The notes below the pieces were generated by a model. That model saw nothing but the letters and a program-made list of their open reading frames with translations. It was not told the origin of the DNA and made no database searches. Shown here piece by piece: positions 1-50,809 of a stretch of DNA of 50,809 nucleotides. Both the position numbers and the translations under genes were made by a program. Origin of the DNA: a virus (lineage: Duplodnaviria; Caudoviricetes); IMG/VR virus record IMGVR_UViG_3300030372_000654, positions 1 through 50,809 of that record; one strand, written 5' to 3'. The stretch's first letter is position 1. The number at the start of each line of letters is the position of its first letter.

Positions 1-73
1 CTTCATTTGGCATTTCTACTTCAGTGCCATCTTTGTATTTAATTCTTATTTTGTCGTCTTGTAATAAACTCAT
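1..73 (-). CDS. N-terminal fragment of a virion-associated protein (MSLLQDDKIRIKYKDGTEVEMPNE...), truncated by the window edge; probably the same gene as 50187..50809
   Basis: ATG at 73 overlaps the TGA of the upstream ORF (ATGA coupling); frame stays open to position 1. Confidence 0.7.
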   Translation of the reverse strand, partial: MSLLQDDKIRIKYKDGTEVEMPNE

Positions 74-303
74 GTTTGTTCCTTTCTATTTACTGCTTCC
101 TTAACCTGCTCCGGGAGCTGCTCTAAGCGTACCAGAGAATTGATCTTCCCCTGCAACCGGAACATTTCCGATTCCGATGTTGCCACCGCCAGTGCCTGTA
201 GGTCCAAGGTCTTGAGGTTGTGCAGGTGTTCCTGCAAGGCTTCCCATATTATTTGGTTGCCCGTCAAGGCTTTCAGCTTCAGAGCCAGTTGTTTGTCCAA
301 CAT
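70..303 (-). CDS. Small helical protein following the portal gene, overlapping the portal C-terminus
   Basis: 77-aa ORF with amphipathic helical pattern (RLQGKINSL); stop is coupled to the next start. Confidence 0.65.
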   Translation of the reverse strand: MLDKQLALKLKALTGNQIIWEALQEHLHNLKTLDLQALAVATSESEMFRLQGKINSLVRLEQLPEQVKEAVNRKEQT

Positions 304-2305
304 TTTGCATTCCTATGATTTGTGCCATGATAGCTGCTTCTTCAGGGTCGTTTAAAACTTCATCTGGGTCTAAGTCTAAGCTATAGGCAAGTTCACTAAT
401 GAGTTTAGAAATCTTAACAAACGGAGCAACAGCAGGATTTTGTACAGTTTGTAAGAAGGTAGTAAGTCTTTGACTTCTTACTTCTTTCTGCATCAAGCTA
501 TTAGTTCCTGTAGCTTTAACTTCTAAATCACCTTTGACATCTAGTGAGCCTTCAAAGAACTGCATGTTCCATTGGAAGAAAGCTTCTCCTAGTGGTCTTA
601 ATAAAAAGTCGTCAAGGTTTTTAACGACTGTTTTAATATTTAAACTTGATGCACCTAGTAACATTGACATACCTGAAGCAGTCCTTGTCATACTTTGTAC
701 ACCTGTTTGTCCGTGTGAATAACTAGGTATGCCTGTTTGTTCGTCTGCAAGTTGTCTAAACTTGTCAAACATCATCATGTTTTCTGGTGCAGTGTTTGGA
801 AACTTTAAACCATGTATAGCTTGTCCGGGCATTCCAGCTTGTCTTCTAAATATCTTACCCGGATATATTTCCATAGACTGTCCACCAACTAAGGCAGATT
901 CATCTACATCAAATACTAAAGACCCAGCCATTGCTAGGTTATCTACAGCCATACGTGCATGACCGTTCATAATTTGTTGAGAATCATCCATGTTCTCAGC
1001 TACACCAATACCAAAGAAGTTATAAGGATTTCTTTCATATGGGAAAGCGTGGTATGGTATTCTATAAGGAGTAAACGGATTGACCACTGCTCTTAATAAA
1101 GTATTACCACATACCCAAGCATTGACTTGAACTTCATCTAAATCATCAATATCATCTGATAGTTCTATACCGACTTCACGTGCGTACTCTGCATCCATGA
1201 TTCCCCAGTATTCAAGAACTTCAAAGTTTGTTTGATAGTCTTCATCAGCTCGTGCATCATCTTTTAAATGATACTCAAAACTTTTCTCTTCGTAATTAGC
1301 CCCCATTTGAATAGCTTCACGTATAGCATCCTCTTTAAAATAAGGCATGTTACGAAGTTGTCGAAGTTGAGATTTGTTTAGTTTGTGTCTGTGAATAACA
1401 TACTCACATTCTTCAATACTTGTAGCTGAAGGGTCTGGATAAAAATCCCAACAACTAACAAACTCAATTCTAGGTACTCTAACTTCTAAGGGGTTATAAC
1501 TTCTTTCACCATCTTCACCAGTATCCCACTTGTGAAGTTTCTTGTTAAAGTTAAATGGTCCTTTTACAATCCCTGTACCAAGTAAAGAAGATTCTAAAAG
1601 AGCACTTCTAATTTCTGATGAACCCTTTGATTCATCTATTTGATCGTGAATAAGTTTTTCCATTCTCCGTGCAGCTTTCTGTGCAGGAGAAATTTCTAAT
1701 GCGGTAGGTATTGGACTAAAGCCTTCAACTAATTGATCTTCTACTTTATCCTCAAGAGTTTCTTCAAATAGTCCTTTGTTAAATGTGGCTCCGGGTTTTA
1801 GAACTTTACCGTCACCTTCATAACCAACATCATATGGGTTGTCTATTCTATTACCAATATCGTCTGGTAATTCACCGCCACCCATTGTACTTTCAATGCC
1901 GGGTGCACCTGTTTGTGTATCTAAATGTGCATCTGCTAGTTCGCCTTCTGGGATTTTAGTTTCAGCAATACCAATTGGAAACTTACCTGTACCAAAGATT
2001 ACATCAACAAGTTGACCAAAAGCAGCAAGTACTTTTGTTTTAGTAATCTTTACAAAGATACGAGACTTCTCAGAGTCTCTAAACTTAACAGACTTGTTGT
2101 AAAGTCCTCTATAGTTTTCGTAAGCTTTTAACCAGCGTGATTCATCAGAACGTCTAGCATCTTCTGATACTGCAAATCTTGATTTAATAATACCAACAAG
2201 ATTAGTTCTTTGTTCTAACTCAAGAGCAAGTTCTTTACCAGCTTCACCTTCTACGTCTTGATATAAATTATCAGCGTTTAAAAATGTATTTTCTTGTTCT
2301 GCCAT
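101..2305 (-). CDS. Portal protein
   Basis: 734 aa directly downstream of terL; portal-like motifs GTGIVKGP, DFYPDP, FFGIGVAE, RTASGMSML. Confidence 0.9.
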   Translation of the reverse strand: MAEQENTFLNADNLYQDVEGEAGKELALELEQRTNLVGIIKSRFAVSEDARRSDESRWLKAYENYRGLYNKSVKFRDSEKSRIFVKITKTKVLAAFGQLVDVIFGTGKFPIGIAETKIPEGELADAHLDTQTGAPGIESTMGGGELPDDIGNRIDNPYDVGYEGDGKVLKPGATFNKGLFEETLEDKVEDQLVEGFSPIPTALEISPAQKAARRMEKLIHDQIDESKGSSEIRSALLESSLLGTGIVKGPFNFNKKLHKWDTGEDGERSYNPLEVRVPRIEFVSCWDFYPDPSATSIEECEYVIHRHKLNKSQLRQLRNMPYFKEDAIREAIQMGANYEEKSFEYHLKDDARADEDYQTNFEVLEYWGIMDAEYAREVGIELSDDIDDLDEVQVNAWVCGNTLLRAVVNPFTPYRIPYHAFPYERNPYNFFGIGVAENMDDSQQIMNGHARMAVDNLAMAGSLVFDVDESALVGGQSMEIYPGKIFRRQAGMPGQAIHGLKFPNTAPENMMMFDKFRQLADEQTGIPSYSHGQTGVQSMTRTASGMSMLLGASSLNIKTVVKNLDDFLLRPLGEAFFQWNMQFFEGSLDVKGDLEVKATGTNSLMQKEVRSQRLTTFLQTVQNPAVAPFVKISKLISELAYSLDLDPDEVLNDPEEAAIMAQIIGMQNVGQTTGSEAESLDGQPNNMGSLAGTPAQPQDLGPTGTGGGNIGIGNVPVAGEDQFSGTLRAAPGAG

Positions 2306-2310
2306 AAACT

Positions 2311-3969
2311 TTAATATCCAAATGTAGAATCAGCCGGTTGATGGATATCTGCTTTTAATCCTCTCAACTGATCGAATGTACTTACCATTCGTGGTCTACT
2401 CATTATCATATAACGCAATGCATCATATGCGTGATCGGAAGCATGTGTATCCACATCCTCCGGATTATTCTTTGATAATGGTATAGACTGTAATTCTCTT
2501 ATTAAGTTAGGACATGTATTAAATATCTGTAACTTAGGTCTACCATTTTCTTGTACCTTCAAGAACTCATGTATCTGGATTTTACCTTGTATTCTATTCT
2601 TATCAGCAGGTCTAAGCTTATGTCCTGCCCGTACAAGAGCTTCTCCAACAGTAGGTCCTGTAGTACCTGTTCTTGCCCAAGCTGCTGTATCCAGTACACC
2701 AGAGACCGAGTAAGGGTCTTCTAGTTCCATACTTGTTATTATACTACCTAATTCTTCTCCTGTCAAGCCTTTTTTGTATAATTCTCTATAAATTATTAAA
2801 GTTCCGTCATTTTGATCCATTATTCCCCATAAACAACAGGATTCTGCAGCGTATCCATAGTCAACTGCTTTAACTCTTTCCCAGTGTAAAGGTAGTTCAA
2901 ATGGAGTAATAACATGATGCATAGGGTCAAACTCTACAAAAGCTGCACCTTCTGCTACATCCCAGTTACCTTCAAGTAGCTGTCTACGTTGAATCGGTGG
3001 TAAAGATTTAAGCATCTGCTCATAAACACCATCTTCTGCAAGGTATGGGTTATCAGCTAATTTAGCAGGAATAAACTTACGTGTAAGACCATCACCGCCT
3101 TGAAAAGATTTATTATGTTCGGATGGTTCTATATATCTTTTCTTTACCCAATGTGAACCAACACCACCCGGGTTAGCAGTACAGCGAAGGTATGTTTGTA
3201 TTTCTGGGTCAGTTGTACGAAGACGAGAAGCTAGATAGTTCCAACTAAACTCTGTAGGTAAATGGGTAATCTCATCAAAGCCTATCCAAGAATATGCTTG
3301 TCCTTGATATCTGTAGACATCAGCATCTCTCTCAAGGAATCCAAACTCAACCTTTGCACCGGAGGGAAAGTTCCAAAGTTTTTCTACTTCTCTAAACTTT
3401 GCACCGGGAAAGGCTTGTGGATATAACTCACGAGACTTATCAATCATCTCACGAAGTTCTGGCATAGACCGTCTAAGGATTAAAGCACGGTGAGCTTTCT
3501 TGTGACAATACCTTAGTGGGTCTACAATCATGGCAAAAGATTTACCACCACCAGCAGCTCCACCATACAATACATCTTTTTCACCGGCAGCAAGGAAGTC
3601 TGTCTGTGGACCTTCGTTAGCGTGGAATAATACTTTGTGATTGTCTAGATTTTCTTTGACAGCTTTTGGAAGTGTGTCAAGCTCATCTGTGGTGACAGGA
3701 CCTTCTACAGTCTTGTCAAGTTTTTGAATTGTTTCTTTTTGTTTTTTGAAAGACTGTCTAGCGTTGTTGAGTTTCTCTTCAAGCTTTTTAATATTACGCT
3801 GCTTACGACCGACAGTTGCCCTCGCAGCTTTGATAGCTTTCTCTGTTGAGGTTTTGGGTCTACCAGCTTTCTTCTTTGGGGTTCCATCTTTTTTTAAGAT
3901 GAAGTTACCATCATCATCCTGTAAGTAGAGATGAGGATTCCTCTCCCAGTCTTTCGTGTCGTTTACCAT
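2311..3969 (-). CDS. terL: Terminase large subunit
   Basis: Walker A YGGAAGGGKS, Walker B IGFDE, TANPGG coupling motif, RNase H-like nuclease motifs VDYGY and DHAYDALRY. Confidence 0.95.
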   Translation of the reverse strand: MVNDTKDWERNPHLYLQDDDGNFILKKDGTPKKKAGRPKTSTEKAIKAARATVGRKQRNIKKLEEKLNNARQSFKKQKETIQKLDKTVEGPVTTDELDTLPKAVKENLDNHKVLFHANEGPQTDFLAAGEKDVLYGGAAGGGKSFAMIVDPLRYCHKKAHRALILRRSMPELREMIDKSRELYPQAFPGAKFREVEKLWNFPSGAKVEFGFLERDADVYRYQGQAYSWIGFDEITHLPTEFSWNYLASRLRTTDPEIQTYLRCTANPGGVGSHWVKKRYIEPSEHNKSFQGGDGLTRKFIPAKLADNPYLAEDGVYEQMLKSLPPIQRRQLLEGNWDVAEGAAFVEFDPMHHVITPFELPLHWERVKAVDYGYAAESCCLWGIMDQNDGTLIIYRELYKKGLTGEELGSIITSMELEDPYSVSGVLDTAAWARTGTTGPTVGEALVRAGHKLRPADKNRIQGKIQIHEFLKVQENGRPKLQIFNTCPNLIRELQSIPLSKNNPEDVDTHASDHAYDALRYMIMSRPRMVSTFDQLRGLKADIHQPADSTFGY

Positions 3970-4207
3970 ATTTTTTATCGATGTGTTTCTTTAAACCGGG
4001 AGTAGAAATCTTACGTTCTGTTTTATATTCTAACCAATCGACTGCAGCTTGTAATGATATCTCTTCATTGACTATCATGTTCTCTGCAATTTGTAAAGCT
4101 TCTAGCTGTTCTTCAATTGGTTTTAGATATCCTGTGATATCATCTAACTCATACCCAAACGGAATGGTTGAAGTTTTTCTTTTCATGTATCCGTCAGGTA
4201 ATAACAT
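3914..4207 (-). CDS. Small putative DNA-binding protein resembling a serine-recombinase accessory domain
   Basis: IPFGY motif followed by helices (SLQAAVDWLE...ISTPGLKK). Confidence 0.55.
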   Translation of the reverse strand: MLLPDGYMKRKTSTIPFGYELDDITGYLKPIEEQLEALQIAENMIVNEEISLQAAVDWLEYKTERKISTPGLKKHIDKKYGKRHERLGEESSSLLTG

Positions 4208-4303
4208 TTAGATAATCCACATAACAATAAATGCTGATATAAAACCTATCCCACACATAACACCCCATACTTGCATGTCTGTTAGGTCATTAGTTTCAAT
4301 CAT
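4208..4303 (-). CDS. 31-aa single-TM peptide
   Basis: MIETNDLTDMQVWGVMCGIGFISAFIVMWII fills the gap between its neighbours. Confidence 0.55.
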   Translation of the reverse strand: MIETNDLTDMQVWGVMCGIGFISAFIVMWII

Positions 4304-4304
4304 A

Positions 4305-4415
4305 CTATTTACTTTTTTTTCTAGTAGTTCTTTTAACATTTGTTTTCCTCTTTGGTTGTTTCTTTGGAGCTAGAAAGTTTTTTATTTTTTCTAACCATCT
4401 CTTAATCATTGTCAT
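4305..4415 (-). CDS. 36-aa basic hypothetical protein
   Basis: ATG at 4415 preceded by GAGGAG; more likely start than the longer track ORF. Confidence 0.55.
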   Translation of the reverse strand: MTMIKRWLEKIKNFLAPKKQPKRKTNVKRTTRKKSK

Positions 4416-4584
4416 TGTTGTTCTCCTCGGTTTTCTTTTTACCGAATATTCTATCCCAGTTATCTCTATAGTCTTGTGTGTAGAATCCGGGTCTAGGATT
4501 AGCACCCTTACTTCCATGTGTGTTTTTATATATTGGAGATTTAAAAGTATAAGGCTTTTCTTCGCTTCCTATTTGTTTACCCAT
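4402..4584 (-). CDS. Hypothetical phage protein
   Basis: AAGGAG RBS; YRDNWDRIFG motif of the kind seen in small phage proteins. Confidence 0.65.
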   Translation of the reverse strand: MGKQIGSEEKPYTFKSPIYKNTHGSKGANPRPGFYTQDYRDNWDRIFGKKKTEENNNDND

Positions 4585-4738
4585 GATCTTCTCCTTGTAT
4601 ACACTTACTCCATTCTTGTAAGACTATTTCTTCAGAATAAGCAGAATAATAAATGTCTTTACACTTGTCAAACTCATTATTGTTTGGTGTGGTTGTACAA
4701 CTCATTAACAAAACTAAACTAATACTTCTTATTACCAC
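4577..4738 (-). CDS. Small putative lipoprotein (53 aa), not in the ORF track
   Basis: GTG start after AAGGTG; MVIRSISLVLLMSC lipobox-like N-terminus; two further Cys; fills the gap. Confidence 0.55.
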   Translation of the reverse strand: MVIRSISLVLLMSCTTTPNNNEFDKCKDIYYSAYSEEIVLQEWSKCIQGEDHG

Positions 4739-5262
4739 TTCACCTTATTAGCCCAGTAAGCTGCAGACAGTACACCTTTGGCAATGTTTTTAGCATGACG
4801 AGCCTTGAATGATTTACGTTTCTTTTTCATTTTAGAAGATTCACCAGCTTTAGGCTTACCAGCAGTCTTAGCTCCTTGTTGTCCAAACCTAATAGTTTTA
4901 ATAGTACTACCTGATTTAGCTACAACAATATGAGACTTAGTAGGATGATTGGGAGTACGTTTAGGTTTATTGTAACCACTTACTCCGGCTCGTTTTAATC
5001 TACCGTCTGCTTTACCACCTTTTTTACTTCTGTATCGTTTTGTTTTATCAGCAATCTTATCTGGTTGTTTAGAATGTTGTCTACCGGCAGCTTTGTCTTT
5101 TCTTTTCTTTGCAGTTGTAGCTGCATACTCTGAATCACTTAAAGCTTCTCTAGCTTTCTTGGGTAAATATCTTTCACCTGTCTCACTAGACTTTTTACCC
5201 GACTTAGTTCCCCAGTCTTGGTCACTCCAATTTTTTAATGACTGTTGTGATTTCTTTAGCAT
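4732..5262 (-). CDS. Highly basic two-domain phage protein
   Basis: Lys-rich; N-half SLKNW..QDW..RYLPKKA, C-half IRFGQQG..SFKARH..AYWANKVKW. Confidence 0.75.
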   Translation of the reverse strand: MLKKSQQSLKNWSDQDWGTKSGKKSSETGERYLPKKAREALSDSEYAATTAKKRKDKAAGRQHSKQPDKIADKTKRYRSKKGGKADGRLKRAGVSGYNKPKRTPNHPTKSHIVVAKSGSTIKTIRFGQQGAKTAGKPKAGESSKMKKKRKSFKARHAKNIAKGVLSAAYWANKVKW

Positions 5263-5474
5263 TACTTATAACCACCACCAGCTTTCTTGTAAGCCTTGGC
5301 AAGTGCTTGTGCTTTACGGGCAGACCATTGACCGGCTGCAGTACCATGAGAAGCAGCAGCTTTTATTCTTTGAAATATTCTTTTTCTTTTTTCTGGCTGT
5401 GTATAGTTTCCAGCTTGATTAACCTTTGACTTAGACTTGCCACCGTTTCTAAATTGTAATCTCTCTAATAACAT
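5262..5474 (-). CDS. Basic phage protein with GQWSARKAQ motif (DUF5872-like)
   Basis: GQWSARKAQ..YKKAGGGY; TAATG-coupled to both neighbours. Confidence 0.7.
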   Translation of the reverse strand: MLLERLQFRNGGKSKSKVNQAGNYTQPEKRKRIFQRIKAAASHGTAAGQWSARKAQALAKAYKKAGGGYK

Positions 5475-5683
5475 TAGTGTAATATCCTATCGTCTTCTTT
5501 GGGTATGGTATTTAAATGTTTTTGTTCTAGCTCTTCATCTACATAGATACTGTCTAACTCACCCACAACAACCAAATGGTTCTGGGCTGCAGCTAGTTCA
5601 GCTTGTTCATATGTAGAAGCAACTATGTTCGGACCTGCGAAAGTCGTACCATAAGCTTCTATCTCTGTTAAAAATATCTTCAT
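5474..5683 (-). CDS. Hypothetical protein
   Basis: Likely ATG at 5683 (MKIFLTE), coupled to the upstream TGA. Confidence 0.6.
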   Translation of the reverse strand: MKIFLTEIEAYGTTFAGPNIVASTYEQAELAAAQNHLVVVGELDSIYVDEELEQKHLNTIPKEDDRILH

Positions 5684-5784
5684 TGTATGAGTAAACCTAT
5701 ATACCAACCCAGCATAAATAACAACGCAGCCAACATTGGATACGCTTTACAAAATAATATCAGATCATTCAGGAATTGTCTCAT
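5680..5784 (-). CDS. 34-aa single-TM peptide
   Basis: MRQFLNDLILFCKAYPMLAALLFMLGWYIGLLIQ fills the gap after terS. Confidence 0.5.
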   Translation of the reverse strand: MRQFLNDLILFCKAYPMLAALLFMLGWYIGLLIQ

Positions 5785-6190
5785 AATCACCTTCGGTAAT
5801 ATCGATTGTCTTCTTCTCTGGGAGAATAAAGATACCACCACCGGTGTTATGATTAACATCTATCCTGTCAGTTTTACTAACCCCTACACGATCTAATATA
5901 GTTTGTGCAGCTTGTAACTTATAGTTGGCTTGAGGTATAGGTTTATCTGACTTCAAAACCTCTATAATCTTAAACGCTGCTGTAGGGGCTTCCCTTGCAA
6001 GTACGTTTTGGGCTAAATCTACTACTTCCTCTTTTAAACTTTTTAGTACTTGATAGTGATTGCCGGAGTATCCTGCAAGTTCGGCTGACTTTTTAAAGTC
6101 TCCTCCTGTATCCACGAGGTGACCCAAGAACGCTTCCTGCTTTGCAGTAAGGTTCCTGTCTTTGTTTTCAGCTAAATAATTAGTGGTCAT
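5765..6190 (-). CDS. terS: Terminase small subunit
   Basis: LTAKQEAFL...SAELAGYS helix-turn-helix; AAQTILDRVG; first gene of the packaging operon. Confidence 0.8.
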   Translation of the reverse strand: MTTNYLAENKDRNLTAKQEAFLGHLVDTGGDFKKSAELAGYSGNHYQVLKSLKEEVVDLAQNVLAREAPTAAFKIIEVLKSDKPIPQANYKLQAAQTILDRVGVSKTDRIDVNHNTGGGIFILPEKKTIDITEGDYETIPE

Positions 6191-6196
6191 GTACTT

Positions 6197-6225
6197 ATTA
6201 TAGTAGTATTTGTAAAGTTTGTCAA
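6197..6225 (-). promoter_or_regulatory. Consensus sigma70 promoter for terS
   Basis: TTGACA (6225-6220), 17 bp, TATAAT (6202-6197); predicted +1 near 6190, the A of the ATG. Confidence 0.85.
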
Positions 6226-6262
6226 GCTTTTGTAAAGTTTTTTACTTTATTTCGTAAATGAC

Positions 6263-6291
6263 TTGACAAACCCGTAAAAAATGTGTACAAT
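6263..6291 (+). promoter_or_regulatory. Sigma70 promoter divergent from the terS promoter
   Basis: TTGACA, 17 bp, TACAAT with TGTG upstream of the -10. Confidence 0.75.
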
Positions 6292-6527
6292 AGAATTGTA
6301 AGATTCCCCCGGGTTATATATATAACATAACCCATCCTAGTCGTTCCAGACTTATTCAAAATAATATATCAAACATGCCGAAACCTTTGTAAAGTTAGGG
6401 GGCTGGTTAATATCTAAAATAGCTAGAAATGTATATGTTTTATATATATAGGGGGTGGGTGGTGGGTGGCTCCTGCCTACCCCATAACCAAGACTGATAA
6501 TACTTTATAAAGGCTCGTTATGTCAGA

Positions 6528-6556
6528 AACTTACCACACTTTATAAAGTTTGTCAA
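6528..6556 (-). promoter_or_regulatory. Sigma70-like promoter, leftward
   Basis: TTGACA, 17 bp, TAAGTT with extended TG. Confidence 0.55.
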
Positions 6557-6576
6557 GCCCTCTTTTAAAGTTTTTA

Positions 6577-6605
6577 ACCCTATCACACTTTACAAAGTTT
6601 GTCAA
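6577..6605 (-). promoter_or_regulatory. Sigma70-like promoter, leftward
   Basis: TTGACA, 17 bp, TAGGGT with extended TG; spacer nearly identical to the previous promoter. Confidence 0.5.
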
Positions 6606-6722
6606 GTGTTTTTTACAAATTTTTACAAACTTTTAAAGTTTGACAAGCTAGTTAATATCATTCATGCCCTTTATAAAGTGTTATAAATATAAAAAATATA
6701 TGTACTTTTTAACTTTGCACAC

Positions 6723-6751
6723 TTGACAAGGGTTATATAATCTTGTAATGT
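6723..6751 (+). promoter_or_regulatory. Early sigma70 promoter
   Basis: TTGACA, 17 bp, TAATGT upstream of the first early ORF. Confidence 0.6.
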
Positions 6752-6787
6752 GGATATATGTTAATTAATACAGAGGAAACAAATAAC

Positions 6788-6994
6788 ATGGATAAATTAA
6801 AAATTGGTGATTTTGTCAAAGTCATAGATTATGAAGGATTATTATTAACAGTTGGAAAAGTTAAAAGCCATATAGTTGATAAAGAAACAAAAGAATTTGA
6901 AGTAATTGTCAAATCTTTTGAGGGTAATGAATTATTTGCTAATGGTTCAGAATGGGATTGTTTAACTTTTGAAAAAATAACTCATATCGATTAA
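6788..6994 (+). CDS. Early hypothetical protein, possibly an SH3-like beta-barrel
   Basis: GAGGA RBS before ATG 6788; LKIGDFVKV motif. Confidence 0.65.
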   Translation: MDKLKIGDFVKVIDYEGLLLTVGKVKSHIVDKETKEFEVIVKSFEGNELFANGSEWDCLTFEKITHID

Positions 6995-7086
6995 TCTAAC
7001 CACAACCCACATAATGCCCAGCTTTTGTTGGGCTTTGGTGGTATAAACTAACGCTTATTTATATAAGCATAACAAAAGGTAAAATT

Positions 7087-7356
7087 ATGAAAGTAGAAAA
7101 TATGACAAGCCCACAAGGAAACAAAGTAGCTAATCAATTTATTATTATTGATGATGATAATAACGAATACTTCCAAAGTTATGATAGTATCATAGCCAAA
7201 AGAGACGGAGACAGCTACCAAATATATTTAGATGAATATTATTGGGATTATTCCAGAACTACAGGAAAATATAGGAATGAGTTTTTAAGAGAGGGTATAG
7301 CAGAAACAAGAGCCAAAATTAAAAGCGGTCAATATATCCTAACTGATTTGAATTAA
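7087..7356 (+). CDS. Conserved early phage protein
   Basis: VANQFII..FQSYDSIIA..WDYSRTTGKY motif. Confidence 0.8.
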   Translation: MKVENMTSPQGNKVANQFIIIDDDNNEYFQSYDSIIAKRDGDSYQIYLDEYYWDYSRTTGKYRNEFLREGIAETRAKIKSGQYILTDLN

Positions 7357-7387
7357 TTTCCCCTGTAAAAACTTCACAAAGTTTTAT

Positions 7388-7412
7388 ACCCCCGTAATTG
7401 GGGGTTTTTTTT
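7388..7412 (+). terminator. Rho-independent terminator
   Basis: ACCCCC-gtaatt-GGGGGT stem followed by a T run. Confidence 0.8.
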
Positions 7413-7700
7413 GCCTATAAACTCACCTTTATTTGACACCCTATACAAGGCTCTGAGATGCTTTGTATTGCATTTTGTGGGTAAGGCATGGTCTAGTATT
7501 CAAAAACTTTTTAAATGGATTCTGTGAAAGTCAACACCTTTTTAAAATAAAGTTAAAAAATTTTATAAACTATTGCATATTAAGTTAGTTTCCTGTATGA
7601 GATTGCAAGATAAAATAATTTAAAATAATTGGAGAAAACTATTGACATTTTAAAATCTATGGTTTTTAATTGGGGAAGTTAATCAATGGAGAAAATAAAT

Positions 7701-7901
7701 ATGAATAAAACTTACACAAATATTATGGATGTATCTACTACTAACTTATTAAAAATGTTAGACATGGATAGGTTCAAAGATAACGCCCATCAAAAGATGA
7801 TAAAAGATGAGTTAAAGTTTAGAAATTATAAATCAGATTGGAACAAACAAGATGAGCAATTAGCATTTCAAGGAATGATTGATGCTTTCAGGGGTGTTTA
7901 A
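7701..7901 (+). CDS. Early hypothetical protein
   Basis: GGAG RBS before ATG 7701. Confidence 0.65.
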   Translation: MNKTYTNIMDVSTTNLLKMLDMDRFKDNAHQKMIKDELKFRNYKSDWNKQDEQLAFQGMIDAFRGV

Positions 7902-7921
7902 CATAAAGGAGAAAATAAATT

Positions 7922-8050
7922 ATGGATAAAACTTATATTGATATTGCAATAGAGCATTATGAAGAAAGAATTAAAAAATTAGATTGTCAAATATGGGAAG
8001 AACAATTATTGGACAAGTTAAAACAAATTAGATATGGTAAATATTTATAA
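7922..8050 (+). CDS. 42-aa early protein
   Basis: AAGGAG RBS; MDKTYIDIAIEHYEERIKKL... Confidence 0.65.
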   Translation: MDKTYIDIAIEHYEERIKKLDCQIWEEQLLDKLKQIRYGKYL

Positions 8051-8064
8051 GGAGAAAATAAATT

Positions 8065-8232
8065 ATGGATGCACTAACTAAAAAATTATACAAGGACTAT
8101 GTGCATAGAGAGATTGTCAGAACCTATGGGCAAGAGTTGAGCAAGTCAGAGATGAGAAAGATTTTAAAAGATTGCGAAACTTTGGCAAGGAACATGACAA
8201 GGAGAAAGCATTATGAAGGAGAACGAAGATGA
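8065..8232 (+). CDS. 55-aa early protein
   Basis: AAGGAG RBS; MDALTKKLYKDYVHREIV... Confidence 0.65.
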   Translation: MDALTKKLYKDYVHREIVRTYGQELSKSEMRKILKDCETLARNMTRRKHYEGERR

Positions 8233-8360
8233 TAGTTGATGCAGACGATCACAACGCACAAGTCCTTGAACGCTTGTTTGACGAGTGTCTGGATGAGGGT
8301 ATGAGTATTGAGGAAGCTGAGATTGAAGCACAGCGTAGATTTGAGGAACAAGGCATATGA
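8229..8360 (+). CDS. 43-aa acidic early protein
   Basis: AAGGAG RBS; ATGA coupling at both ends; MIVDADDHNAQVLERLFDECLDEG... Confidence 0.6.
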   Translation: MIVDADDHNAQVLERLFDECLDEGMSIEEAEIEAQRRFEEQGI

Positions 8361-8542
8361 AATTTTATAGTAAAGAAAACTGTTATGATGCTTTGAGAGA
8401 AGCTGACATATCAACAGCTTGTCTACTGGATGATGTTGCAGTAAACCAAAGTAGCGAGATAAACCTAGAGGAATTACAAAAAGATATAGAGCATATTCTA
8501 AATCAAATACAAATAGCTCTCGATTATATTGAGAACGTTTAA
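8357..8542 (+). CDS. Acidic early hypothetical protein
   Basis: 61-aa ORF with GAGG RBS. Confidence 0.6.
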   Translation: MKFYSKENCYDALREADISTACLLDDVAVNQSSEINLEELQKDIEHILNQIQIALDYIENV

Positions 8543-8554
8543 ACGGAGTAAGAT

Positions 8555-8881
8555 ATGAGAGGAATAAAATGTAAACATTGTGGTTCGACTCAACTAACAG
8601 GTTACGTGTATGCGTTTAAGAATCCTGCGTTTAAAGGTTGGGTTAAGATTGGCAAGACAACTAACCTAAAAAGTAGACTGGGAAGTTTTAATACTGGTTC
8701 ACCTTTTAGAGATTTTGAATGTGTTTACTCTATTGATATACCTAAAACGAGACTTAAGTATCACGAGAAAAAAATTTTAAAAGAAACTTCATTACAAGCA
8801 GAAGAAAGTAAGGGAGAGTGGAGAAAAATATCTAATAAAAAGTTAATGGATATATTTAATTGTTACACAATTGTTACATAA
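8555..8881 (+). CDS. GIY-YIG superfamily protein (T5 orf172-like)
   Basis: GYVY..N....GWVKIGKT....RL..FNTGSP...E...GEW. Confidence 0.8.
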   Translation: MRGIKCKHCGSTQLTGYVYAFKNPAFKGWVKIGKTTNLKSRLGSFNTGSPFRDFECVYSIDIPKTRLKYHEKKILKETSLQAEESKGEWRKISNKKLMDIFNCYTIVT

Positions 8882-8903
8882 CTGTAACACAAATGTAACA
8901 TTC
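8860..8903 (+). promoter_or_regulatory. Four tandem 11-bp direct repeats, Pho-box/OmpR-family-like
   Basis: TTGTTACACAA TTGTTACATAA CTGTAACACAA ATGTAACATTC. Confidence 0.6.
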
Positions 8904-8917
8904 GTATGGTTAAATAG

Positions 8918-9335
8918 ATTTTGTAGTTAGGAGTGAGCCTTTGTAAAATCCAATCGAAGGAAGAATTACAAATACGCTATAGTAAGTGTTTGTAATAGAG
9001 AGGTTAAGGCTAAAAGTAAATGAGAACTAAACCACCATGCACTAACTACAAATTGTCCGAGTAAAGAAGGACACAGTTGCTAGACCTGTAAAACTAGCAC
9101 TTGATTAGGAATGGACAAGGCTAATACCCTTGACTGAGGAGGAGTGTAGATAGGAAGGTATCACAACTGAGTAAGTCTACTGTGCTACTAAAACAATGTG
9201 AGAGTTATTAGTAGGCAGAATCAGGTTTGCCGCCTAGTCATTTAAAGTGTTGACAGGCACTATAAAAACCGATAGTTATGTTGCTGTTGAAGGAGTTGGT
9301 AGTCATCTTCGGAACTAAAAAACTACCACCATTAA
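8918..9335 (+). ncRNA. Putative multi-domain structured non-coding RNA or long leader
   Basis: No long ORF; nested stems 8920-30/9042-52, 8936-41/9006-11, 8965-75/8986-96, 9054-73, 9078-99, 9102-09/9233-40, 9298-9327. Confidence 0.55.
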
Positions 9336-9356
9336 TTTTTAACAAGGAGGTATGAT

Positions 9357-9596
9357 ATGAGTAATAAATATAAATGGTTAGACCATAGTTATTTTGATTG
9401 CTTACACTTTGAATGGGATGGAACAGAGTTTGAAGTGCGAGTGACTAATGAGGTTGATGATATACCAGATGGTAAACTTAGGTTGGAAGTCTGGACTGTC
9501 GCTTATGATGAGGATGATGAGTGCATAGGCTTTGGAGAACACGTCAAAGAAAAGATATTAATGGATGGATTAAAGATACTTAAAAAGGAGGTATAA
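9357..9596 (+). CDS. Hypothetical protein
   Basis: AAGGAGGT RBS; 79 aa. Confidence 0.75.
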   Translation: MSNKYKWLDHSYFDCLHFEWDGTEFEVRVTNEVDDIPDGKLRLEVWTVAYDEDDECIGFGEHVKEKILMDGLKILKKEV

Positions 9597-9597
9597 T

Positions 9598-9789
9598 ATG
9601 GATTGGGTAGGAATAGCAATAAAAGAAACATTTGAGGGTATAGCTAGACAACAAAAGTTAAACGCTGAGTTGGAAGCTGAACGCTTATCTGGGTTGCAAG
9701 ATCAACATGAAGACGATGGACTTTGTACTTGTGGAGAACCTTTAGATGCTTGTCCAGATGCGTATGAACATTTATCGGGAGGTGTATGA
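9598..9789 (+). CDS. Hypothetical protein with a Cys/His zinc-binding-like tail
   Basis: AAGGAGGT RBS; CTCG...C..AYEH. Confidence 0.7.
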   Translation: MDWVGIAIKETFEGIARQQKLNAELEAERLSGLQDQHEDDGLCTCGEPLDACPDAYEHLSGGV

Positions 9790-9950
9790 TGAAAGTGTTT
9801 AGAATAAAAGCAGTATGTGATTTTATTGAGGTTGTTGAAGTTATAGCTGAAACAAAAGAACAAGCCGAGGAACTTTTATTTAGTGGAGATTACAAGGTGC
9901 TGAATGAAACTTATGAGAACCAAGACATCATATCAATTAAGGAGATATAA
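9786..9950 (+). CDS. 54-aa hypothetical protein
   Basis: GGAGG RBS; ATGA coupling; EVIAETKEQAEE motif. Confidence 0.65.
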   Translation: MMKVFRIKAVCDFIEVVEVIAETKEQAEELLFSGDYKVLNETYENQDIISIKEI

Positions 9951-9951
9951 T

Positions 9952-10182
9952 ATGAAAATAAAAGAAAAAGGTACATGGTATTCCAGAGTGGAGGAGATTT
10001 TATGTCGAGACTTTGGAAATATTTATAGTAGATTGACAGAGATAACACAAAAAATGATGTTGCAAGATGCTCATGTTTATGTCATAAATAGAAGAGACTT
10101 AGATTCTCTATCAGAGACAGACATAATTATGCTTGTAGAAGAGTTTGTGGCTTCGTGTGTTGCACGTTCTTTTAGGTACTAA
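9952..10182 (+). CDS. Hypothetical protein
   Basis: AAGGAG RBS before ATG 9952. Confidence 0.65.
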   Translation: MKIKEKGTWYSRVEEILCRDFGNIYSRLTEITQKMMLQDAHVYVINRRDLDSLSETDIIMLVEEFVASCVARSFRY

Positions 10183-10233
10183 GGGTATGTCCTACCTTTT
10201 AATTAACCCTATGCTTAAATTGAAGGAGAGTAA

Positions 10234-10305
10234 ATGGATATTTTGTTGTTTGTTTTAGTATTTTCTGTGTTATTATTTATATTAGACAGAAATGAAGATT
10301 TGTAA
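10234..10305 (+). CDS. 23-aa single-TM peptide
   Basis: AAGGAG RBS; MDILLFVLVFSVLLFILDRNEDL. Confidence 0.5.
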   Translation: MDILLFVLVFSVLLFILDRNEDL

Positions 10306-10322
10306 AACGATTGTCACATAAC

Positions 10323-10351
10323 TTTACTTTTGTTTAAAAATATGTTATAAT
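10323..10351 (+). promoter_or_regulatory. Sigma70 promoter
   Basis: TTTACT, 17 bp, TATAAT with extended TG. Confidence 0.6.
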
Positions 10352-10426
10352 CTTATAAATATTAAAACATTAATGAAAATAATAATTAATTATATTAATA
10401 ATTTATATTAAAATAGGATAAATTTT

Positions 10427-10555
10427 ATGGATGATTATATTAATAATCTTATAGATAATTATTATAAAGATGCAAACTTAATAGGAACATTACCTAATGA
10501 GTTTGATTATCTAAAAGATAAAGATGTGGTTAAAGCAGAGGAAGAAGATGATTGA
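10427..10555 (+). CDS. 42-aa acidic hypothetical protein
   Basis: AGGA RBS; MDDYINNLIDNYYKD... Confidence 0.45.
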   Translation: MDDYINNLIDNYYKDANLIGTLPNEFDYLKDKDVVKAEEEDD

Positions 10556-10793
10556 ATACAATGGTAAGAAAGTCACCCCAAAGGTGTATGCTAAACACCA
10601 AGTGTCTGATTACTTGATGAAGTTGTTTGATAATCCAGAGGTTCATATGGATAAGGACTTTGCAAACTGTACACCACGTGAACAAGATGAGATAATGAAT
10701 CAAGTTAGTTTGTTTGAGGACAGGATTCATAAGTTATTGGGTGTTAAATTTAAAAGTATAACAAGCAGTAGTAATTTTGAAAAATCTATATAG
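10548..10793 (+). CDS. Hypothetical protein
   Basis: GAGG RBS before ATG 10548 (MIEYNGKKVTPKVYAK). Confidence 0.7.
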   Translation: MIEYNGKKVTPKVYAKHQVSDYLMKLFDNPEVHMDKDFANCTPREQDEIMNQVSLFEDRIHKLLGVKFKSITSSSNFEKSI

Positions 10794-10801
10794 GAGATAG
10801 A

Positions 10802-11014
10802 ATGGAGTTTATAATAGCAGTAGTCGGTGTTGTATTTGTATTGACAGCTACAACCTTGTATATGTATTTGGTTGATGATGATAAGATTGACCCTTATATA
10901 CCATCGAAGATACAGCGAGGAAACTTCTGGGATGCAGAGACTAAACAATTTTACAAGTGGGATAAGTTAATGGAACTAAAAAAAGAAAGGGAGCAAAGTG
11001 ATACAATACATTGA
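10802..11014 (+). CDS. Small protein with an N-terminal TM helix
   Basis: AGGAG RBS; hydrophobic residues 3-24. Confidence 0.7.
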   Translation: MEFIIAVVGVVFVLTATTLYMYLVDDDKIDPYIPSKIQRGNFWDAETKQFYKWDKLMELKKEREQSDTIH

Positions 11015-11180
11015 TCCTAAAAATCATATAGGATTTCCATTACCTCCTGCAATGTTTCATCCCCACACATATTGTTGGGATATGCCGAAAGATGAAATGG
11101 CTTGTAAATTACTAGACATACCACGAAAATGTTTTGTTTGTGGTAATATAATAAAGGAGGATAATAATGACACAGTATAG
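10998..11180 (+). CDS. Small His/Cys-containing protein
   Basis: GGAG RBS, GTG start; HPH..C...C...CFVC. Confidence 0.6.
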   Translation: MIQYIDPKNHIGFPLPPAMFHPHTYCWDMPKDEMACKLLDIPRKCFVCGNIIKEDNNDTV

Positions 11181-11385
11181 TGAAGCTGTTGAACAGCAAA
11201 GAGAAATACTTGAGTTAGAAAAACAAGCTAAACAAATTGTAGCTATTGACACCAGATATAAAGATGGTATATGGTATCAACAAACTGTTGACTATGCCGA
11301 TGGTAAAAGAGTGACAGAGTATAGAGACAAACGTAAAACAACAGTAGTGGAGAATAGATATGGCGAAGACATGGCGAAAGACTGA
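11167..11385 (+). CDS. Hypothetical protein
   Basis: AAGGAGG RBS; 72 aa. Confidence 0.7.
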   Translation: MTQYSEAVEQQREILELEKQAKQIVAIDTRYKDGIWYQQTVDYADGKRVTEYRDKRKTTVVENRYGEDMAKD

Positions 11386-11509
11386 ACATACTCCTGCTAC
11401 TGGGGTTCGAGGTAAAAAGACAAGTCAAGGTAGAGGTAATGTTGCTTTCTCTACCATGAACAAGAATAAGAAAAGCAACTTTAAAAAATATCGAGGGCAA
11501 GGTAAATGA
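11360..11509 (+). CDS. 49-aa basic protein ending KKYRGQGK, not in the ORF track
   Basis: GGAG RBS; KKTSQG..STMNK..KKYRGQG motif recalled from marine phages. Confidence 0.75.
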   Translation: MAKTWRKTEHTPATGVRGKKTSQGRGNVAFSTMNKNKKSNFKKYRGQGK

Positions 11510-11631
11510 AAATAACAGCATGGAATATAGGTATCGTTTGGGAAGATGGTACTGAAGAAAATATAGGTGATGTACCTGATTGGGTAGCAACAAGAGTTGA
11601 TGAATTTTTAAATGAACTTGAGGAGGAATAA
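11506..11631 (+). CDS. 41-aa acidic hypothetical protein
   Basis: ATGA and TAATG coupling; MKITAWNIGIVWEDG... Confidence 0.65.
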   Translation: MKITAWNIGIVWEDGTEENIGDVPDWVATRVDEFLNELEEE

Positions 11632-11819
11632 TGAAACAGAAAATGATAACAGTAAAAATTCCAGAAAGAAATTTGGAATGGATTAAAAAGAACTATCGTA
11701 AATCTAGAAGTGGTGTGACTAGTTTGTTTGAGTATGGTGGTATAGATATCCAAGAGGTACATGCCATAGCAGACTTACTGTATCATCTTAACGAAGCATT
11801 TAATATTGAGGATGAGTAG
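11631..11819 (+). CDS. Hypothetical protein, possibly ribbon-helix-helix-like
   Basis: GAGGAGG RBS; MITVKIPE N-terminal strand. Confidence 0.6.
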   Translation: MKQKMITVKIPERNLEWIKKNYRKSRSGVTSLFEYGGIDIQEVHAIADLLYHLNEAFNIEDE

Positions 11820-12316
11820 TGAACATATTTTATTTTGATGAGTGTCCCATCATATCAGCAAAAGCACAGCCAGATAAGATGTTAGTCAAGATGCCATTAG
11901 AAACAGCACAGATGTTATGTACAGCACACCGAGAACTAGATGGTGATGATTATGCTGATAGTGTAGGACTTTACAAACGTGCATACTGGAATCACCCTTG
12001 CACTATCTGGGCAAGAGAATCAAGTGGTAATTATATGTGGCTACACAAACACTTCTTGGCTCTTGGTAGAGAATACACATACAGGTATGGTAAAGACCAT
12101 GCAAGTATAACTAAACTTGCCAAGCCTTTATTCAAGGTTCCAGATAATATAACTCGTGGTGATATAACACCATTAGCACAAGCTATGCCGGAAGAATATA
12201 AACATGAGGATCCAATCGTTGCATATCGTAGATATGTGATAAATGAAAAACACTATGCCAAGTGGGAGAAGAATCGATCTAAACCTACATGGTGGACTAC
12301 ACAGGAGGTAGCATAA
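11819..12316 (+). CDS. Pyrimidine-dimer DNA glycosylase / endonuclease V-like protein
   Basis: MNIF..D......A....DK..VKM.LE.AQML.TAH..NHPCTIWAR..EY.YRY.K.H..QAMP motifs. Confidence 0.8.
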   Translation: MNIFYFDECPIISAKAQPDKMLVKMPLETAQMLCTAHRELDGDDYADSVGLYKRAYWNHPCTIWARESSGNYMWLHKHFLALGREYTYRYGKDHASITKLAKPLFKVPDNITRGDITPLAQAMPEEYKHEDPIVAYRRYVINEKHYAKWEKNRSKPTWWTTQEVA

Positions 12317-12526
12317 ATGTATGTAAATAAAGAGTTTGTAATTAAAGGATTGCAAAATCACTTTCAAGGTTTAATTGATAGACATGTTGCAAATGCAATG
12401 ATATTAATTACTAACCCTGTTGGTGTGGCAGAACATCCAGATACTTTAGAAAGTATTGAAGTAGAACTTGGCAAGATTGCAGACTATGAAGATAAACTGT
12501 CAATTTTAAATAAATATTTTAACTAG
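12317..12526 (+). CDS. Conserved phage protein
   Basis: NPVGVAEHPD motif; AGGAGGT RBS. Confidence 0.75.
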   Translation: MYVNKEFVIKGLQNHFQGLIDRHVANAMILITNPVGVAEHPDTLESIEVELGKIADYEDKLSILNKYFN

Positions 12527-12534
12527 GAGACCAT

Positions 12535-13215
12535 ATGAAATATAATATAATAATAACTGCTGTCTTACTTGCATTAAGTGTAGCCATGTTTAATGCAGTT
12601 AATATCACAGCAGATAACATATCTAAAAACAAAGCAGGACTTAACAGATTAAATAAATCTTTCCTGTCTCTCAGCGAGGAGTTCGAAAGCGTAAATAAAA
12701 ATGCAGACTTGATACAGTCTACCAGAGAAAGCTATCGTAATTCTTTGATTGATTTATCAGATAGACTAGATGCAATGGATGAAACTAACTCAGAGATATA
12801 TCGTATCTTAAATGATTTAGATGAACGCTTGAACAAACCACCGGTTGCAACTGTAGTAATTGAAAAGTTTGTAGAGCCAGAGCCAGAACCTGTAGAGGAC
12901 TTAGGTGTCAATGCCGGTCTTGGAGTTCTTACCGGAACACATGTCATGGGACAGCCAGAGTTTATTGAGCCGACTTGTCCAAAGATAAGATCATCTAAAC
13001 CTTATGGTGATTACATAGAAAATATATCTATTAATAGAACTTTAAAGTTTACTGTAATCTATGATTTATTTCAAGGCAATGTCACCGATGTTAAATATGA
13101 TGGCAAGATACCTAACAAAGTTAAACAAGCTACCTTTAATTATGTAATGGATTTAGAGTTTGATAATCCTACTACAATCACAGGTTGCACATTACCTTTC
13201 ACAATTAACATTTAA
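12535..13215 (+). CDS. Membrane-anchored protein with TonB/TolA-like architecture
   Basis: N-terminal TM helix, coiled coil, EPEPEP proline linker, about 80-aa C-terminal alpha/beta domain with a Cys pair. Confidence 0.55.
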   Translation: MKYNIIITAVLLALSVAMFNAVNITADNISKNKAGLNRLNKSFLSLSEEFESVNKNADLIQSTRESYRNSLIDLSDRLDAMDETNSEIYRILNDLDERLNKPPVATVVIEKFVEPEPEPVEDLGVNAGLGVLTGTHVMGQPEFIEPTCPKIRSSKPYGDYIENISINRTLKFTVIYDLFQGNVTDVKYDGKIPNKVKQATFNYVMDLEFDNPTTITGCTLPFTINI

Positions 13216-13218
13216 GGG

Positions 13219-13247
13219 TTGCTTTTTATATCAATCTGTGTTATAAT
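13219..13247 (+). promoter_or_regulatory. Sigma70 promoter for the replication operon
   Basis: TTGCTT, 17 bp, TATAAT with extended TG. Confidence 0.7.
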
Positions 13248-13261
13248 ACAAGCTTATTAAG

Positions 13262-13462
13262 ATGAACTACTCAGCAGAAAGAGATCAGTACAATACAGAA
13301 CTACTTACTCGTGAAGAGTATAGAAAGTTTGGATTGTATATGACGGAACACTATCCAGATGTAGGGCATGTTGTTGATAAGTTAGACGATACATTTATTG
13401 TTCGTCTTGACGATACATCATTAACATTCTGGGAAGAGATACTCACTGCGATTAGGGATTAA
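13262..13462 (+). CDS. Hypothetical protein
   Basis: 66-aa ORF immediately after the promoter, no clear SD. Confidence 0.6.
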   Translation: MNYSAERDQYNTELLTREEYRKFGLYMTEHYPDVGHVVDKLDDTFIVRLDDTSLTFWEEILTAIRD

Positions 13463-13576
13463 TACGAAGGTATATTATAAGAAGTTTCGCCCTCCTTTTT
13501 AACTTATAATATCTACAAGTTTCCGGTCTTGTGCCAATAAAACCGGACATTTAATACAAACCAATGGAGGAAAAAT

Positions 13577-13990
13577 ATGTATGAGTATGTAACTGGTAAG
13601 GCAATGTGGGCTAATATCACATCGCCAAACACGAGGTTTCAACCTCACAAGTATGGGCTAACTGTTCTTACAGATGCAGATACTGCTACTAAACTTGAAG
13701 GCATAGGTCTTAATCAAGTTAGAGACAGATCAGGTCAGCCTAAATATGATGAACCTGCATTTACTTTTAGCAAAAGAGCTACAAGGAATGATGGTACTGC
13801 AAATGCTGCACCTAAACTTGTTGACACAGATGGTAATGATCTAGATGTTAGCGTAGGTAATGGTTCAGAAGTTGTTGTTAAGATTAAACCTTACAAGAAT
13901 GACTATGGTCAGTTTGCTGAACTCATGGCAGTAAAGGTTGAAAACTTAGTAGAATATGTTGAAGGTGATACAGACAACGAGGAATTTTAA
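13577..13990 (+). CDS. ssb: Single-stranded DNA-binding protein (T7 gp2.5-like)
   Basis: GKAMWA..PNT.F, P.LVD..G, VGNGS.V.V, L.AV.V..LVEY; acidic tail ending in Phe. Confidence 0.85.
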   Translation: MYEYVTGKAMWANITSPNTRFQPHKYGLTVLTDADTATKLEGIGLNQVRDRSGQPKYDEPAFTFSKRATRNDGTANAAPKLVDTDGNDLDVSVGNGSEVVVKIKPYKNDYGQFAELMAVKVENLVEYVEGDTDNEEF

Positions 13991-14287
13991 ATGATTATTA
14001 CTATAAATAATGATGATGGTAATACTTCTTTTGATGTCAACAACATTAGTGACGAGCAAATAAAGCAAGATGCTACTGTTATTGTACAGAAAGTTGGTAA
14101 CTTACAAGTTATCATAGAAGCTTTAGACTTTGCAAGTCGCACACATCGAGCAAACTTAGAAGAGTTACTTAAAGACAGAGACGAAGCTGTTGTTGAAACA
14201 GAACGTGCTAGAAATGATAAGGGTCAGTTTGTCGCAGACGACCCAGAAACTATCGAGGATGAATCTAAAGTAACAAAAGAAACATAG
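13991..14287 (+). CDS. Hypothetical protein
   Basis: 98 aa; RARNDKGQFVADDP motif near the C-terminus. Confidence 0.7.
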   Translation: MIITINNDDGNTSFDVNNISDEQIKQDATVIVQKVGNLQVIIEALDFASRTHRANLEELLKDRDEAVVETERARNDKGQFVADDPETIEDESKVTKET

Positions 14288-14304
14288 TCTTGAGGAGGGC
14301 TAAC

Positions 14305-15975
14305 ATGAATGATACAACTTGGCATAAGTTGAAACAACCCTGTCCACTTTGCACTAGCAGTGATGCTGTAGGAGTCAATGAAGATGGCTCCGCAAAGTGT
14401 TTCAGTTGTGGAGAATTTATGCCTAACTATGAACAAGCATGTAAAGGAAAAACTATGACACAATCACAACCAATAGAAACTAAACAACCGGACAATGTAT
14501 CTGAGGGTAACTTCATTGCATTGACTGACAGAAAAATATCTCAAGCAACCGCACAGAAGTTTGGGGTCAAAGCTGTTCAAGACCTAAAGGGTCAGGTTAT
14601 TAAACATTTCTATCCATATTATAATGGACATGAATTATCAGCTACTAAGTGTAGAAACTCTGTAACAAAAGATTTCTTTGTACAAGGTAGTTATAATGAG
14701 ACTGGACTATTTGGTCAGCAGTTGTTTAAGGGTGGTAAGTATGTCACCATAACCGAAGGGGAGTGTGATGCTATGGCAGCTTACGAACTACTTGGTAGTA
14801 AGTGGGCTGTGGTATCCATCAAGCGTGGTGCACAAGGTGCAGTAAGAGACATCAAAGAAAGCTTGGAGTTCTTTGACGACTTTGAAAACGTGATCGTTGC
14901 TTTTGATAATGATAAAGCAGGAAAGGATGCAGCAGTTAAAGTTGCAAGACTTTTCAAGCCCGGAAAGGCTAGGATACTCACACTTCCCAATGGGTTTAAA
15001 GACCCTAACGATATGCTTAAGTCTAACCGACATAAGGACTTTGTTGAAGCTTGGTGGGCTAGTAAAGTTTATACACCCTCTGGTGTTATTAATGTTACTG
15101 AGCAACGTGACAAGTTTCATAATCGTGAGAAGAAACAAAGTATACCTTATCCTTGGGAAGGACTAAACAAAAAGCTATATGGTTTGAGACAAGGAGAACT
15201 GGTAACTCTTACCGGTGGAACAGGACTAGGTAAGTCTAGTGTCACCAGAGAGTTAGAACATTGGTTGGTCAAACAAACTACAGACAATGTAGGTATCATT
15301 GCACTAGAAGAAGACTGGAGAAGAACCATTGATGGGATCTTATCTATTGAAGCTAATGCTAGATTATATATTGACCAAGAACGTGAAAAGTTTTCTAGAG
15401 AAGAACTCGATAAGATGTTTGATATCTTGTATGATGGTGAGAATAAAAACAGAGTATGGGTTCATTCACACTTTGGAACCAATGACATTGATGATATCTT
15501 TACCAAGCTACGATTTATGATTATTGGCTGTGACTGTAAATGGGTGGTTGTAGATCACTTACATATGTTAGTTAGTGCTGTACATGAAGGCGATGAGAGA
15601 CGAGCTATTGATTCTATTATGACTAGACTTAGAAGTTTAGTAGAGGAAACAGGAGCAGGTATTATTCTAGTATCTCATTTACGTAGAGTAGATGGTAACA
15701 AAGGACACGAGAATGGTATTGAGGTAAGCCTATCTCATTTACGTGGGTCTAATAGTATTGGTCAGTTATCAGATTGTGTTATTGCATTAGAACGTAATCA
15801 ACAGTCAGATGATTTTGATGAATCAAGAACTACAAAATTACGAATTCTTAAATCAAGATATACAGGTGATGTTGGTATGGCAGCTAGAGTTATCTATGAC
15901 ATTGAAACCGGCAGACTATCTGAACTTACTAATGAAGACATAGAGTTTGATAACGTTGGTGAGGAAGGATTTTAA
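14305..15975 (+). CDS. DNA primase-helicase (T7 gp4-like)
   Basis: Zn finger CPLC..CFSC, TOPRIM EGECD and FDND, Walker A GTGLGKS, VVDHL, LRGS; GAGGAGG RBS before ATG 14305. Confidence 0.95.
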   Translation: MNDTTWHKLKQPCPLCTSSDAVGVNEDGSAKCFSCGEFMPNYEQACKGKTMTQSQPIETKQPDNVSEGNFIALTDRKISQATAQKFGVKAVQDLKGQVIKHFYPYYNGHELSATKCRNSVTKDFFVQGSYNETGLFGQQLFKGGKYVTITEGECDAMAAYELLGSKWAVVSIKRGAQGAVRDIKESLEFFDDFENVIVAFDNDKAGKDAAVKVARLFKPGKARILTLPNGFKDPNDMLKSNRHKDFVEAWWASKVYTPSGVINVTEQRDKFHNREKKQSIPYPWEGLNKKLYGLRQGELVTLTGGTGLGKSSVTRELEHWLVKQTTDNVGIIALEEDWRRTIDGILSIEANARLYIDQEREKFSREELDKMFDILYDGENKNRVWVHSHFGTNDIDDIFTKLRFMIIGCDCKWVVVDHLHMLVSAVHEGDERRAIDSIMTRLRSLVEETGAGIILVSHLRRVDGNKGHENGIEVSLSHLRGSNSIGQLSDCVIALERNQQSDDFDESRTTKLRILKSRYTGDVGMAARVIYDIETGRLSELTNEDIEFDNVGEEGF

Positions 15976-17705
15976 TGGACTTAGTATTTGACATAGAAAC
16001 TGATGATCTTCATGCTACAAAAGTATGGTGTATCGTTGCCCAGAATCCTGACTCAGGAGAAATATTTAAGTTTCCACCTAGTAAGCTAGAAGAAGGGTAT
16101 CAGTTTTTAACAACAGCCGATAGGTTGATTGGTCATAATATCATTGGCTTTGATATACCTATGGTAGAAAAGTTTGGTAATGTAGACCTAAGTAGCAAAA
16201 AGATTATTGATACTCTGGTACTATCTAGACTATTTAATCCAACACGTGATGGTGGTCACAGTCTTGAAACTTGGGGTTACAAGTTAGGTTATCCAAAGAT
16301 TGAGTTTGAAGATTATCTTAACTACTCTACTGATATGTTAAACTATTGTGTACGGGATGTACAGTTAAACACTAGAGTATTACAAGAACTTCGTAAAGAA
16401 TCTAAAGGTTTCAAACCAGAATGCATTGACCTTGAACAAGGTGTAGCCAAGATTATGAAACAACAAGAGCAAGATGGTTTTGCTTTTGATATGCAATCAG
16501 CTTTAAGTTTGTTAGCAGAACTCAGAGAAAAGATGCAACAAATAGAAGATGAAGTTCATTCTACATTCAAACCTAAATGGGTAGATACAAAACAAGTGAC
16601 ACCTTACATTAAGAAAGATGGTAATCTATCTAAACGTGGGCTTACCAATGAAGAGTATCAACGATGTTTAGATACTGATAACTTTAATCCTTTTATGAGA
16701 CAAACTTTACAAGAGTTTAATCTTGGCTCTCGTAAACAGATTGGAGAATATCTTATAGACTTTGGTTGGAAGCCAGATAGATTTACACCTACTGGTCAAC
16801 CTATTGTAGATGAGAAAACATTATCTAAGATAACTCACATCCATGAAGCAAAACTTATAGCAGATTTTTTATTACTGCAAAAGCGTATAGCTCAGATTGA
16901 TTCATGGGTAGAAGCGGTCAAAGATGATGGCAGAATACATGGGTTCGTTATTCCTAATGGAACTATTACCGGAAGAATGACACATAGAAACCCCAATGTT
17001 GCACAGGTTCCCTCAGTTCACAGTCCTTATGGTAAAGAATGTAGATCATGTTGGACTGTAGAAGATGGATATAAACTTGTAGGTGTAGATGCAAGTGGAC
17101 TAGAGCTACGCATGTTAGCACATTACATGGATGATAAGGAGTATATAAATGAAATTATTAATGGAGACATTCACACAACTAACCAAAACTTTGCTGGACT
17201 TAAATCAAGAGATCAGGCTAAAACTTTCATATATGCCCTCGTGTACGGAGCAGGAGATGAAAAGATTGGAAGCATTATTAAAGGAAGTAGATCAGAAGGT
17301 AAACAGTTGCGAGAACGCTTTCTTAGTAGTCTCCCAACATACAAGTCTCTTAAAGAACGAGTTGACAGAGCAGCTTCAAAAAATTTCCTCAAAGGATTAG
17401 ATGGTAGGAAGTTATATATAAGAAATAAACATGCAGCTTTAAACACATTACTTCAAGGAGCAGGAGCAATCTTAATGAAAAAAGCCTTAGTCAACTTAGA
17501 TAGTTTGTTAAGACTTAATGCAATTGATTATAGATTTGTTGCTAACATCCATGATGAATGGCAAATAGAAGTAAGAGAATCTCAGGCAGACTTTGTAGGA
17601 GAAATGGCAGTTAAAAGTATTGTAGAATCAGGTGAACATTTTAATCTACGCTGTCCAATGGATGGCGAATATAAAGTAGGAGGTAATTGGAGTGACACAC
17701 ATTAA
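15975..17705 (+). CDS. polA: DNA polymerase family A (T7 gp5-like) with 3'-5' exonuclease
   Basis: FDIETD, GHNIIGFD, TGRM, DASGLELR, RDQAKTFIYALVYG, NIHDE. Confidence 0.95.
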   Translation: MDLVFDIETDDLHATKVWCIVAQNPDSGEIFKFPPSKLEEGYQFLTTADRLIGHNIIGFDIPMVEKFGNVDLSSKKIIDTLVLSRLFNPTRDGGHSLETWGYKLGYPKIEFEDYLNYSTDMLNYCVRDVQLNTRVLQELRKESKGFKPECIDLEQGVAKIMKQQEQDGFAFDMQSALSLLAELREKMQQIEDEVHSTFKPKWVDTKQVTPYIKKDGNLSKRGLTNEEYQRCLDTDNFNPFMRQTLQEFNLGSRKQIGEYLIDFGWKPDRFTPTGQPIVDEKTLSKITHIHEAKLIADFLLLQKRIAQIDSWVEAVKDDGRIHGFVIPNGTITGRMTHRNPNVAQVPSVHSPYGKECRSCWTVEDGYKLVGVDASGLELRMLAHYMDDKEYINEIINGDIHTTNQNFAGLKSRDQAKTFIYALVYGAGDEKIGSIIKGSRSEGKQLRERFLSSLPTYKSLKERVDRAASKNFLKGLDGRKLYIRNKHAALNTLLQGAGAILMKKALVNLDSLLRLNAIDYRFVANIHDEWQIEVRESQADFVGEMAVKSIVESGEHFNLRCPMDGEYKVGGNWSDTH

Positions 17706-17979
17706 TCACACACAAGATAATAGAAAAGGAGACATGGCTGAGTTTTACGCAGTCACTTGGCTTTGGGATAATGGATATGAAGTATTTAAAAACTGTGGCT
17801 GCACTGGTCCAGTAGACTTAATTGCTACAAAGGATGGTAAGACAACTTTGATAGATGTAAAAACAAAATCAGGTCGATCAGGTAGGACTAGAAGTATTGA
17901 GCAGTTACAGTTAGATGTAAAGATATTAAACTATAATCCAGAGACTCGGAAGTTAAATTTTGTAAAACATCAAAAATAA
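17692..17979 (+). CDS. PD-(D/E)XK endonuclease, resolvase-like
   Basis: KGDMAE..WL...GYEVF..VDLI...IDVKT. Confidence 0.75.
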   Translation: MTHINHTQDNRKGDMAEFYAVTWLWDNGYEVFKNCGCTGPVDLIATKDGKTTLIDVKTKSGRSGRTRSIEQLQLDVKILNYNPETRKLNFVKHQK

Positions 17980-17980
17980 T

Positions 17981-18853
17981 ATGCCTAAATCTAAAAAGAC
18001 TCTTGACACATTAGTCGAAGATATATATAATAAGATAGGTGTACTTGCTGATGGTAAGCATATTGATCTAGACCCAGAGACTATAGACCAGTTTGGTGAG
18101 TCTATGAAAGAGATACTTTACAAGTGGTCTCACCCTGAACCAAGAGGTAAAGCTACTTTACGTATGTCTAACATAGGTAGAAAGTCACGTCAACTTTGGT
18201 TTGATATGAAGTCGGAAGACACTGCTGAGAAGATGCCACCTTCTTTGTTTATTAAATTTTTGTATGGACATTTACTTGAAGAGATAGTTCTATTTCTTAT
18301 TAAGCTATCTGGACATAAAGTTACCAGCGAACAAAAAGAAATAAAAGTATCCGGTATTAAAGGACACATGGATTGTGTTATAGACGGTGAGGTTGTGGAT
18401 ATTAAAACAGCTTCTGGATTTTCATTTAAAAAATTCAAAGATGGAACTCTTGCAGAGAATGATATGTTTGGATATATGGCTCAACTTGCCGGATATGAAG
18501 CAGCCGAGGGTACTGACAAAGGAGGTTTCTTAGCCTTAAATAAAGAGTCTGGTGAGTTAGCTTTATATCGACCAGATAACTTTGATAAACCTAATATCAA
18601 GAAAAAGATTTCTAATATTAAAAAGGCTGTCAAGTTAGCTACACCACCTGATCTATGTTATAGCCCAGTTCCAGATGGTAAGTCTGGTAACATGCAGCTA
18701 CCTAGAGAGTGTGTTTATTGTAGACATAAGTTTGAATGTCATAAAGATGCCAATGAAGGTAAAGGACTTCGAGTATTTAAGTATGCTAATGGATTAAAAT
18801 ACTTAACCCTAACACCTAAACCGCCTAAAGTTATAGAGGTAACACAAGTATGA
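17981..18853 (+). CDS. PD-(D/E)XK exonuclease, Cas4/RecB-like
   Basis: RMSNIG, GHLLE, GHMD..VDIKT, Y..QL..Y, C-terminal CxxC-x5-C. Confidence 0.85.
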   Translation: MPKSKKTLDTLVEDIYNKIGVLADGKHIDLDPETIDQFGESMKEILYKWSHPEPRGKATLRMSNIGRKSRQLWFDMKSEDTAEKMPPSLFIKFLYGHLLEEIVLFLIKLSGHKVTSEQKEIKVSGIKGHMDCVIDGEVVDIKTASGFSFKKFKDGTLAENDMFGYMAQLAGYEAAEGTDKGGFLALNKESGELALYRPDNFDKPNIKKKISNIKKAVKLATPPDLCYSPVPDGKSGNMQLPRECVYCRHKFECHKDANEGKGLRVFKYANGLKYLTLTPKPPKVIEVTQV

Positions 18854-19092
18854 GTGGAAGAAGATCAAAAAAATTAAGAAGAAAAGCAGAGGACTTACTT
18901 ATCGCATGGTTGAGAACAATGGTTCCAGAAGGAGAGGATACATCTAAAATCAGTAGAAAGAATCTTGATGAGTTCTTACCAGAACAAACTCATATTTTTG
19001 CTAACAATAAATATTTACTTAGTGCCTACAGTTTACGTTGGTTCTATAAACAAATGAAACAAAACCCAAATATAAAATTAAAGGATATATAA
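18850..19092 (+). CDS. Hypothetical protein
   Basis: 80-aa translationally coupled ORF. Confidence 0.7.
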   Translation: MSGRRSKKLRRKAEDLLIAWLRTMVPEGEDTSKISRKNLDEFLPEQTHIFANNKYLLSAYSLRWFYKQMKQNPNIKLKDI

Positions 19093-19358
19093 TGAATTAT
19101 AAATTTAATGAAGGACGATTAATACAAGAACTACAGTCTTATATTGATGAGACATATGGTGAGCATTATGCTTCAGATAAATATCAAGCTACAGATATTA
19201 TCATTGACTCTGGACATGGAGAAGGTTTTGCTTTAGGTAACATTATGAAGTATGCAAAACGATATGGAAATAAAGATGGAAAGAACAGAAAAGACTTGCT
19301 AAAAATCTTACATTATGGTATAATAATGCTTAACGTACACGATACAGAGAACTCATAA
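19092..19358 (+). CDS. DUF3310 / T7 gp1.7-like protein, putative nucleotide kinase
   Basis: HY...GF..GNI.KY..RY..K....DL.K..HY. Confidence 0.75.
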   Translation: MNYKFNEGRLIQELQSYIDETYGEHYASDKYQATDIIIDSGHGEGFALGNIMKYAKRYGNKDGKNRKDLLKILHYGIIMLNVHDTENS

Positions 19359-21253
19359 TGGTAGAAGATAAAGTCGGTATCAAGGAATACCTTGGTATCA
19401 AAATAAATTATAGTAATGAAAAAAATTTAGATAAGTTTAGCCTTGATACTCTCAAGGATAGATACTTATGGGAGAATGAAACACATGCACAAGAAGCATT
19501 TGCCAGAGCATCAGTCTTCGCAGCCACTTACAAAGGTCACACAGATTTTGAATTGGCTCAGAGACTTTATCACTACAGTTCCAGTTGTTGGTTCATGTTT
19601 AGCACTCCTATACTTAGTAACGGGGGAACAAGTCGTGGTCTTCCTATTAGCTGTTTTCTCAATTATGTACCTGATAGCAGGGATGGTTTATCTGCTCACT
19701 ATGACGAAAATATTTGGTTGGCAAGTTCGGGTGGAGGTATTGGTGGATTTTGGGGAGATATTCGTAGTAATGGTATTTCTACTACTCACGGTAGCAAGTC
19801 TACTGGTTCAATCCCTTTCATCCATGTAGTAGATTCTCAAATGTTAGCCTTCAATCAAGGCACGACTAGACGTGGTTCTTATGCTGCTTACATGGATATA
19901 TCTCATCCGGAGATAGAAGAGTTTATTAACATGCGTAAAGAATCTGGTGGAGATATTAATCGTAAGAATCTTAATCTTCACAATGGTATAAACATCACTA
20001 ATGATTTTCTCAAAGCTGTTGAAGACGATGCAGACTTTAGATTGATTGACCCTAAGACTAACGAACCTACAAAGATTGTAAATGCTAGAGACTTGTGGTG
20101 GCAGATCATTAATGCAAGAGCAGAGACAGGTGAGCCATACATGATTAATATAGATACATGTAACGAAGCATTACCCAAAGAACAAAAAGATTTAGGATTA
20201 GAAATCAAACAGAGCAATCTTTGTTCTGAGATTACTTTACCTACTAACGAAGAACGAACAGCAGTATGTTGTTTGTCTTCTGTAAACTTAGAATACTTTG
20301 ATGATTGGAGTGAGAATCCTCTGTTCATTGATGATTTAATTACCATGCTTGACAACGTTCTTCAACATTATATTGATAACGCTGTTGACACAGATAACTT
20401 AGGAGAGTATAATGCAAACTTTAAAAGATTTCAAAAACATATCAAGCCCGGTAAAGAAGGCTTTACTAAATCTGCGTACTCGGCTTACCGAGAAAGGTCG
20501 TTGGGTTTGGGGGCGATGGGATTCCATTCGTACTTACAGGCACACAATATTCCTTTCGAAGGTATATTCGCTACGGGATTTAATTACAAAGCGTTTAAGC
20601 ACATTAAGAAACATTCAACTAGAGCAACTGAACGACTTGCTGATGAACGTGGTGAGTCACCTGATATCAGTGGTAGTGGTCGTAGGAATGCTCATCTACT
20701 CGCTGTTGCTCCTAACGCTTCTTCTAGTATCATATGTGGTGGGACATCTCCTTCGATTGAGCCATACAGGGCTAATGCTTATACGCACAAAACTTTATCC
20801 GGATCATTCCAAGTAAAAAATAAATATCTTGAAGAGGTATTACAAGAAAAAGGATTAAAGAAGGCTGAGTTAAATGATATATGGAAAGACATTGCAGGTA
20901 AAGATGGCTCTGTACAACATCTTGATATACTAACAGATGAAGAAAAAGAAGTGTTTAAAACTGCTAATGAAATAGATCAGATATGGATTATAGAACATGC
21001 ATCTAAACGACAAGAGTTTATTTGTCAAGCACAGTCAGTTAATTTATTCTTTACACTTCCTAAAGCTACAGAGCCACAGGAAGTACATGATGAATACATG
21101 CAGTACGTCAATGATGTACACTGGTATGGTATGAACAAACTTAAATCTTTATACTACTTTAGGTCTAATGCTGCTCGTAGTGTAGAAAATGTAAACACCA
21201 AAGTTCAGCGTATTAAGTTAGACGATGCTGAATGTATTGCTTGTGAGGGATAG
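19358..21253 (+). CDS. nrdA: Ribonucleotide reductase class I alpha subunit, no ATP cone
   Basis: STPILSN, ISCF, QGTTRRG, SNLCSEI, APNASSS, SLYY, C-terminal CIAC. Confidence 0.95.
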   Translation: MVEDKVGIKEYLGIKINYSNEKNLDKFSLDTLKDRYLWENETHAQEAFARASVFAATYKGHTDFELAQRLYHYSSSCWFMFSTPILSNGGTSRGLPISCFLNYVPDSRDGLSAHYDENIWLASSGGGIGGFWGDIRSNGISTTHGSKSTGSIPFIHVVDSQMLAFNQGTTRRGSYAAYMDISHPEIEEFINMRKESGGDINRKNLNLHNGINITNDFLKAVEDDADFRLIDPKTNEPTKIVNARDLWWQIINARAETGEPYMINIDTCNEALPKEQKDLGLEIKQSNLCSEITLPTNEERTAVCCLSSVNLEYFDDWSENPLFIDDLITMLDNVLQHYIDNAVDTDNLGEYNANFKRFQKHIKPGKEGFTKSAYSAYRERSLGLGAMGFHSYLQAHNIPFEGIFATGFNYKAFKHIKKHSTRATERLADERGESPDISGSGRRNAHLLAVAPNASSSIICGGTSPSIEPYRANAYTHKTLSGSFQVKNKYLEEVLQEKGLKKAELNDIWKDIAGKDGSVQHLDILTDEEKEVFKTANEIDQIWIIEHASKRQEFICQAQSVNLFFTLPKATEPQEVHDEYMQYVNDVHWYGMNKLKSLYYFRSNAARSVENVNTKVQRIKLDDAECIACEG

Positions 21254-21254
21254 T

Positions 21255-21398
21255 ATGGATTGTTGGCATTGTGGAACAGAATTAATATGGGGTGGAGATC
21301 ACGATATAGAAGATGAAAACGATGAATACATTATGGAAACTAATTTAAGTTGCCCCAAATGTAACTCTTTTGTAATAGTATATTTACCAAAGGATTAA
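21255..21398 (+). CDS. 47-aa zinc-ribbon protein
   Basis: MDCWHCGTELIWGGDHD...LSCPKC. Confidence 0.7.
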   Translation: MDCWHCGTELIWGGDHDIEDENDEYIMETNLSCPKCNSFVIVYLPKD

Positions 21399-21399
21399 T

Positions 21400-21579
21400 A
21401 TGAAACAAGAAGAATTTACAAATGTATTTAGTCAGAAATTTTCTGGCTTTACAAGTAGGATGTGGTTAGATTATTGTGATGAAAATAATAATCCATTCGC
21501 AAAAACAAAAGATTATGCAGGATACGTAATTGAAAATTTTAAATATTTAGTTAAGAAATTTAACAAGGAGAACACATGA
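21400..21579 (+). CDS. 59-aa hypothetical protein
   Basis: AAGGA RBS; RMWLDYCDE motif; ATGA coupling. Confidence 0.65.
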   Translation: MKQEEFTNVFSQKFSGFTSRMWLDYCDENNNPFAKTKDYAGYVIENFKYLVKKFNKENT

Positions 21580-21890
21580 GTGGTTTTATGAAATCACATT
21601 TTGAAGGCTACGCAGAAGATGGTGCATCTCATGTTTATTTTTCAGAAGGAATGTACATTGTAAAATCAATAGATGATTATGGTAAAGCTCACTATGGCAT
21701 GGTAAGTGAAGAACAGTTAAGGTCTCCAGATTGGAAACCACCGGACTATGAAAAACGTTATCAAGATTTAAAAAAACATTATGATAAAAAACTAGAGCTA
21801 CACAACAGAAAAAAAGAACTAAATACACTAAAGATAGAGATAGATTCTATCGAAAAATTATTAAAAAAATTTAACAAGGAAAAAACATGA
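21576..21890 (+). CDS. Hypothetical protein with a C-terminal coiled coil
   Basis: 104-aa ORF flanked by a 30-bp imperfect direct repeat. Confidence 0.7.
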   Translation: MSGFMKSHFEGYAEDGASHVYFSEGMYIVKSIDDYGKAHYGMVSEEQLRSPDWKPPDYEKRYQDLKKHYDKKLELHNRKKELNTLKIEIDSIEKLLKKFNKEKT

Positions 21891-22870
21891 GCTTATTAGA
21901 TACAAGAGATTATTACAAACCATTCGACAACCCTTGGATGTTTGACTACTATGTCTTACAAAATCAAATGCATTGGATGCCAGAATCAGTGCCACTACAT
22001 ACAGATGTAAAAGATTGGCAAGAGTTATCTGTAAAAGAAAAGAACTTACTTACACAAATCTTTAGACTGTTTACTCAATCAGATGTAGATGTTGGTGCAG
22101 GATACGTTGATAGATATATGCGTATCTTTAGAAAGCCTGAAGCTAGAATGATGATGGGTTCGTTTGCTAACATGGAATCTATTCATCAACACGCTTACAG
22201 TTTATTACTTGATACAGTTGGTATGCCTGAGATAGAGTACAAAGCTTTTGCAGAGTACGAAGAGATGGCAGATAAACATGATTATGTTCACAATATTAAG
22301 ACAACTAAGTCTGATAAGAAAAGTATTGCAAAAACTTTAGCAGTCTATTCAGCATTTACTGAGGGTCTACAGCTGTTTAGTAGCTTTGCAATATTGTTAA
22401 ACTTCCCACGCTTTGGACGTATGAAAGGTATGGGACAGATAGTTACTTACTCTATCCGTGATGAGTCTATGCACGTTGAAGCTATGACTAAACTATTTAG
22501 AGAGTTTATCCAAGAGAACATAGAGATATGGACTGATGATTTCAAAAAAGAAATATATCAAATCTGTAGACAAATGGTGGAACTAGAAGATAAGTTCTTA
22601 GACTTAGTGTTTGATATGGGAGACCTCGAAGGTCTTACCAAGAAAGATATGTATGCTTACAATAGATACATAGCTGACAGAAGATTATTACAATTGGGAT
22701 TAAAAACAAACTATGACCAGAGAGAAAATCCTTTGGAATGGTTAGATGAAGTAATGGGTGTTGAACATCAAAACTTCTTTGAAGGTCGTGCTACTTCTTA
22801 TATGAAAGCAGGACTACGTGGTAGACAAGATAAAGTAACCTTTGCAAACTTGGAGAAAGAGAATGGTTAA
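21887..22870 (+). CDS. nrdB: Ribonucleotide reductase class Ia beta subunit
   Basis: FTQSD, ESIH..AY (radical Tyr), TEG, DESMH, NFFE.R...Y. Confidence 0.95.
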   Translation: MSLLDTRDYYKPFDNPWMFDYYVLQNQMHWMPESVPLHTDVKDWQELSVKEKNLLTQIFRLFTQSDVDVGAGYVDRYMRIFRKPEARMMMGSFANMESIHQHAYSLLLDTVGMPEIEYKAFAEYEEMADKHDYVHNIKTTKSDKKSIAKTLAVYSAFTEGLQLFSSFAILLNFPRFGRMKGMGQIVTYSIRDESMHVEAMTKLFREFIQENIEIWTDDFKKEIYQICRQMVELEDKFLDLVFDMGDLEGLTKKDMYAYNRYIADRRLLQLGLKTNYDQRENPLEWLDEVMGVEHQNFFEGRATSYMKAGLRGRQDKVTFANLEKENG

Positions 22871-23081
22871 TAAGAATGAAGCAAACTTGGTAAGTTTTAA
22901 AGTGCTTCTTACACGCAACAATGATATAGTTACAGAGTTTAGTATGCTACCAGAGGATATGGTTAATGAAATATTCCCTCCAGATGAGAGAGATATTATT
23001 AAAACTATCCTCCGGAATGGTAAGCATAAGATGGGAGACTTACATAACTTCTTTCAAAGAGAGTTAAATGTTTTAAAGTAA
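22863..23081 (+). CDS. Hypothetical protein, last gene of the plus-strand arm
   Basis: GGAG RBS before ATG 22863 (MVNKNEA). Confidence 0.65.
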   Translation: MVNKNEANLVSFKVLLTRNNDIVTEFSMLPEDMVNEIFPPDERDIIKTILRNGKHKMGDLHNFFQRELNVLK

Positions 23082-23438
23082 TTATCCTGCTAAAGGATTC
23101 TTATTCTCTTCTTTAAATATTTTTATATCAGTCTTAACACTTTCGATATCAGCTTTCATACCTGATATATCGGACTTGATAGACTCAAGATTATTAATCT
23201 TAAGCAAGATAGTCTCATCAATAGTTTTATTAATATATTCTACTGATGTTTCTAATGCTTCAATCCTGTTGATAACCTCATCAACTCCTTGCTCAGTTTC
23301 TTTAGCTTGTTGAGCTTTTGATTCTAAGTTCTCTATTCTATTCACGTAGGTTGCACCTGTGTATCCAAACCCTGCAAGAGTTCCAATGATACCCATCAAT
23401 GCAATAAACTGTGTTGTTTTATTTTGTAACCAATCCAT
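23082..23438 (-). CDS. Membrane-anchored coiled-coil protein
   Basis: GGAG RBS before MDWLQ; TM helix then heptad repeats; ends NPLAG. Confidence 0.75.
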   Translation of the reverse strand: MDWLQNKTTQFIALMGIIGTLAGFGYTGATYVNRIENLESKAQQAKETEQGVDEVINRIEALETSVEYINKTIDETILLKINNLESIKSDISGMKADIESVKTDIKIFKEENKNPLAG

Positions 23439-23439
23439 A

Positions 23440-23853
23440 TTATTCTCCGTTCTGTTTATCCTGCCAATCACTTATGGCTTTTTTTATACTATCTTCTGCT
23501 AACACACTACAATGTAATTTTATAGGTGGTAACTCCAAAGCTTCAGCTATGTCTTTATCTTTTATTTCACAAGCTTCTTCAATTGTTTTGCCCTTTAACA
23601 TATCAACAAACATTGTGCTTGATGCTATTGCTGACCCACAGCCATAAGTTTTAAACTTAACATCATCAATAATATGTCTGTTGCCTTGCAACTTACATTT
23701 AATTTGTAACTTCATTACATCCCCACATGCAGGTGCACCAACCATACCAGTGCCTACATCTAAATCTTTAGGATCAAATCTACCCACTGAATATTTTTCT
23801 GGGTTATTTAAAACTCCTTCAAATCTATCTACAACTTTATTTGAGTATGCCAT
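23440..23853 (-). CDS. iscU: Fe-S cluster scaffold protein IscU
   Basis: GAPACGDVMKLQI, FKTYGCGSAIASS, LPPIKLHCSVLAED (three Cys and an LPPVK-like motif). Confidence 0.93.
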   Translation of the reverse strand: MAYSNKVVDRFEGVLNNPEKYSVGRFDPKDLDVGTGMVGAPACGDVMKLQIKCKLQGNRHIIDDVKFKTYGCGSAIASSTMFVDMLKGKTIEEACEIKDKDIAEALELPPIKLHCSVLAEDSIKKAISDWQDKQNGE

Positions 23854-24053
23854 TAAAATGCCTTTGAATTTACATAAAAAACTAATAACATTAAACCAAA
23901 CACTACAACTTGTACCACAGACATAATAGCTACAATATTCATTTGTCTATCTGCCCACCAGTTTAGTTCAGTTTCTTGCCACTTTAAAAACTCTTCAGGC
24001 GATGCTTCATTTGGTTTGTTTAATAATAAACTTTGTTGTTGTGGTATTTTCAT
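23853..24053 (-). CDS. Small membrane protein
   Basis: C-terminal TM helix. Confidence 0.65.
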   Translation of the reverse strand: MKIPQQQSLLLNKPNEASPEEFLKWQETELNWWADRQMNIVAIMSVVQVVVFGLMLLVFYVNSKAF

Positions 24054-24054
24054 T

Positions 24055-26031
24055 TTATAATGGTGGCTGCATTTTTCTCATTTCAACTAAGGTATCTAAA
24101 CTTTGTCCTGCCATTTGATAAAAACCTTCGATGTTATCTGACAACATATTGTTAGCATATATATCTGTAGACTCATACCACATATCTTGATCGGGTAATG
24201 TAACTAATCTATAATTATTAAAGTTAGGAACAAACCCCATGTAAGCTATGATAGTATTCTCTGACCCATACTCTCCTGTCTCTTCTTGTTTAGCCTGTAC
24301 ATCTTCTTGTGCATCTTGTAAGTTTTGAGCTATAACATTAGCCACAGTTTGTTCAGCTTCGGTAGCTGATGCATCATTAGATACTGAAACATCTATTTGA
24401 CTTTGTAAAGTTTGAGTAGGTGTTGTACCCACAGCAACACTTGTTGTCTCAACTGATTCAACTTCAACACTTGTTGAGTTTGTAGAGTCTGTGACATTTG
24501 TACTCATGCTTAATACTTGATTGTTTTGTGCAGTAGAAGATGCAAATTGTTCAGATATACTAGGAGAGTTACTAATACTTACACCGCCACCAGAATTAGA
24601 TGATGATACGCTAGAAGCTCCTGTCGTGCCACCTGTAGCATGTATAGAGTTTCCTGATGTAGTTCCACTAACACTAGCCTTAGCTGTGCTTAGAGTGGAC
24701 GAGACGACACGTAACGCTGTTTCTTTGCTAATCGAGCTTTCACTTTCTGAAACTTCAGCAACTAGTTCTTCTTCTATCTCTTCCTCTATAACCTCATCTT
24801 CTTCTTCAACAAGTTCTTCAATGAGTTCTTCCTCCGGCTCCTCTGCATACGCAAGTTCTTCTTCCACAATTGTCTCTTCCTCAAACCATTCCTCCACTTC
24901 TTCAATAAATGTTTCTTGAAATACAAATTCTTCAATCATTAAATCTTCAATGGGTACAAAGACTTCTTCATCTCTTATAAATGGTAGAGGTTCTATAAAT
25001 TCTTCTAGTGGTTGTAGCTGTTCAAATATTATCATTTCTTCAAACACAAACTCTGGTTCTTCAAACAGCTCGTACTCAGGTTCAAAGATATATTCTTCAA
25101 ATATTTCTGGCTCTTCAAAAGTGTCATACAAAGTGTCATACTCTTCATAACCAAAGTCAAACATTTCTTCTTCATATCCGTAGTCAAAATATTCTTCTTC
25201 TTGATAGTAACCTATATCTTCTTCTTGTCTGTAGCCTTGACAGAAAGGTCCATACTGGGGGTCTAGATCACACTGTAAATCATCATACGCATCCCAATAT
25301 CCTGCACAGCTTACATCATTCAAAGGATTACTACAGTCAATAGTTTCACTTGTACCATATAATGAACCACCATTTTCTAGTAAAGTATTTGCTGCAGTAT
25401 TATTCCAATCAGTACTCACACACGAGCTAGTATTAGTTGTACCTGTATTACATTCATCGTGAAACAAGTATTGATAGTAAGTATCTGAATCTTTTTGTTG
25501 ACCTATTAATACATCGTGTTGTATAATATCTAATGCACCATATCTAAAATCAAATGTAGAGTTTGTCCAAAGTATAACTTCAAAACTGTTATCAGTATTA
25601 CTACGATTGTACTCTCGCATATTATACCAACCAAAAACTGTTTTATCACTAAAGTTTTTAGCTAACATCTTAGACTGATTATCTCTAATTAGGTCAGTCC
25701 AAAATGGAAACAGTGTATAGTTGTATTGTGGAAGTGGGTCAGGTGTATAATCACCACAGTAATTATTATAGTTTACGTTACCTGTACCTAACCCAAAATG
25801 CAGACAGCCATTCGTAGCCATACGAGCAGATGTAAATTGTTGGTCGTAAAAGTTAAACGTAAAATCTAAATTAAAAGCAGACGAAAGCTGATCGTCTCCT
25901 GAGTTTAGACTGGTGGTGTTTGATTCGTTTGTAAGGTCTATTAAAGGTTGATTACCTTCAGGTATGTATTCACTAAATACATTAAGACTTAATAGACACG
26001 CTACTGCGTAGCATAAAATTCTTTTTTGCAT
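24055..26031 (-). CDS. Secreted protein with a nidogen (NIDO)-like N-domain, Cys repeats and a Glu-rich tract
   Basis: Signal peptide; F.FNFY..F....TNG.L.F..PFWTDL..NSFEVIL; DCSNPLND.SC; long acidic and Ser-rich regions. Confidence 0.75.
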   Translation of the reverse strand: MQKRILCYAVACLLSLNVFSEYIPEGNQPLIDLTNESNTTSLNSGDDQLSSAFNLDFTFNFYDQQFTSARMATNGCLHFGLGTGNVNYNNYCGDYTPDPLPQYNYTLFPFWTDLIRDNQSKMLAKNFSDKTVFGWYNMREYNRSNTDNSFEVILWTNSTFDFRYGALDIIQHDVLIGQQKDSDTYYQYLFHDECNTGTTNTSSCVSTDWNNTAANTLLENGGSLYGTSETIDCSNPLNDVSCAGYWDAYDDLQCDLDPQYGPFCQGYRQEEDIGYYQEEEYFDYGYEEEMFDFGYEEYDTLYDTFEEPEIFEEYIFEPEYELFEEPEFVFEEMIIFEQLQPLEEFIEPLPFIRDEEVFVPIEDLMIEEFVFQETFIEEVEEWFEEETIVEEELAYAEEPEEELIEELVEEEDEVIEEEIEEELVAEVSESESSISKETALRVVSSTLSTAKASVSGTTSGNSIHATGGTTGASSVSSSNSGGGVSISNSPSISEQFASSTAQNNQVLSMSTNVTDSTNSTSVEVESVETTSVAVGTTPTQTLQSQIDVSVSNDASATEAEQTVANVIAQNLQDAQEDVQAKQEETGEYGSENTIIAYMGFVPNFNNYRLVTLPDQDMWYESTDIYANNMLSDNIEGFYQMAGQSLDTLVEMRKMQPPL

Positions 26032-27137
26032 TGCCTTTTAGTTTTAGTTTTTCTTGTATATATAACTTTAACCGCCCCAACAACATCTTTGTTAATCTTA
26101 TCTCTGTTAGGGTTTCTATCGTGTGTGCATTGCTGTATAAAAAGTTTCTCTTGCTCTTTAGCATCGGGTCTTTTAGATTTGTTTTCTGCCCAAGCAACTG
26201 TAGCTTCTTTACCTATCTTACCTTGGTAAGGGCAAGGAGTACCAGCCATTTCCATAGCTTTAAATACTCTTGGGTCTTGACAAAGTATAGATACTGAAGC
26301 GACTTTCATACCGGTATCATAGAGATACTTGGAAAGTTTTAAGCGTTCACAGTTCTCGTCAGTCACAGTTGCTCCTGTAGAGAACCCAAATACTTGCCCT
26401 ACCGTACATAAGTCTTGTGAATAAGACATTATAGATGGGGCAATAGCAGAAGCAGGAGGTGCCTTGCTTTTGACATTCTGATTAATTGTTTGGGTAGAGT
26501 TAGACTCATTAATATTTCTGTTCGTATTATCAGATGTAGTGTTATTATTATTGTTGTTAGTATTTTCAGTAGTAACATTAGAGTCTGATGTAGATTGATT
26601 AATGTTTGTGTTAGTATTTGTATTAGTATTATTACTTGTAGAATTACTTGTATTGTTTACATTTTGATTTACTGTAGAATTTACAGTAGAGTTTGATGTA
26701 GACGTAGAAGTATTTATATTTGTATTAGTATTATTATTGTTATTAGTATTCGTAGAGGTAGAGGTATTAATGTTATTATTGGTTGATGTATTAACATTAG
26801 TATTATTATTGGTAGAAGTATTAGTGTTTGTATTTACATTAGTATTACTATTAGTATTAGTATTAGTGTTAGTATTATTATTAGTATTATTATTAGTATT
26901 AGTATTCGTAGTTACTGTAGTATTAATAGTAGTCAAACCATTGTCTTCACAATACTGTGTACCTGAAGTACAGTCTCCTGTTTGGTCGGCACTTACACTA
27001 AATGAAAGTAAAAACAAACCTATTAAAATTAACGGTCCAAAAAATCCTCTATTTATATCCCCTCTTGACACTTTATTTATCTCCTCCCGGTTTTTTAGAT
27101 GTGCTAGTATAAAGACCAAACCATGCAGCTCCTGCAC
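26001..27137 (-). CDS. Secreted Asn/Thr-rich protein with a Cys-containing C-domain; true start probably near 27070
   Basis: Signal peptide (LIGLFLLSFSVSA); about 140-aa N/T tract; SAIAPS..C..DENCERLK..GMKVA..LCQD..AGTPCP. Confidence 0.75.
   Translation of the reverse strand: MQELHGLVFILAHLKNREEINKVSRGDINRGFFGPLILIGLFLLSFSVSADQTGDCTSGTQYCEDNGLTTINTTVTTNTNTNNNTNNNTNTNTNTNSNTNVNTNTNTSTNNNTNVNTSTNNNINTSTSTNTNNNNNTNTNINTSTSTSNSTVNSTVNQNVNNTSNSTSNNTNTNTNTNINQSTSDSNVTTENTNNNNNNTTSDNTNRNINESNSTQTINQNVKSKAPPASAIAPSIMSYSQDLCTVGQVFGFSTGATVTDENCERLKLSKYLYDTGMKVASVSILCQDPRVFKAMEMAGTPCPYQGKIGKEATVAWAENKSKRPDAKEQEKLFIQQCTHDRNPNRDKINKDVVGAVKVIYTRKTKTKRQCKKEFYATQ
26500..26935 (-). repeat. Low-complexity Asn/Thr-coding repeat
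   Basis: Tandem tta/gta/ttg triplets on the plus strand. Confidence 0.85.
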
Positions 27138-27453
27138 CTACAACAACAGATATTAAACCTGATTGTTCCATTGTAGGATTGTCTAGTCCCATAAACCAAA
27201 ATGTGGTATAATATAATAAATACATGTAAACACTTAAAAAAGCTCGAGGTATAATCCTCCAGCTATCTACAGCTTGTGCTACAAATATTAATTTTTGATA
27301 AGGGTTATCATTCTTAGTATCTTCTAACTCTCTTATCCTATCTTTTAATTCTGACTTTTCTTGTAGCAAAGCCATGAATTTATTAAGGTCAATTTCTACC
27401 TCATTTCTATCCATGTCGCCACTAAAGCCACCCATCATATTATTGTTTTGCAT
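27073..27453 (-). CDS. Two-TM membrane protein, holin-like candidate
   Basis: DSWRIIPR followed by two hydrophobic helices. Confidence 0.65.
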   Translation of the reverse strand: MQNNNMMGGFSGDMDRNEVEIDLNKFMALLQEKSELKDRIRELEDTKNDNPYQKLIFVAQAVDSWRIIPRAFLSVYMYLLYYTTFWFMGLDNPTMEQSGLISVVVGAGAAWFGLYTSTSKKPGGDK

Positions 27454-27464
27454 AATGCCCTCTA

Positions 27465-27896
27465 TTATTTTTTAACTAAACTACCACCAAAGTACATGCC
27501 TATAATAGCTGATACTAAGTTAGTATCTAGTTGCGTAATTACCAAGCCTTTAAATGTTATCCATTCAAAAACTTCTCTCCCTTCTGTTAAAAATAAAAAT
27601 CCCGGATTAAATACAGTATAACCTACTGTTACATCTACATCTGGATAGTATACTGCTACTAGTTTAGGCAGTATAACAATTGCAAAGATAGATGATAAGG
27701 CAATGATACGTCTTGTCCATTGAAACCCTACATTATCCACGTTTCTTGCAGATTCAATTGCTTCTAATTGAAATTTACCACGAGTAATTAAAAGCTCTTG
27801 TTCTTTTTGTTTAGCTTTTAATCTTTGTGACCACAGACTTAGCATACTACTAATTAAAGTAGACCCAAGCATGGTTATAATTTCAAATGGAAACAT
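27465..27896 (-). CDS. Membrane protein, holin candidate
   Basis: WTRR then a TM helix; IIGMYFG C-terminus; close to the endolysin. Confidence 0.65.
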   Translation of the reverse strand: MFPFEIITMLGSTLISSMLSLWSQRLKAKQKEQELLITRGKFQLEAIESARNVDNVGFQWTRRIIALSSIFAIVILPKLVAVYYPDVDVTVGYTVFNPGFLFLTEGREVFEWITFKGLVITQLDTNLVSAIIGMYFGGSLVKK

Positions 27897-27897
27897 A

Positions 27898-28134
27898 TTA
27901 TTTATCCAGTGTTAAAGTTGATTCAAGTAATTCGTTTACAGAGTTTATTAGGTACTCCGGTATTTCTGCACCTAATATATCGTCCGCATTATATGCTATC
28001 ATATAAGATTCTAACAGGTCTTCGTATAAAGGTCTGAACTCTTCTCTAGTTACCCAAGCTTCGTTACATTTTGTACGAGCTTTACAGTCTATTCGATACG
28101 CAACATCGAGTTGTTTTTCTGTATAGAGTAACAT
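27898..28134 (-). CDS. Hypothetical protein
   Basis: MLLYTEKQL..AY..EEFRPLYE. Confidence 0.7.
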   Translation of the reverse strand: MLLYTEKQLDVAYRIDCKARTKCNEAWVTREEFRPLYEDLLESYMIAYNADDILGAEIPEYLINSVNELLESTLTLDK

Positions 28135-28583
28135 TATTGATCAAGGACAACCTGCTGTAGCTCAACGCTACGTCTACCTACTTGAGTAAACCACCGACTG
28201 TTTTGCATTTCGGCAGCCATTCTATCCCAGTTATGTTCTCTACAAGCCTGTAGCATATTTCTAAACTTTAAAAGTCTTGAACCACCTAAATTAAAACACA
28301 TGTTTACTAACACGTGCTGTATTTTTTCAGGAAGTTTATAAAAATCTTCTTGATTACCAAACACATGTATAGCTTCTTTATAATGTTTATTAAAATCATC
28401 TTCGTAATACATGTCAACTACTTCTTGTGATACAGGTGTACCAACTTCCCAAGAATATTCGGGGTCATTAGGCTGACATAAATGACCAACTCCTAGAGTT
28501 TTATAGCCTAAACTGTCCATATAAATTTCTAGGACTTCGCCCTCGTGTCGTTTAATATCTGCTTTACATTGTTCAATGTTCAT
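28134..28583 (-). CDS. Endolysin (GH24, T4-lysozyme-like)
   Basis: HEG-x5-YMDSLGYKTLGVGH (E-D-T triad), NMCFNLG, SRWFTQV..R. Confidence 0.9.
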   Translation of the reverse strand: MNIEQCKADIKRHEGEVLEIYMDSLGYKTLGVGHLCQPNDPEYSWEVGTPVSQEVVDMYYEDDFNKHYKEAIHVFGNQEDFYKLPEKIQHVLVNMCFNLGGSRLLKFRNMLQACREHNWDRMAAEMQNSRWFTQVGRRSVELQQVVLDQ

Positions 28584-31500
28584 CGTTCTTCCTCGTCTTC
28601 TAATATAACACCTGCTTGTTCATCATATGGAACACCAGTCATTCTATCTTTTCTTTCATCAGGTTCGTCAATAACATTAGGTACGTTTAAAACTATACCT
28701 CCTTTTGCATAACTACCTAGACCTGCTGTTGATGTTGTTTCTGGTGAAGAACCTCTAGCTGCTCTTCTTAATTCTTTTTTAGTTCCTTCTCCTAATACTA
28801 AATCTAATGCTGAGTATCCGGGAATATTTGTAACTAAAATTTCAGGTATATTTTTTCTATATAAAATACCATCAATTGCATCTTGAGGTAAAGGACCAGC
28901 AAAAGCTTTTAGTGTTGCTGTATAAGCTCCTACATTTCTATCATATTCGTTAGCCCATCGAGACTGATAATCAAACGGACCAAACCCACCCCATCTTCTA
29001 ATTGATTCAGCTATTAATTTGCCATCATCTTTTTTTAAACCAGTTTCATAGTCTGTTAAGTTTTCTCCATTACTTCTAATTGTATTACCAATATGTGCTA
29101 CAGCACTCATTAATATAACTGTAGGAAGTACTTTAGGTATACTTTGCATTGGACTATTAACAGCTTCGTTTGAAAATCTTTTTAATATTGTGTTGTTAAA
29201 AACTGTTGGATATCCAGCAAACTGAACTAATAACTGAGCAGCAGGAAGAGAGAACCATAAAGGTCTGTTAGCTTCTGCAGTGCTTGGGTTTAAAATAATT
29301 TCTTTTGTAAATCTATTAGCTCCTGATGTGTAAGCTCCTTCATAAAAATCTTGAGCTTTAGCTAATGCATCATCAAACTTACCATCTTTTAATGATGCTC
29401 GATACCAAGCAACAGCTTCGTTTGCGTCAATTCCTAAATCATTAAGTTGTTGAGTTAAATATTTTTTGTTACTTTTACTTAAATTACCTTCAGCTAATCT
29501 TTTAGCATTGGTTTTAATTAATCTTTTTCCAGTTGTAAAAGATGCTAATTGTACAGCTTTAGTCCACTGAGTTAATAAGTTAACTTTAAAAAAAGCAGCT
29601 TGTCCTCTTTTAGCCCACTTACCATACATTCCCTCACCAGCTAACCCTTCAATTCTTTCTTGAACTGCTTGTTCTAAAGCCAACCCAGTTTTGTATAGTT
29701 CTCCCCATACATCATCATCAACAGTAGCAAAAATAGATTCTCCTTCTTTTTGAATACCAATGTCTTTAATGCCTTTTGTTTTTTTGCCAAGTATTCCTCG
29801 TTGAATTCCTTTAATACTTCTATCAAGAACACTATTACCTTCTTTAACAATTGAACTTGCAATGTCTTTTATAACTGCAGGTGAATCTTTTAAACCTGCA
29901 CGACTTAAAAGTAAAAGAGGTTCAGTAACACTTGATAAAGTAGCAAAAGGTAAGTGAGCCATTTGCTGAGATAGTTTACCCCAATCAGCCATACTTCTAG
30001 CCCAACCTTCTCTCTTTAATAAAGAACCGGCATCTGTTTCAATGCCTGTTACTCTAGCGTGGGTTGTTCTTGCTTGTTTTATAATTTTATCAGCATCTGT
30101 TGCTGACATACCTGCAGCTTTTAATTCTTTAAACATTGGTTGAATTGTATTATCTTCAAATTCTTTTAAAGTTTTACCAAAATATTTTGCCCGGGCAATT
30201 GCTTGACCAGTGTTTGTAAAATAAGTTTCTAATATTTGTTGAAGATCGTCTTCTAAAAATTCAGCCATATCTTCATCTTTAATATTTCTAAATCTTCTTT
30301 CTTGTAAAAAACCTGTAGCATTTGCACGTTGACCTTTTTGACGTAATTCAAACGGTGTCCATCTATACTCTAACATGTCTTTAACAATCATATCAGCTTT
30401 TAATTCTTTAGCTTTTAATAATTGTTCAGGTGTAGCATCTTCAATTCTATAAATTACTTGTTGAGTTTTACCTACTTTTGTACCTTTTACTCCAGCTTCT
30501 TTTAAAAAGTTTGTTCTAAAAATATCATCATCTACACCTTTAGCATCTCTTAATACACCTTTACGAACTTCATCAGTTAACTCATCAACAAACTGTACTG
30601 TTGGTAGTTCGTTTATAGGATCAGCGTGTCCGGAATCAATTAATAATTTTTTAAATTTATCTTGTTTTTTTTCTAAAACTTCATATTTAAAAAGTCTTGG
30701 GAAATAACCTTTAGTAAATTTAACAAAAGGTCCAAATAAACCTACTTGAGCTGCATCTTTAAAAGCTGTATCTAGAGTTTCACGAACTCCTTTATAAGCT
30801 TGTATAACTGCTGGTTCAACTTGCCCTTTTAATTTATCTACATTATTTATATCTAATGTATTGTCTCTTAATAATTTTAAAAGAGAAGCTTCTTGTTTTT
30901 TATCTAATCTAGCTCTCCATCCTGTACGATATAAAACATTTAAACTTTTAGCTAAAGCATATTGATATTTTCCTATCATTTCTCCCATAAACAAACCAAA
31001 AGATTTTTCTTTAACTCCTTTTTCTCCTCTGCTTGTTAAAGTTGTATCATAGTCATATCTTAATTTTTTTAAAAATTCTTTAAGTGTTGGAGATTTTTCA
31101 ACATAAGAATTAAACCATGTAGTAGGCTTACCAAATGTATTTGCAATAATTTTATTTAAAGTTGGACCACTAGAAGATAAAGCTAAATCAATTCTAGAAT
31201 CTTCAACAACTTCTTTTCTAGTTTGTGATGAAGCTACATTATCAATTAAGTTTTCATTAGTATGTTTAAACTCTTTAGTTAAATATCTATTACCATATAA
31301 ACCGAGCCCACCACCAATAACACCACCAGCTATACCACCAAATAATCCACCAGCTACTGTCATCCCAGCAAGAGAACCTAAATCATATTCATCTCTAATA
31401 CCAAGATCAACATCAATATCCTGCACAAAAAACTCATGTGGTCCAGCCCAAGCCATGCCTTCAGCAGCACCAAAAAGTGCAGTTTGTTTAGCAGCTCTTA

Positions 31501-32116
31501 CAGCTTTAGCTTGTTTTAAAGCTGCTCGTTTTGACAATTGTGAAGCTGTAAGTTTTTTAACACCTGCTTGTGCTGCAGCTCCTAAAGCTCCACGTGTAGC
31601 TAAACTAGCACCACCTGTAGGTATAGCAAATAATCCTGCAAGAATATTTAAAGGGTCGGTTAAAATATCTACAGATAAATCTTTAACTAAATTAAATCGT
31701 TCTTTAAAACCTTTTAAGTTAGAATTATTAAATTTATTACGAAGGTAAATATAATCTTGTTTTTCTTGTTCAGTCCAATCACCAACTTCAGTAGACCTAA
31801 CAAATGCAGAACTTAAACTAAAATTTTCATCACGCAAGTATTCAAAAATATTTTCATTTCTACCTATACCCTGTAAAAATCTTTCTGCTCTCATAGCAAA
31901 CTCAGGGTCTTTTTCTAAATCAGTTAAACTATAGTTATAACCAAGATTAGATGGAGTATCATACTCAGTAACTGAAGCTAAGTTTGGTTCAGGAGCTACT
32001 GTATATGTTTCTTCAGGAGTTAATCCATAAGATTCAGAAACAATATCAGCAAACAAAGGATTGTCATTTGTAGGTTCTTTAGGTTCATCTATAAACCTTG
32101 TAAGATCAACTGCCAT
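28580..32116 (-). CDS. Large internal virion (ejection) protein
   Basis: 1178 aa; last of the post-tail large ORFs; Gly/Ala hydrophobic segments (DPLNIL..GGIAGG); YFPR motif. Confidence 0.7.
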   Translation of the reverse strand: MAVDLTRFIDEPKEPTNDNPLFADIVSESYGLTPEETYTVAPEPNLASVTEYDTPSNLGYNYSLTDLEKDPEFAMRAERFLQGIGRNENIFEYLRDENFSLSSAFVRSTEVGDWTEQEKQDYIYLRNKFNNSNLKGFKERFNLVKDLSVDILTDPLNILAGLFAIPTGGASLATRGALGAAAQAGVKKLTASQLSKRAALKQAKAVRAAKQTALFGAAEGMAWAGPHEFFVQDIDVDLGIRDEYDLGSLAGMTVAGGLFGGIAGGVIGGGLGLYGNRYLTKEFKHTNENLIDNVASSQTRKEVVEDSRIDLALSSSGPTLNKIIANTFGKPTTWFNSYVEKSPTLKEFLKKLRYDYDTTLTSRGEKGVKEKSFGLFMGEMIGKYQYALAKSLNVLYRTGWRARLDKKQEASLLKLLRDNTLDINNVDKLKGQVEPAVIQAYKGVRETLDTAFKDAAQVGLFGPFVKFTKGYFPRLFKYEVLEKKQDKFKKLLIDSGHADPINELPTVQFVDELTDEVRKGVLRDAKGVDDDIFRTNFLKEAGVKGTKVGKTQQVIYRIEDATPEQLLKAKELKADMIVKDMLEYRWTPFELRQKGQRANATGFLQERRFRNIKDEDMAEFLEDDLQQILETYFTNTGQAIARAKYFGKTLKEFEDNTIQPMFKELKAAGMSATDADKIIKQARTTHARVTGIETDAGSLLKREGWARSMADWGKLSQQMAHLPFATLSSVTEPLLLLSRAGLKDSPAVIKDIASSIVKEGNSVLDRSIKGIQRGILGKKTKGIKDIGIQKEGESIFATVDDDVWGELYKTGLALEQAVQERIEGLAGEGMYGKWAKRGQAAFFKVNLLTQWTKAVQLASFTTGKRLIKTNAKRLAEGNLSKSNKKYLTQQLNDLGIDANEAVAWYRASLKDGKFDDALAKAQDFYEGAYTSGANRFTKEIILNPSTAEANRPLWFSLPAAQLLVQFAGYPTVFNNTILKRFSNEAVNSPMQSIPKVLPTVILMSAVAHIGNTIRSNGENLTDYETGLKKDDGKLIAESIRRWGGFGPFDYQSRWANEYDRNVGAYTATLKAFAGPLPQDAIDGILYRKNIPEILVTNIPGYSALDLVLGEGTKKELRRAARGSSPETTSTAGLGSYAKGGIVLNVPNVIDEPDERKDRMTGVPYDEQAGVILEDEEER

Positions 32117-32119
32117 GTA

Positions 32120-32650
32120 CTATCTACCTAAAAGACTTTTTAATGTTTGTTTGAAACCACCACTAACAAAACCATTATTTACTAAAAAGTTTTGTCTGGC
32201 TTCTTCTCTATCTTCTATATAAGTTGGAGATTTTGGGTCATATCGTACATAATTATCAACATAGTAATCTGCCATTGCTTCAGGTTCTGTAGGAATAGAA
32301 TCTACAGCTACCATAAAGTAAGCTCTAGCTACAGCAGCAGAAACTACAGGTTGTTCTAAATCTTTTTTAGTAACATCCATTAAGTCTATATTTAAATTAT
32401 CTTTTAAAAGTTCGTTGTATTTTTTCATATCTCTACCAATACCATCAGTAGATAATCTTCTTTTAATTTCAGCTAGACTTTGAGATGGAATAATTTGCAT
32501 AGGACCATAAGCATCTCTTGTTGTACTAAATGTATTTTTATTTAGCCCATAATTAGATTCTGCTTTAGCTACGTAGTTTAAAAAGTTTTTAGTTGTTTGT
32601 TTATAATTATCGCTTACACCTTGAATGTCAACAACAGCTTCAATACATCT
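32120..32650 (-). pseudogene. Lysozyme/transglycosylase-like C-terminal domain, out of frame with the upstream virion gene
   Basis: Frame open from 32650 with no clear start or RBS; encodes AESNYG...AYGPMQI..AARAY upstream of the first ATG. Confidence 0.55.
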
Positions 32651-34755
32651 TCACCAACAGCCTTAGGTTTTGTAATATCTAAATTAATTTCTTGTGTTTC
32701 TGTCACTTCTTCTTTTTGTACAGTTTGCATAGAACTTAATTCTTTTTTGTTTTTGTTATACTCTTCTTCTAATCTTCTAAATTGAGATGGAGTTGAATTA
32801 AATTTTAAGTTAGTTCTATTAGTTTCAAATTCAGTTACTTTAGCTTGTAACTCATTCATACCTTTATCTCTTAATTCAGGCGATGCTAAAATAGTTCTTC
32901 GTTGATTTTCAAGTTCTGTAAGTCTAGTTTTTGCTTCTTCAATTTGTCTTGGTGAAGCTTCAATAACTGTACCCATAATTTTATTACCACCTTGATTAAT
33001 AAATCTAGTAGTTTGTCGTATTTGATTTTCAATTTGACTTATTTGAATAGCTTGATCACCACCTAAAGATGTTCTAGCTTCTTCTTCTTTAACTTGTAAG
33101 TACTCTATAATTGGTAAATTAAGAGGATTTGGTGTTGTATTATTAAGTTCTTCTAAAGCTTGTAATTTATCGTTTTCTGTACCTCTATTAGAATTTAATA
33201 TTTGTAATGCCATAGAATACCAAGCATTGTCTTTTCCTCGTGCACTTAATTTAACATAATCTTGAGTAGCTTCTCCAGTTTTTAAATTAAACATAGGATT
33301 TAAAACTGGATCAATTTTATCTGAAGATTGTTTATCGCTGTACCCCATATTAGTTTTAATAGATTGTCGATCTACAATTTCCATTCCTAAACTAGCTAAT
33401 GGGTCTTGAGCTCCATAAAATTTATAATCACTAAAAAATCCCGGATCGTATACTCCAGCTTGTAATACAGCTAAAGCTGCAAATTTGTTTCTAAACTCAT
33501 CGTTTTCTAACTGTTTTATAAAATTAGTTGTTTGAGATGTATCAAACCCAGCACCTGCAGGACCTGCTTTTTTTATTATTTCTAAAGCAAATAGCTTATC
33601 ATTTTTTAATCGAAGTGATAAAGCAAGAGCTCGTTTTTGAAAGTTTACTTTAACCGAAGGATTTTTTATATCTTTTTGTAAATCTTCAAACACACCATCA
33701 TCAATATAAGATTGAAGACCATATCTTTCAAATACAATATCATTGTCTACGTCTCTAGCTAAACTTAATAAAACTACATCAGTCATATTATTTCTTTGTG
33801 GTTCATATTGTTTACTATTAACCATATTTAAATATCTTTCAGGAGATTGTCTTGCTGATTGTAATCCTTTATCAACAGCTTCCAATACTATACCTCTAAC
33901 ATTTAAACTACCTAAAACTTCTCGTAGTTCTGGAGTTTGTAAATTTTCAGGTTTTAATTTTTTAAAAAGATTTAAGTTGCCTTTAGCTTCTTGATCATTT
34001 CCTAGACTTTTAATAAATCCACCAAACGCTTCGAGCATACCTTGATTTGAAAGTTCTGATTCTTTTTGAGAATATTTTTGTCTAAGATATTGACTATACC
34101 TACCTTTATCTAGTTTAAAAGATTCTTTTAAAACATCGTCTCTTGATAATTTATCATCATTAAAAAATTTTTCTAGTCCATTTAAATATTTAACATGATT
34201 GTCATTTGTAATCATTTGTTCAAATAAAGATTGAGCTGCAACTTCTTGAACAATATTATATGCTCTAGGGTTGTCTTTTTGCATTGTAGGTTGAGATGAA
34301 AACTTTAGTTGTTGGTCAATTAACGGACTAATTTTATCAGTAAAACCTTGTTTATTATCTAAATTACTAAAAAATCTTTTTGTATTTTCTTCAGTCGTGT
34401 AAACTTTACCAGTTACAGGATTAATTTCTTTGGTAAATTCTTCTAAAGACTTATAACCAACAGGTGCATAATTATAAATTGTAGATAAATTTTGTATTTG
34501 TTTAGCATCACTTTCTGAACTAAGTAAATCTAATGTTTGTTGATTTGTTAATTCTTTTTGTCTACGTTTAAATGCATTTTTCATTAAACCTTGACCAGCT
34601 AAAAGCACAGCTAAAGCTTGTTGAACTCGCATATCTTTTTTATCACGCTTTCTTTGTTGTGCTGCAAGTTCACCTTTACGCTGAAGTAACGAACCTCCAA
34701 GCTCAGAAACTGACATGTTTTTATAATTATCTACAATATCACTATAGTTGGACAT
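32614..34755 (-). CDS. Internal virion protein, probably truncated by a frameshift
   Basis: 713-aa helical protein in the internal-protein block. Confidence 0.7.
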   Translation of the reverse strand: MSNYSDIVDNYKNMSVSELGGSLLQRKGELAAQQRKRDKKDMRVQQALAVLLAGQGLMKNAFKRRQKELTNQQTLDLLSSESDAKQIQNLSTIYNYAPVGYKSLEEFTKEINPVTGKVYTTEENTKRFFSNLDNKQGFTDKISPLIDQQLKFSSQPTMQKDNPRAYNIVQEVAAQSLFEQMITNDNHVKYLNGLEKFFNDDKLSRDDVLKESFKLDKGRYSQYLRQKYSQKESELSNQGMLEAFGGFIKSLGNDQEAKGNLNLFKKLKPENLQTPELREVLGSLNVRGIVLEAVDKGLQSARQSPERYLNMVNSKQYEPQRNNMTDVVLLSLARDVDNDIVFERYGLQSYIDDGVFEDLQKDIKNPSVKVNFQKRALALSLRLKNDKLFALEIIKKAGPAGAGFDTSQTTNFIKQLENDEFRNKFAALAVLQAGVYDPGFFSDYKFYGAQDPLASLGMEIVDRQSIKTNMGYSDKQSSDKIDPVLNPMFNLKTGEATQDYVKLSARGKDNAWYSMALQILNSNRGTENDKLQALEELNNTTPNPLNLPIIEYLQVKEEEARTSLGGDQAIQISQIENQIRQTTRFINQGGNKIMGTVIEASPRQIEEAKTRLTELENQRRTILASPELRDKGMNELQAKVTEFETNRTNLKFNSTPSQFRRLEEEYNKNKKELSSMQTVQKEEVTETQEINLDITKPKAVGEDVLKLLLTFKV

Positions 34756-34758
34756 CTT

Positions 34759-35400
34759 TTAAACTCCTGTTTTACCTAACAAACTTTCGTTAGCTTGTGG
34801 TTGTTTTCTTTGTAAAATACTTTCTTTAATTTTACTTGTATCTAAATTATCTAATTGAGCTTTTAACTCTGGACTAGTCATAGGTATGTTTTTAGGTTGA
34901 ACTGGTAGCTCTCGAAGATTTTTAGGATTAGGTGTTACTTCATTACTTGTTTGTAAGTTTCTTGCAACCTGTACATTTTTTTGTGCGATTGCTTTATCTT
35001 CTTCATCATCATCTAATGACTCATCAAGGTCTTCATCTTCTGAAAGGATTGGGTCAATACCTATTTTTTCTGCAACGGATAAAAGCATATACATAGTTGG
35101 TTCCATTAATGTAATAGCTAAATCAGGATTAATTTTACCTTTTTGAAAAGCTGTTTTAATTAATAACTCTGCAATGTTTGCTACTGGAACTTCATCAGAC
35201 ATCATACCTGCAAGAGTTTCCATGTTTTCAGGTTTAATAATTTCTAAAAACATTTTATCAATTGCTTCTCGTTGAGTTGTAATTTCAGGCGGTTGTTCCC
35301 AAGGATACGGAGTATCAGGAGAGTTTGTTAAAGACTGTCCGGGAACAGGAGCTTCAAACAAATAAGGTGTTGTTTCAGGGATTATATTTGCATTAGCCAT
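34759..35400 (-). CDS. Virion-associated protein
   Basis: APVPGQSLT..YPWEQPP motif; GGAGG RBS before ATG 35400. Confidence 0.75.
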   Translation of the reverse strand: MANANIIPETTPYLFEAPVPGQSLTNSPDTPYPWEQPPEITTQREAIDKMFLEIIKPENMETLAGMMSDEVPVANIAELLIKTAFQKGKINPDLAITLMEPTMYMLLSVAEKIGIDPILSEDEDLDESLDDDEEDKAIAQKNVQVARNLQTSNEVTPNPKNLRELPVQPKNIPMTSPELKAQLDNLDTSKIKESILQRKQPQANESLLGKTGV

Positions 35401-36499
35401 ATGTTCCTCCAGTAGCATAATCAGCAAAGGTTAAACCATATCCCGGTGCACCTATTGCAGTATTTATAGGATCAGTGCCGGGATTACCAAAAATTCCAGC
35501 ATAAGCATTAGCTGCACTATTCATATTTGATGATGCATTCATTGGTATAAATGTAGCATCTGTTCCACCTAAAGTATATGGTTCGTTTGGTTGATTTAAT
35601 TGGTTTGCCATTCCAATGTTTGGATTATAAAAAGCACCTTCTACATTATCAGGATTAAAATATTTATAGGCTGTAAAAACACCTGATGCATCTTTTGCAA
35701 GTGATGCTGCTTCTCCTACAGTTACTCCAGTTCCTAAAACTTCTGCATCACCTACTTTTGTTTTTAAATTTTGACTACCATCAACAATTTTTCTAAATAT
35801 ACCATCTTCTTTAATTTCTGGTGTATCAATAGTTTTAATTGTTGGAGCTTCTTTAGGGTCAATTCCTAAATCTTTAGCACGTGCTTTAGCATCAGCAGTA
35901 ATTTTTCTTTGTCTTATTTGTTCTTTACGTAATTGTTCCGTTTTACCTGCTGGTAATTCTGCTCCTGAATCAATTCTTTTTTCTAAATCTGCAAAACTTT
36001 CTTTTGCTTGATCAGTTACTTCAGTAGGACTTAAAGTATCAGGAGTAGCACTAAACCGATTAGCTGTATCACTTACAAAATTTTTAAACGAAGTAGCTAA
36101 TCCTTCAGAACCGGGACTCATAAAAGGTTTAGTTACCATATCAATCCCAGCAGTTAGTGCTTTACTTACTGTATTATAAACAGCACCTATAGTATTATCA
36201 TAAGCGAAAGATGCTGCACTTTTTATAGAACTTCCAATGCTTGATAAAGTACTAGCAAACTTTGAAGGTAACATATTCATAACTTTAGAACCAAACTGTC
36301 CCATCCAAGACGTAAGCACATTACCCATACCGGGCAATATAAAAAACAAAGCTAAATGACCTAGAGGTCCTAATTTACCAAAAGCTTTTGTAAGTTTTTT
36401 AAAACCTTTTTTAATTCCTCTACCTATCTTACGCATTCGTTTAGCTATAGAGCTTCCAAGCTTTTTAAAACGTTTCTTTATACTTTTAAATAATCCCAT
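35393..36499 (-). CDS. Internal virion protein with a basic amphipathic N-terminus
   Basis: MGLFKSIKKRFKKLG.. followed by a hydrophobic segment. Confidence 0.7.
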   Translation of the reverse strand: MGLFKSIKKRFKKLGSSIAKRMRKIGRGIKKGFKKLTKAFGKLGPLGHLALFFILPGMGNVLTSWMGQFGSKVMNMLPSKFASTLSSIGSSIKSAASFAYDNTIGAVYNTVSKALTAGIDMVTKPFMSPGSEGLATSFKNFVSDTANRFSATPDTLSPTEVTDQAKESFADLEKRIDSGAELPAGKTEQLRKEQIRQRKITADAKARAKDLGIDPKEAPTIKTIDTPEIKEDGIFRKIVDGSQNLKTKVGDAEVLGTGVTVGEAASLAKDASGVFTAYKYFNPDNVEGAFYNPNIGMANQLNQPNEPYTLGGTDATFIPMNASSNMNSAANAYAGIFGNPGTDPINTAIGAPGYGLTFADYATGGTYG

Positions 36500-36508
36500 A
36501 TTTTCCTC

Positions 36509-38782
36509 TTAATCGTTATCTAACCAACCGTCTACTAAGCTTGTAATAGCTTGTAAATTACCTGCCCAACTATCTTTTCTATTTACACCTTCTTCATTAC
36601 CTAGAGCAGCTACAAGTAAAGATGTTTTTCTTTGCTCATCATTATCCCATCTTTTAAATGCAAAGTCTGCTTCGTCTCTAAGTTCTTGCCATAAAAAGTT
36701 TTGAGCTGCTACTGTAAGACCATATGCATTCTGAGCATTCTGTTGATTAACTGCATTAATTGCTGCAGTCTCTGCTGTGTTTGCTTGTCTTCTCCATTGC
36801 ACATTTGATTGTGCTATAGCTGTAGCATTTTGAACATTAAATTGTTCTCTATTATATTCTAACTGAGTATTAAACTGCTCAACTTGAGTAGCTAATTGAG
36901 CATCTAATTTATTAGCTTCAAACTCATTAGCAACTCTACGAGCTTCAGCAGCGTTTAATTGATTGCTATTAAACTGAGCCATTGCATTATTTTGTTGAGC
37001 ATTAAATTGCTCAACTGATGCATTTAAACTTGCCATAAATTGATTGGTTTGATTTTGACTTGTAGCATTAAATTGTTGTGCAGCATTTTCAGCAGCTTGA
37101 TTACTTAACATTCTTTGTTGCTCATTTTGTGCTTTAATCATACTAGCTTGTTGTTCATTACTTAAATTAGCCATATCCATAGCTAAAAAAGCTTGAGCAT
37201 TTTGTATACCAAACTTAGTATTTTGATCAGCTTCTGCTAAGTTTCTTTGTGACATTAATATAGCATTTTGAACAGCAGCTTGTTGATCATTACTAGCATT
37301 AGTTAAACTAACTGTTTGTAAAAACTTACTATTATTAACAGCTCTTTGTTGATCAGCACTAAACTGAGCCATGTCCATACTAAAAACATTTTGAGCATTA
37401 AACAAAGCTGTTTGTTGGTTTAGCTCTGCATCTTTTAATGCAGCAGTAGCTTCAATAGATTTTTGTTGTGATACACTAGTTTGTATAGCTTGAGCATTTG
37501 CTTGAGCTATCGGTAAGGCTGATGTTATAATAGTATTAATTAAGGCATCTCTTCCTACAGTAGAAACTTCCATGCCACGTTTAGCTAACATTTGTTCAAC
37601 AGATGCTACAGCAGGTCTAGCCCAAGCAGGTATATTACCTTCTTCAATACCAACTAGTAAACTATCTATTTGATTTGATACTAAAGCTTCTTCAGGTAAT
37701 CCTTCAACAATTCCTCTTTCTTCTTCAGTAAAATCTGTTAATTTAACTTCAAGAGATTCAGGATCGTTTCCTAATTCAGCAATATCTTCTTCACTTAAAC
37801 CAGCATTACGTAATTGTTTTTTAGCTCGTGTAACTTTAGCAAGAGTTGTACCAGCTACTTTTGCAGCTTGAGCTTTTGCTTCAGGACTTATAGTTCCAAC
37901 AACTCTTTGTTGTAAAGCACCTTCTACAACTTGAACATCAACTCCTTCAATAGGAGCAGTTATATCTACTCCAGCAACTTTAGCTAAAGCTTCGTCAACT
38001 TCAGGTGAAACTGTACCACTTGCAGCATCAACTACAGCAGTTTCAGAAACTTTTGCTATATCTTGTGCAGCTATATTTGCAGCTTCAAATGATTTAGGTT
38101 CATTTGCTGTAGCAACATCTTCAATGGTCGATACTTGTTCAGGCGAAACAGCAGCTACTTTTGCAGCTTCTGCATCTTTAATATCTTTTATTTGAAGAGC
38201 AGCAGCTTGTTCAGGAGTAATTTCTGTACCTTCTCGACTAATAGGTGTTGGTGCATCAATCTGTGGAATATCTTCAGGTTTAACACCAGCAGCTAACTGT
38301 TCAGCTCTAGCACCAGTTCTTAAACCTCTATATTCTCTACCAATTTGAAAAGCTGATTTACCTGCTGGGTCTTCCATCCCAATAGGAGTAGTTCTTTTCA
38401 TAGCTCCTGTAGCATCAGGCTTTTGTTCGTCTGAATATTCACCCGGCTGTACATTTCCAAAACCCGGATCAAATGGTGTTTGTTCAGGTGGAGCTGGTTG
38501 TACTTGAGTAACCTCACCAGTAGATTGCTCTTGAGGTTGATTATTTTGAGTAGTTGTTTGAGTTGTTGTAGTAGTTTCTGGTGTAGTTTGAGTAGTAGCA
38601 ACAGGAGTTTCAGAAGCAGGAGGGTTATCTTTTACTTGTTGATTTAGTCTATCTTGTCGTCTTACTTCGTCAAACTCTTCTCTTCCACGACCACCTCTTT
38701 GTAAAGAAACTCTACCACCTTTAGTATAATCTTCTCTAGAACCTTTACTGTATCTTTTTCTATCTTTTCTTTTATTTGCCAT
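36509..38782 (-). CDS. Internal virion / DNA-transfer protein with Gln/Asn/Ala-rich helical repeats
   Basis: QFNA-type repeats; IPAWAR and LWQELRD motifs. Confidence 0.75.
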   Translation of the reverse strand: MANKRKDRKRYSKGSREDYTKGGRVSLQRGGRGREEFDEVRRQDRLNQQVKDNPPASETPVATTQTTPETTTTTQTTTQNNQPQEQSTGEVTQVQPAPPEQTPFDPGFGNVQPGEYSDEQKPDATGAMKRTTPIGMEDPAGKSAFQIGREYRGLRTGARAEQLAAGVKPEDIPQIDAPTPISREGTEITPEQAAALQIKDIKDAEAAKVAAVSPEQVSTIEDVATANEPKSFEAANIAAQDIAKVSETAVVDAASGTVSPEVDEALAKVAGVDITAPIEGVDVQVVEGALQQRVVGTISPEAKAQAAKVAGTTLAKVTRAKKQLRNAGLSEEDIAELGNDPESLEVKLTDFTEEERGIVEGLPEEALVSNQIDSLLVGIEEGNIPAWARPAVASVEQMLAKRGMEVSTVGRDALINTIITSALPIAQANAQAIQTSVSQQKSIEATAALKDAELNQQTALFNAQNVFSMDMAQFSADQQRAVNNSKFLQTVSLTNASNDQQAAVQNAILMSQRNLAEADQNTKFGIQNAQAFLAMDMANLSNEQQASMIKAQNEQQRMLSNQAAENAAQQFNATSQNQTNQFMASLNASVEQFNAQQNNAMAQFNSNQLNAAEARRVANEFEANKLDAQLATQVEQFNTQLEYNREQFNVQNATAIAQSNVQWRRQANTAETAAINAVNQQNAQNAYGLTVAAQNFLWQELRDEADFAFKRWDNDEQRKTSLLVAALGNEEGVNRKDSWAGNLQAITSLVDGWLDND

Positions 38783-38803
38783 TTTAAATCCTATATACCT
38801 ATT

Positions 38804-39046
38804 TTACTTAACTTCAAACAATTTGTCAAGCTTTTCACTGATTTTATCTATTCTTTCCATGAGTCTAGACATATCATCTCTTAACTCAGCTTTAGTTACG
38901 TATTCTCTTGCAATCTCTTCACGAGTTTTGTTTAGCAAGATGTCTTGTCTTTTAATTTCTGCAGAGTTTTGTCTAATGCCATAAACTATTGGAGCTAGGA
39001 CAAGAGTTACAAAAACATTCCATATAATGTATGCTGAGATTTCCAT
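38804..39046 (-). CDS. Small protein with a TM helix and coiled coil
   Basis: N-terminal TM helix; TREEIAREYVTK..IDKI..KLD. Confidence 0.7.
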   Translation of the reverse strand: MEISAYIIWNVFVTLVLAPIVYGIRQNSAEIKRQDILLNKTREEIAREYVTKAELRDDMSRLMERIDKISEKLDKLFEVK

Positions 39047-39047
39047 C

Positions 39048-39611
39048 TTAGCCTACAGATGGTAATTCGCCAATTGGTCTAACTGCTGGGTCTGCATTGT
39101 TATATACATATAAAGCTGCTAAAGCATCTACGTCTGCAGCGTTATCTATTTGTGTACACATAGCATTAGCCTTAGTTCTTACTGCAGCTCTTTGAGTTGT
39201 AATAGAACTAGGAACTGCTGTACCACCTTCTGAAGCTCGAACAACCATCCAGTCTGTAGGTGATAGTCTACCGGCTGCTCCTGAGTTGATAACTTCTTTG
39301 TGTAAAGTTTTCAAACCTTTAACTAAAGTATCGCCTGAACCTGAATCATTTAAAGGTTTAGCTGTAGCCGTACCATAGGTTGCAGTAACTGTACCACTTG
39401 CAAAGTTAAACGATTGGTCAGTGTTATTGTAATATTTAGGGTTTTTATAATTAGTGCCATCTTGCACGACCTCATAAATTCCAATAGCTTCTAACTCAGA
39501 TGCAGACCACATAGTAAATATATTACTAGGATAGTTTACATTTCCTATAGTTAGTGCTTTAGGTCTTGTATAGACCTGTGTTACGTTATTTGATTCTACT
39601 AAAGCCCACAT
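39048..39611 (-). CDS. Tail fibre assembly/chaperone-like protein
   Basis: L..TDWMVVR..E......R.AVR motif; follows the fibre genes. Confidence 0.65.
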   Translation of the reverse strand: MWALVESNNVTQVYTRPKALTIGNVNYPSNIFTMWSASELEAIGIYEVVQDGTNYKNPKYYNNTDQSFNFASGTVTATYGTATAKPLNDSGSGDTLVKGLKTLHKEVINSGAAGRLSPTDWMVVRASEGGTAVPSSITTQRAAVRTKANAMCTQIDNAADVDALAALYVYNNADPAVRPIGELPSVG

Positions 39612-39613
39612 AA

Positions 39614-40684
39614 TTACCTCGCTGTTGTTGGGATTCCTGTTGATGTTACCAATGGATTTTCTGCAAATGCCATATACAAATAAGTATGGTCGCTAAAATT
39701 AAGGTTATTATCATCTCTGCATTTAAACCCATTACTTAAAAAATCTATATTCTTTGTTGAACTTGCACCTTGAGGGTCACTTGCTTGAGCAACTAAATAA
39801 TCATCCATTACATTTGATGTGCTTCTAGCAGTATCCATAATATCCCAACCCATATTTGCTTGGGTAGATTTAAACATTATCCATTTTGGTTTAAATCCTG
39901 TATAAACAAAAGCACCATCATCTGCAGAATTTCCTTTATAACTACCAAACTTGCTGTAGCCTTGTTTTTCTGTCCAAGCCCAAAAAATATACTCGTCACC
40001 ATTTATATTACAATTATCATAAGCACTTGAACCTTGAAATACAGTAAAAATACTTGAAGTACCTCTACTGTTACTAGCTCTTGCACTAACCCTACCTGAT
40101 GCACTATCAGTTTCACCATTAGTATAGAACCTCATTACATGATTAGCTGAATTTTTTTCATGCCAAACAAGCCACGCTGCAGCAGTATCTTTCCTTTTTA
40201 CTATTATCCAATTAGGTTTTGCTCCAAGTCCATGTCCTATTGTTTGGTTATCCGAACCGTTACCTGTGTAAGTTCCTATGGTAAAACCAGCAGTAGAATT
40301 TGTTTGTATCGTACTTGTAATATCGCCATCTGAATTAGAGCTGGTAGAATTTCCGTTAGCTTTCCATTGCCACGCAACATTTTTTTCACCATTTACATTA
40401 TTACTACTATTATTTGTTATACCAAATCCATCTGTATTAAATGAACTTATTAAAGAACTAGCAGTACCTATGGCTGATGTTACATTACTCCTAAAATATT
40501 TTGTAACACCATAGTTTGATGTTTGCCATATATGTGCAGTATTTGAATCCATACATTTCATCCAAACAAAATCTGGTTGCAAATCACTATTACCATCATT
40601 GGTAATATTTGTAGCTGTAGCATTACCAGTCCATCTAGCAACCTGAAAGTGTGCTGATGGGTCGTCTATTGTTGTATAAGACAT
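39614..40684 (-). CDS. Tail fibre / receptor-binding protein
   Basis: Repeated YTGNG..HGLG..P.WII.K and YTGFKP.W modules. Confidence 0.7.
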   Translation of the reverse strand: MSYTTIDDPSAHFQVARWTGNATATNITNDGNSDLQPDFVWMKCMDSNTAHIWQTSNYGVTKYFRSNVTSAIGTASSLISSFNTDGFGITNNSSNNVNGEKNVAWQWKANGNSTSSNSDGDITSTIQTNSTAGFTIGTYTGNGSDNQTIGHGLGAKPNWIIVKRKDTAAAWLVWHEKNSANHVMRFYTNGETDSASGRVSARASNSRGTSSIFTVFQGSSAYDNCNINGDEYIFWAWTEKQGYSKFGSYKGNSADDGAFVYTGFKPKWIMFKSTQANMGWDIMDTARSTSNVMDDYLVAQASDPQGASSTKNIDFLSNGFKCRDDNNLNFSDHTYLYMAFAENPLVTSTGIPTTAR

Positions 40685-40685
40685 A

Positions 40686-42179
40686 TTATCCGTACTCCGC
40701 TAAATTTTTTGTACACAAGGCATAGTAGCCTGTTGGTGGTGCATACTCGAATGTTCCATATCCGTTTGCATCTGTTGCTGCACTTGAGATTGATATATTT
40801 GTAAAACCACCAAAGTTTACTAACCAACCTGCATTACCAGTATAAGAACCATGTGTTGCTTTATAGGCTGATACTGCAAACATATAAAGACCTTCTGCAT
40901 CTCCACCTGTAGGAATTGATATTCCGTTTGTTCCGTTTACTGGGTCTCCACTACTTTGATAAGTTCCGTCTTTTGACCAATAAACCTTACCATTGTCAGC
41001 ATCAAGAGCCACACCTATTATATTGCTATTAGTATAATCATTGGCTGATGCTGGTAAGGAATCTCCAACTTCAGCTTTAGGTGTTCCATAACCTATAGCT
41101 TTACCAACCATTACATTATCATTGTTTCTACCCCAATTTTCTATATCTCCAAAATCTCCAACGCCTATACCAGCCATTGCAGGGTCATAAATTAATTGTC
41201 CTTCCATGTACCACTTACCTGATGTAACTCCTATAGTTGAAATAGCTGTTTGCCAATAGTCATCAAGAGTGCTGGTAGTTCTTGTGCTGCCTTCAGTATA
41301 AGTTGGGTTATTACTAGCTGTTGCTGAGTTTCTGTTTAAAACATTAAGTGTTGCAAAATTATTAGTCGGAGTATCTGTAGACTGGTCGGCTGCTGTTATA
41401 TTGTTTAAACTCCAATTATTTCCATTTCCACTAGCATCAGCACCCAAAGAACCTGAATTACTAAAATCTAAATAAAAACCATTTGTTCCATAAGAGCCTT
41501 CGTATTCTTTAGGCATCCATATAGCACTATCTTCATCAAACTCTCCAAAGTCTGTTGGAGCTAATGCTTCACCTTCAACCCAATGTATTTCAGCCATATA
41601 ACCATTAAATCCTTGAGCAAAACCTGTAGAAGCATTAATAAAAGCTCCAATAGCATGAACAACATTACCATCTGTACCATCGTTCTTTTTGCCCCAAATA
41701 GATTTTTCGTTTTGACTAGGTTGAGTATCTGTAGAAAAATCAGTTATTTCTTCACCGTTAACATACAGTCTCATTCTATTTCCAGCAGTAGCGTTGGCTG
41801 TGTCCCATACTGCTACAACGTGCATCCAAGCACTATAATCTCGAAAAACTGCTGTTGTTCTAAGTTCAGCAACACCATCAACATCTGAATTATTTCTAAA
41901 CCCTATTGGTTGTCCTCTAAAACGAATATCAAAATCACTTTGAGCATCTGATGCACCAAACATTCTTTCTTTTGGAGCAGTGGCTGAACTTTCTGTCGGT
42001 ATATGTTTTACCCACATAGAAGCAGTCCATTTTAACCTGTTCCAATCTGAACCTGAAGTATCTCTAGTTATATACAAATATTCTGAGTTATCAGATTCAA
42101 ACTTCAAAGAGTTACCAATATTATACCCAGTATCTGTAGATATACTACCTCTATTATGTAACCTTTGTAAAGTTTCCAT
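40686..42179 (-). CDS. Tail protein with concanavalin A/LamG-like and SPRY-like domains
   Basis: WT.S.WVK, W.HVV..WDT, LYVNG, GY.AE; SGKWY.E, IGVALD.DNG. Confidence 0.75.
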   Translation of the reverse strand: METLQRLHNRGSISTDTGYNIGNSLKFESDNSEYLYITRDTSGSDWNRLKWTASMWVKHIPTESSATAPKERMFGASDAQSDFDIRFRGQPIGFRNNSDVDGVAELRTTAVFRDYSAWMHVVAVWDTANATAGNRMRLYVNGEEITDFSTDTQPSQNEKSIWGKKNDGTDGNVVHAIGAFINASTGFAQGFNGYMAEIHWVEGEALAPTDFGEFDEDSAIWMPKEYEGSYGTNGFYLDFSNSGSLGADASGNGNNWSLNNITAADQSTDTPTNNFATLNVLNRNSATASNNPTYTEGSTRTTSTLDDYWQTAISTIGVTSGKWYMEGQLIYDPAMAGIGVGDFGDIENWGRNNDNVMVGKAIGYGTPKAEVGDSLPASANDYTNSNIIGVALDADNGKVYWSKDGTYQSSGDPVNGTNGISIPTGGDAEGLYMFAVSAYKATHGSYTGNAGWLVNFGGFTNISISSAATDANGYGTFEYAPPTGYYALCTKNLAEYG

Positions 42180-42185
42180 AGATTA

Positions 42186-44774
42186 TTAAGTTTGTGCCAT
42201 GTTCTGTACTCTGCCAATTTCTTGCCATACAGAACCATTGTATCTAAATGCAAATATATCTGTTTTATTGGCTGTAGCAGTAACCGTAGGAGCTGTTGAA
42301 GCTGCGAACTCAAATACAGTATTCCAAGCAACCGTCCTAGCTGTACCACCTTGAGCTATCTCAATACTAATAATAGCTCCTTCTACTGCATTACTTGGTG
42401 CAGATATGGTTGTGTTTTCACTAGTACTATAATATGCATTAGCTGCTGCTGCAGCATCCCAAGCTGTTGCATTAGAACTTGAACTAATAGCTACTTGAGA
42501 AATGTTTGCTGAAGTTTGACAAGTTACTACACCTGAAGTGTTTAATGTTCCATCAATGTCTGTGTTGTCTAAGTTTGCAGTTCCGTCTACATCTATGTCT
42601 CCAGATATATCTAAACTACCTGCATCAAGCTCACCAGTAATAGTTATATTCCTACCACCAGTAATGTCTTTATTGGAATCTGTAATAATAGCCTTACTTG
42701 CAATAACTGTACCGTTTGTAATACCATCTATTAAATTAATATCTGTAGCACTTGCAGTAACACCGTCTAGGATGTTTAACTCTGCAGCAGTAGACGTTAC
42801 ATTTGTACCACCTATATCAAGTGTAGTCATTGATACTTCACCAGCTACTGTCAATACTCCATCAGCAACAGTCATTAAGTCTGTGTCATCGGTATGACCA
42901 ATAGTAGTACCATTAATAATTACATTGTCAACTGTAAGTGTTGTTAAAGTTCCAAGACTTGTAATATTTGATTGTGCTGCACCTGTTACTGTAGCTGCAG
43001 TACCACTTGTATTTCCTGTAACATTACCTGTTAGATTTCCTGTAAATTGTGTTGCTGTTAGTATACCCGAACTTGGATTATAAGTAAGACCTGTATCAGT
43101 TTCTAAACCTTGTGTACCTGTAGCACCATCAACAAACACAGGAAAAATTGTTTCATCTGTACTGTTGTTTGCAGACACTGTAACTGTAGTAGCTAAAGCT
43201 GCAGTACCTGTAGTATCTTGGTTAAGTGTACCAATTACAAAATCTAACGTATTATCACTATCATCATAGGTTACTGATATGCCAGTTTCTGTGTTAGAAC
43301 TAACCATAGCACCTACTGTATCAGATATAGTTTCGGCTAGTGTTACACCTCCAATAGTTATTGCATCAGCTTCTAGCGTACCATCAATGTCTGCATCACC
43401 TGAAATATCTAAACTAGTAGCATCTACTTCTCCTGCTACAGTTACAACACCACTTGATAAAGTTATTAAATCAGTATCGCCTGTATGTCCAATTTGTGCA
43501 CCATTAATAAAAACATCATCAACGGTTAAAGATGTAAGAGTACCAAGACTTGTAATATTAGGCTGTGCTGCATCAACAACAAAATCTAACGTACCATCAG
43601 CATCTTGATAAGTTACTGTTATGTTTGTTTCTGTGTTAGAACTAACCATAGCTCCAACAATATCTTGTATTTGTTCAGTAGTTGGTATTTCAGAAGTTAT
43701 TGCTAATGTTCCTGTTGTAACAGGTAAAGTAGCTGTAACGTTTCCTGAGTATGCACTATGGGCTGCAGCTTGTAGTCTAGTATAATGAGCATTAGATGAT
43801 TCACAATAAAAATCTACATAAGATTGTGTCCCACCATTTTTAATTGCTATAGCACCTTGAGATATTGCTACTCCATTTGTAGAGCCACCAGCAACACCTA
43901 ATGTTCCTGCAACAGTAGCGTTAGTATCTGCTGTTAAAACACCAGTAACATCTAACGTACCTGCAATATCTATGTTAGTATCAAGCATTGAACTAACAAT
44001 AGAGTCAGCACCGATTACAAAATCTAATGTATTATCTGAATCATCGTAAGTTACAGATATACCTGTTTCAGTATTAGAGCCAACCATAGCTCCTACAGTA
44101 TCACTAATTGTTTCTGCTAACGTTACACCTGCTATGGTAATTGCATCAGCTTCTAAAGTTCCGTCTATATCTGCATCACCACTAATGTCTAGGGTAGCAG
44201 CATCTAGTTCTCCAGAGATTGTAATGTTTCGTCCACCAGTAATATCTTTGTTAGCATCTGTAATAATAGCTTTACTAGCTATGACAGTTCCGTTAGTTAT
44301 ACCATCTATAAGGTTTATATCTGTTGCACTAGCTGTAACACCATCTAAAATGTTTAGTTCTGCAGCAGTTGCTGTGATAGCTGTACCATTAAAGTTAATA
44401 GCATCTGCATAAAGAGTACCGTCAAAGTATCCATCTTTAAACTCTAAAGAGCTAGTACCTAAATCTATATCGTTATCTGTAACAGGTACAATAGCACCAT
44501 CGGCTATATATAACTGTTGTACAGAACTACTTGATACTTCTACATAAAACTCAATGTAGTTATTTGAGGTATCTATTAATACTTTATTGTTTGGAGAAGT
44601 TTCTCCTGCATCACCAATAAGACCAATCACTGGACCTTCGGCTGTTGTACCATCATGTGCGTGACCTGATGTATTGCTGAAAGCATTTAAAATTTGATTG
44701 TATTCGTTATTGAATAGTGCAGCAGTTATTGTGTCTCCATCTGAAAACGAACTCTGTCTTATGTACCCTGCCAT
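42186..44774 (-). CDS. Tail fibre protein with internal repeats
   Basis: MAGY.RQS..GH.HDGT..EG anchor; duplicated TAAELNILDG and SNTETGISVTYDD blocks. Confidence 0.8.
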   Translation of the reverse strand: MAGYIRQSSFSDGDTITAALFNNEYNQILNAFSNTSGHAHDGTTAEGPVIGLIGDAGETSPNNKVLIDTSNNYIEFYVEVSSSSVQQLYIADGAIVPVTDNDIDLGTSSLEFKDGYFDGTLYADAINFNGTAITATAAELNILDGVTASATDINLIDGITNGTVIASKAIITDANKDITGGRNITISGELDAATLDISGDADIDGTLEADAITIAGVTLAETISDTVGAMVGSNTETGISVTYDDSDNTLDFVIGADSIVSSMLDTNIDIAGTLDVTGVLTADTNATVAGTLGVAGGSTNGVAISQGAIAIKNGGTQSYVDFYCESSNAHYTRLQAAAHSAYSGNVTATLPVTTGTLAITSEIPTTEQIQDIVGAMVSSNTETNITVTYQDADGTLDFVVDAAQPNITSLGTLTSLTVDDVFINGAQIGHTGDTDLITLSSGVVTVAGEVDATSLDISGDADIDGTLEADAITIGGVTLAETISDTVGAMVSSNTETGISVTYDDSDNTLDFVIGTLNQDTTGTAALATTVTVSANNSTDETIFPVFVDGATGTQGLETDTGLTYNPSSGILTATQFTGNLTGNVTGNTSGTAATVTGAAQSNITSLGTLTTLTVDNVIINGTTIGHTDDTDLMTVADGVLTVAGEVSMTTLDIGGTNVTSTAAELNILDGVTASATDINLIDGITNGTVIASKAIITDSNKDITGGRNITITGELDAGSLDISGDIDVDGTANLDNTDIDGTLNTSGVVTCQTSANISQVAISSSSNATAWDAAAAANAYYSTSENTTISAPSNAVEGAIISIEIAQGGTARTVAWNTVFEFAASTAPTVTATANKTDIFAFRYNGSVWQEIGRVQNMAQT

Positions 44775-44778
44775 TTGT

Positions 44779-46389
44779 TTATCTCCTACCTGAAGGTATA
44801 AAATCTATATATAAACCATTTATCTTGTATGGTGGTTTTGTATCCTCTGTAACAACTGTAAAGTTATTACTTGTACCACTTCCTTGTACTGGTATTCTTA
44901 TCATCGGTGCTGCAGTACCACCAAACACTGTTGAGTTAAAAACTGCATCTCCAAAAATTGAAGGTGGATTAACTGTACCAAAAGAAAAATCACTTGTTGG
45001 TTGTGGAATATCTTGACTGTTAAAGTCGTATTTAATTTGTAGTGCTGGAGTTACAACTCCTTCGGCTGAACAAGAAACTCTAACGTAATGTAAAGTTTTT
45101 AAAGTTCCTAAGTCTCCGTAGTCATAGTCTGGTGTGGCATATCTAGCAAGTATGTTAGACCCATTAAAGTCGTCACCTGAATCGTGTACAAGCACATAGC
45201 CATCAGTATCACCGTGAAAATATTTTTCAACACCATCATCATTAAATCCAGCTCCTATGCTGGTTACTTCTATTCCTTTTGTTTCTGACCACTCAAATCC
45301 GTTTGGTCTAAGTGTTCCTATAATTCCTTCTTGTTGTGCATTAATAACACTTGTATTTGTATAAAATAATCTATACTGAGACTTTTCTCTAATAACAACA
45401 CTTGAAATTATATATTTATCAATGTTTTCTGCCAACTGTGTAATAATAGGTTGGATAGCTTTACTAACTGTACCCAACTCAACGTCTCCAATCCTTGCAG
45501 TACCAGCAACTGTTCTTAGTCCATCGGGTGCTAAGAATATAAGGTCACCACCTATCTCTTGGATACTGTAGCCTGATAGACAACCAATGTTCTTTGCCAC
45601 TGGAATTACTGCTACAGAACTTGCATCATTTATATTTTGTAATTTAAATATACTGTTTCTACAAAATATAAAAAGTTCATTACGGAAACTTTTAATGCCT
45701 ACTACTTGGTCTGATAAAGTTACAGAACCATTTCCAGTACCATTAAAAGTTGTTGGGTCTAATGTTGTGCTGTAAAATACTGTACTAAGATTATCTTCAA
45801 CACCTGCAACAATTAAATGTTTATCGTGTATTTCAGAATGTGTTGCAAACTTTGTACTTGTTACAGTTATCTCACCACTAAAGTATGTTCTACTATTAAT
45901 GTTAGAACCTGTACCTTCCATTCTAAAATAGTAAGGTTTGTTAGCTCCATCACAAATTACTAGTAGTCCATAATCATATGTAGGTCCTTCAAACAATGAA
46001 AAGCTAATTTTGCCTTGTCCTGTTCTAGTAAGTGTACTACGACCTGTAAAAGCTGTGTAGTTATCTCCACTAGCATCTACAGAACTTCTACTTATGTTTA
46101 ACCAACTTGTGCCGTCTTGACTAAAAAATATTCCAGTTCCTGCACAAGCTACAACACCATCTCCATAAGGTATTACCCCATGAATAGTATCAGCACTCCC
46201 ACTTACTAGTGCAGCACTACCAGCTCCTAATCTACTATAACCATTAATACGTCTATAGCCACCTTCGATAGAGACTTCAAAGTTTCTAAGTTCTGTAGCT
46301 ACACCGGGAGTTTTAAGTAAATCAATCTGATTTGATGCTGTTACTAAACCACCAGCACATGCAACTGTATAAGGTTGTGATGTTGCCAT
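44779..46389 (-). CDS. Tail tubular / nozzle (head-closure) protein
   Basis: NFEVS..GGYRRI.G, IGC....SIQEIGGD.IFL.PDG.R; beta-propeller pattern after the adaptor gene. Confidence 0.8.
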   Translation of the reverse strand: MATSQPYTVACAGGLVTASNQIDLLKTPGVATELRNFEVSIEGGYRRINGYSRLGAGSAALVSGSADTIHGVIPYGDGVVACAGTGIFFSQDGTSWLNISRSSVDASGDNYTAFTGRSTLTRTGQGKISFSLFEGPTYDYGLLVICDGANKPYYFRMEGTGSNINSRTYFSGEITVTSTKFATHSEIHDKHLIVAGVEDNLSTVFYSTTLDPTTFNGTGNGSVTLSDQVVGIKSFRNELFIFCRNSIFKLQNINDASSVAVIPVAKNIGCLSGYSIQEIGGDLIFLAPDGLRTVAGTARIGDVELGTVSKAIQPIITQLAENIDKYIISSVVIREKSQYRLFYTNTSVINAQQEGIIGTLRPNGFEWSETKGIEVTSIGAGFNDDGVEKYFHGDTDGYVLVHDSGDDFNGSNILARYATPDYDYGDLGTLKTLHYVRVSCSAEGVVTPALQIKYDFNSQDIPQPTSDFSFGTVNPPSIFGDAVFNSTVFGGTAAPMIRIPVQGSGTSNNFTVVTEDTKPPYKINGLYIDFIPSGRR

Positions 46390-46392
46390 ATT

Positions 46393-47160
46393 TTAAAAAT
46401 ATCTTCTATCGTCTGTCATTGCACGAGGAGTAGGATTAATCAAATTAGATTTCATACTTCTTAATGCTTTTTTATAATCATCCATAGCAAACGCTGCTTG
46501 TTGTGGAGATTCTTTAAACTGCCATACATAATATCTTGTTCTAGCAGTTATGACATTCGTATATTGTTCAGGAAACACAACTGTATCTCCGTGTGCTGAT
46601 AAAGCTGTAGGTTTTTCAAATGCATAAAAATGTACATTGTACACTTTATCAGGAATTGGACTTAATCCAAACTTTCTACCATCTGGTGATTTAATTACAT
46701 TTATTGGCTCACCATATGATTGAGCATTTGCATCGTCTTCGTTTTCACTGTCTCTATAATATCTTTTCCAATCAGCTAAGTTTAAAAACTTTAATCCTTT
46801 TGAGACATAAGGAGCTGATTCACCACTAACATTAATAGTGGTTAAATAAAAATCATCCCAATCTATTGAAGCGTAATCATCTTTAACACTTGAACTACTT
46901 GCTTTTAACTCGTACCATCGAGTACCAGCTACTGTAGCTACGGTTACATTTCCATAAAAGGGGTCAGTTTCACCACTTTGACCTACTGTAAAAAATGGTA
47001 ACTGTGGTTCTTCATTTGCTATATCGAATATAGACTTGTTAATAGCATCCTTTGTAAACTGCTGAAGTCCTACAGCACTTGAAAAGTTTGCAGATGTAAG
47101 AGGTAGCTCATTGAGTTCTCTTAGTACTTCGTTAGTTAAACCTAGATATGTTGTTGCCAT
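46393..47160 (-). CDS. Head-tail adaptor / tail tubular protein A-like
   Basis: YL.L.NEVLR.LNE N-terminus, P.PDK.Y. Confidence 0.8.
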   Translation of the reverse strand: MATTYLGLTNEVLRELNELPLTSANFSSAVGLQQFTKDAINKSIFDIANEEPQLPFFTVGQSGETDPFYGNVTVATVAGTRWYELKASSSSVKDDYASIDWDDFYLTTINVSGESAPYVSKGLKFLNLADWKRYYRDSENEDDANAQSYGEPINVIKSPDGRKFGLSPIPDKVYNVHFYAFEKPTALSAHGDTVVFPEQYTNVITARTRYYVWQFKESPQQAAFAMDDYKKALRSMKSNLINPTPRAMTDDRRYF

Positions 47161-47336
47161 TATTTTTTGCCTTTAGCTTTTAGTTTTGCTTTTTTGCTTA
47201 AATCTTTAAAGTGAAAAAGTCTTACACTTGTTTTAGTGTGAGTTTTGTTTGTATGTAATTGACCATTAGGCATTTTATGCATACTACCTTTATGCTCAGT
47301 TCCATCTCGTTTATAATGTTTTACACCTTTAGCCAT
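47160..47336 (-). CDS. 58-aa His/Lys-rich protein, not in the ORF track
   Basis: MAKGVKHYKRDGTEHKGSMHKMPNGQLHT...; TAATG-coupled to the adaptor gene. Confidence 0.7.
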   Translation of the reverse strand: MAKGVKHYKRDGTEHKGSMHKMPNGQLHTNKTHTKTSVRLFHFKDLSKKAKLKAKGKK

Positions 47337-47338
47337 GA

Positions 47339-47560
47339 TTAGTTAGGCATACATTTAGGCATACCATCATATTTAGGTTGAGAACCTTCCATAGTCATAC
47401 CACCTGTACCATACATAGCTCTACCACCTGTTCCTTTTCTTTTTCTCATGCTATAGCTACCATATCTTTTTCGTTCACGTCTAGCTTCAGAATTACCCAT
47501 ATCGCCTTTGTAATCGCCTTGCTTTAAACCACTTTCCATTTTCATTTTCATTTCTTTCAT
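47339..47560 (-). CDS. Met/Gly/Lys-rich small protein
   Basis: AAGGA RBS; 73 aa. Confidence 0.6.
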   Translation of the reverse strand: MKEMKMKMESGLKQGDYKGDMGNSEARRERKRYGSYSMRKRKGTGGRAMYGTGGMTMEGSQPKYDGMPKCMPN

Positions 47561-47573
47561 TTTAATTCCTTTT

Positions 47574-47604
47574 AAAAAGTGGAGGAGTCCGGAAACTCCC
47601 CCGG
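47574..47604 (-). terminator. Rho-independent terminator
   Basis: GGGGGAGTT-tccg-GACTCCTCC followed by ACTTTTT. Confidence 0.7.
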
Positions 47605-47638
47605 TTAGACTGTTTCGTCAATATCTTAAAACTGTATA

Positions 47639-48115
47639 TTAACCTGCTTGGGTTGTTGTAATACCGTCTTGGACTTTACATTGTCCATCAAGATACCAGT
47701 TAGTGCCATCAGACCATACATGAACAAAATCGCCATGTACTGCCTTGTTAGCTACAAACGAGATAGTATCTGCATCTGTAACAGTTGCAACACTTCCTGC
47801 TGCATCTTCTGGAGAAGATACGTTACCCACAATGATATTAGCACTGGATGCTGTAACTACGGTATGTGTACCAGTAGGTTCTGTTGCTCCAATATAAAAC
47901 CAAAACTCTAATCCTGCTGCTGGAGAAGGTAGAGTTTGTATTCTAGCTGTTGCAGTATTCAGAACAAAACGAGTGCCTGATTCATCTGCTTCAATTGTGT
48001 TTGCTGCAGTAATTGACTCTGTGTCTGAAGGTTTTTGGACCTTAGTCGCTAACTCACGAACATCATTTGTTCTTGCTGAGTTTCGACCAGTGTCTCTTAT
48101 GTTTACTATTGCCAT
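47639..48115 (-). CDS. Capsid decoration / minor head protein candidate
   Basis: Directly after the capsid gene; ADESG..F.L..TLP...AGL.F.F..SDGTNWY beta-rich motif. Confidence 0.65.
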   Translation of the reverse strand: MAIVNIRDTGRNSARTNDVRELATKVQKPSDTESITAANTIEADESGTRFVLNTATARIQTLPSPAAGLEFWFYIGATEPTGTHTVVTASSANIIVGNVSSPEDAAGSVATVTDADTISFVANKAVHGDFVHVWSDGTNWYLDGQCKVQDGITTTQAG

Positions 48116-48145
48116 ATTATTTACCTCTTGTAAAATTTATGCGTT

Positions 48146-48176
48146 AAAAAAAGAGGAGGAGTCCTAAGACTCCCCC
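48146..48176 (-). terminator. Rho-independent terminator after the capsid gene
   Basis: GGGGGAGTC-ttag-GACTCCTCC followed by TCTTTTTTT. Confidence 0.8.
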
Positions 48177-48185
48177 AAGTTGACA

Positions 48186-49160
48186 TTAGTCAATTCCGTA
48201 GAAAGCACCTACGATTGCTTCGTCTCTAAGTACTTTCGCACCATAAACATGCAATCCTCTTACAATATCACCGAAAGAACTAGGGTCTCTAAGGACCTCA
48301 GTTGATGTTATTGATTGAGCAGTAGCTGTAGATGAAATATGTCCAGCCAAACATTTACCAGCAGCATTAGATGTTGCAGCAATGTTGTTTGATTTGTACA
48401 TGTTAAATCCACGTAGTTTTCCACTTGATACTAAACCATTTCTGATTGAGCCTTGTCCTGCGTTGTAGTCTACAGACAACAATTTAGAACTAGATTGTCC
48501 TAGAACTTCATAGAAATCAGGACTTGCAACAAACCAACGACCTTCTTCAGGTACGTTCTGTTCGTCTAATAGTCTTGACATTCTACCCATAAGGTCTAGA
48601 GGGTCATGTTCGTTAGAATCAAAACCTATATCTATATTACCTGTACCGTCAAAAGTTCCAGCAGCTAAATCAGTAGCGTTGTCAGAACCTAAAACATGGT
48701 TAGGTGATGAAGCAGACAATCCTGCAAACATAACAGCTAATATAGCAGCATCATATGAATCTTTCAATGCATATGCAGCAGAGCTTGAAGCTACTTCTTT
48801 GAAGTTGACGTGTGACATTTTAGTCTCAATATCATCTACGATGAATTTGAAAGCTTTGGCACTATCAACAACCAAAGTAAGTTCTTGGTCTGTTAGTTTT
48901 GTAGCAGTAGTATCGCTACCTCTTGTGTAATCTGACACAGAGATAACGGGTTCTTTGATAATCTTTACAGAGTCTCCAAAAGCAGTAATTTCACCAGCAT
49001 AGTCGGTGTTAGTAATAGCTTCAACAACAGACGATTTTCTAAAAAAGTTTAAAACCTTTTTAGAGTAAACCGAAGGTAAAAAGAAACTATTAGTCTGTCC
49101 GCTTACAGAGTTTGCAAAGTTAGCATCAGTATCAGTTGAGGGTTCAAAAAATTGAGCCAT
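48186..49160 (-). CDS. Major capsid protein
   Basis: F.P.VYS.KVL..F, ITNTDY.GEI..FGD.VKI, F.VDDIE, F.DIVRGLHVYG.KVLR. Confidence 0.92.
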   Translation of the reverse strand: MAQFFEPSTDTDANFANSVSGQTNSFFLPSVYSKKVLNFFRKSSVVEAITNTDYAGEITAFGDSVKIIKEPVISVSDYTRGSDTTATKLTDQELTLVVDSAKAFKFIVDDIETKMSHVNFKEVASSSAAYALKDSYDAAILAVMFAGLSASSPNHVLGSDNATDLAAGTFDGTGNIDIGFDSNEHDPLDLMGRMSRLLDEQNVPEEGRWFVASPDFYEVLGQSSSKLLSVDYNAGQGSIRNGLVSSGKLRGFNMYKSNNIAATSNAAGKCLAGHISSTATAQSITSTEVLRDPSSFGDIVRGLHVYGAKVLRDEAIVGAFYGID

Positions 49161-49195
49161 TTGATATTCTCCTAAGTTTGTAAGTTAATAATTAA

Positions 49196-50053
49196 TTATT
49201 TTGCAATCCTGCCTTCTGACATGGCTGTACTTATTTCAGCTTCGTACTTATCAAATTCAGCCATAGACATTTTTGCAATTTCCCTTTCAGTCCAAACTTT
49301 CTCTTGCTTCGGTTCTACACTAGTTGTTTTAGTGGAAACCATGTCAGCAGCAGATTTTTTGGACTGCTTAGAATTTGACTTCTTAGGTACATCCATACCA
49401 ATATCTTTCTTAAACAAATCTAAAGCTCTTGAAGCTAGATCAGCATCGTCAGCGTTATTGTATACCCAATCTTGGATAGACTTTGGCTGCTCTTTAGCCC
49501 AACCATGAAAATCATCGCTGTTGCGAATATCTTCAAAATCAGGATGCTTATCCATCAATCGCTTTTCAGCATCTTTACGAATTAACTCTTTTTCACGTTC
49601 TTGTAGTCTTTCAAGTTTCTCTCTTAAGTCTTTAGATTTCTCTTCGGACTGTAAATGAGAAACAGTTTCTACAACTTCGTAAACATCAGGATACTCTTCT
49701 CTAAACTTTTCAAGTTCTTCTGGAGACTTAGGAGCTTTATATGCAGGTCTGTTTTCAGCAGCCTGTTCTAATAACTCTTGTTCTCTAGACTTAAATTCAT
49801 TTAACTTAGAGTCATAATGCTTTTTCAAGTCATCATAGCGTTTCTTGTAGTCTGGTCGCTTATAAGGTTCGTCCTTTGGAGTCTCCTCTTTAGCTTCCTG
49901 TTCTACAGGTTCTGCTACTTTAGTTTCCGGTTTTGCTTTGGGCTTTTCGAAAAAAACTCCGTCTGCATCTTGGAAACCTATTTCGTCTTCTGTATGCCAA
50001 GGTTTGTTCATGTTGTAAGGATTGGCATTTTCCTCTTGTACTTCTGTAGTCAT
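49196..50053 (-). CDS. Capsid scaffolding protein
   Basis: Directly upstream of the capsid gene; KKRYDDL, HPDF..I..SDDFH.W, EI..A..EGRI C-terminus. Confidence 0.85.
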   Translation of the reverse strand: MTTEVQEENANPYNMNKPWHTEDEIGFQDADGVFFEKPKAKPETKVAEPVEQEAKEETPKDEPYKRPDYKKRYDDLKKHYDSKLNEFKSREQELLEQAAENRPAYKAPKSPEELEKFREEYPDVYEVVETVSHLQSEEKSKDLREKLERLQEREKELIRKDAEKRLMDKHPDFEDIRNSDDFHGWAKEQPKSIQDWVYNNADDADLASRALDLFKKDIGMDVPKKSNSKQSKKSAADMVSTKTTSVEPKQEKVWTEREIAKMSMAEFDKYEAEISTAMSEGRIAK

Positions 50054-50059
50054 ATTCTT

Positions 50060-50175
50060 CTCCTACGGGGGCTTCGTTCACAAGGTAGCTCTATGTCGAC
50101 TAGAGGGCTTGTATGTAAAGGTAGCCTTTCGGTTTATAAAATGATAGGGTGCTTATGACATAAGGTAGCCCTACC
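50060..50175 (-). promoter_or_regulatory. Structured leader of the scaffold gene with three equivalent internal loops
   Basis: Three GCUACCUU segments, each opposite AAGC(A/C)C within stems; the last abuts the SD. Confidence 0.65.
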
Positions 50176-50186
50176 GTTAAGTTTGT

Positions 50187-50809
50187 TTAGCTTCTGACGT
50201 GCCTTTGGTCAGGGTCAAGCATCATTTTAGATTTAATACCTTTTGATATTTCATCTTCATCTTCAAGACCTTTAGTACTATCTACTGTTTCTTTAACAAT
50301 GCGAACCTGTGGTTCTTTTTGTTCTTCAACAGGTAGTTCTACTCTTTCTTCCGGCTCACCACCATTAGCTAAACCTTGCCTTTCATCTGCTTTCATTTCT
50401 GCATCTTTCATCATTGCCATTAAATTATCAGCTCCGATTTCTTCTACAGCTTTCGCAGTAAAGACAAACTCTCCATCAGATAACCTTGCAGGTATACTGT
50501 CAGAGACTCCTGAACCCGGACCTTCAACAGGACCAGACCCAGCAAATTCTTGTGCAATGTCAATAACTTTATCGAATATTTCGCTAAGTCTGTCATTGCC
50601 TTGTAACATTTCCATTAGATAATCTTCTTCTTCGTTATCTAATGCTTCATCTAATATAAAATCTAAGTATTCATCTTCCATTTCATCGTCTGGAAGCATG
50701 TCTTCTTCTTGTTCTTCAGGCATTGAATCTTGTTTCATTTCTTTTTTTGGTGCAATCATAATAGCTACACCGCCTTCTTCATAGCCCATACGTTCAACAA
50801 CTTCAGGTG
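50187..50809 (-). CDS. Acidic virion-associated protein, 5' end truncated by the window edge
   Basis: Frame open to the edge (..PEVVERMGYEEGG); GPGSGVSDSIPARLSDGEFVFTAKAV motif. Confidence 0.75.
   Translation of the reverse strand, partial: PEVVERMGYEEGGVAIMIAPKKEMKQDSMPEEQEEDMLPDDEMEDEYLDFILDEALDNEEEDYLMEMLQGNDRLSEIFDKVIDIAQEFAGSGPVEGPGSGVSDSIPARLSDGEFVFTAKAVEEIGADNLMAMMKDAEMKADERQGLANGGEPEERVELPVEEQKEPQVRIVKETVDSTKGLEDEDEISKGIKSKMMLDPDQRHVRS

Follow-up and report, generated by a model that had tools for sequence, protein, structure and literature searches.

Marine phages and metagenomes harbour orphan structured motifs in leader position, among them the manA and wcaG RNAs and the DUF2815 motif, and the small ribozymes known from phages and metagenomes are compact, intergenic and co-oriented with genes in varied contexts. 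HK022 put, which consists of two stem-loops, and the Bacillus EAR are cis-acting RNAs of processive antitermination, and the translational operator of T4 gene 32 consists of an H-type pseudoknot and, behind it, an A/U-rich leader without structure. Three-way junctions are found in two viral RNAs, flavivirus xrRNA, where a pseudoknot locks the junction, and phi29 pRNA, and also in the THF-I class of riboswitches, in which a loop-to-joint pseudoknot accompanies the junction. We describe here RNA-1 (positions 8917-9053, + strand; 112.2 bits and E 1e-22 with our covariance model R1), which is encoded in a 50,809-nt stretch of viral DNA (IMG/VR record IMGVR_UViG_3300030372_000654, referred to as the window) and is one of a set of compact structured RNAs in uncultured marine podophages that form a new family. 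Like manA, wcaG and DUF2815, RNA-1 is phage-borne and intergenic, runs in the direction of the genes, is supported by covariation and has no assigned ligand or function; unlike them, it has a fold and motifs of its own, with no match in sequence or structure to the Rfam models searched.

RNA-1 lies in the longest stretch of the plus-strand arm that lacks a + strand ORF of at least 40 aa (8882-9356, 475 nt), a gap that the initial annotation had recognized as the largest of its kind apart from the terminus region. The same annotation described 8918-9335 as a structured RNA of ~420 nt that it could not assign to a family, and our searches likewise place it in no catalogued family. The 4227 covariance models of Rfam 15 were run against the window, sub-stretches of it and nine divergent homologue loci. 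The whole window gave no match at gathering score, and the searches with the cut-off relaxed to E 10 gave either nothing or chance matches below threshold alone (PsrR1, STnc130, WT1-AS_5 and DUF2815, the last at 15.7 bits versus a cut-off of 41.2 and over the ribosome-binding region, not over RNA-1); the nine loci, searched at E up to 1, likewise gave sub-threshold chance matches, none of which corresponded to RNA-1. ARAGORN found 0 tRNA or tmRNA genes in the window, blastn of 8500-9700 found no match among 50,697 phage records, and the accessible part of the literature on structured RNAs of pelagiphages and marine phages and on phage HTVC103P yielded no paper on RNA-1. Every stem listed in the annotation can be located in the window. 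Judged from the arrangement of the parts in relatives, however, the 420 nt appear to be a mosaic of separately inherited modules and not a single evolutionary unit.

RNA-1, which corresponds to domain 1 of the annotation, measures 90-139 nt across the family and contains the helices P1, P2, P3 (of variable length) and P4. In the fold, which we regard as established, P1, P2 with its extension P3, and P4 join at a three-way junction. It is locked by a pseudoknot in which the joint between P1 and P2 pairs with the P4 loop (19-20 nt) near the 3' end of that loop. The 5' strand of P1 (TTTGTAGTTAG, 8920-8930) pairs with CTAACTACAAA (9042-9052); among 63 distinct sequences, 10 of its 11 pairs show double changes and 95.5% of cells are paired, and in divergent lineages the helix is wholly rewritten, as for example in UUUUACAAGG/CCUUGUAAAA. 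The joint J1/2 (GAGUGAG, 8931-8937) ends in an invariant GAG and provides G8933-U8934-G8935 as the 5' strand of the pseudoknot, the 3' strand being C9033-A9034-C9035 in the P4 loop. The partners covary (GUG/CAC, GCG/CGC, AAG/CUU, UCG/CGA, CCG/CGG, ACG/CGU and GAG/CUC), with covariation in 2/3 pairs and 90.3% of the helix paired. P2 is formed by CCUU (8938-8941) and AAGG (9006-9009), with double changes in 3/4 pairs, 97.6% of cells paired and variants such as CUAC/GUAG, CCAC/GUGG and CUAU/AUAG; the 6-bp helix AGCCTT/AAGGCT noted earlier (8936-8941/9006-9011) does exist in the window, but conservation is limited to these 4 bp. Beyond P2 lies a conserved asymmetric internal loop (UGUAAAAU, 8942-8949, facing UU at 9004-9005), which is retained across all lineages as (U/C)(G/A)UAAAA(U/A/G) followed by CC. 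The arm P3 (8950-9003) contains the 11-bp hairpin of the annotation (8965-8975/8986-8996), which is present but proves to be a filling peculiar to the window, since relatives have 8 to 57 nt of varied content between the conserved UCC and GGUU.

The 3' strand of P2 is followed by an A-rich joint, J2/4 (CUAAAA, 9010-9015), and by P4 (GUA 9016-9018/UGC 9038-9040), which encloses the 19-nt loop AAUGAGAACUAAACCACCA. All 3 pairs of the P4 stem show double changes, and versions in relatives include CAUG/CAUG, GCAG/CUGC and UGCAGU/ACUGCA. Neither P4 nor the pseudoknot had been among the stems listed earlier. The core of the P4 loop, AU(G/A)AG(A/U)ACUA(A/U)ACC, is invariant, its portion AG(A/U)ACUA(A/U)ACC being fixed by the patterns used for collecting homologues. 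In all, ~35 unpaired positions do not vary (GAG, UGUAAAAUCC/GGUU, AUAAAA and AUGAGAACUAAACC), ~20 of them being fixed by the same patterns.

The homologues come from marine viral and metagenome contigs and comprise 124 distinct versions of RNA-1. They were gathered by sequence patterns, so that invariance at the pattern positions arises partly by construction. Among viral sequences pattern scans matched 57 and 96 contigs, among metagenomes they matched at least 120, model R1 confirmed 79/80 and 80/80 of the retrieved loci, and domain 1 is carried by more than 200 contigs. Relatives that were retrieved by way of their primase-helicase gene have kept domain 1, while the sequences that flank it differ. 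In 63 distinct sequences, 94.7% of cells are paired, double changes occur in 17 of 20 pairs and 180 cells are compensatory, which is the strong covariation among viral-metagenome homologues that a structured RNA in domain 1 would predict. None of 500 shuffles matches RNA-1 in pairing or in covariation score, and slid controls pair in 28-48% of cells. Divergent lineages have rewritten P1, P2 and P4 completely and have retained the unpaired motifs. The annotation also held that G-U pairs favour the plus strand, and in agreement with this U-G pairs are frequent (the middle pair of P4 is U-G in 44/63 sequences) and all R1 matches lie on the strand of the genes, which we take to settle the strand. 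The expectation that the region folds better than its shuffles applies to domain 1 (minimum free energy z = -3.78; 0/200 shuffles fold equally well), but not to domain 2 (z = 0.02) or to the entire gap (z = -1.65 for the + strand and -1.71 for the - strand). RNA-1 is almost certainly a real RNA family.

The same results bear on the idea that the conserved block acts as DNA, perhaps as a replication origin or a recombination "linker", and that its RNA fold is incidental. The block is found at mosaic boundaries between variable genes, replication genes are always nearby, and it adjoins phased heptamers in the window and AGGACGCAA repeats in one relative (L256). Against this, four helices and a pseudoknot have been kept by compensatory changes, which selection on duplex DNA does not predict; the G-U pairs fit one strand, and a P3 of variable length is typical of RNA. 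We therefore consider a DNA-level role to be scarcely credible.

One copy of R1 is present in each of three near-complete genomes (96-98%), namely the window and two relatives (G001 and G002), and the R1 covariance model finds no second match anywhere in the window. The single copy of RNA-1 can thus be considered established, and the possibility that domain 2 is a diverged copy of domain 1 was rejected on the same grounds: the two are not paralogues. The beginning TTAGGA(G/A)TG, which the annotation had pointed out for both domains, is shared in the window but is lost in the homologues of either domain. The restriction of RNA-1 to phages is likewise regarded as established, since none of 185,579 prokaryote genomes matched the patterns. 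Pelagibacter phage HTVC103P, the nearest cultured relative, has no R1 match in its whole genome.

Small protein genes were tried as an explanation for the region and were rejected. The lengths of the RNA-1 elements vary by non-multiples of 3, and there is no ORF of at least 25 aa in 8882-9237. Three smaller candidates fared no better: a 14-codon ORF from the ATG at 9021 (this ATG is absent in L090 and L098), a two-codon mini-gene UUG-UAA behind AGGAG in RNA-1 (other lineages show CUG, CCG or UUA), and, farther downstream, a 25-aa ORF (9278-9355) that is disrupted by 2-nt and 3-nt indels in L069. Conserved small ORFs, which according to the annotation might account for the region, are thus wanting in 8882-9237, and the one 25-aa frame beyond it is broken in a relative.

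A promoter-like -10 element frequently precedes RNA-1 at close range. In the window, an extended -10-like sequence, TGgTTAAAT (8907-8915, + strand), would predict a transcription start in the first bases of P1, its hexamer TTAAAT having failed our promoter filter. Among 89 distinct upstream contexts, 37 have a good -10 whose end is separated from the first pair of P1 by 4-5 nt (by 9 nt in one case), whereas shuffled contexts yield 7.9 on average and 14 at most. Full TTGACA-17-TATAAT promoters are included in the 37. About half of the contexts have no promoter immediately upstream, and other RNA modules precede RNA-1 there. Still farther upstream in the window are four TGTWACA heptamers (two TGTTACA and two TGTAACA) that begin at 8861, 8872, 8883 and 8894 (8861-8900), a spacing of exactly 11 bp; the window as a whole has 17 TGTWACA sites versus 15.3 expected. 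Relatives have TGTCACA/TGACACA at the equivalent position, and the array might be an operator- or iteron-like element that overlaps the -35 position of the putative RNA-1 promoter.

On the downstream side, 70 of 80 loci have an ORF with a Shine-Dalgarno sequence on the same strand 13-303 nt from RNA-1. The distance from P1 to the ribosome-binding site is 13-32 nt in some lineages, and in several contigs of one lineage the start of the primase-helicase gene lies 28-32 nt downstream of RNA-1. In the window RNA-1 heads a co-oriented block of genes of ~14 kb, and in G001 it is followed by an 84-aa ORF, a 137-aa ORF that resembles the putative SSB of the window, the primase-helicase and PolA. The position of RNA-1 as a leader is regarded as established. 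Rather than the sponge, antitoxin mimic, antiterminator or ribozyme suggested in the annotation, the context favours a leader at the 5' end of an mRNA, because of the upstream promoters, the ribosome-binding sites 13-32 nt downstream and the constant co-orientation with genes. RNA-1 would then be transcribed within the mRNA, of which it might form the extreme 5' end in many lineages, at the head of the early-middle (DNA-replication) block, and it would act in cis, as a sensor or a protein-binding leader, on the expression or stability of the genes that follow. Action in cis as a leader we judge to be an even prospect or marginally better, and the fuller proposal, that RNA-1 is a leader of a new kind, acting in cis at the 5' end of the phage middle/replication operon, stands about evenly balanced.

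Some of the same observations can be read differently. RNA-1 might be a free-standing, trans-acting noncoding RNA that serves some protein or RNA of host or phage as a decoy, sponge or cofactor and that has its own promoter or is excised from a polycistronic transcript, in which case its placement would reflect synteny only. The promoter-like -10 directly upstream in 37/89 contexts would fit such an RNA, as would the very high conservation of unpaired sequence, which is expected of a contact surface for protein or RNA. At least 15 unrelated families are represented among the genes that follow, and a near-identical RNA-1 is carried by a phage whose replisome is of another type (Prim-Pol/DUF3987 and SF2 helicase), a finding that fits a self-sufficient and possibly trans-acting module equally well. 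L256 also speaks against a cis-acting leader: in it, a promoter, RNA-1, further modules and a strong canonical terminator form a unit that holds no gene and resembles a free-standing small RNA gene. In opposition to a trans-acting role, however, a canonical terminator within 350 nt downstream was found in just 1 of 91 contexts, a ribosome-binding site 13-32 nt past P1 is present in many lineages, and processing sites are not known. In addition, complements to the P4 loop core (7 versus 5.0 expected) and to the internal loop (11 versus 6.1) occur in the window at or near the chance level. A role in trans appears unlikely on balance.

Indifference to the identity of the next gene would also be expected of an antitermination RNA like HK022 put or the Bacillus EAR, whose action ignores what follows and which are likewise structured RNAs in promoter-proximal or intra-operon positions. 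A nascent RNA-1 would in that event bind RNA polymerase and enable it to read past the many structured modules that lie between the genes of the long middle operon. RNA-1 is promoter-proximal in many lineages and stands at the head of the co-oriented block, a U8 tract lies between RNA-1 and the next gene in two lineages (L259 and L249), and L256 has its strong terminator. Terminators that could be overridden are nonetheless rare downstream, as the count of 1/91 indicates, and a pattern scan of 9000-24000 detected six + strand terminator-like sites, five of them within the arm, each of which has either a weak stem or a poor T tail. With its three-way junction and pseudoknot, the fold is also unlike the two hairpins of put, and RNA-1 accordingly falls outside the put-type class, which is defined by two adjacent stem-loops with terminators downstream, on both counts. 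Antitermination is a distinctly improbable role for RNA-1.

A compact junction with a pseudoknot and invariant nucleotides in its joints might, on the other hand, cut the message before the replication genes, either as a small self-cleaving ribozyme or as a recognition structure for a host RNase; its intergenic position, its co-orientation and its variety of gene contexts are those of known small ribozymes. However, no ribozyme family of Rfam was matched at E up to 10, small ribozymes usually manage with fewer invariant unpaired positions than the ~35 of RNA-1, and there is nothing upstream to remove where RNA-1 starts at the transcription start. We give this idea very little credence.

RNA-1 as a cis-acting leader might also sense a ligand. 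A conserved, covarying, aptamer-like fold in a 5' UTR is what riboswitches generically display, and RNA-1 resembles aptamers of the THF-I type in size, in its closing helix P1, in its variable peripheral hairpin, in its invariant unpaired joint nucleotides, in the pseudoknot that locks the junction and in its 5' UTR position. It differs from them in that it has no Rfam match and, in the folds and terminator scan given below, no recurrent expression platform. The downstream genes, drawn from 15 or more unrelated families, share no metabolic theme that might point to a ligand. Were RNA-1 the aptamer of a new, phage-only class of riboswitch that senses a small molecule indicative of the state of the infected cell, the signal might be, for example, an alarmone, a metabolite of the nucleotide pool or a nucleotide used in defence signalling, and it would time the expression of the replication genes. 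The platform would have to vary with the lineage, as a U-tract after P1, an anti-SD helix on P1 or the downstream pseudoknot modules. U-rich tracts do follow P1 in several gene-adjacent lineages, but among the 7 such lineages that were folded an anti-SD helix that overlaps P1 was found in L216 alone, and no platform common to the RNA-1 members emerged from these folds or from the 91 contexts scanned for terminators. A new class of this kind is doubtful, and ligand sensing in a broader, riboswitch-like sense within the leader reading is perhaps slightly less so. The likeness to xrRNA and pRNA consists in a compact three-way junction, with the pseudoknot lock shared with xrRNA; these RNAs work as physical modules on or beside viral nucleic acid, and RNA-1 has no sequence relation to them and no match to the Rfam family of phi29 pRNA. 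The phage of the window has an ordinary large terminase.

The phages concerned are common in ocean samples. A scan for the primase-helicase matched more than 596 viral contigs, and the nearest cultured relatives by DNA polymerase are Pelagibacter phages, at 53% identity. The setting is a virus-host system that ranks among the most abundant on Earth, in which an uncatalogued, conserved RNA at the entry to the replication genes would be a candidate control point for the timing of infection. For RNA biology, the family adds a new fold, a junction combined with a pseudoknot, that is represented by more than 120 natural variants and is of a size that suits chemical probing, crystallography, cryo-EM and ligand screens.

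The rest of the gap appears to consist of a hairpin, two copies of an H-type pseudoknot, a rarer domain 2 and a conserved spacer, all of which seem to be freely shuffled in relatives, and the word "cluster" in the initial annotation is apt for several modules in one gap. The hairpin UGUCC-GAGUAAAGAA-GGACA (9054-9073, + strand; stem 9054-9058/9069-9073) follows RNA-1 in many relatives, with loops of 10 to ~61 nt; one lineage has the compensated version UAUCC/GGAUA and one has a U-G wobble, which lends the hairpin weak but consistent support. Domain 2 (9102-9240, + strand) is a conserved noncoding module with a predicted closing stem (TGATTAGG 9102-9109/CCTAGTCA 9233-9240) and three or four hairpins; the inner hairpins of the annotation are present in the sequence. 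Five distinct versions, the window included, gave an RNAalifold model with 97.9% of cells paired and 2 compensatory pairs, a number of double-change pairs that was reached by 131/500 shuffles and is not significant, so that the structure of domain 2 is unproven. A spacer module (9241-9288, + strand) is nearly unchanged in several relatives and contains a TTGACA (9250-9255) that was rejected as a promoter, there being no acceptable -10 at 16-18 nt.

That all of 8918-9335 might nevertheless be one RNA of ~420 nt with interdependent domains is suggested by the parts, which share a strand and are not separated by any ORF, by relatives in which domain 2 directly follows RNA-1 (L199, L315 and L339), and by contigs of 231 and 277 nt from RNA libraries, which extend across domain 2 from the 3' half of RNA-1. 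Metatranscriptome contigs from 3 studies cover 8919-9330; they are assembled, so that carry-over of DNA could contribute to them, and they are silent on ends, strand and level. In two of the four sequencing runs aligned to the region, the contigs are confined to 8919-9295 and leave the flanking ORFs uncovered, the flanks being different among relatives, and the 24 runs (17 studies) contain at most 0.27 of the sampled words. A single RNA of this kind finds no support in the relatives, which carry the parts separately and in differing combinations and orders, with domain 2 accompanying RNA-1 in just four other distinct versions. Moreover, the gap as a whole folds no better than shuffles, and long-range pairing between domains was not found. 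We hold one multi-domain unit of this kind to be highly improbable.

The stems TGCTAG/CTAGCA (9078-9083/9094-9099) and GGTAGT/ACTACC (9298-9303/9322-9327) are each one helix of a small, recurrent H-type pseudoknot, which shows covariation and exceeds chance. Copy 1 (9070-9102, + strand; 18.3 bits and E 0.02 with model R2) combines S1 (ACAG 9073-9076/CUGU 9086-9089) with S2, (U)GCUAG/CUAGC(A), and modules identical to it precede ribosome-binding sites in relatives. Copy 2 (9289-9331, + strand; 27.6 bits, E 1e-4) combines S1 (GAAGG 9289-9293/UCUUC 9306-9310) with S2 (GGUAGU/ACUACC) and has an A-rich loop 3; it is followed by an A/U-rich stretch, the Shine-Dalgarno sequence AAGGAGG (9344-9350) and the ATG (9357) of a 79-aa ORF (9332-9359 in all, + strand). 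In 37 distinct copies of the module S2 is 97.7% paired with double changes in 4/6 pairs, and an S1 helix of between 3 and 7 bp, the minimum of 3 bp occurring in 3 copies, was counted in 37/37 by a lax script without a control. A relation to preQ1-I was rejected, there being no match to the PreQ1 models of Rfam at E up to 10 in 9066-9110 or 8800-9450; preQ1-I has a short P2 and a ligand-pairing C in loop 2, and the modules here have an S2 of 6 bp and a loop 2 of 0-3 nt. For the annotation of such genomes, these findings mean that "empty" gaps in these phages can be made of reusable RNA modules, which R1 and R2 could serve to mark.

The small modules, as distinct from RNA-1, come closest to the T4 gene 32 operator, which they resemble in the A-rich loop 3, a UAAUUUUAA-like sequence and a Shine-Dalgarno sequence. 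They differ from it in preceding unrelated genes as well as RNA-1 itself and in showing no sequence similarity and no Rfam match. The occurrence of the module before many unrelated genes disfavours a strictly autogenous role. A third copy (13513-13551, + strand), which lies outside the gap and scores 40.1 bits with R2 as one of the seeds of that model, sits 26 nt before an ORF (13577-13990) whose product is 33% identical (E 1e-20) to gp36 of HTVC103P, a "putative ssDNA-binding protein", and is thus like the gene 32 operator in architecture only.

The phage genome in the window (50,809 bp, an entire IMG/VR record with an estimated completeness of 98%) encodes an SU10-type portal, a large terminase, a family-A DNA polymerase, a ribonucleotide reductase, a Cas4-like exonuclease and a T7-like primase-helicase (14290-15975). 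Its nearest cultured relatives by DNA polymerase are the Pelagibacter phages HTVC103P, HTVC104P and HTVC115P, at 53% identity. The plus-strand gene arm extends from ~6.3 to 23 kb, and its longest piece without a plus-strand ORF of at least 40 aa is the 475-nt gap at 8882-9356. This gap is bordered downstream by a 79-aa ORF (9357-9596) and upstream by a 108-aa ORF (8555-8881) with a T5orf172/MUG113 domain, which we take to be related to the GIY-YIG nucleases. The latter ORF is limited to a subset of relatives (the window and loci L058, L064, L068 and L072) and looks like a mobile insertion beside an RNA module, because unrelated genes occupy its place in the other relatives.

The initial annotation had read ~420 nt of the gap (8918-9335) as a single multi-domain structured RNA. 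All of the stems that it listed are found in the sequence, but the gap as a whole is not one exceptional fold (plus strand, z = -1.65, matched by 3 of 100 shuffles; minus strand, z = -1.71). Primase-helicase relatives in IMG/VR number at least 596, and comparison of the gap by blastn with the best 80 of these, taken with flanks of up to 10 kb, revealed three behaviours: the first ~190 nt (promoter region plus the first domain) match ~20 contigs (70-85% identity, interrupted by internal indels), the final ~110 nt match another, overlapping contig set, and the middle (domain 2, 9102-9240) matches two contigs only. Parts of the gap thus recur in different sets of contigs and the genes on both sides vary among them, which argues against inheritance of the 420 nt as one unit. 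The shared start TTAGGA(G/A)TG noted at both large domains is not kept in the homologues of either. What does hold is the proposal of a structured RNA outside the known families, in the form of the first domain, which we call RNA-1 (8917-9053, plus strand). Folded alone it reaches z = -3.78, with none of 200 shuffles as good (minus strand, -2.75), its fold covaries, and it lies outside every Rfam 15 family: nothing matched at the gathering score, and matches up to E 10 were at chance level only. ARAGORN found no tRNA or tmRNA.

RNA-1 is closed by helix P1 (8920-8930 with 9042-9052), from which the joint J1/2, GAGUGAG, leads to P2 (8938-8941 with 9006-9009), an asymmetric internal loop (UGUAAAAU facing UU) and the variable arm P3 (8950-9003). 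The joint J2/4, CUAAAA, leads to P4 (9016-9018 with 9038-9040), which encloses the 19-nt loop AAUGAGAACUAAACCACCA and is separated by a single unpaired A from the 3' strand of P1. Across the 63 distinct sequences of alignment A2, which was fitted to the model and hence favours the structure, standard pairs fill 94.7% of 1234 cells, both sides change at 17 of 20 pairs, and 180 cells are compensatory. None of 500 shuffles reaches the observed pairing or covariation score, and sliding the partners by 1-3 columns lowers pairing to 28-48%. The same structure emerges from the first MAFFT alignment (A1) together with a by-eye reading of divergent matches. The fold also contains a pseudoknot that the stem list had missed, between G8933-U8934-G8935 in J1/2 and C9033-A9034-C9035 in the P4 loop. 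It covaries over lineages as GUG/CAC, GCG/CGC, AAG/CUU, UCG/CGA, CCG/CGG, ACG/CGU and GAG/CUC, and is 90.3% paired, the exceptions being one C-A mismatch (L168) and three lineages with a longer joint in which the register is apparently shifted. As had been proposed, G-U pairs favour the plus strand, since U-G is frequent (44 of 63 at the middle P4 pair) and fits that strand only. The element is non-coding. That it acts as an element of the DNA is highly improbable, and a ribozyme or processing site hardly less so.

Exact-pattern scanning with the 5' block retrieved 57 viral contigs, which yielded 54 complete elements including that of the window, 43 of them distinct and 93-139 nt long; when aligned, they share a fixed frame into which hairpins of varied sequence and length are inserted at a single point, P3. 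The covariance model R1 recognises a single copy in the window (8917-9053, 112 bits), matches the gene strand always, and also detects two far more divergent lineages (36-40 bits) in which P1, P2 and P4 are wholly rewritten with pairing kept and the unpaired motifs unchanged. A degenerate pattern built from the invariant motifs matched 96 viral contigs and at least 120 metagenome contigs, and no prokaryote among 185,579 species (one genome each); R1 confirmed 79 of 80 viral and 80 of 80 metagenome loci taken. HTVC103P is without a copy. Altogether the collected loci hold 124 distinct sequences. Many of the contigs in IMG/VR and the metagenomes derive from shared samples, so they are not independent. 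A full-text literature search returned no paper on RNA-1, as judged from listings and the openings of abstracts. We rate it as a new family of an already known kind of element, whose likeness to the riboswitch candidates and orphan leader motifs known from marine phages is at most one of kind and does not amount to membership.

Among 89 distinct upstream contexts, 37 carry a good -10 hexamer, defined by 5 of 6 matches or by 4 of 6 plus a TG upstream, whose end lies 4-5 nt (in one case 9 nt) ahead of the first P1 pair; in shuffled controls the count averages 7.9 and never exceeds 14. Some have full TTGACA-17-TATAAT promoters. Because of this position, transcription is predicted to start within the first bases of P1. 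The window itself has a -10-like element, TGgTTAAAT (8907-8915), that the filter did not count, and the remaining contexts place other RNA modules immediately 5' of RNA-1. Just upstream in the window are four TGTWACA heptamers (8861-8900) at exact 11-bp spacing, two direct and then two inverted. They form the sole cluster of such sites in the genome (17 sites, 15.3 expected), and relatives have TGTCACA/TGACACA at their place; the array probably serves a phage transcription factor as its operator at the promoter of RNA-1. Elsewhere in the window, perfect or near-perfect TTGACA-17-TATAAT promoters occur at 6197-6291 (a divergent pair, where the two gene arms part), 18003-18031 and 20385-20413; one is at the start of the Cas4-like exonuclease ORF, and one is within the ORF of the ribonucleotide reductase large subunit (19358-21253), just before a nested 134-aa ORF in a different frame (20412-20816). 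A strong hairpin resembling an intrinsic terminator (ACCCCCGTAATTGGGGGT followed by a T run, 7388-7405) stands behind the first small plus-strand genes and suggests that the RNA-1 promoter opens a later transcription unit.

Downstream of RNA-1, 70 of 80 loci have a same-strand ORF with a Shine-Dalgarno sequence at a distance of 13-303 nt. At least 15 unrelated families are represented among these ORFs, with the recurring theme that RNA-1 heads the replication block. One lineage has several contigs whose primase-helicase begins 28-32 nt past P1; in the near-complete relative G001 (49.9 kb) the order is RNA-1, an 84-aa ORF, a 137-aa ORF resembling the putative ssDNA-binding protein (SSB) of the window, primase-helicase and polymerase; and in the window the block starts a few small genes further on. 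In a second relative, G002 (52 kb), an almost identical RNA-1 (L366; G002:C1:28771-28886, 114 bits) precedes a different replisome of Prim-Pol/DUF3987, SF2 helicase and PD-(D/E)XK nuclease. The module therefore moves between phage types, and this is evidence of its exchange between unrelated phage backbones.

RNA-1 is shown to be an RNA that is strand-specific, single-copy and restricted to phages. Its fold combines a junction with a pseudoknot, and it lies within the 5' untranslated part of messages at the head of the replication block, in many lineages beginning at the predicted transcription start. That it is a leader acting in cis on the replication-block message is, in our estimate, about an even chance; an independent small RNA acting in trans is unlikely. 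Some 35 unpaired positions are invariant and gather at the joints, in the internal loop and in the P4 loop, although ~20 of these were fixed by the patterns used to collect the homologues, so that conservation there is partly built in. Such information content is expected of a binding pocket or docking surface rather than a mere stabilising hairpin, and we therefore favour a sensor or regulatory leader, which might be riboswitch-like or protein-binding, with stabilisation of the 5' end as a possible extra effect; the ligand-sensing version is doubtful. No general expression platform was found: a canonical terminator occurs within 350 nt downstream in one of 91 contexts (L256), and an anti-Shine-Dalgarno helix overlapping P1 in one (L216) of seven gene-adjacent lineages folded. 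U-rich tracts immediately past P1 are common where a gene follows closely. Antitermination by an RNA of the put/EAR kind we regard as quite improbable.

In L256, past the strong terminator that ends the RNA-1 unit, a GC-richer stretch ~110-260 nt 3' of RNA-1 has at least five AGGACGCAA repeats, which are iteron-like and may mark a replication origin. In a divergent lineage (L176, L223 and L247, the last in sequence G003), long hairpins flank RNA-1, each followed by a repeated motif CACACGACA(G/A)TTTTAA with a possible role as punctuation, promoter or terminator in that phage.

Parts of 8500-9700 were also found, at up to 0.27 of the sampled words, in 24 sequencing runs of 17 studies with marine, seawater or viral-metagenome labels; 23 of the runs are recorded as RNA. 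When four runs from three studies were compared, assembled contigs from all three covered parts of 8919-9330, and two of 231 nt (9008-9236, one difference) and 277 nt (8997-9274, 17 differences) run from the 3' half of RNA-1 into domain 2. Contigs of this kind are silent on ends, strand and level, and with DNA carry-over possible they are compatible with transcription rather than proof of it.

The rest of the gap is made of smaller modules. Two of them are small H-type pseudoknots whose second helix, S2, is TGCTAG/CTAGCA in one and GGTAGT/ACTACC in the other; the layout is an S1 helix of 3-7 bp, a UU linker, a 6-bp S2, a spacer of 0-3 nt, the returning S1 strand, an A-rich loop that closes with AAAA, and the returning S2 strand. 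The covariance model R2, whose seeds included the copy at 13513-13551, finds this and two further plus-strand copies in the window (9070-9102 and 9289-9331), and 60 copies, 37 of them distinct, over 81 sources (the window and 80 loci). Among the distinct copies S2 pairing stands at 97.7% and 4 of 6 S2 pairs show double changes, and S1 reaches at least 3 bp in 37 of 37 by a lax script criterion, its sequences being wholly different between module classes. The usual place of these modules is just 5' of an A/U-rich stretch and a ribosome-binding site. The copy at 13513-13551 is 26 nt before the putative SSB ORF (13577-13990; 33% identity to HTVC103P gp36), and eleven related contigs have the same class ~740-780 nt upstream of the primase-helicase match; its layout appears similar to that of the autoregulatory leader of phage T4 gene 32. 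A hairpin at 9054-9073 recurs with a loop of 10 to ~61 nt and one compensated variant. Domain 2 folds alone with z = 0.02 and is known in five distinct versions, whose candidate consensus structure, derived from the same five sequences on which it was scored, pairs 97.9% of cells; it has two compensatory pairs, a count reached by 131 of 500 shuffles, and several wobble-compatible changes. The window lacks a further recurrent module, ACUCACCAGNCCCUAGAGUGUGAGUAUAAAGCUAGRRUAGGG. This module directly follows RNA-1 in, for example, L209, L190 and L302 and precedes it in L170; with CUCAC/GUGAG and CCCUA/UAGGG as helices, an H-type pseudoknot can be drawn for it as well.

Follow-up and report, generated by a model that had tools for sequence, protein, structure and literature searches.

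Introduction

Autoregulation of the scaffolding protein of phage P22 was reportedly described in 1985 by Wyckoff and Casjens and by Casjens and Adams, and a defined P22 scaffold operator was not found in the literature that we searched. Translational operators in general, such as the coat hairpins of RNA phages, those of T4 RegA and the leaders of r-protein mRNAs, are small RNA structures at the ribosome-binding site in which unpaired letters are fixed and the helix is variable. In T7, the RNase III sites between late genes are intercistronic hairpins of irregular shape whose internal loop is asymmetric; a site of this type has about two helix turns and an internal loop, and is cut at a defined bond. 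Two other RNAs act through loop-loop pairing: the retroviral dimerisation initiation site, whose apical loop contains 6 self-complementary nt and forms a kissing loop, and the packaging RNA of phi29, a separate transcript that multimerises as two different loops pair into a ring.

A passage of a preprint (bioRxiv 10.1101/2022.12.13.520362) implicates the N-terminus of the P22 scaffolding protein in autoregulation at the level of translation, and an interaction between the P22 portal and mRNA, proposed in 1990, is mentioned in the introduction of PMC5529062. HMO-2011-type phages are described in the abstract of PMC9038755 as a dominant, widely distributed marine virus group; a term search of that paper gave no mention of promoters, intergenic regions or RNA secondary structure.

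The DNA analyzed here is an IMG/VR virus record of 50,809 bases with a completeness rating of 98%, and the whole of this stretch is called the window. A preliminary description, made from its letters, had proposed that the leader of a scaffold gene carries three copies of one asymmetric internal loop and serves as a cis-regulatory RNA for capsid assembly.

Results

A structured leader precedes a scaffold-like gene

Past the end of the linear record, the minus strand reads from a 200-aa ORF to the 285-aa phrog_13678 protein, the major head protein and the tail genes, such that the scaffold-like gene has the portal side on one flank and the gene of the major head protein on the other. The relevant genes are as follows.

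101-2305, minus strand: portal
2311-3969, minus strand: large terminase
48186-49160, minus strand: major head protein (phrog_267 match)
49196-50053, minus strand: scaffold-like protein, 285 aa (phrog_13678 match, E 4.5e-77)
50187-50789, minus strand: upstream ORF, 200 aa, from the ORF list; its stop codon lies 11 nt 5′ of hairpin H1

The plus strand carries a primase-helicase, a DNA polymerase A and a ribonucleotide reductase. The family phrog_13678 is itself of unknown function. Relatives of the 285-aa protein were found in 26 phage records, including 11 Roseobacter phage records, the Pelagibacter phages HTVC115P, 104P, 103P and 033P and the Puniceispirillum phage HMO-2011, and in all isolate records opened the homologous gene lies directly 5′ of a capsid or 'p22 coat protein' gene. 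A single-protein search of a genome collection gave one partial match of 34 residues, in a Nitrospirae MAG. Because the 285-aa protein has no match above the curated cut-off in Pfam, which also gave no RNA-binding domain, the name 'scaffold' is taken from position and composition: its place in the gene order and its charged, coiled composition indicate that this is probably the scaffold gene. The earlier designation as a scaffold-gene leader thus stands as regards a structured, strand-specific RNA ahead of a scaffold-like gene, and the gene name remains one of position and composition, not of a named family. Among relatives, the upstream 200-aa ORF differs in its C-terminus and in its identity while the element stays, and this ORF is therefore not the conserved partner of the element.

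The leader occupies positions 50068-50175 on the minus strand and consists of a hairpin, H1, and a nested hairpin, H2, with three 4x2 internal loops in total.

50143..50175, minus strand: H1, with a 7-bp outer stem, a 4x2 internal loop, a 5-bp inner stem and a 3-nt loop
50165..50168, minus strand: loop strand A1 (CUAC) of module 1; partner CA at 50150-50151
50127..50142, minus strand: A/U-rich linker, ending ACCGAAA
50068..50126, minus strand: H2, nested double module, [GG]-CUAC-[CUUU..ACAAG]-CC-[apical hairpin]-CUAC-[CUUGU..GAAG]-CC-[CC]
50121..50124, minus strand: loop strand A2 (CUAC) of the outer H2 module; partner CC at 50070-50071
50085..50088, minus strand: loop strand A3 (CUAC) of the inner, inverted H2 module; partner CC at 50106-50107
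50089..50105, minus strand: apical hairpin of H2, CUCUA-GUCGACA-UAGAG; self-complementary GUCGAC at 50095-50100
50060..50065, minus strand: Shine-Dalgarno sequence (SD) UAGGAG; ATG at 50051-50053

The letters of the minus strand over 50054-50186 and the pairing of H1 and H2 are exactly as first given. In the outer part of H2, GG-CUAC-CUUU pairs with GAAG-CC-CC and encloses ACAAG-CC-CUCUA-loop-UAGAG-CUAC-CUUGU, such that the same 4x2 loop does occur three times, once inverted, as had been proposed. The helices amount to 12 bp in H1 and about 16 bp, in pieces, in H2. The 3′ end of H2 lies 2 nt from the SD of the scaffold-like gene, in agreement with the few nucleotides originally noted. The loop copies are also exact direct repeats, GCTACCTT-N7-AAGC, and all three zero-mismatch matches of the 50.8-kb window fall here, compared with ∼0.006 exact matches expected per window by arithmetic for the 12 fixed bases of GCTACCTT-N7-AAGC.

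The minimum-free-energy fold of the leader (−28.5 kcal/mol, z = −1.12) keeps H1 and gives H2 in a shifted register, with GGCU paired to AGCC; 25 of 200 shuffles were equally stable. Since this folding energy is unremarkable, the case for the element rests on comparison.

Covariation supports H1, the apical stem and the nested fold of H2

A scan of IMG/VR with the scaffold protein confirmed at least 598 stretches that encode it, and the best 80 were taken. The element is present in 76 of these 80 loci (the best 80 of at least 598), the four misses being loci truncated on the 5′ side. The window and 57 further distinct sequences (58 in total) were aligned with MAFFT and scored on the structure of the preliminary description. 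Compensatory changes were found in 12 of the 28 pairs (58-sequence alignment, from the best 80 of at least 598), and 95.5% of 1613 cells were paired in this alignment, compared with 88.7% for shuffles and 39-47% when the partners were slid. On four of five covariation measures, none of 500 shuffles matched the observed value; the 'further pair types' measure gives no support, having been attained by 473 of the 500. Within the 58 sequences, compensatory changes affect four of the seven pairs of the H1 outer stem and three of the five pairs of the H2 apical stem, and all pairs of the H1 inner stem covary. The middle helix of H2, ACAAG/CUUGU, is almost invariant in this set. The outermost pairs of H2 (GG/CY and CUU/AAG) are invariant in the window's clade and have no covariation support there; covariation within this clade therefore cannot test the outer part.

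A metagenome pattern scan, the pattern of which fixes the CUAC of A3 and its partner CC, supplied 118 extra loci. With these loci included, the full H2 context was present in 169 of 198 loci, in 82 distinct forms. Across the 82 contexts, the ACAAG/CUUGU helix shows one wobble change and three compensatory doubles (AAAAG/CUUUU, UCAAG/CUUGA and ACAAA/UUUGU). These doubles connect the flank of B2 to the flank of A3, which favors the nested fold over both a tandem arrangement and the minimum-free-energy register. A tandem model of H2 (A2 with B2, A3 with B3) was rejected because of the three doubles, and the minimum-free-energy register is disfavored because CGAC and CCAC variants, found in 24 of the 82 contexts, break a pair without compensation. 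CCGAAA stands 5′ of the GG in 65 of the 82 distinct contexts, and CC-GAAA-GG could fold into a short hairpin with a tetraloop, in competition with the outer GG/CC pairing.

In the 82 distinct contexts the A2 loop reads CUAC (58), CGAC (22) or CCAC (2) and its partner is always CC; the A3 loop is CUAC and its partner CC in 82 of 82, in a set partly fetched by a pattern fixing those letters. Mean identity to the window is 0.89 for H2, 0.71-0.75 for the first 300 nt of the scaffold gene and 0.65 for the 150 nt upstream. Loop letters that are fixed while the stems are free, and an H2 more conserved (0.89) than coding DNA (0.65-0.75), suggest a recognition site and not a mere helix.

The module recurs upstream of the scaffold gene in five clades

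For further clades, 80 loci each were collected with the scaffold proteins of HTVC104P, HMO-2011, HTVC033P and CRP-603; each scan confirmed between 293 and about 600 relatives, of which the best 80 were used. The same two-stranded motif was found directly 5′ of the scaffold SD in all five clades, with one to three modules per leader in tandem or nested arrangement. The CRP-603 clade has one module; the HTVC104P, HTVC115P-like and HTVC033P clades have two in tandem; the HMO-2011 clade, Rhizobium phage RHph_N3_13 and one freshwater phage have a nested pair; and the window's clade has H1 plus a nested pair. The phages that bear the element belong to SAR11, SAR116, Roseobacter and Rhizobium host groups. 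This family-wide unit in one to three copies, like the loop palindrome described below, was absent from the preliminary description.

We aligned 22 equal-length modules from four clades with MAFFT, without gaps and without fitting to any structure. Eight of nine pairs in this alignment are compensatory, and 92.9% of its cells are paired versus 23-50% when slid. Letters G7, C8, A10, C11, C26 and C28 are the same in all 22 modules, whereas the stems on both sides differ, and the second loop position is variable (U, C or G), giving a module consensus of 5′-G CNAC Y for strand A and 5′-R CM C for strand B. A module was defined as a 4x2 loop CNAC/CM flanked by an inner stem of 4 bp or more and an outer stem of 2 bp or more. 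At least one such module lay no further than 130 nt from the start codon in 367 of 377 loci with enough flanking DNA in the five clades (from the best 80 per clade scan), compared with 7 of 377 reverse complements and 7 of 377 controls inside coding sequence. Thus the loop conservation and stem covariation by which the original proposal was to be judged are both borne out, by the invariant letters of the 22 modules and the 367 of 377 leaders in one case, and by the 12 of 28 pairs within the clade and 8 of 9 pairs across clades in the other. Judged by these alignments, the functional unit is a helix broken by an invariant 4x2 internal loop, family-wide. A kink-turn has a 3-nt bulge followed by tandem G.A pairs; the loop strands here are CNAC and CM, with neither a G nor tandem GA in or beside the loop. 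A likeness of the 4x2 loop to the C-loop motif is a possible lead.

Paired columns contain 107 G:U cells versus 33 A:C cells, and the element is therefore an RNA in the sense orientation of the genes. Both strands of the nested form read CUAC-(helix)-CC, and thus its two loops are related by a two-fold axis. In the HMO-2011 clade the nested form was found in 29 of 31 parsed combinations (the other two were misparsed), 1 of 64 leaders was unmatched, and the helix varies among UCACU/GGUGG, CUAAUC/GGUUGG and CUAACU/GGUUAG; RNAalifold alone, applied to this clade, gave the outer stem and a local GGCUA/UGGCC hairpin only, not the nested inner form. The nested loops are spaced 5-6 bp apart in the HMO-2011 clade versus about 13 nt in the window's clade, a difference that argues against one rigid dimer footprint and for independent sites. 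A variant hairpin, UAG-AYAC-stem-MC-CUA, lies 5′ of the SD in three sequences from gamma-proteobacterial phages (CHOED, Aeromonas 1233 and MQM1). The scaffold protein of Vibrio phage CHOED matched itself only in IMG/VR, and Pseudoalteromonas phage Slicky01 is without the RNA element.

The distance from the 3′ end of the last module to the ATG has a median of 18 nt (range 16-36) in the window's clade and medians of 15-21 nt in the other four, the module lying 0-9 nt 5′ of the SD; in the HTVC104P clade its outer stem overlaps the SD. A place directly 5′ of the SD of a high-copy protein would also suit an enhancer or stand-by site acting by RNA alone, through rigid presentation of the SD or base pairs between GCUACCUUGU(UA) and the 3′ region of 16S rRNA. 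In many relatives the A3 strand reads as a 12-nt run that would match the universal 16S primer 1492R and would then be complementary to rRNA. However, other clades keep only GCUAC(C/U) of this sequence, the second loop position is variable, and the 16S rRNA segment concerned is buried in the mature subunit. We consider such an enhancer very unlikely.

The module goes with the scaffold gene

A covariance model, R1, was built from the 22 modules with the window's own sequence excluded. In the window, H1 was its sole significant hit (E 5.7e-6; next hit, E 0.34), and in four of five whole isolate genomes its best hit lay just 5′ of the scaffold CDS, the nested form of HMO-2011 being missed. A pattern scan that took no account of neighboring genes gave mostly chance matches; of the 80 collected, 18 form the module structure, 16 of the 18 are followed by an ORF, and all 16 of these ORFs are scaffold homologues. 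The leader of the capsid gene was considered as another carrier of the module and rejected: in the HMO-2011 and CRP-603 clades, about 225-240 nt separate the scaffold and capsid genes and hold a different, larger conserved structure without the 4x2 loop. Since the capsid gene has its own, different leader, the module goes with the scaffold gene and not with head genes generally.

Over 49800-50809, a scan for sigma-70-consensus promoters and for terminators gave nothing on the gene strand, and no G+C-rich hairpin followed by a U run, as in an intrinsic terminator or attenuator, occurs there on that strand; the U-rich tail 3′ of H1 is missing in many relatives. By eye, TTGACA..TATAAC can be read in loci L085 and L086, where the scan missed it because it accepts only second hexamers that end in T. 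In the HMO-2011 clade, A/T-rich −10-like hexamers can likewise be read immediately ahead of the modules. RNA-library contigs cover the element in four of four runs, from libraries that may hold DNA and as contigs that show no RNA ends, strand or level. One contig stops at 50173, close to the 5′ boundary of H1, another bridges 50085-50433 into the upstream gene, and the loose contig ends at 50068-50069 and 50130 reflect only relatives that share H2.

One explanation for an intercistronic element between low-copy and high-copy head genes is RNA processing or stability, in which a double-strand or single-strand endoribonuclease of the host cuts the hairpins, as at the T7 sites, or a 5′ structure protects the message, making the scaffold message more abundant or more stable than that of the upstream portal side. 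The hairpins bear asymmetric internal loops, read-through that needs processing is plausible with no promoter or terminator on the gene strand in 49800-50809, and a universal host enzyme would suit occurrence in phages of SAR11, SAR116, Roseobacter and Rhizobium, with the variant in Vibrio and Aeromonas phages. On the other hand, invariance of loop letters in freely changing stems exceeds the known requirements of such nucleases, H1 offers a helix of only 12 bp, and the element and the upstream gene are joined in one contig, a weak point in that contigs cannot show RNA ends. Although it is the strongest of the alternatives, we regard processing or stability as unlikely.

The absence of a phage RNA polymerase among the 25 window ORFs scanned, the length of the late operon and the stem-loops with internal loops, which are also features of put RNA, would fit an antitermination RNA like that of HK022 that modifies RNA polymerase for read-through into the head genes. 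Against this, the element invariably sits at the scaffold SD, in the middle of the operon; in two clades a promoter-like element of its own precedes the next gene; and no terminator-like site was found on the gene strand within the scanned stretch, 49800-50809. Antitermination is thus a highly improbable function.

The apical loop of H2 keeps its self-complementarity as its sequence changes

Among 33 distinct apical hairpins from full H2 contexts, 30 have a palindrome of at least 6 nt in the script-defined loop, and in CUCUAUGCAUAGAG the palindrome extends over both stem and loop; the two exceptions are CCGUACA and one 17-nt loop. The cores GUCGAC, GUGCAC, UCGCGA, UGCGCA and AUGCAU represent at least four different palindromes, and no intermediate with a broken palindrome was seen among the 33 hairpins. 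The chance of such a palindrome in random loops of these lengths is 2-9% per loop. The flanks of the palindrome are asymmetric and often include an unpaired A. The other clades lack the palindrome and have tetraloops or non-palindromic loops. In the window's clade, therefore, an apical hexamer stays self-complementary through sequence change, as in kissing loops, and the shift in its identity argues for loop-loop pairing and against a sequence-specific DNA-binding protein. The palindromic loop of H2 probably lets two leaders pair loop to loop as a kissing dimer.

These results bear on the possibility that the repeats and palindrome act in DNA, as regulator sites or part of a late promoter. Three exact direct repeats with a central palindrome, and the −10-like hexamers read by eye 5′ of the HMO-2011-clade modules, are in its favor. 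However, the compensatory changes preserve pairing and not sequence, G:U cells exceed A:C cells by 107 to 33, the palindrome changes identity in a way intolerable for a sequence-specific protein, and the promoter scan of the gene strand over 49800-50809 was empty. We give a DNA-level element hardly any credence.

The palindrome also raises the possibility of an assembly-linked RNA, either a leader dimerized through the palindrome that binds portal or scaffold and couples translation to procapsid initiation, or a processed RNA like that of phi29. Self-complementarity kept through at least four hexamers, the two-fold pseudo-symmetry of the nested modules and the portal-mRNA interaction proposed for P22 in 1990 (introduction of PMC5529062) are consistent with such a role. 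On the other side, the palindrome is confined to the window's clade, the gene strand has no promoter or terminator of the element's own (sigma-70 consensus scan of 49800-50809 only), and the RNA-library contigs, which cannot show ends, give no sign of a separate RNA species. We judge an assembly-linked RNA to be rather improbable. The more specific version, in which a leader dimer presents six symmetric CNAC/CM modules that gather scaffold or portal on the message and so couple its translation to the start of the procapsid, is equally doubtful; if true, it would physically explain two puzzles of P22, the self-repression of scaffold and the proposed portal-mRNA link.

Discussion

Our tentative reading, to which we give slightly less than an even chance, is that the 5′ leader of the scaffold mRNA contains a cis-acting structured RNA that serves as a multivalent operator for a trans-acting protein. 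In all five clades the element lies beside the ribosome-binding site, where an operator is expected, and invariant loop letters within changing helices, repetition and a fixed place before the SD would fit a translational operator best. Such symmetry, together with a copy number that varies, suggests that an oligomer has several like sites here. The structure, its conservation, strand and position, its exclusive tie to this gene and the self-complementarity of the loop are shown; that a protein binds, which one it is and in which direction it acts are inferred. The 4x2 loops would be the recognition sites of an oligomeric trans-acting protein, and free scaffold protein would be the likeliest ligand, as in P22 autoregulation; excess protein on the modules would block 30S binding sterically or destabilize the mRNA, resulting in less scaffold synthesis, and in the window's clade the palindromic loop of H2 would raise the valency by pairing two leaders. 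The SD is unsequestered in most clades, and therefore the structure alone does not repress.

The only conserved partner of the element that can be named appears to be the product of its own gene. The loops never vary jointly with the scaffold protein, which therefore gives no signal of co-evolution; the scaffold alignment has no discriminating RNA-binding motif, and the invariant scaffold motif KKRY.DL is also present in Slicky01, which is without the element.

No catalogued family covers the element. Rfam 15 gave no hits in the whole window, and over 49900-50400 at E up to 10 only mir-962, on the opposite strand with 17.9 bits versus a gathering score of 70; at E up to 0.1, Rfam hits were also absent from nine loci that represent other clades. 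The novelty first suggested for the structure thus survives comparison with Rfam, and a description of the element was not found in the full-text literature searched. A covarying, uncatalogued motif ahead of one head gene would offer a mutable handle on the control of head-protein stoichiometry. Its 4x2 loop is a candidate for a new protein-recognition or tertiary RNA module, and dimerization through the loop palindrome would be unusual for a phage mRNA leader.

How, then, does this locus compare with known systems? P22 resembles it in capsid type, homologous loci being annotated 'P22 coat protein', and in the order portal side, scaffold, coat, and both P22 gene 8 and the window's scaffold-like gene are expected to need a scaffold output in step with assembly. 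The cis-element here sits at the translation start, where control of the P22 type would act. In contrast, P22 has a 13-nt gap between the portal and scaffold genes and no CNAC/CM module. The P22 precedent invoked from the outset therefore holds for the autoregulation, as reported in the passage of bioRxiv 10.1101/2022.12.13.520362, and not for the module; it is a functional precedent only.

The T7 RNase III sites share irregular hairpins with the element, but the helices here are shorter and the loop letters are invariant across host groups. The retroviral dimerisation site and the window's H2 are alike in a self-complementary 6 nt within a 7-13-nt loop, in the frequent unpaired A at its flank and in changes of its identity; the former, however, is part of a genome, whereas the latter belongs to a phage mRNA leader, occurs in one clade only and has a dimerization that is predicted. 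Both the phi29 packaging RNA and the element are phage RNAs tied to head-assembly genes with a potential for loop-loop pairing, but the element belongs to the leader of an mRNA, its single palindromic loop allows a dimer only, and it shows no link to packaging. Known translational operators use a bulge or hairpin loop, whereas the loop here is a 4x2 internal loop, repeated one to three times and nestable with two-fold symmetry. On the strength of these comparisons, the element appears to be a new RNA family of a familiar type, that of structured leaders and operators, in which the repeated symmetric 4x2 module and the covarying loop palindrome are unusual. It could supply the missing cis-element for scaffold autoregulation, which in P22 has been known since 1985 with no defined operator found in the literature searched.

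Sequences within and beside the scaffold leader

The first features considered lie in the window.

50187-50789, minus strand: 200-aa ORF between portal and scaffold
50127-50133, minus strand: linker ACCGAAA, 5′ of H2, the second hairpin of the scaffold-gene leader
50080-50089, minus strand: A3 (loop strand CUAC of the inner, inverted H2 module) with its 3′ flank; also at the equivalent position in relatives, L010 among them
27421-27466, plus strand: weak match CCAC...CC (E 2.6) to R1, the covariance model built from 22 cross-clade modules without the window's own sequence

In residues 82-141 the ORF matches (best E 2.4e-12) a segment that occurs in long PHROG families of the 'tape measure' and endolysin types, and its C-terminus diverges widely among close relatives. 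The linker is nearly invariant, with CCGAAA present in 65 of 82 contexts and CCAAAA, CCUUGA and CCGAAC among the variants found. Together with the start of H2, it could form a small tetraloop hairpin, CC-GAAA-GG, in competition with the outer GG/CC pairing of H2.

In the window, strand A3 together with its 3′ flank reads GCUACCUUGU, and many relatives have GCUACCUUGUUA there. Both sequences appear to resemble the universal 16S primer 1492R; such a likeness would imply complementarity to the 3′ region of 16S rRNA. Because distant clades retain only GCUAC(C/U) of this stretch, the likeness is probably due to chance. The R1 match on the plus strand, which is antisense to the genes of its stretch, was likewise taken as chance.

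Elements upstream of the scaffold gene in related phages

Two features were found upstream of scaffold homologues in other clades.

L168-L246, HMO-2011 clade: A/T-rich hexamers TACAAT, CACAAT and TATATT, 3-6 nt 5′ of the outer stem of the leader module
L247, L251, L252, L269 and others, HTVC033P clade: distal module GUG-CCAC-stem...stem-CC-CAC, ~60-160 nt 5′ of the scaffold start

The hexamers resemble a -10 box and are present whatever the upstream gene; no matching -35 was seen in these loci. If transcripts start there, the module would stand at the extreme 5′ end of the mRNA. The distal module is contained in the sequence that encodes the C-terminus of the upstream gene product. An inner stem of CUGAUR/UAUCAG, present in some members, encloses a ~95 nt insert of coding sequence; in others the module is a short hairpin, CUAGUCA/UGACUAG.

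The spacer between scaffold and capsid genes

Both features below lie outside the window.

L167:2371-2613, L328:2452-2675 and the corresponding interval of further HMO-2011 and CRP-603 loci: scaffold-capsid spacer
L328:2485-2520 and relatives, CRP-603 clade: 10-bp hairpin followed by UUUUU, capsid leader

In these two clades, a conserved spacer opens with TTGACA-N16-18-TATAAC, promoter-like when read by eye, and its remainder is predicted to be a large structured RNA. The RNAalifold model (12 sequences) contains 59 pairs, 15 of them with compensatory changes, and is closed by a long-range GCAAAC/GUUUGC helix. Adjoining the 3′ side of the promoter-like element in the CRP-603 clade is the hairpin GCAUAUACAC/GUGUGUAUGC, which with its UUUUU looks like an intrinsic terminator or attenuator where the capsid leader begins. 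The spacer RNA had no Rfam match in loci L085 and L086, and could represent a second leader RNA not yet catalogued, serving the capsid gene. The genes are separated by 225-240 nt in the HMO-2011 and CRP-603 clades, in contrast to only ~29 nt in the window's own clade.
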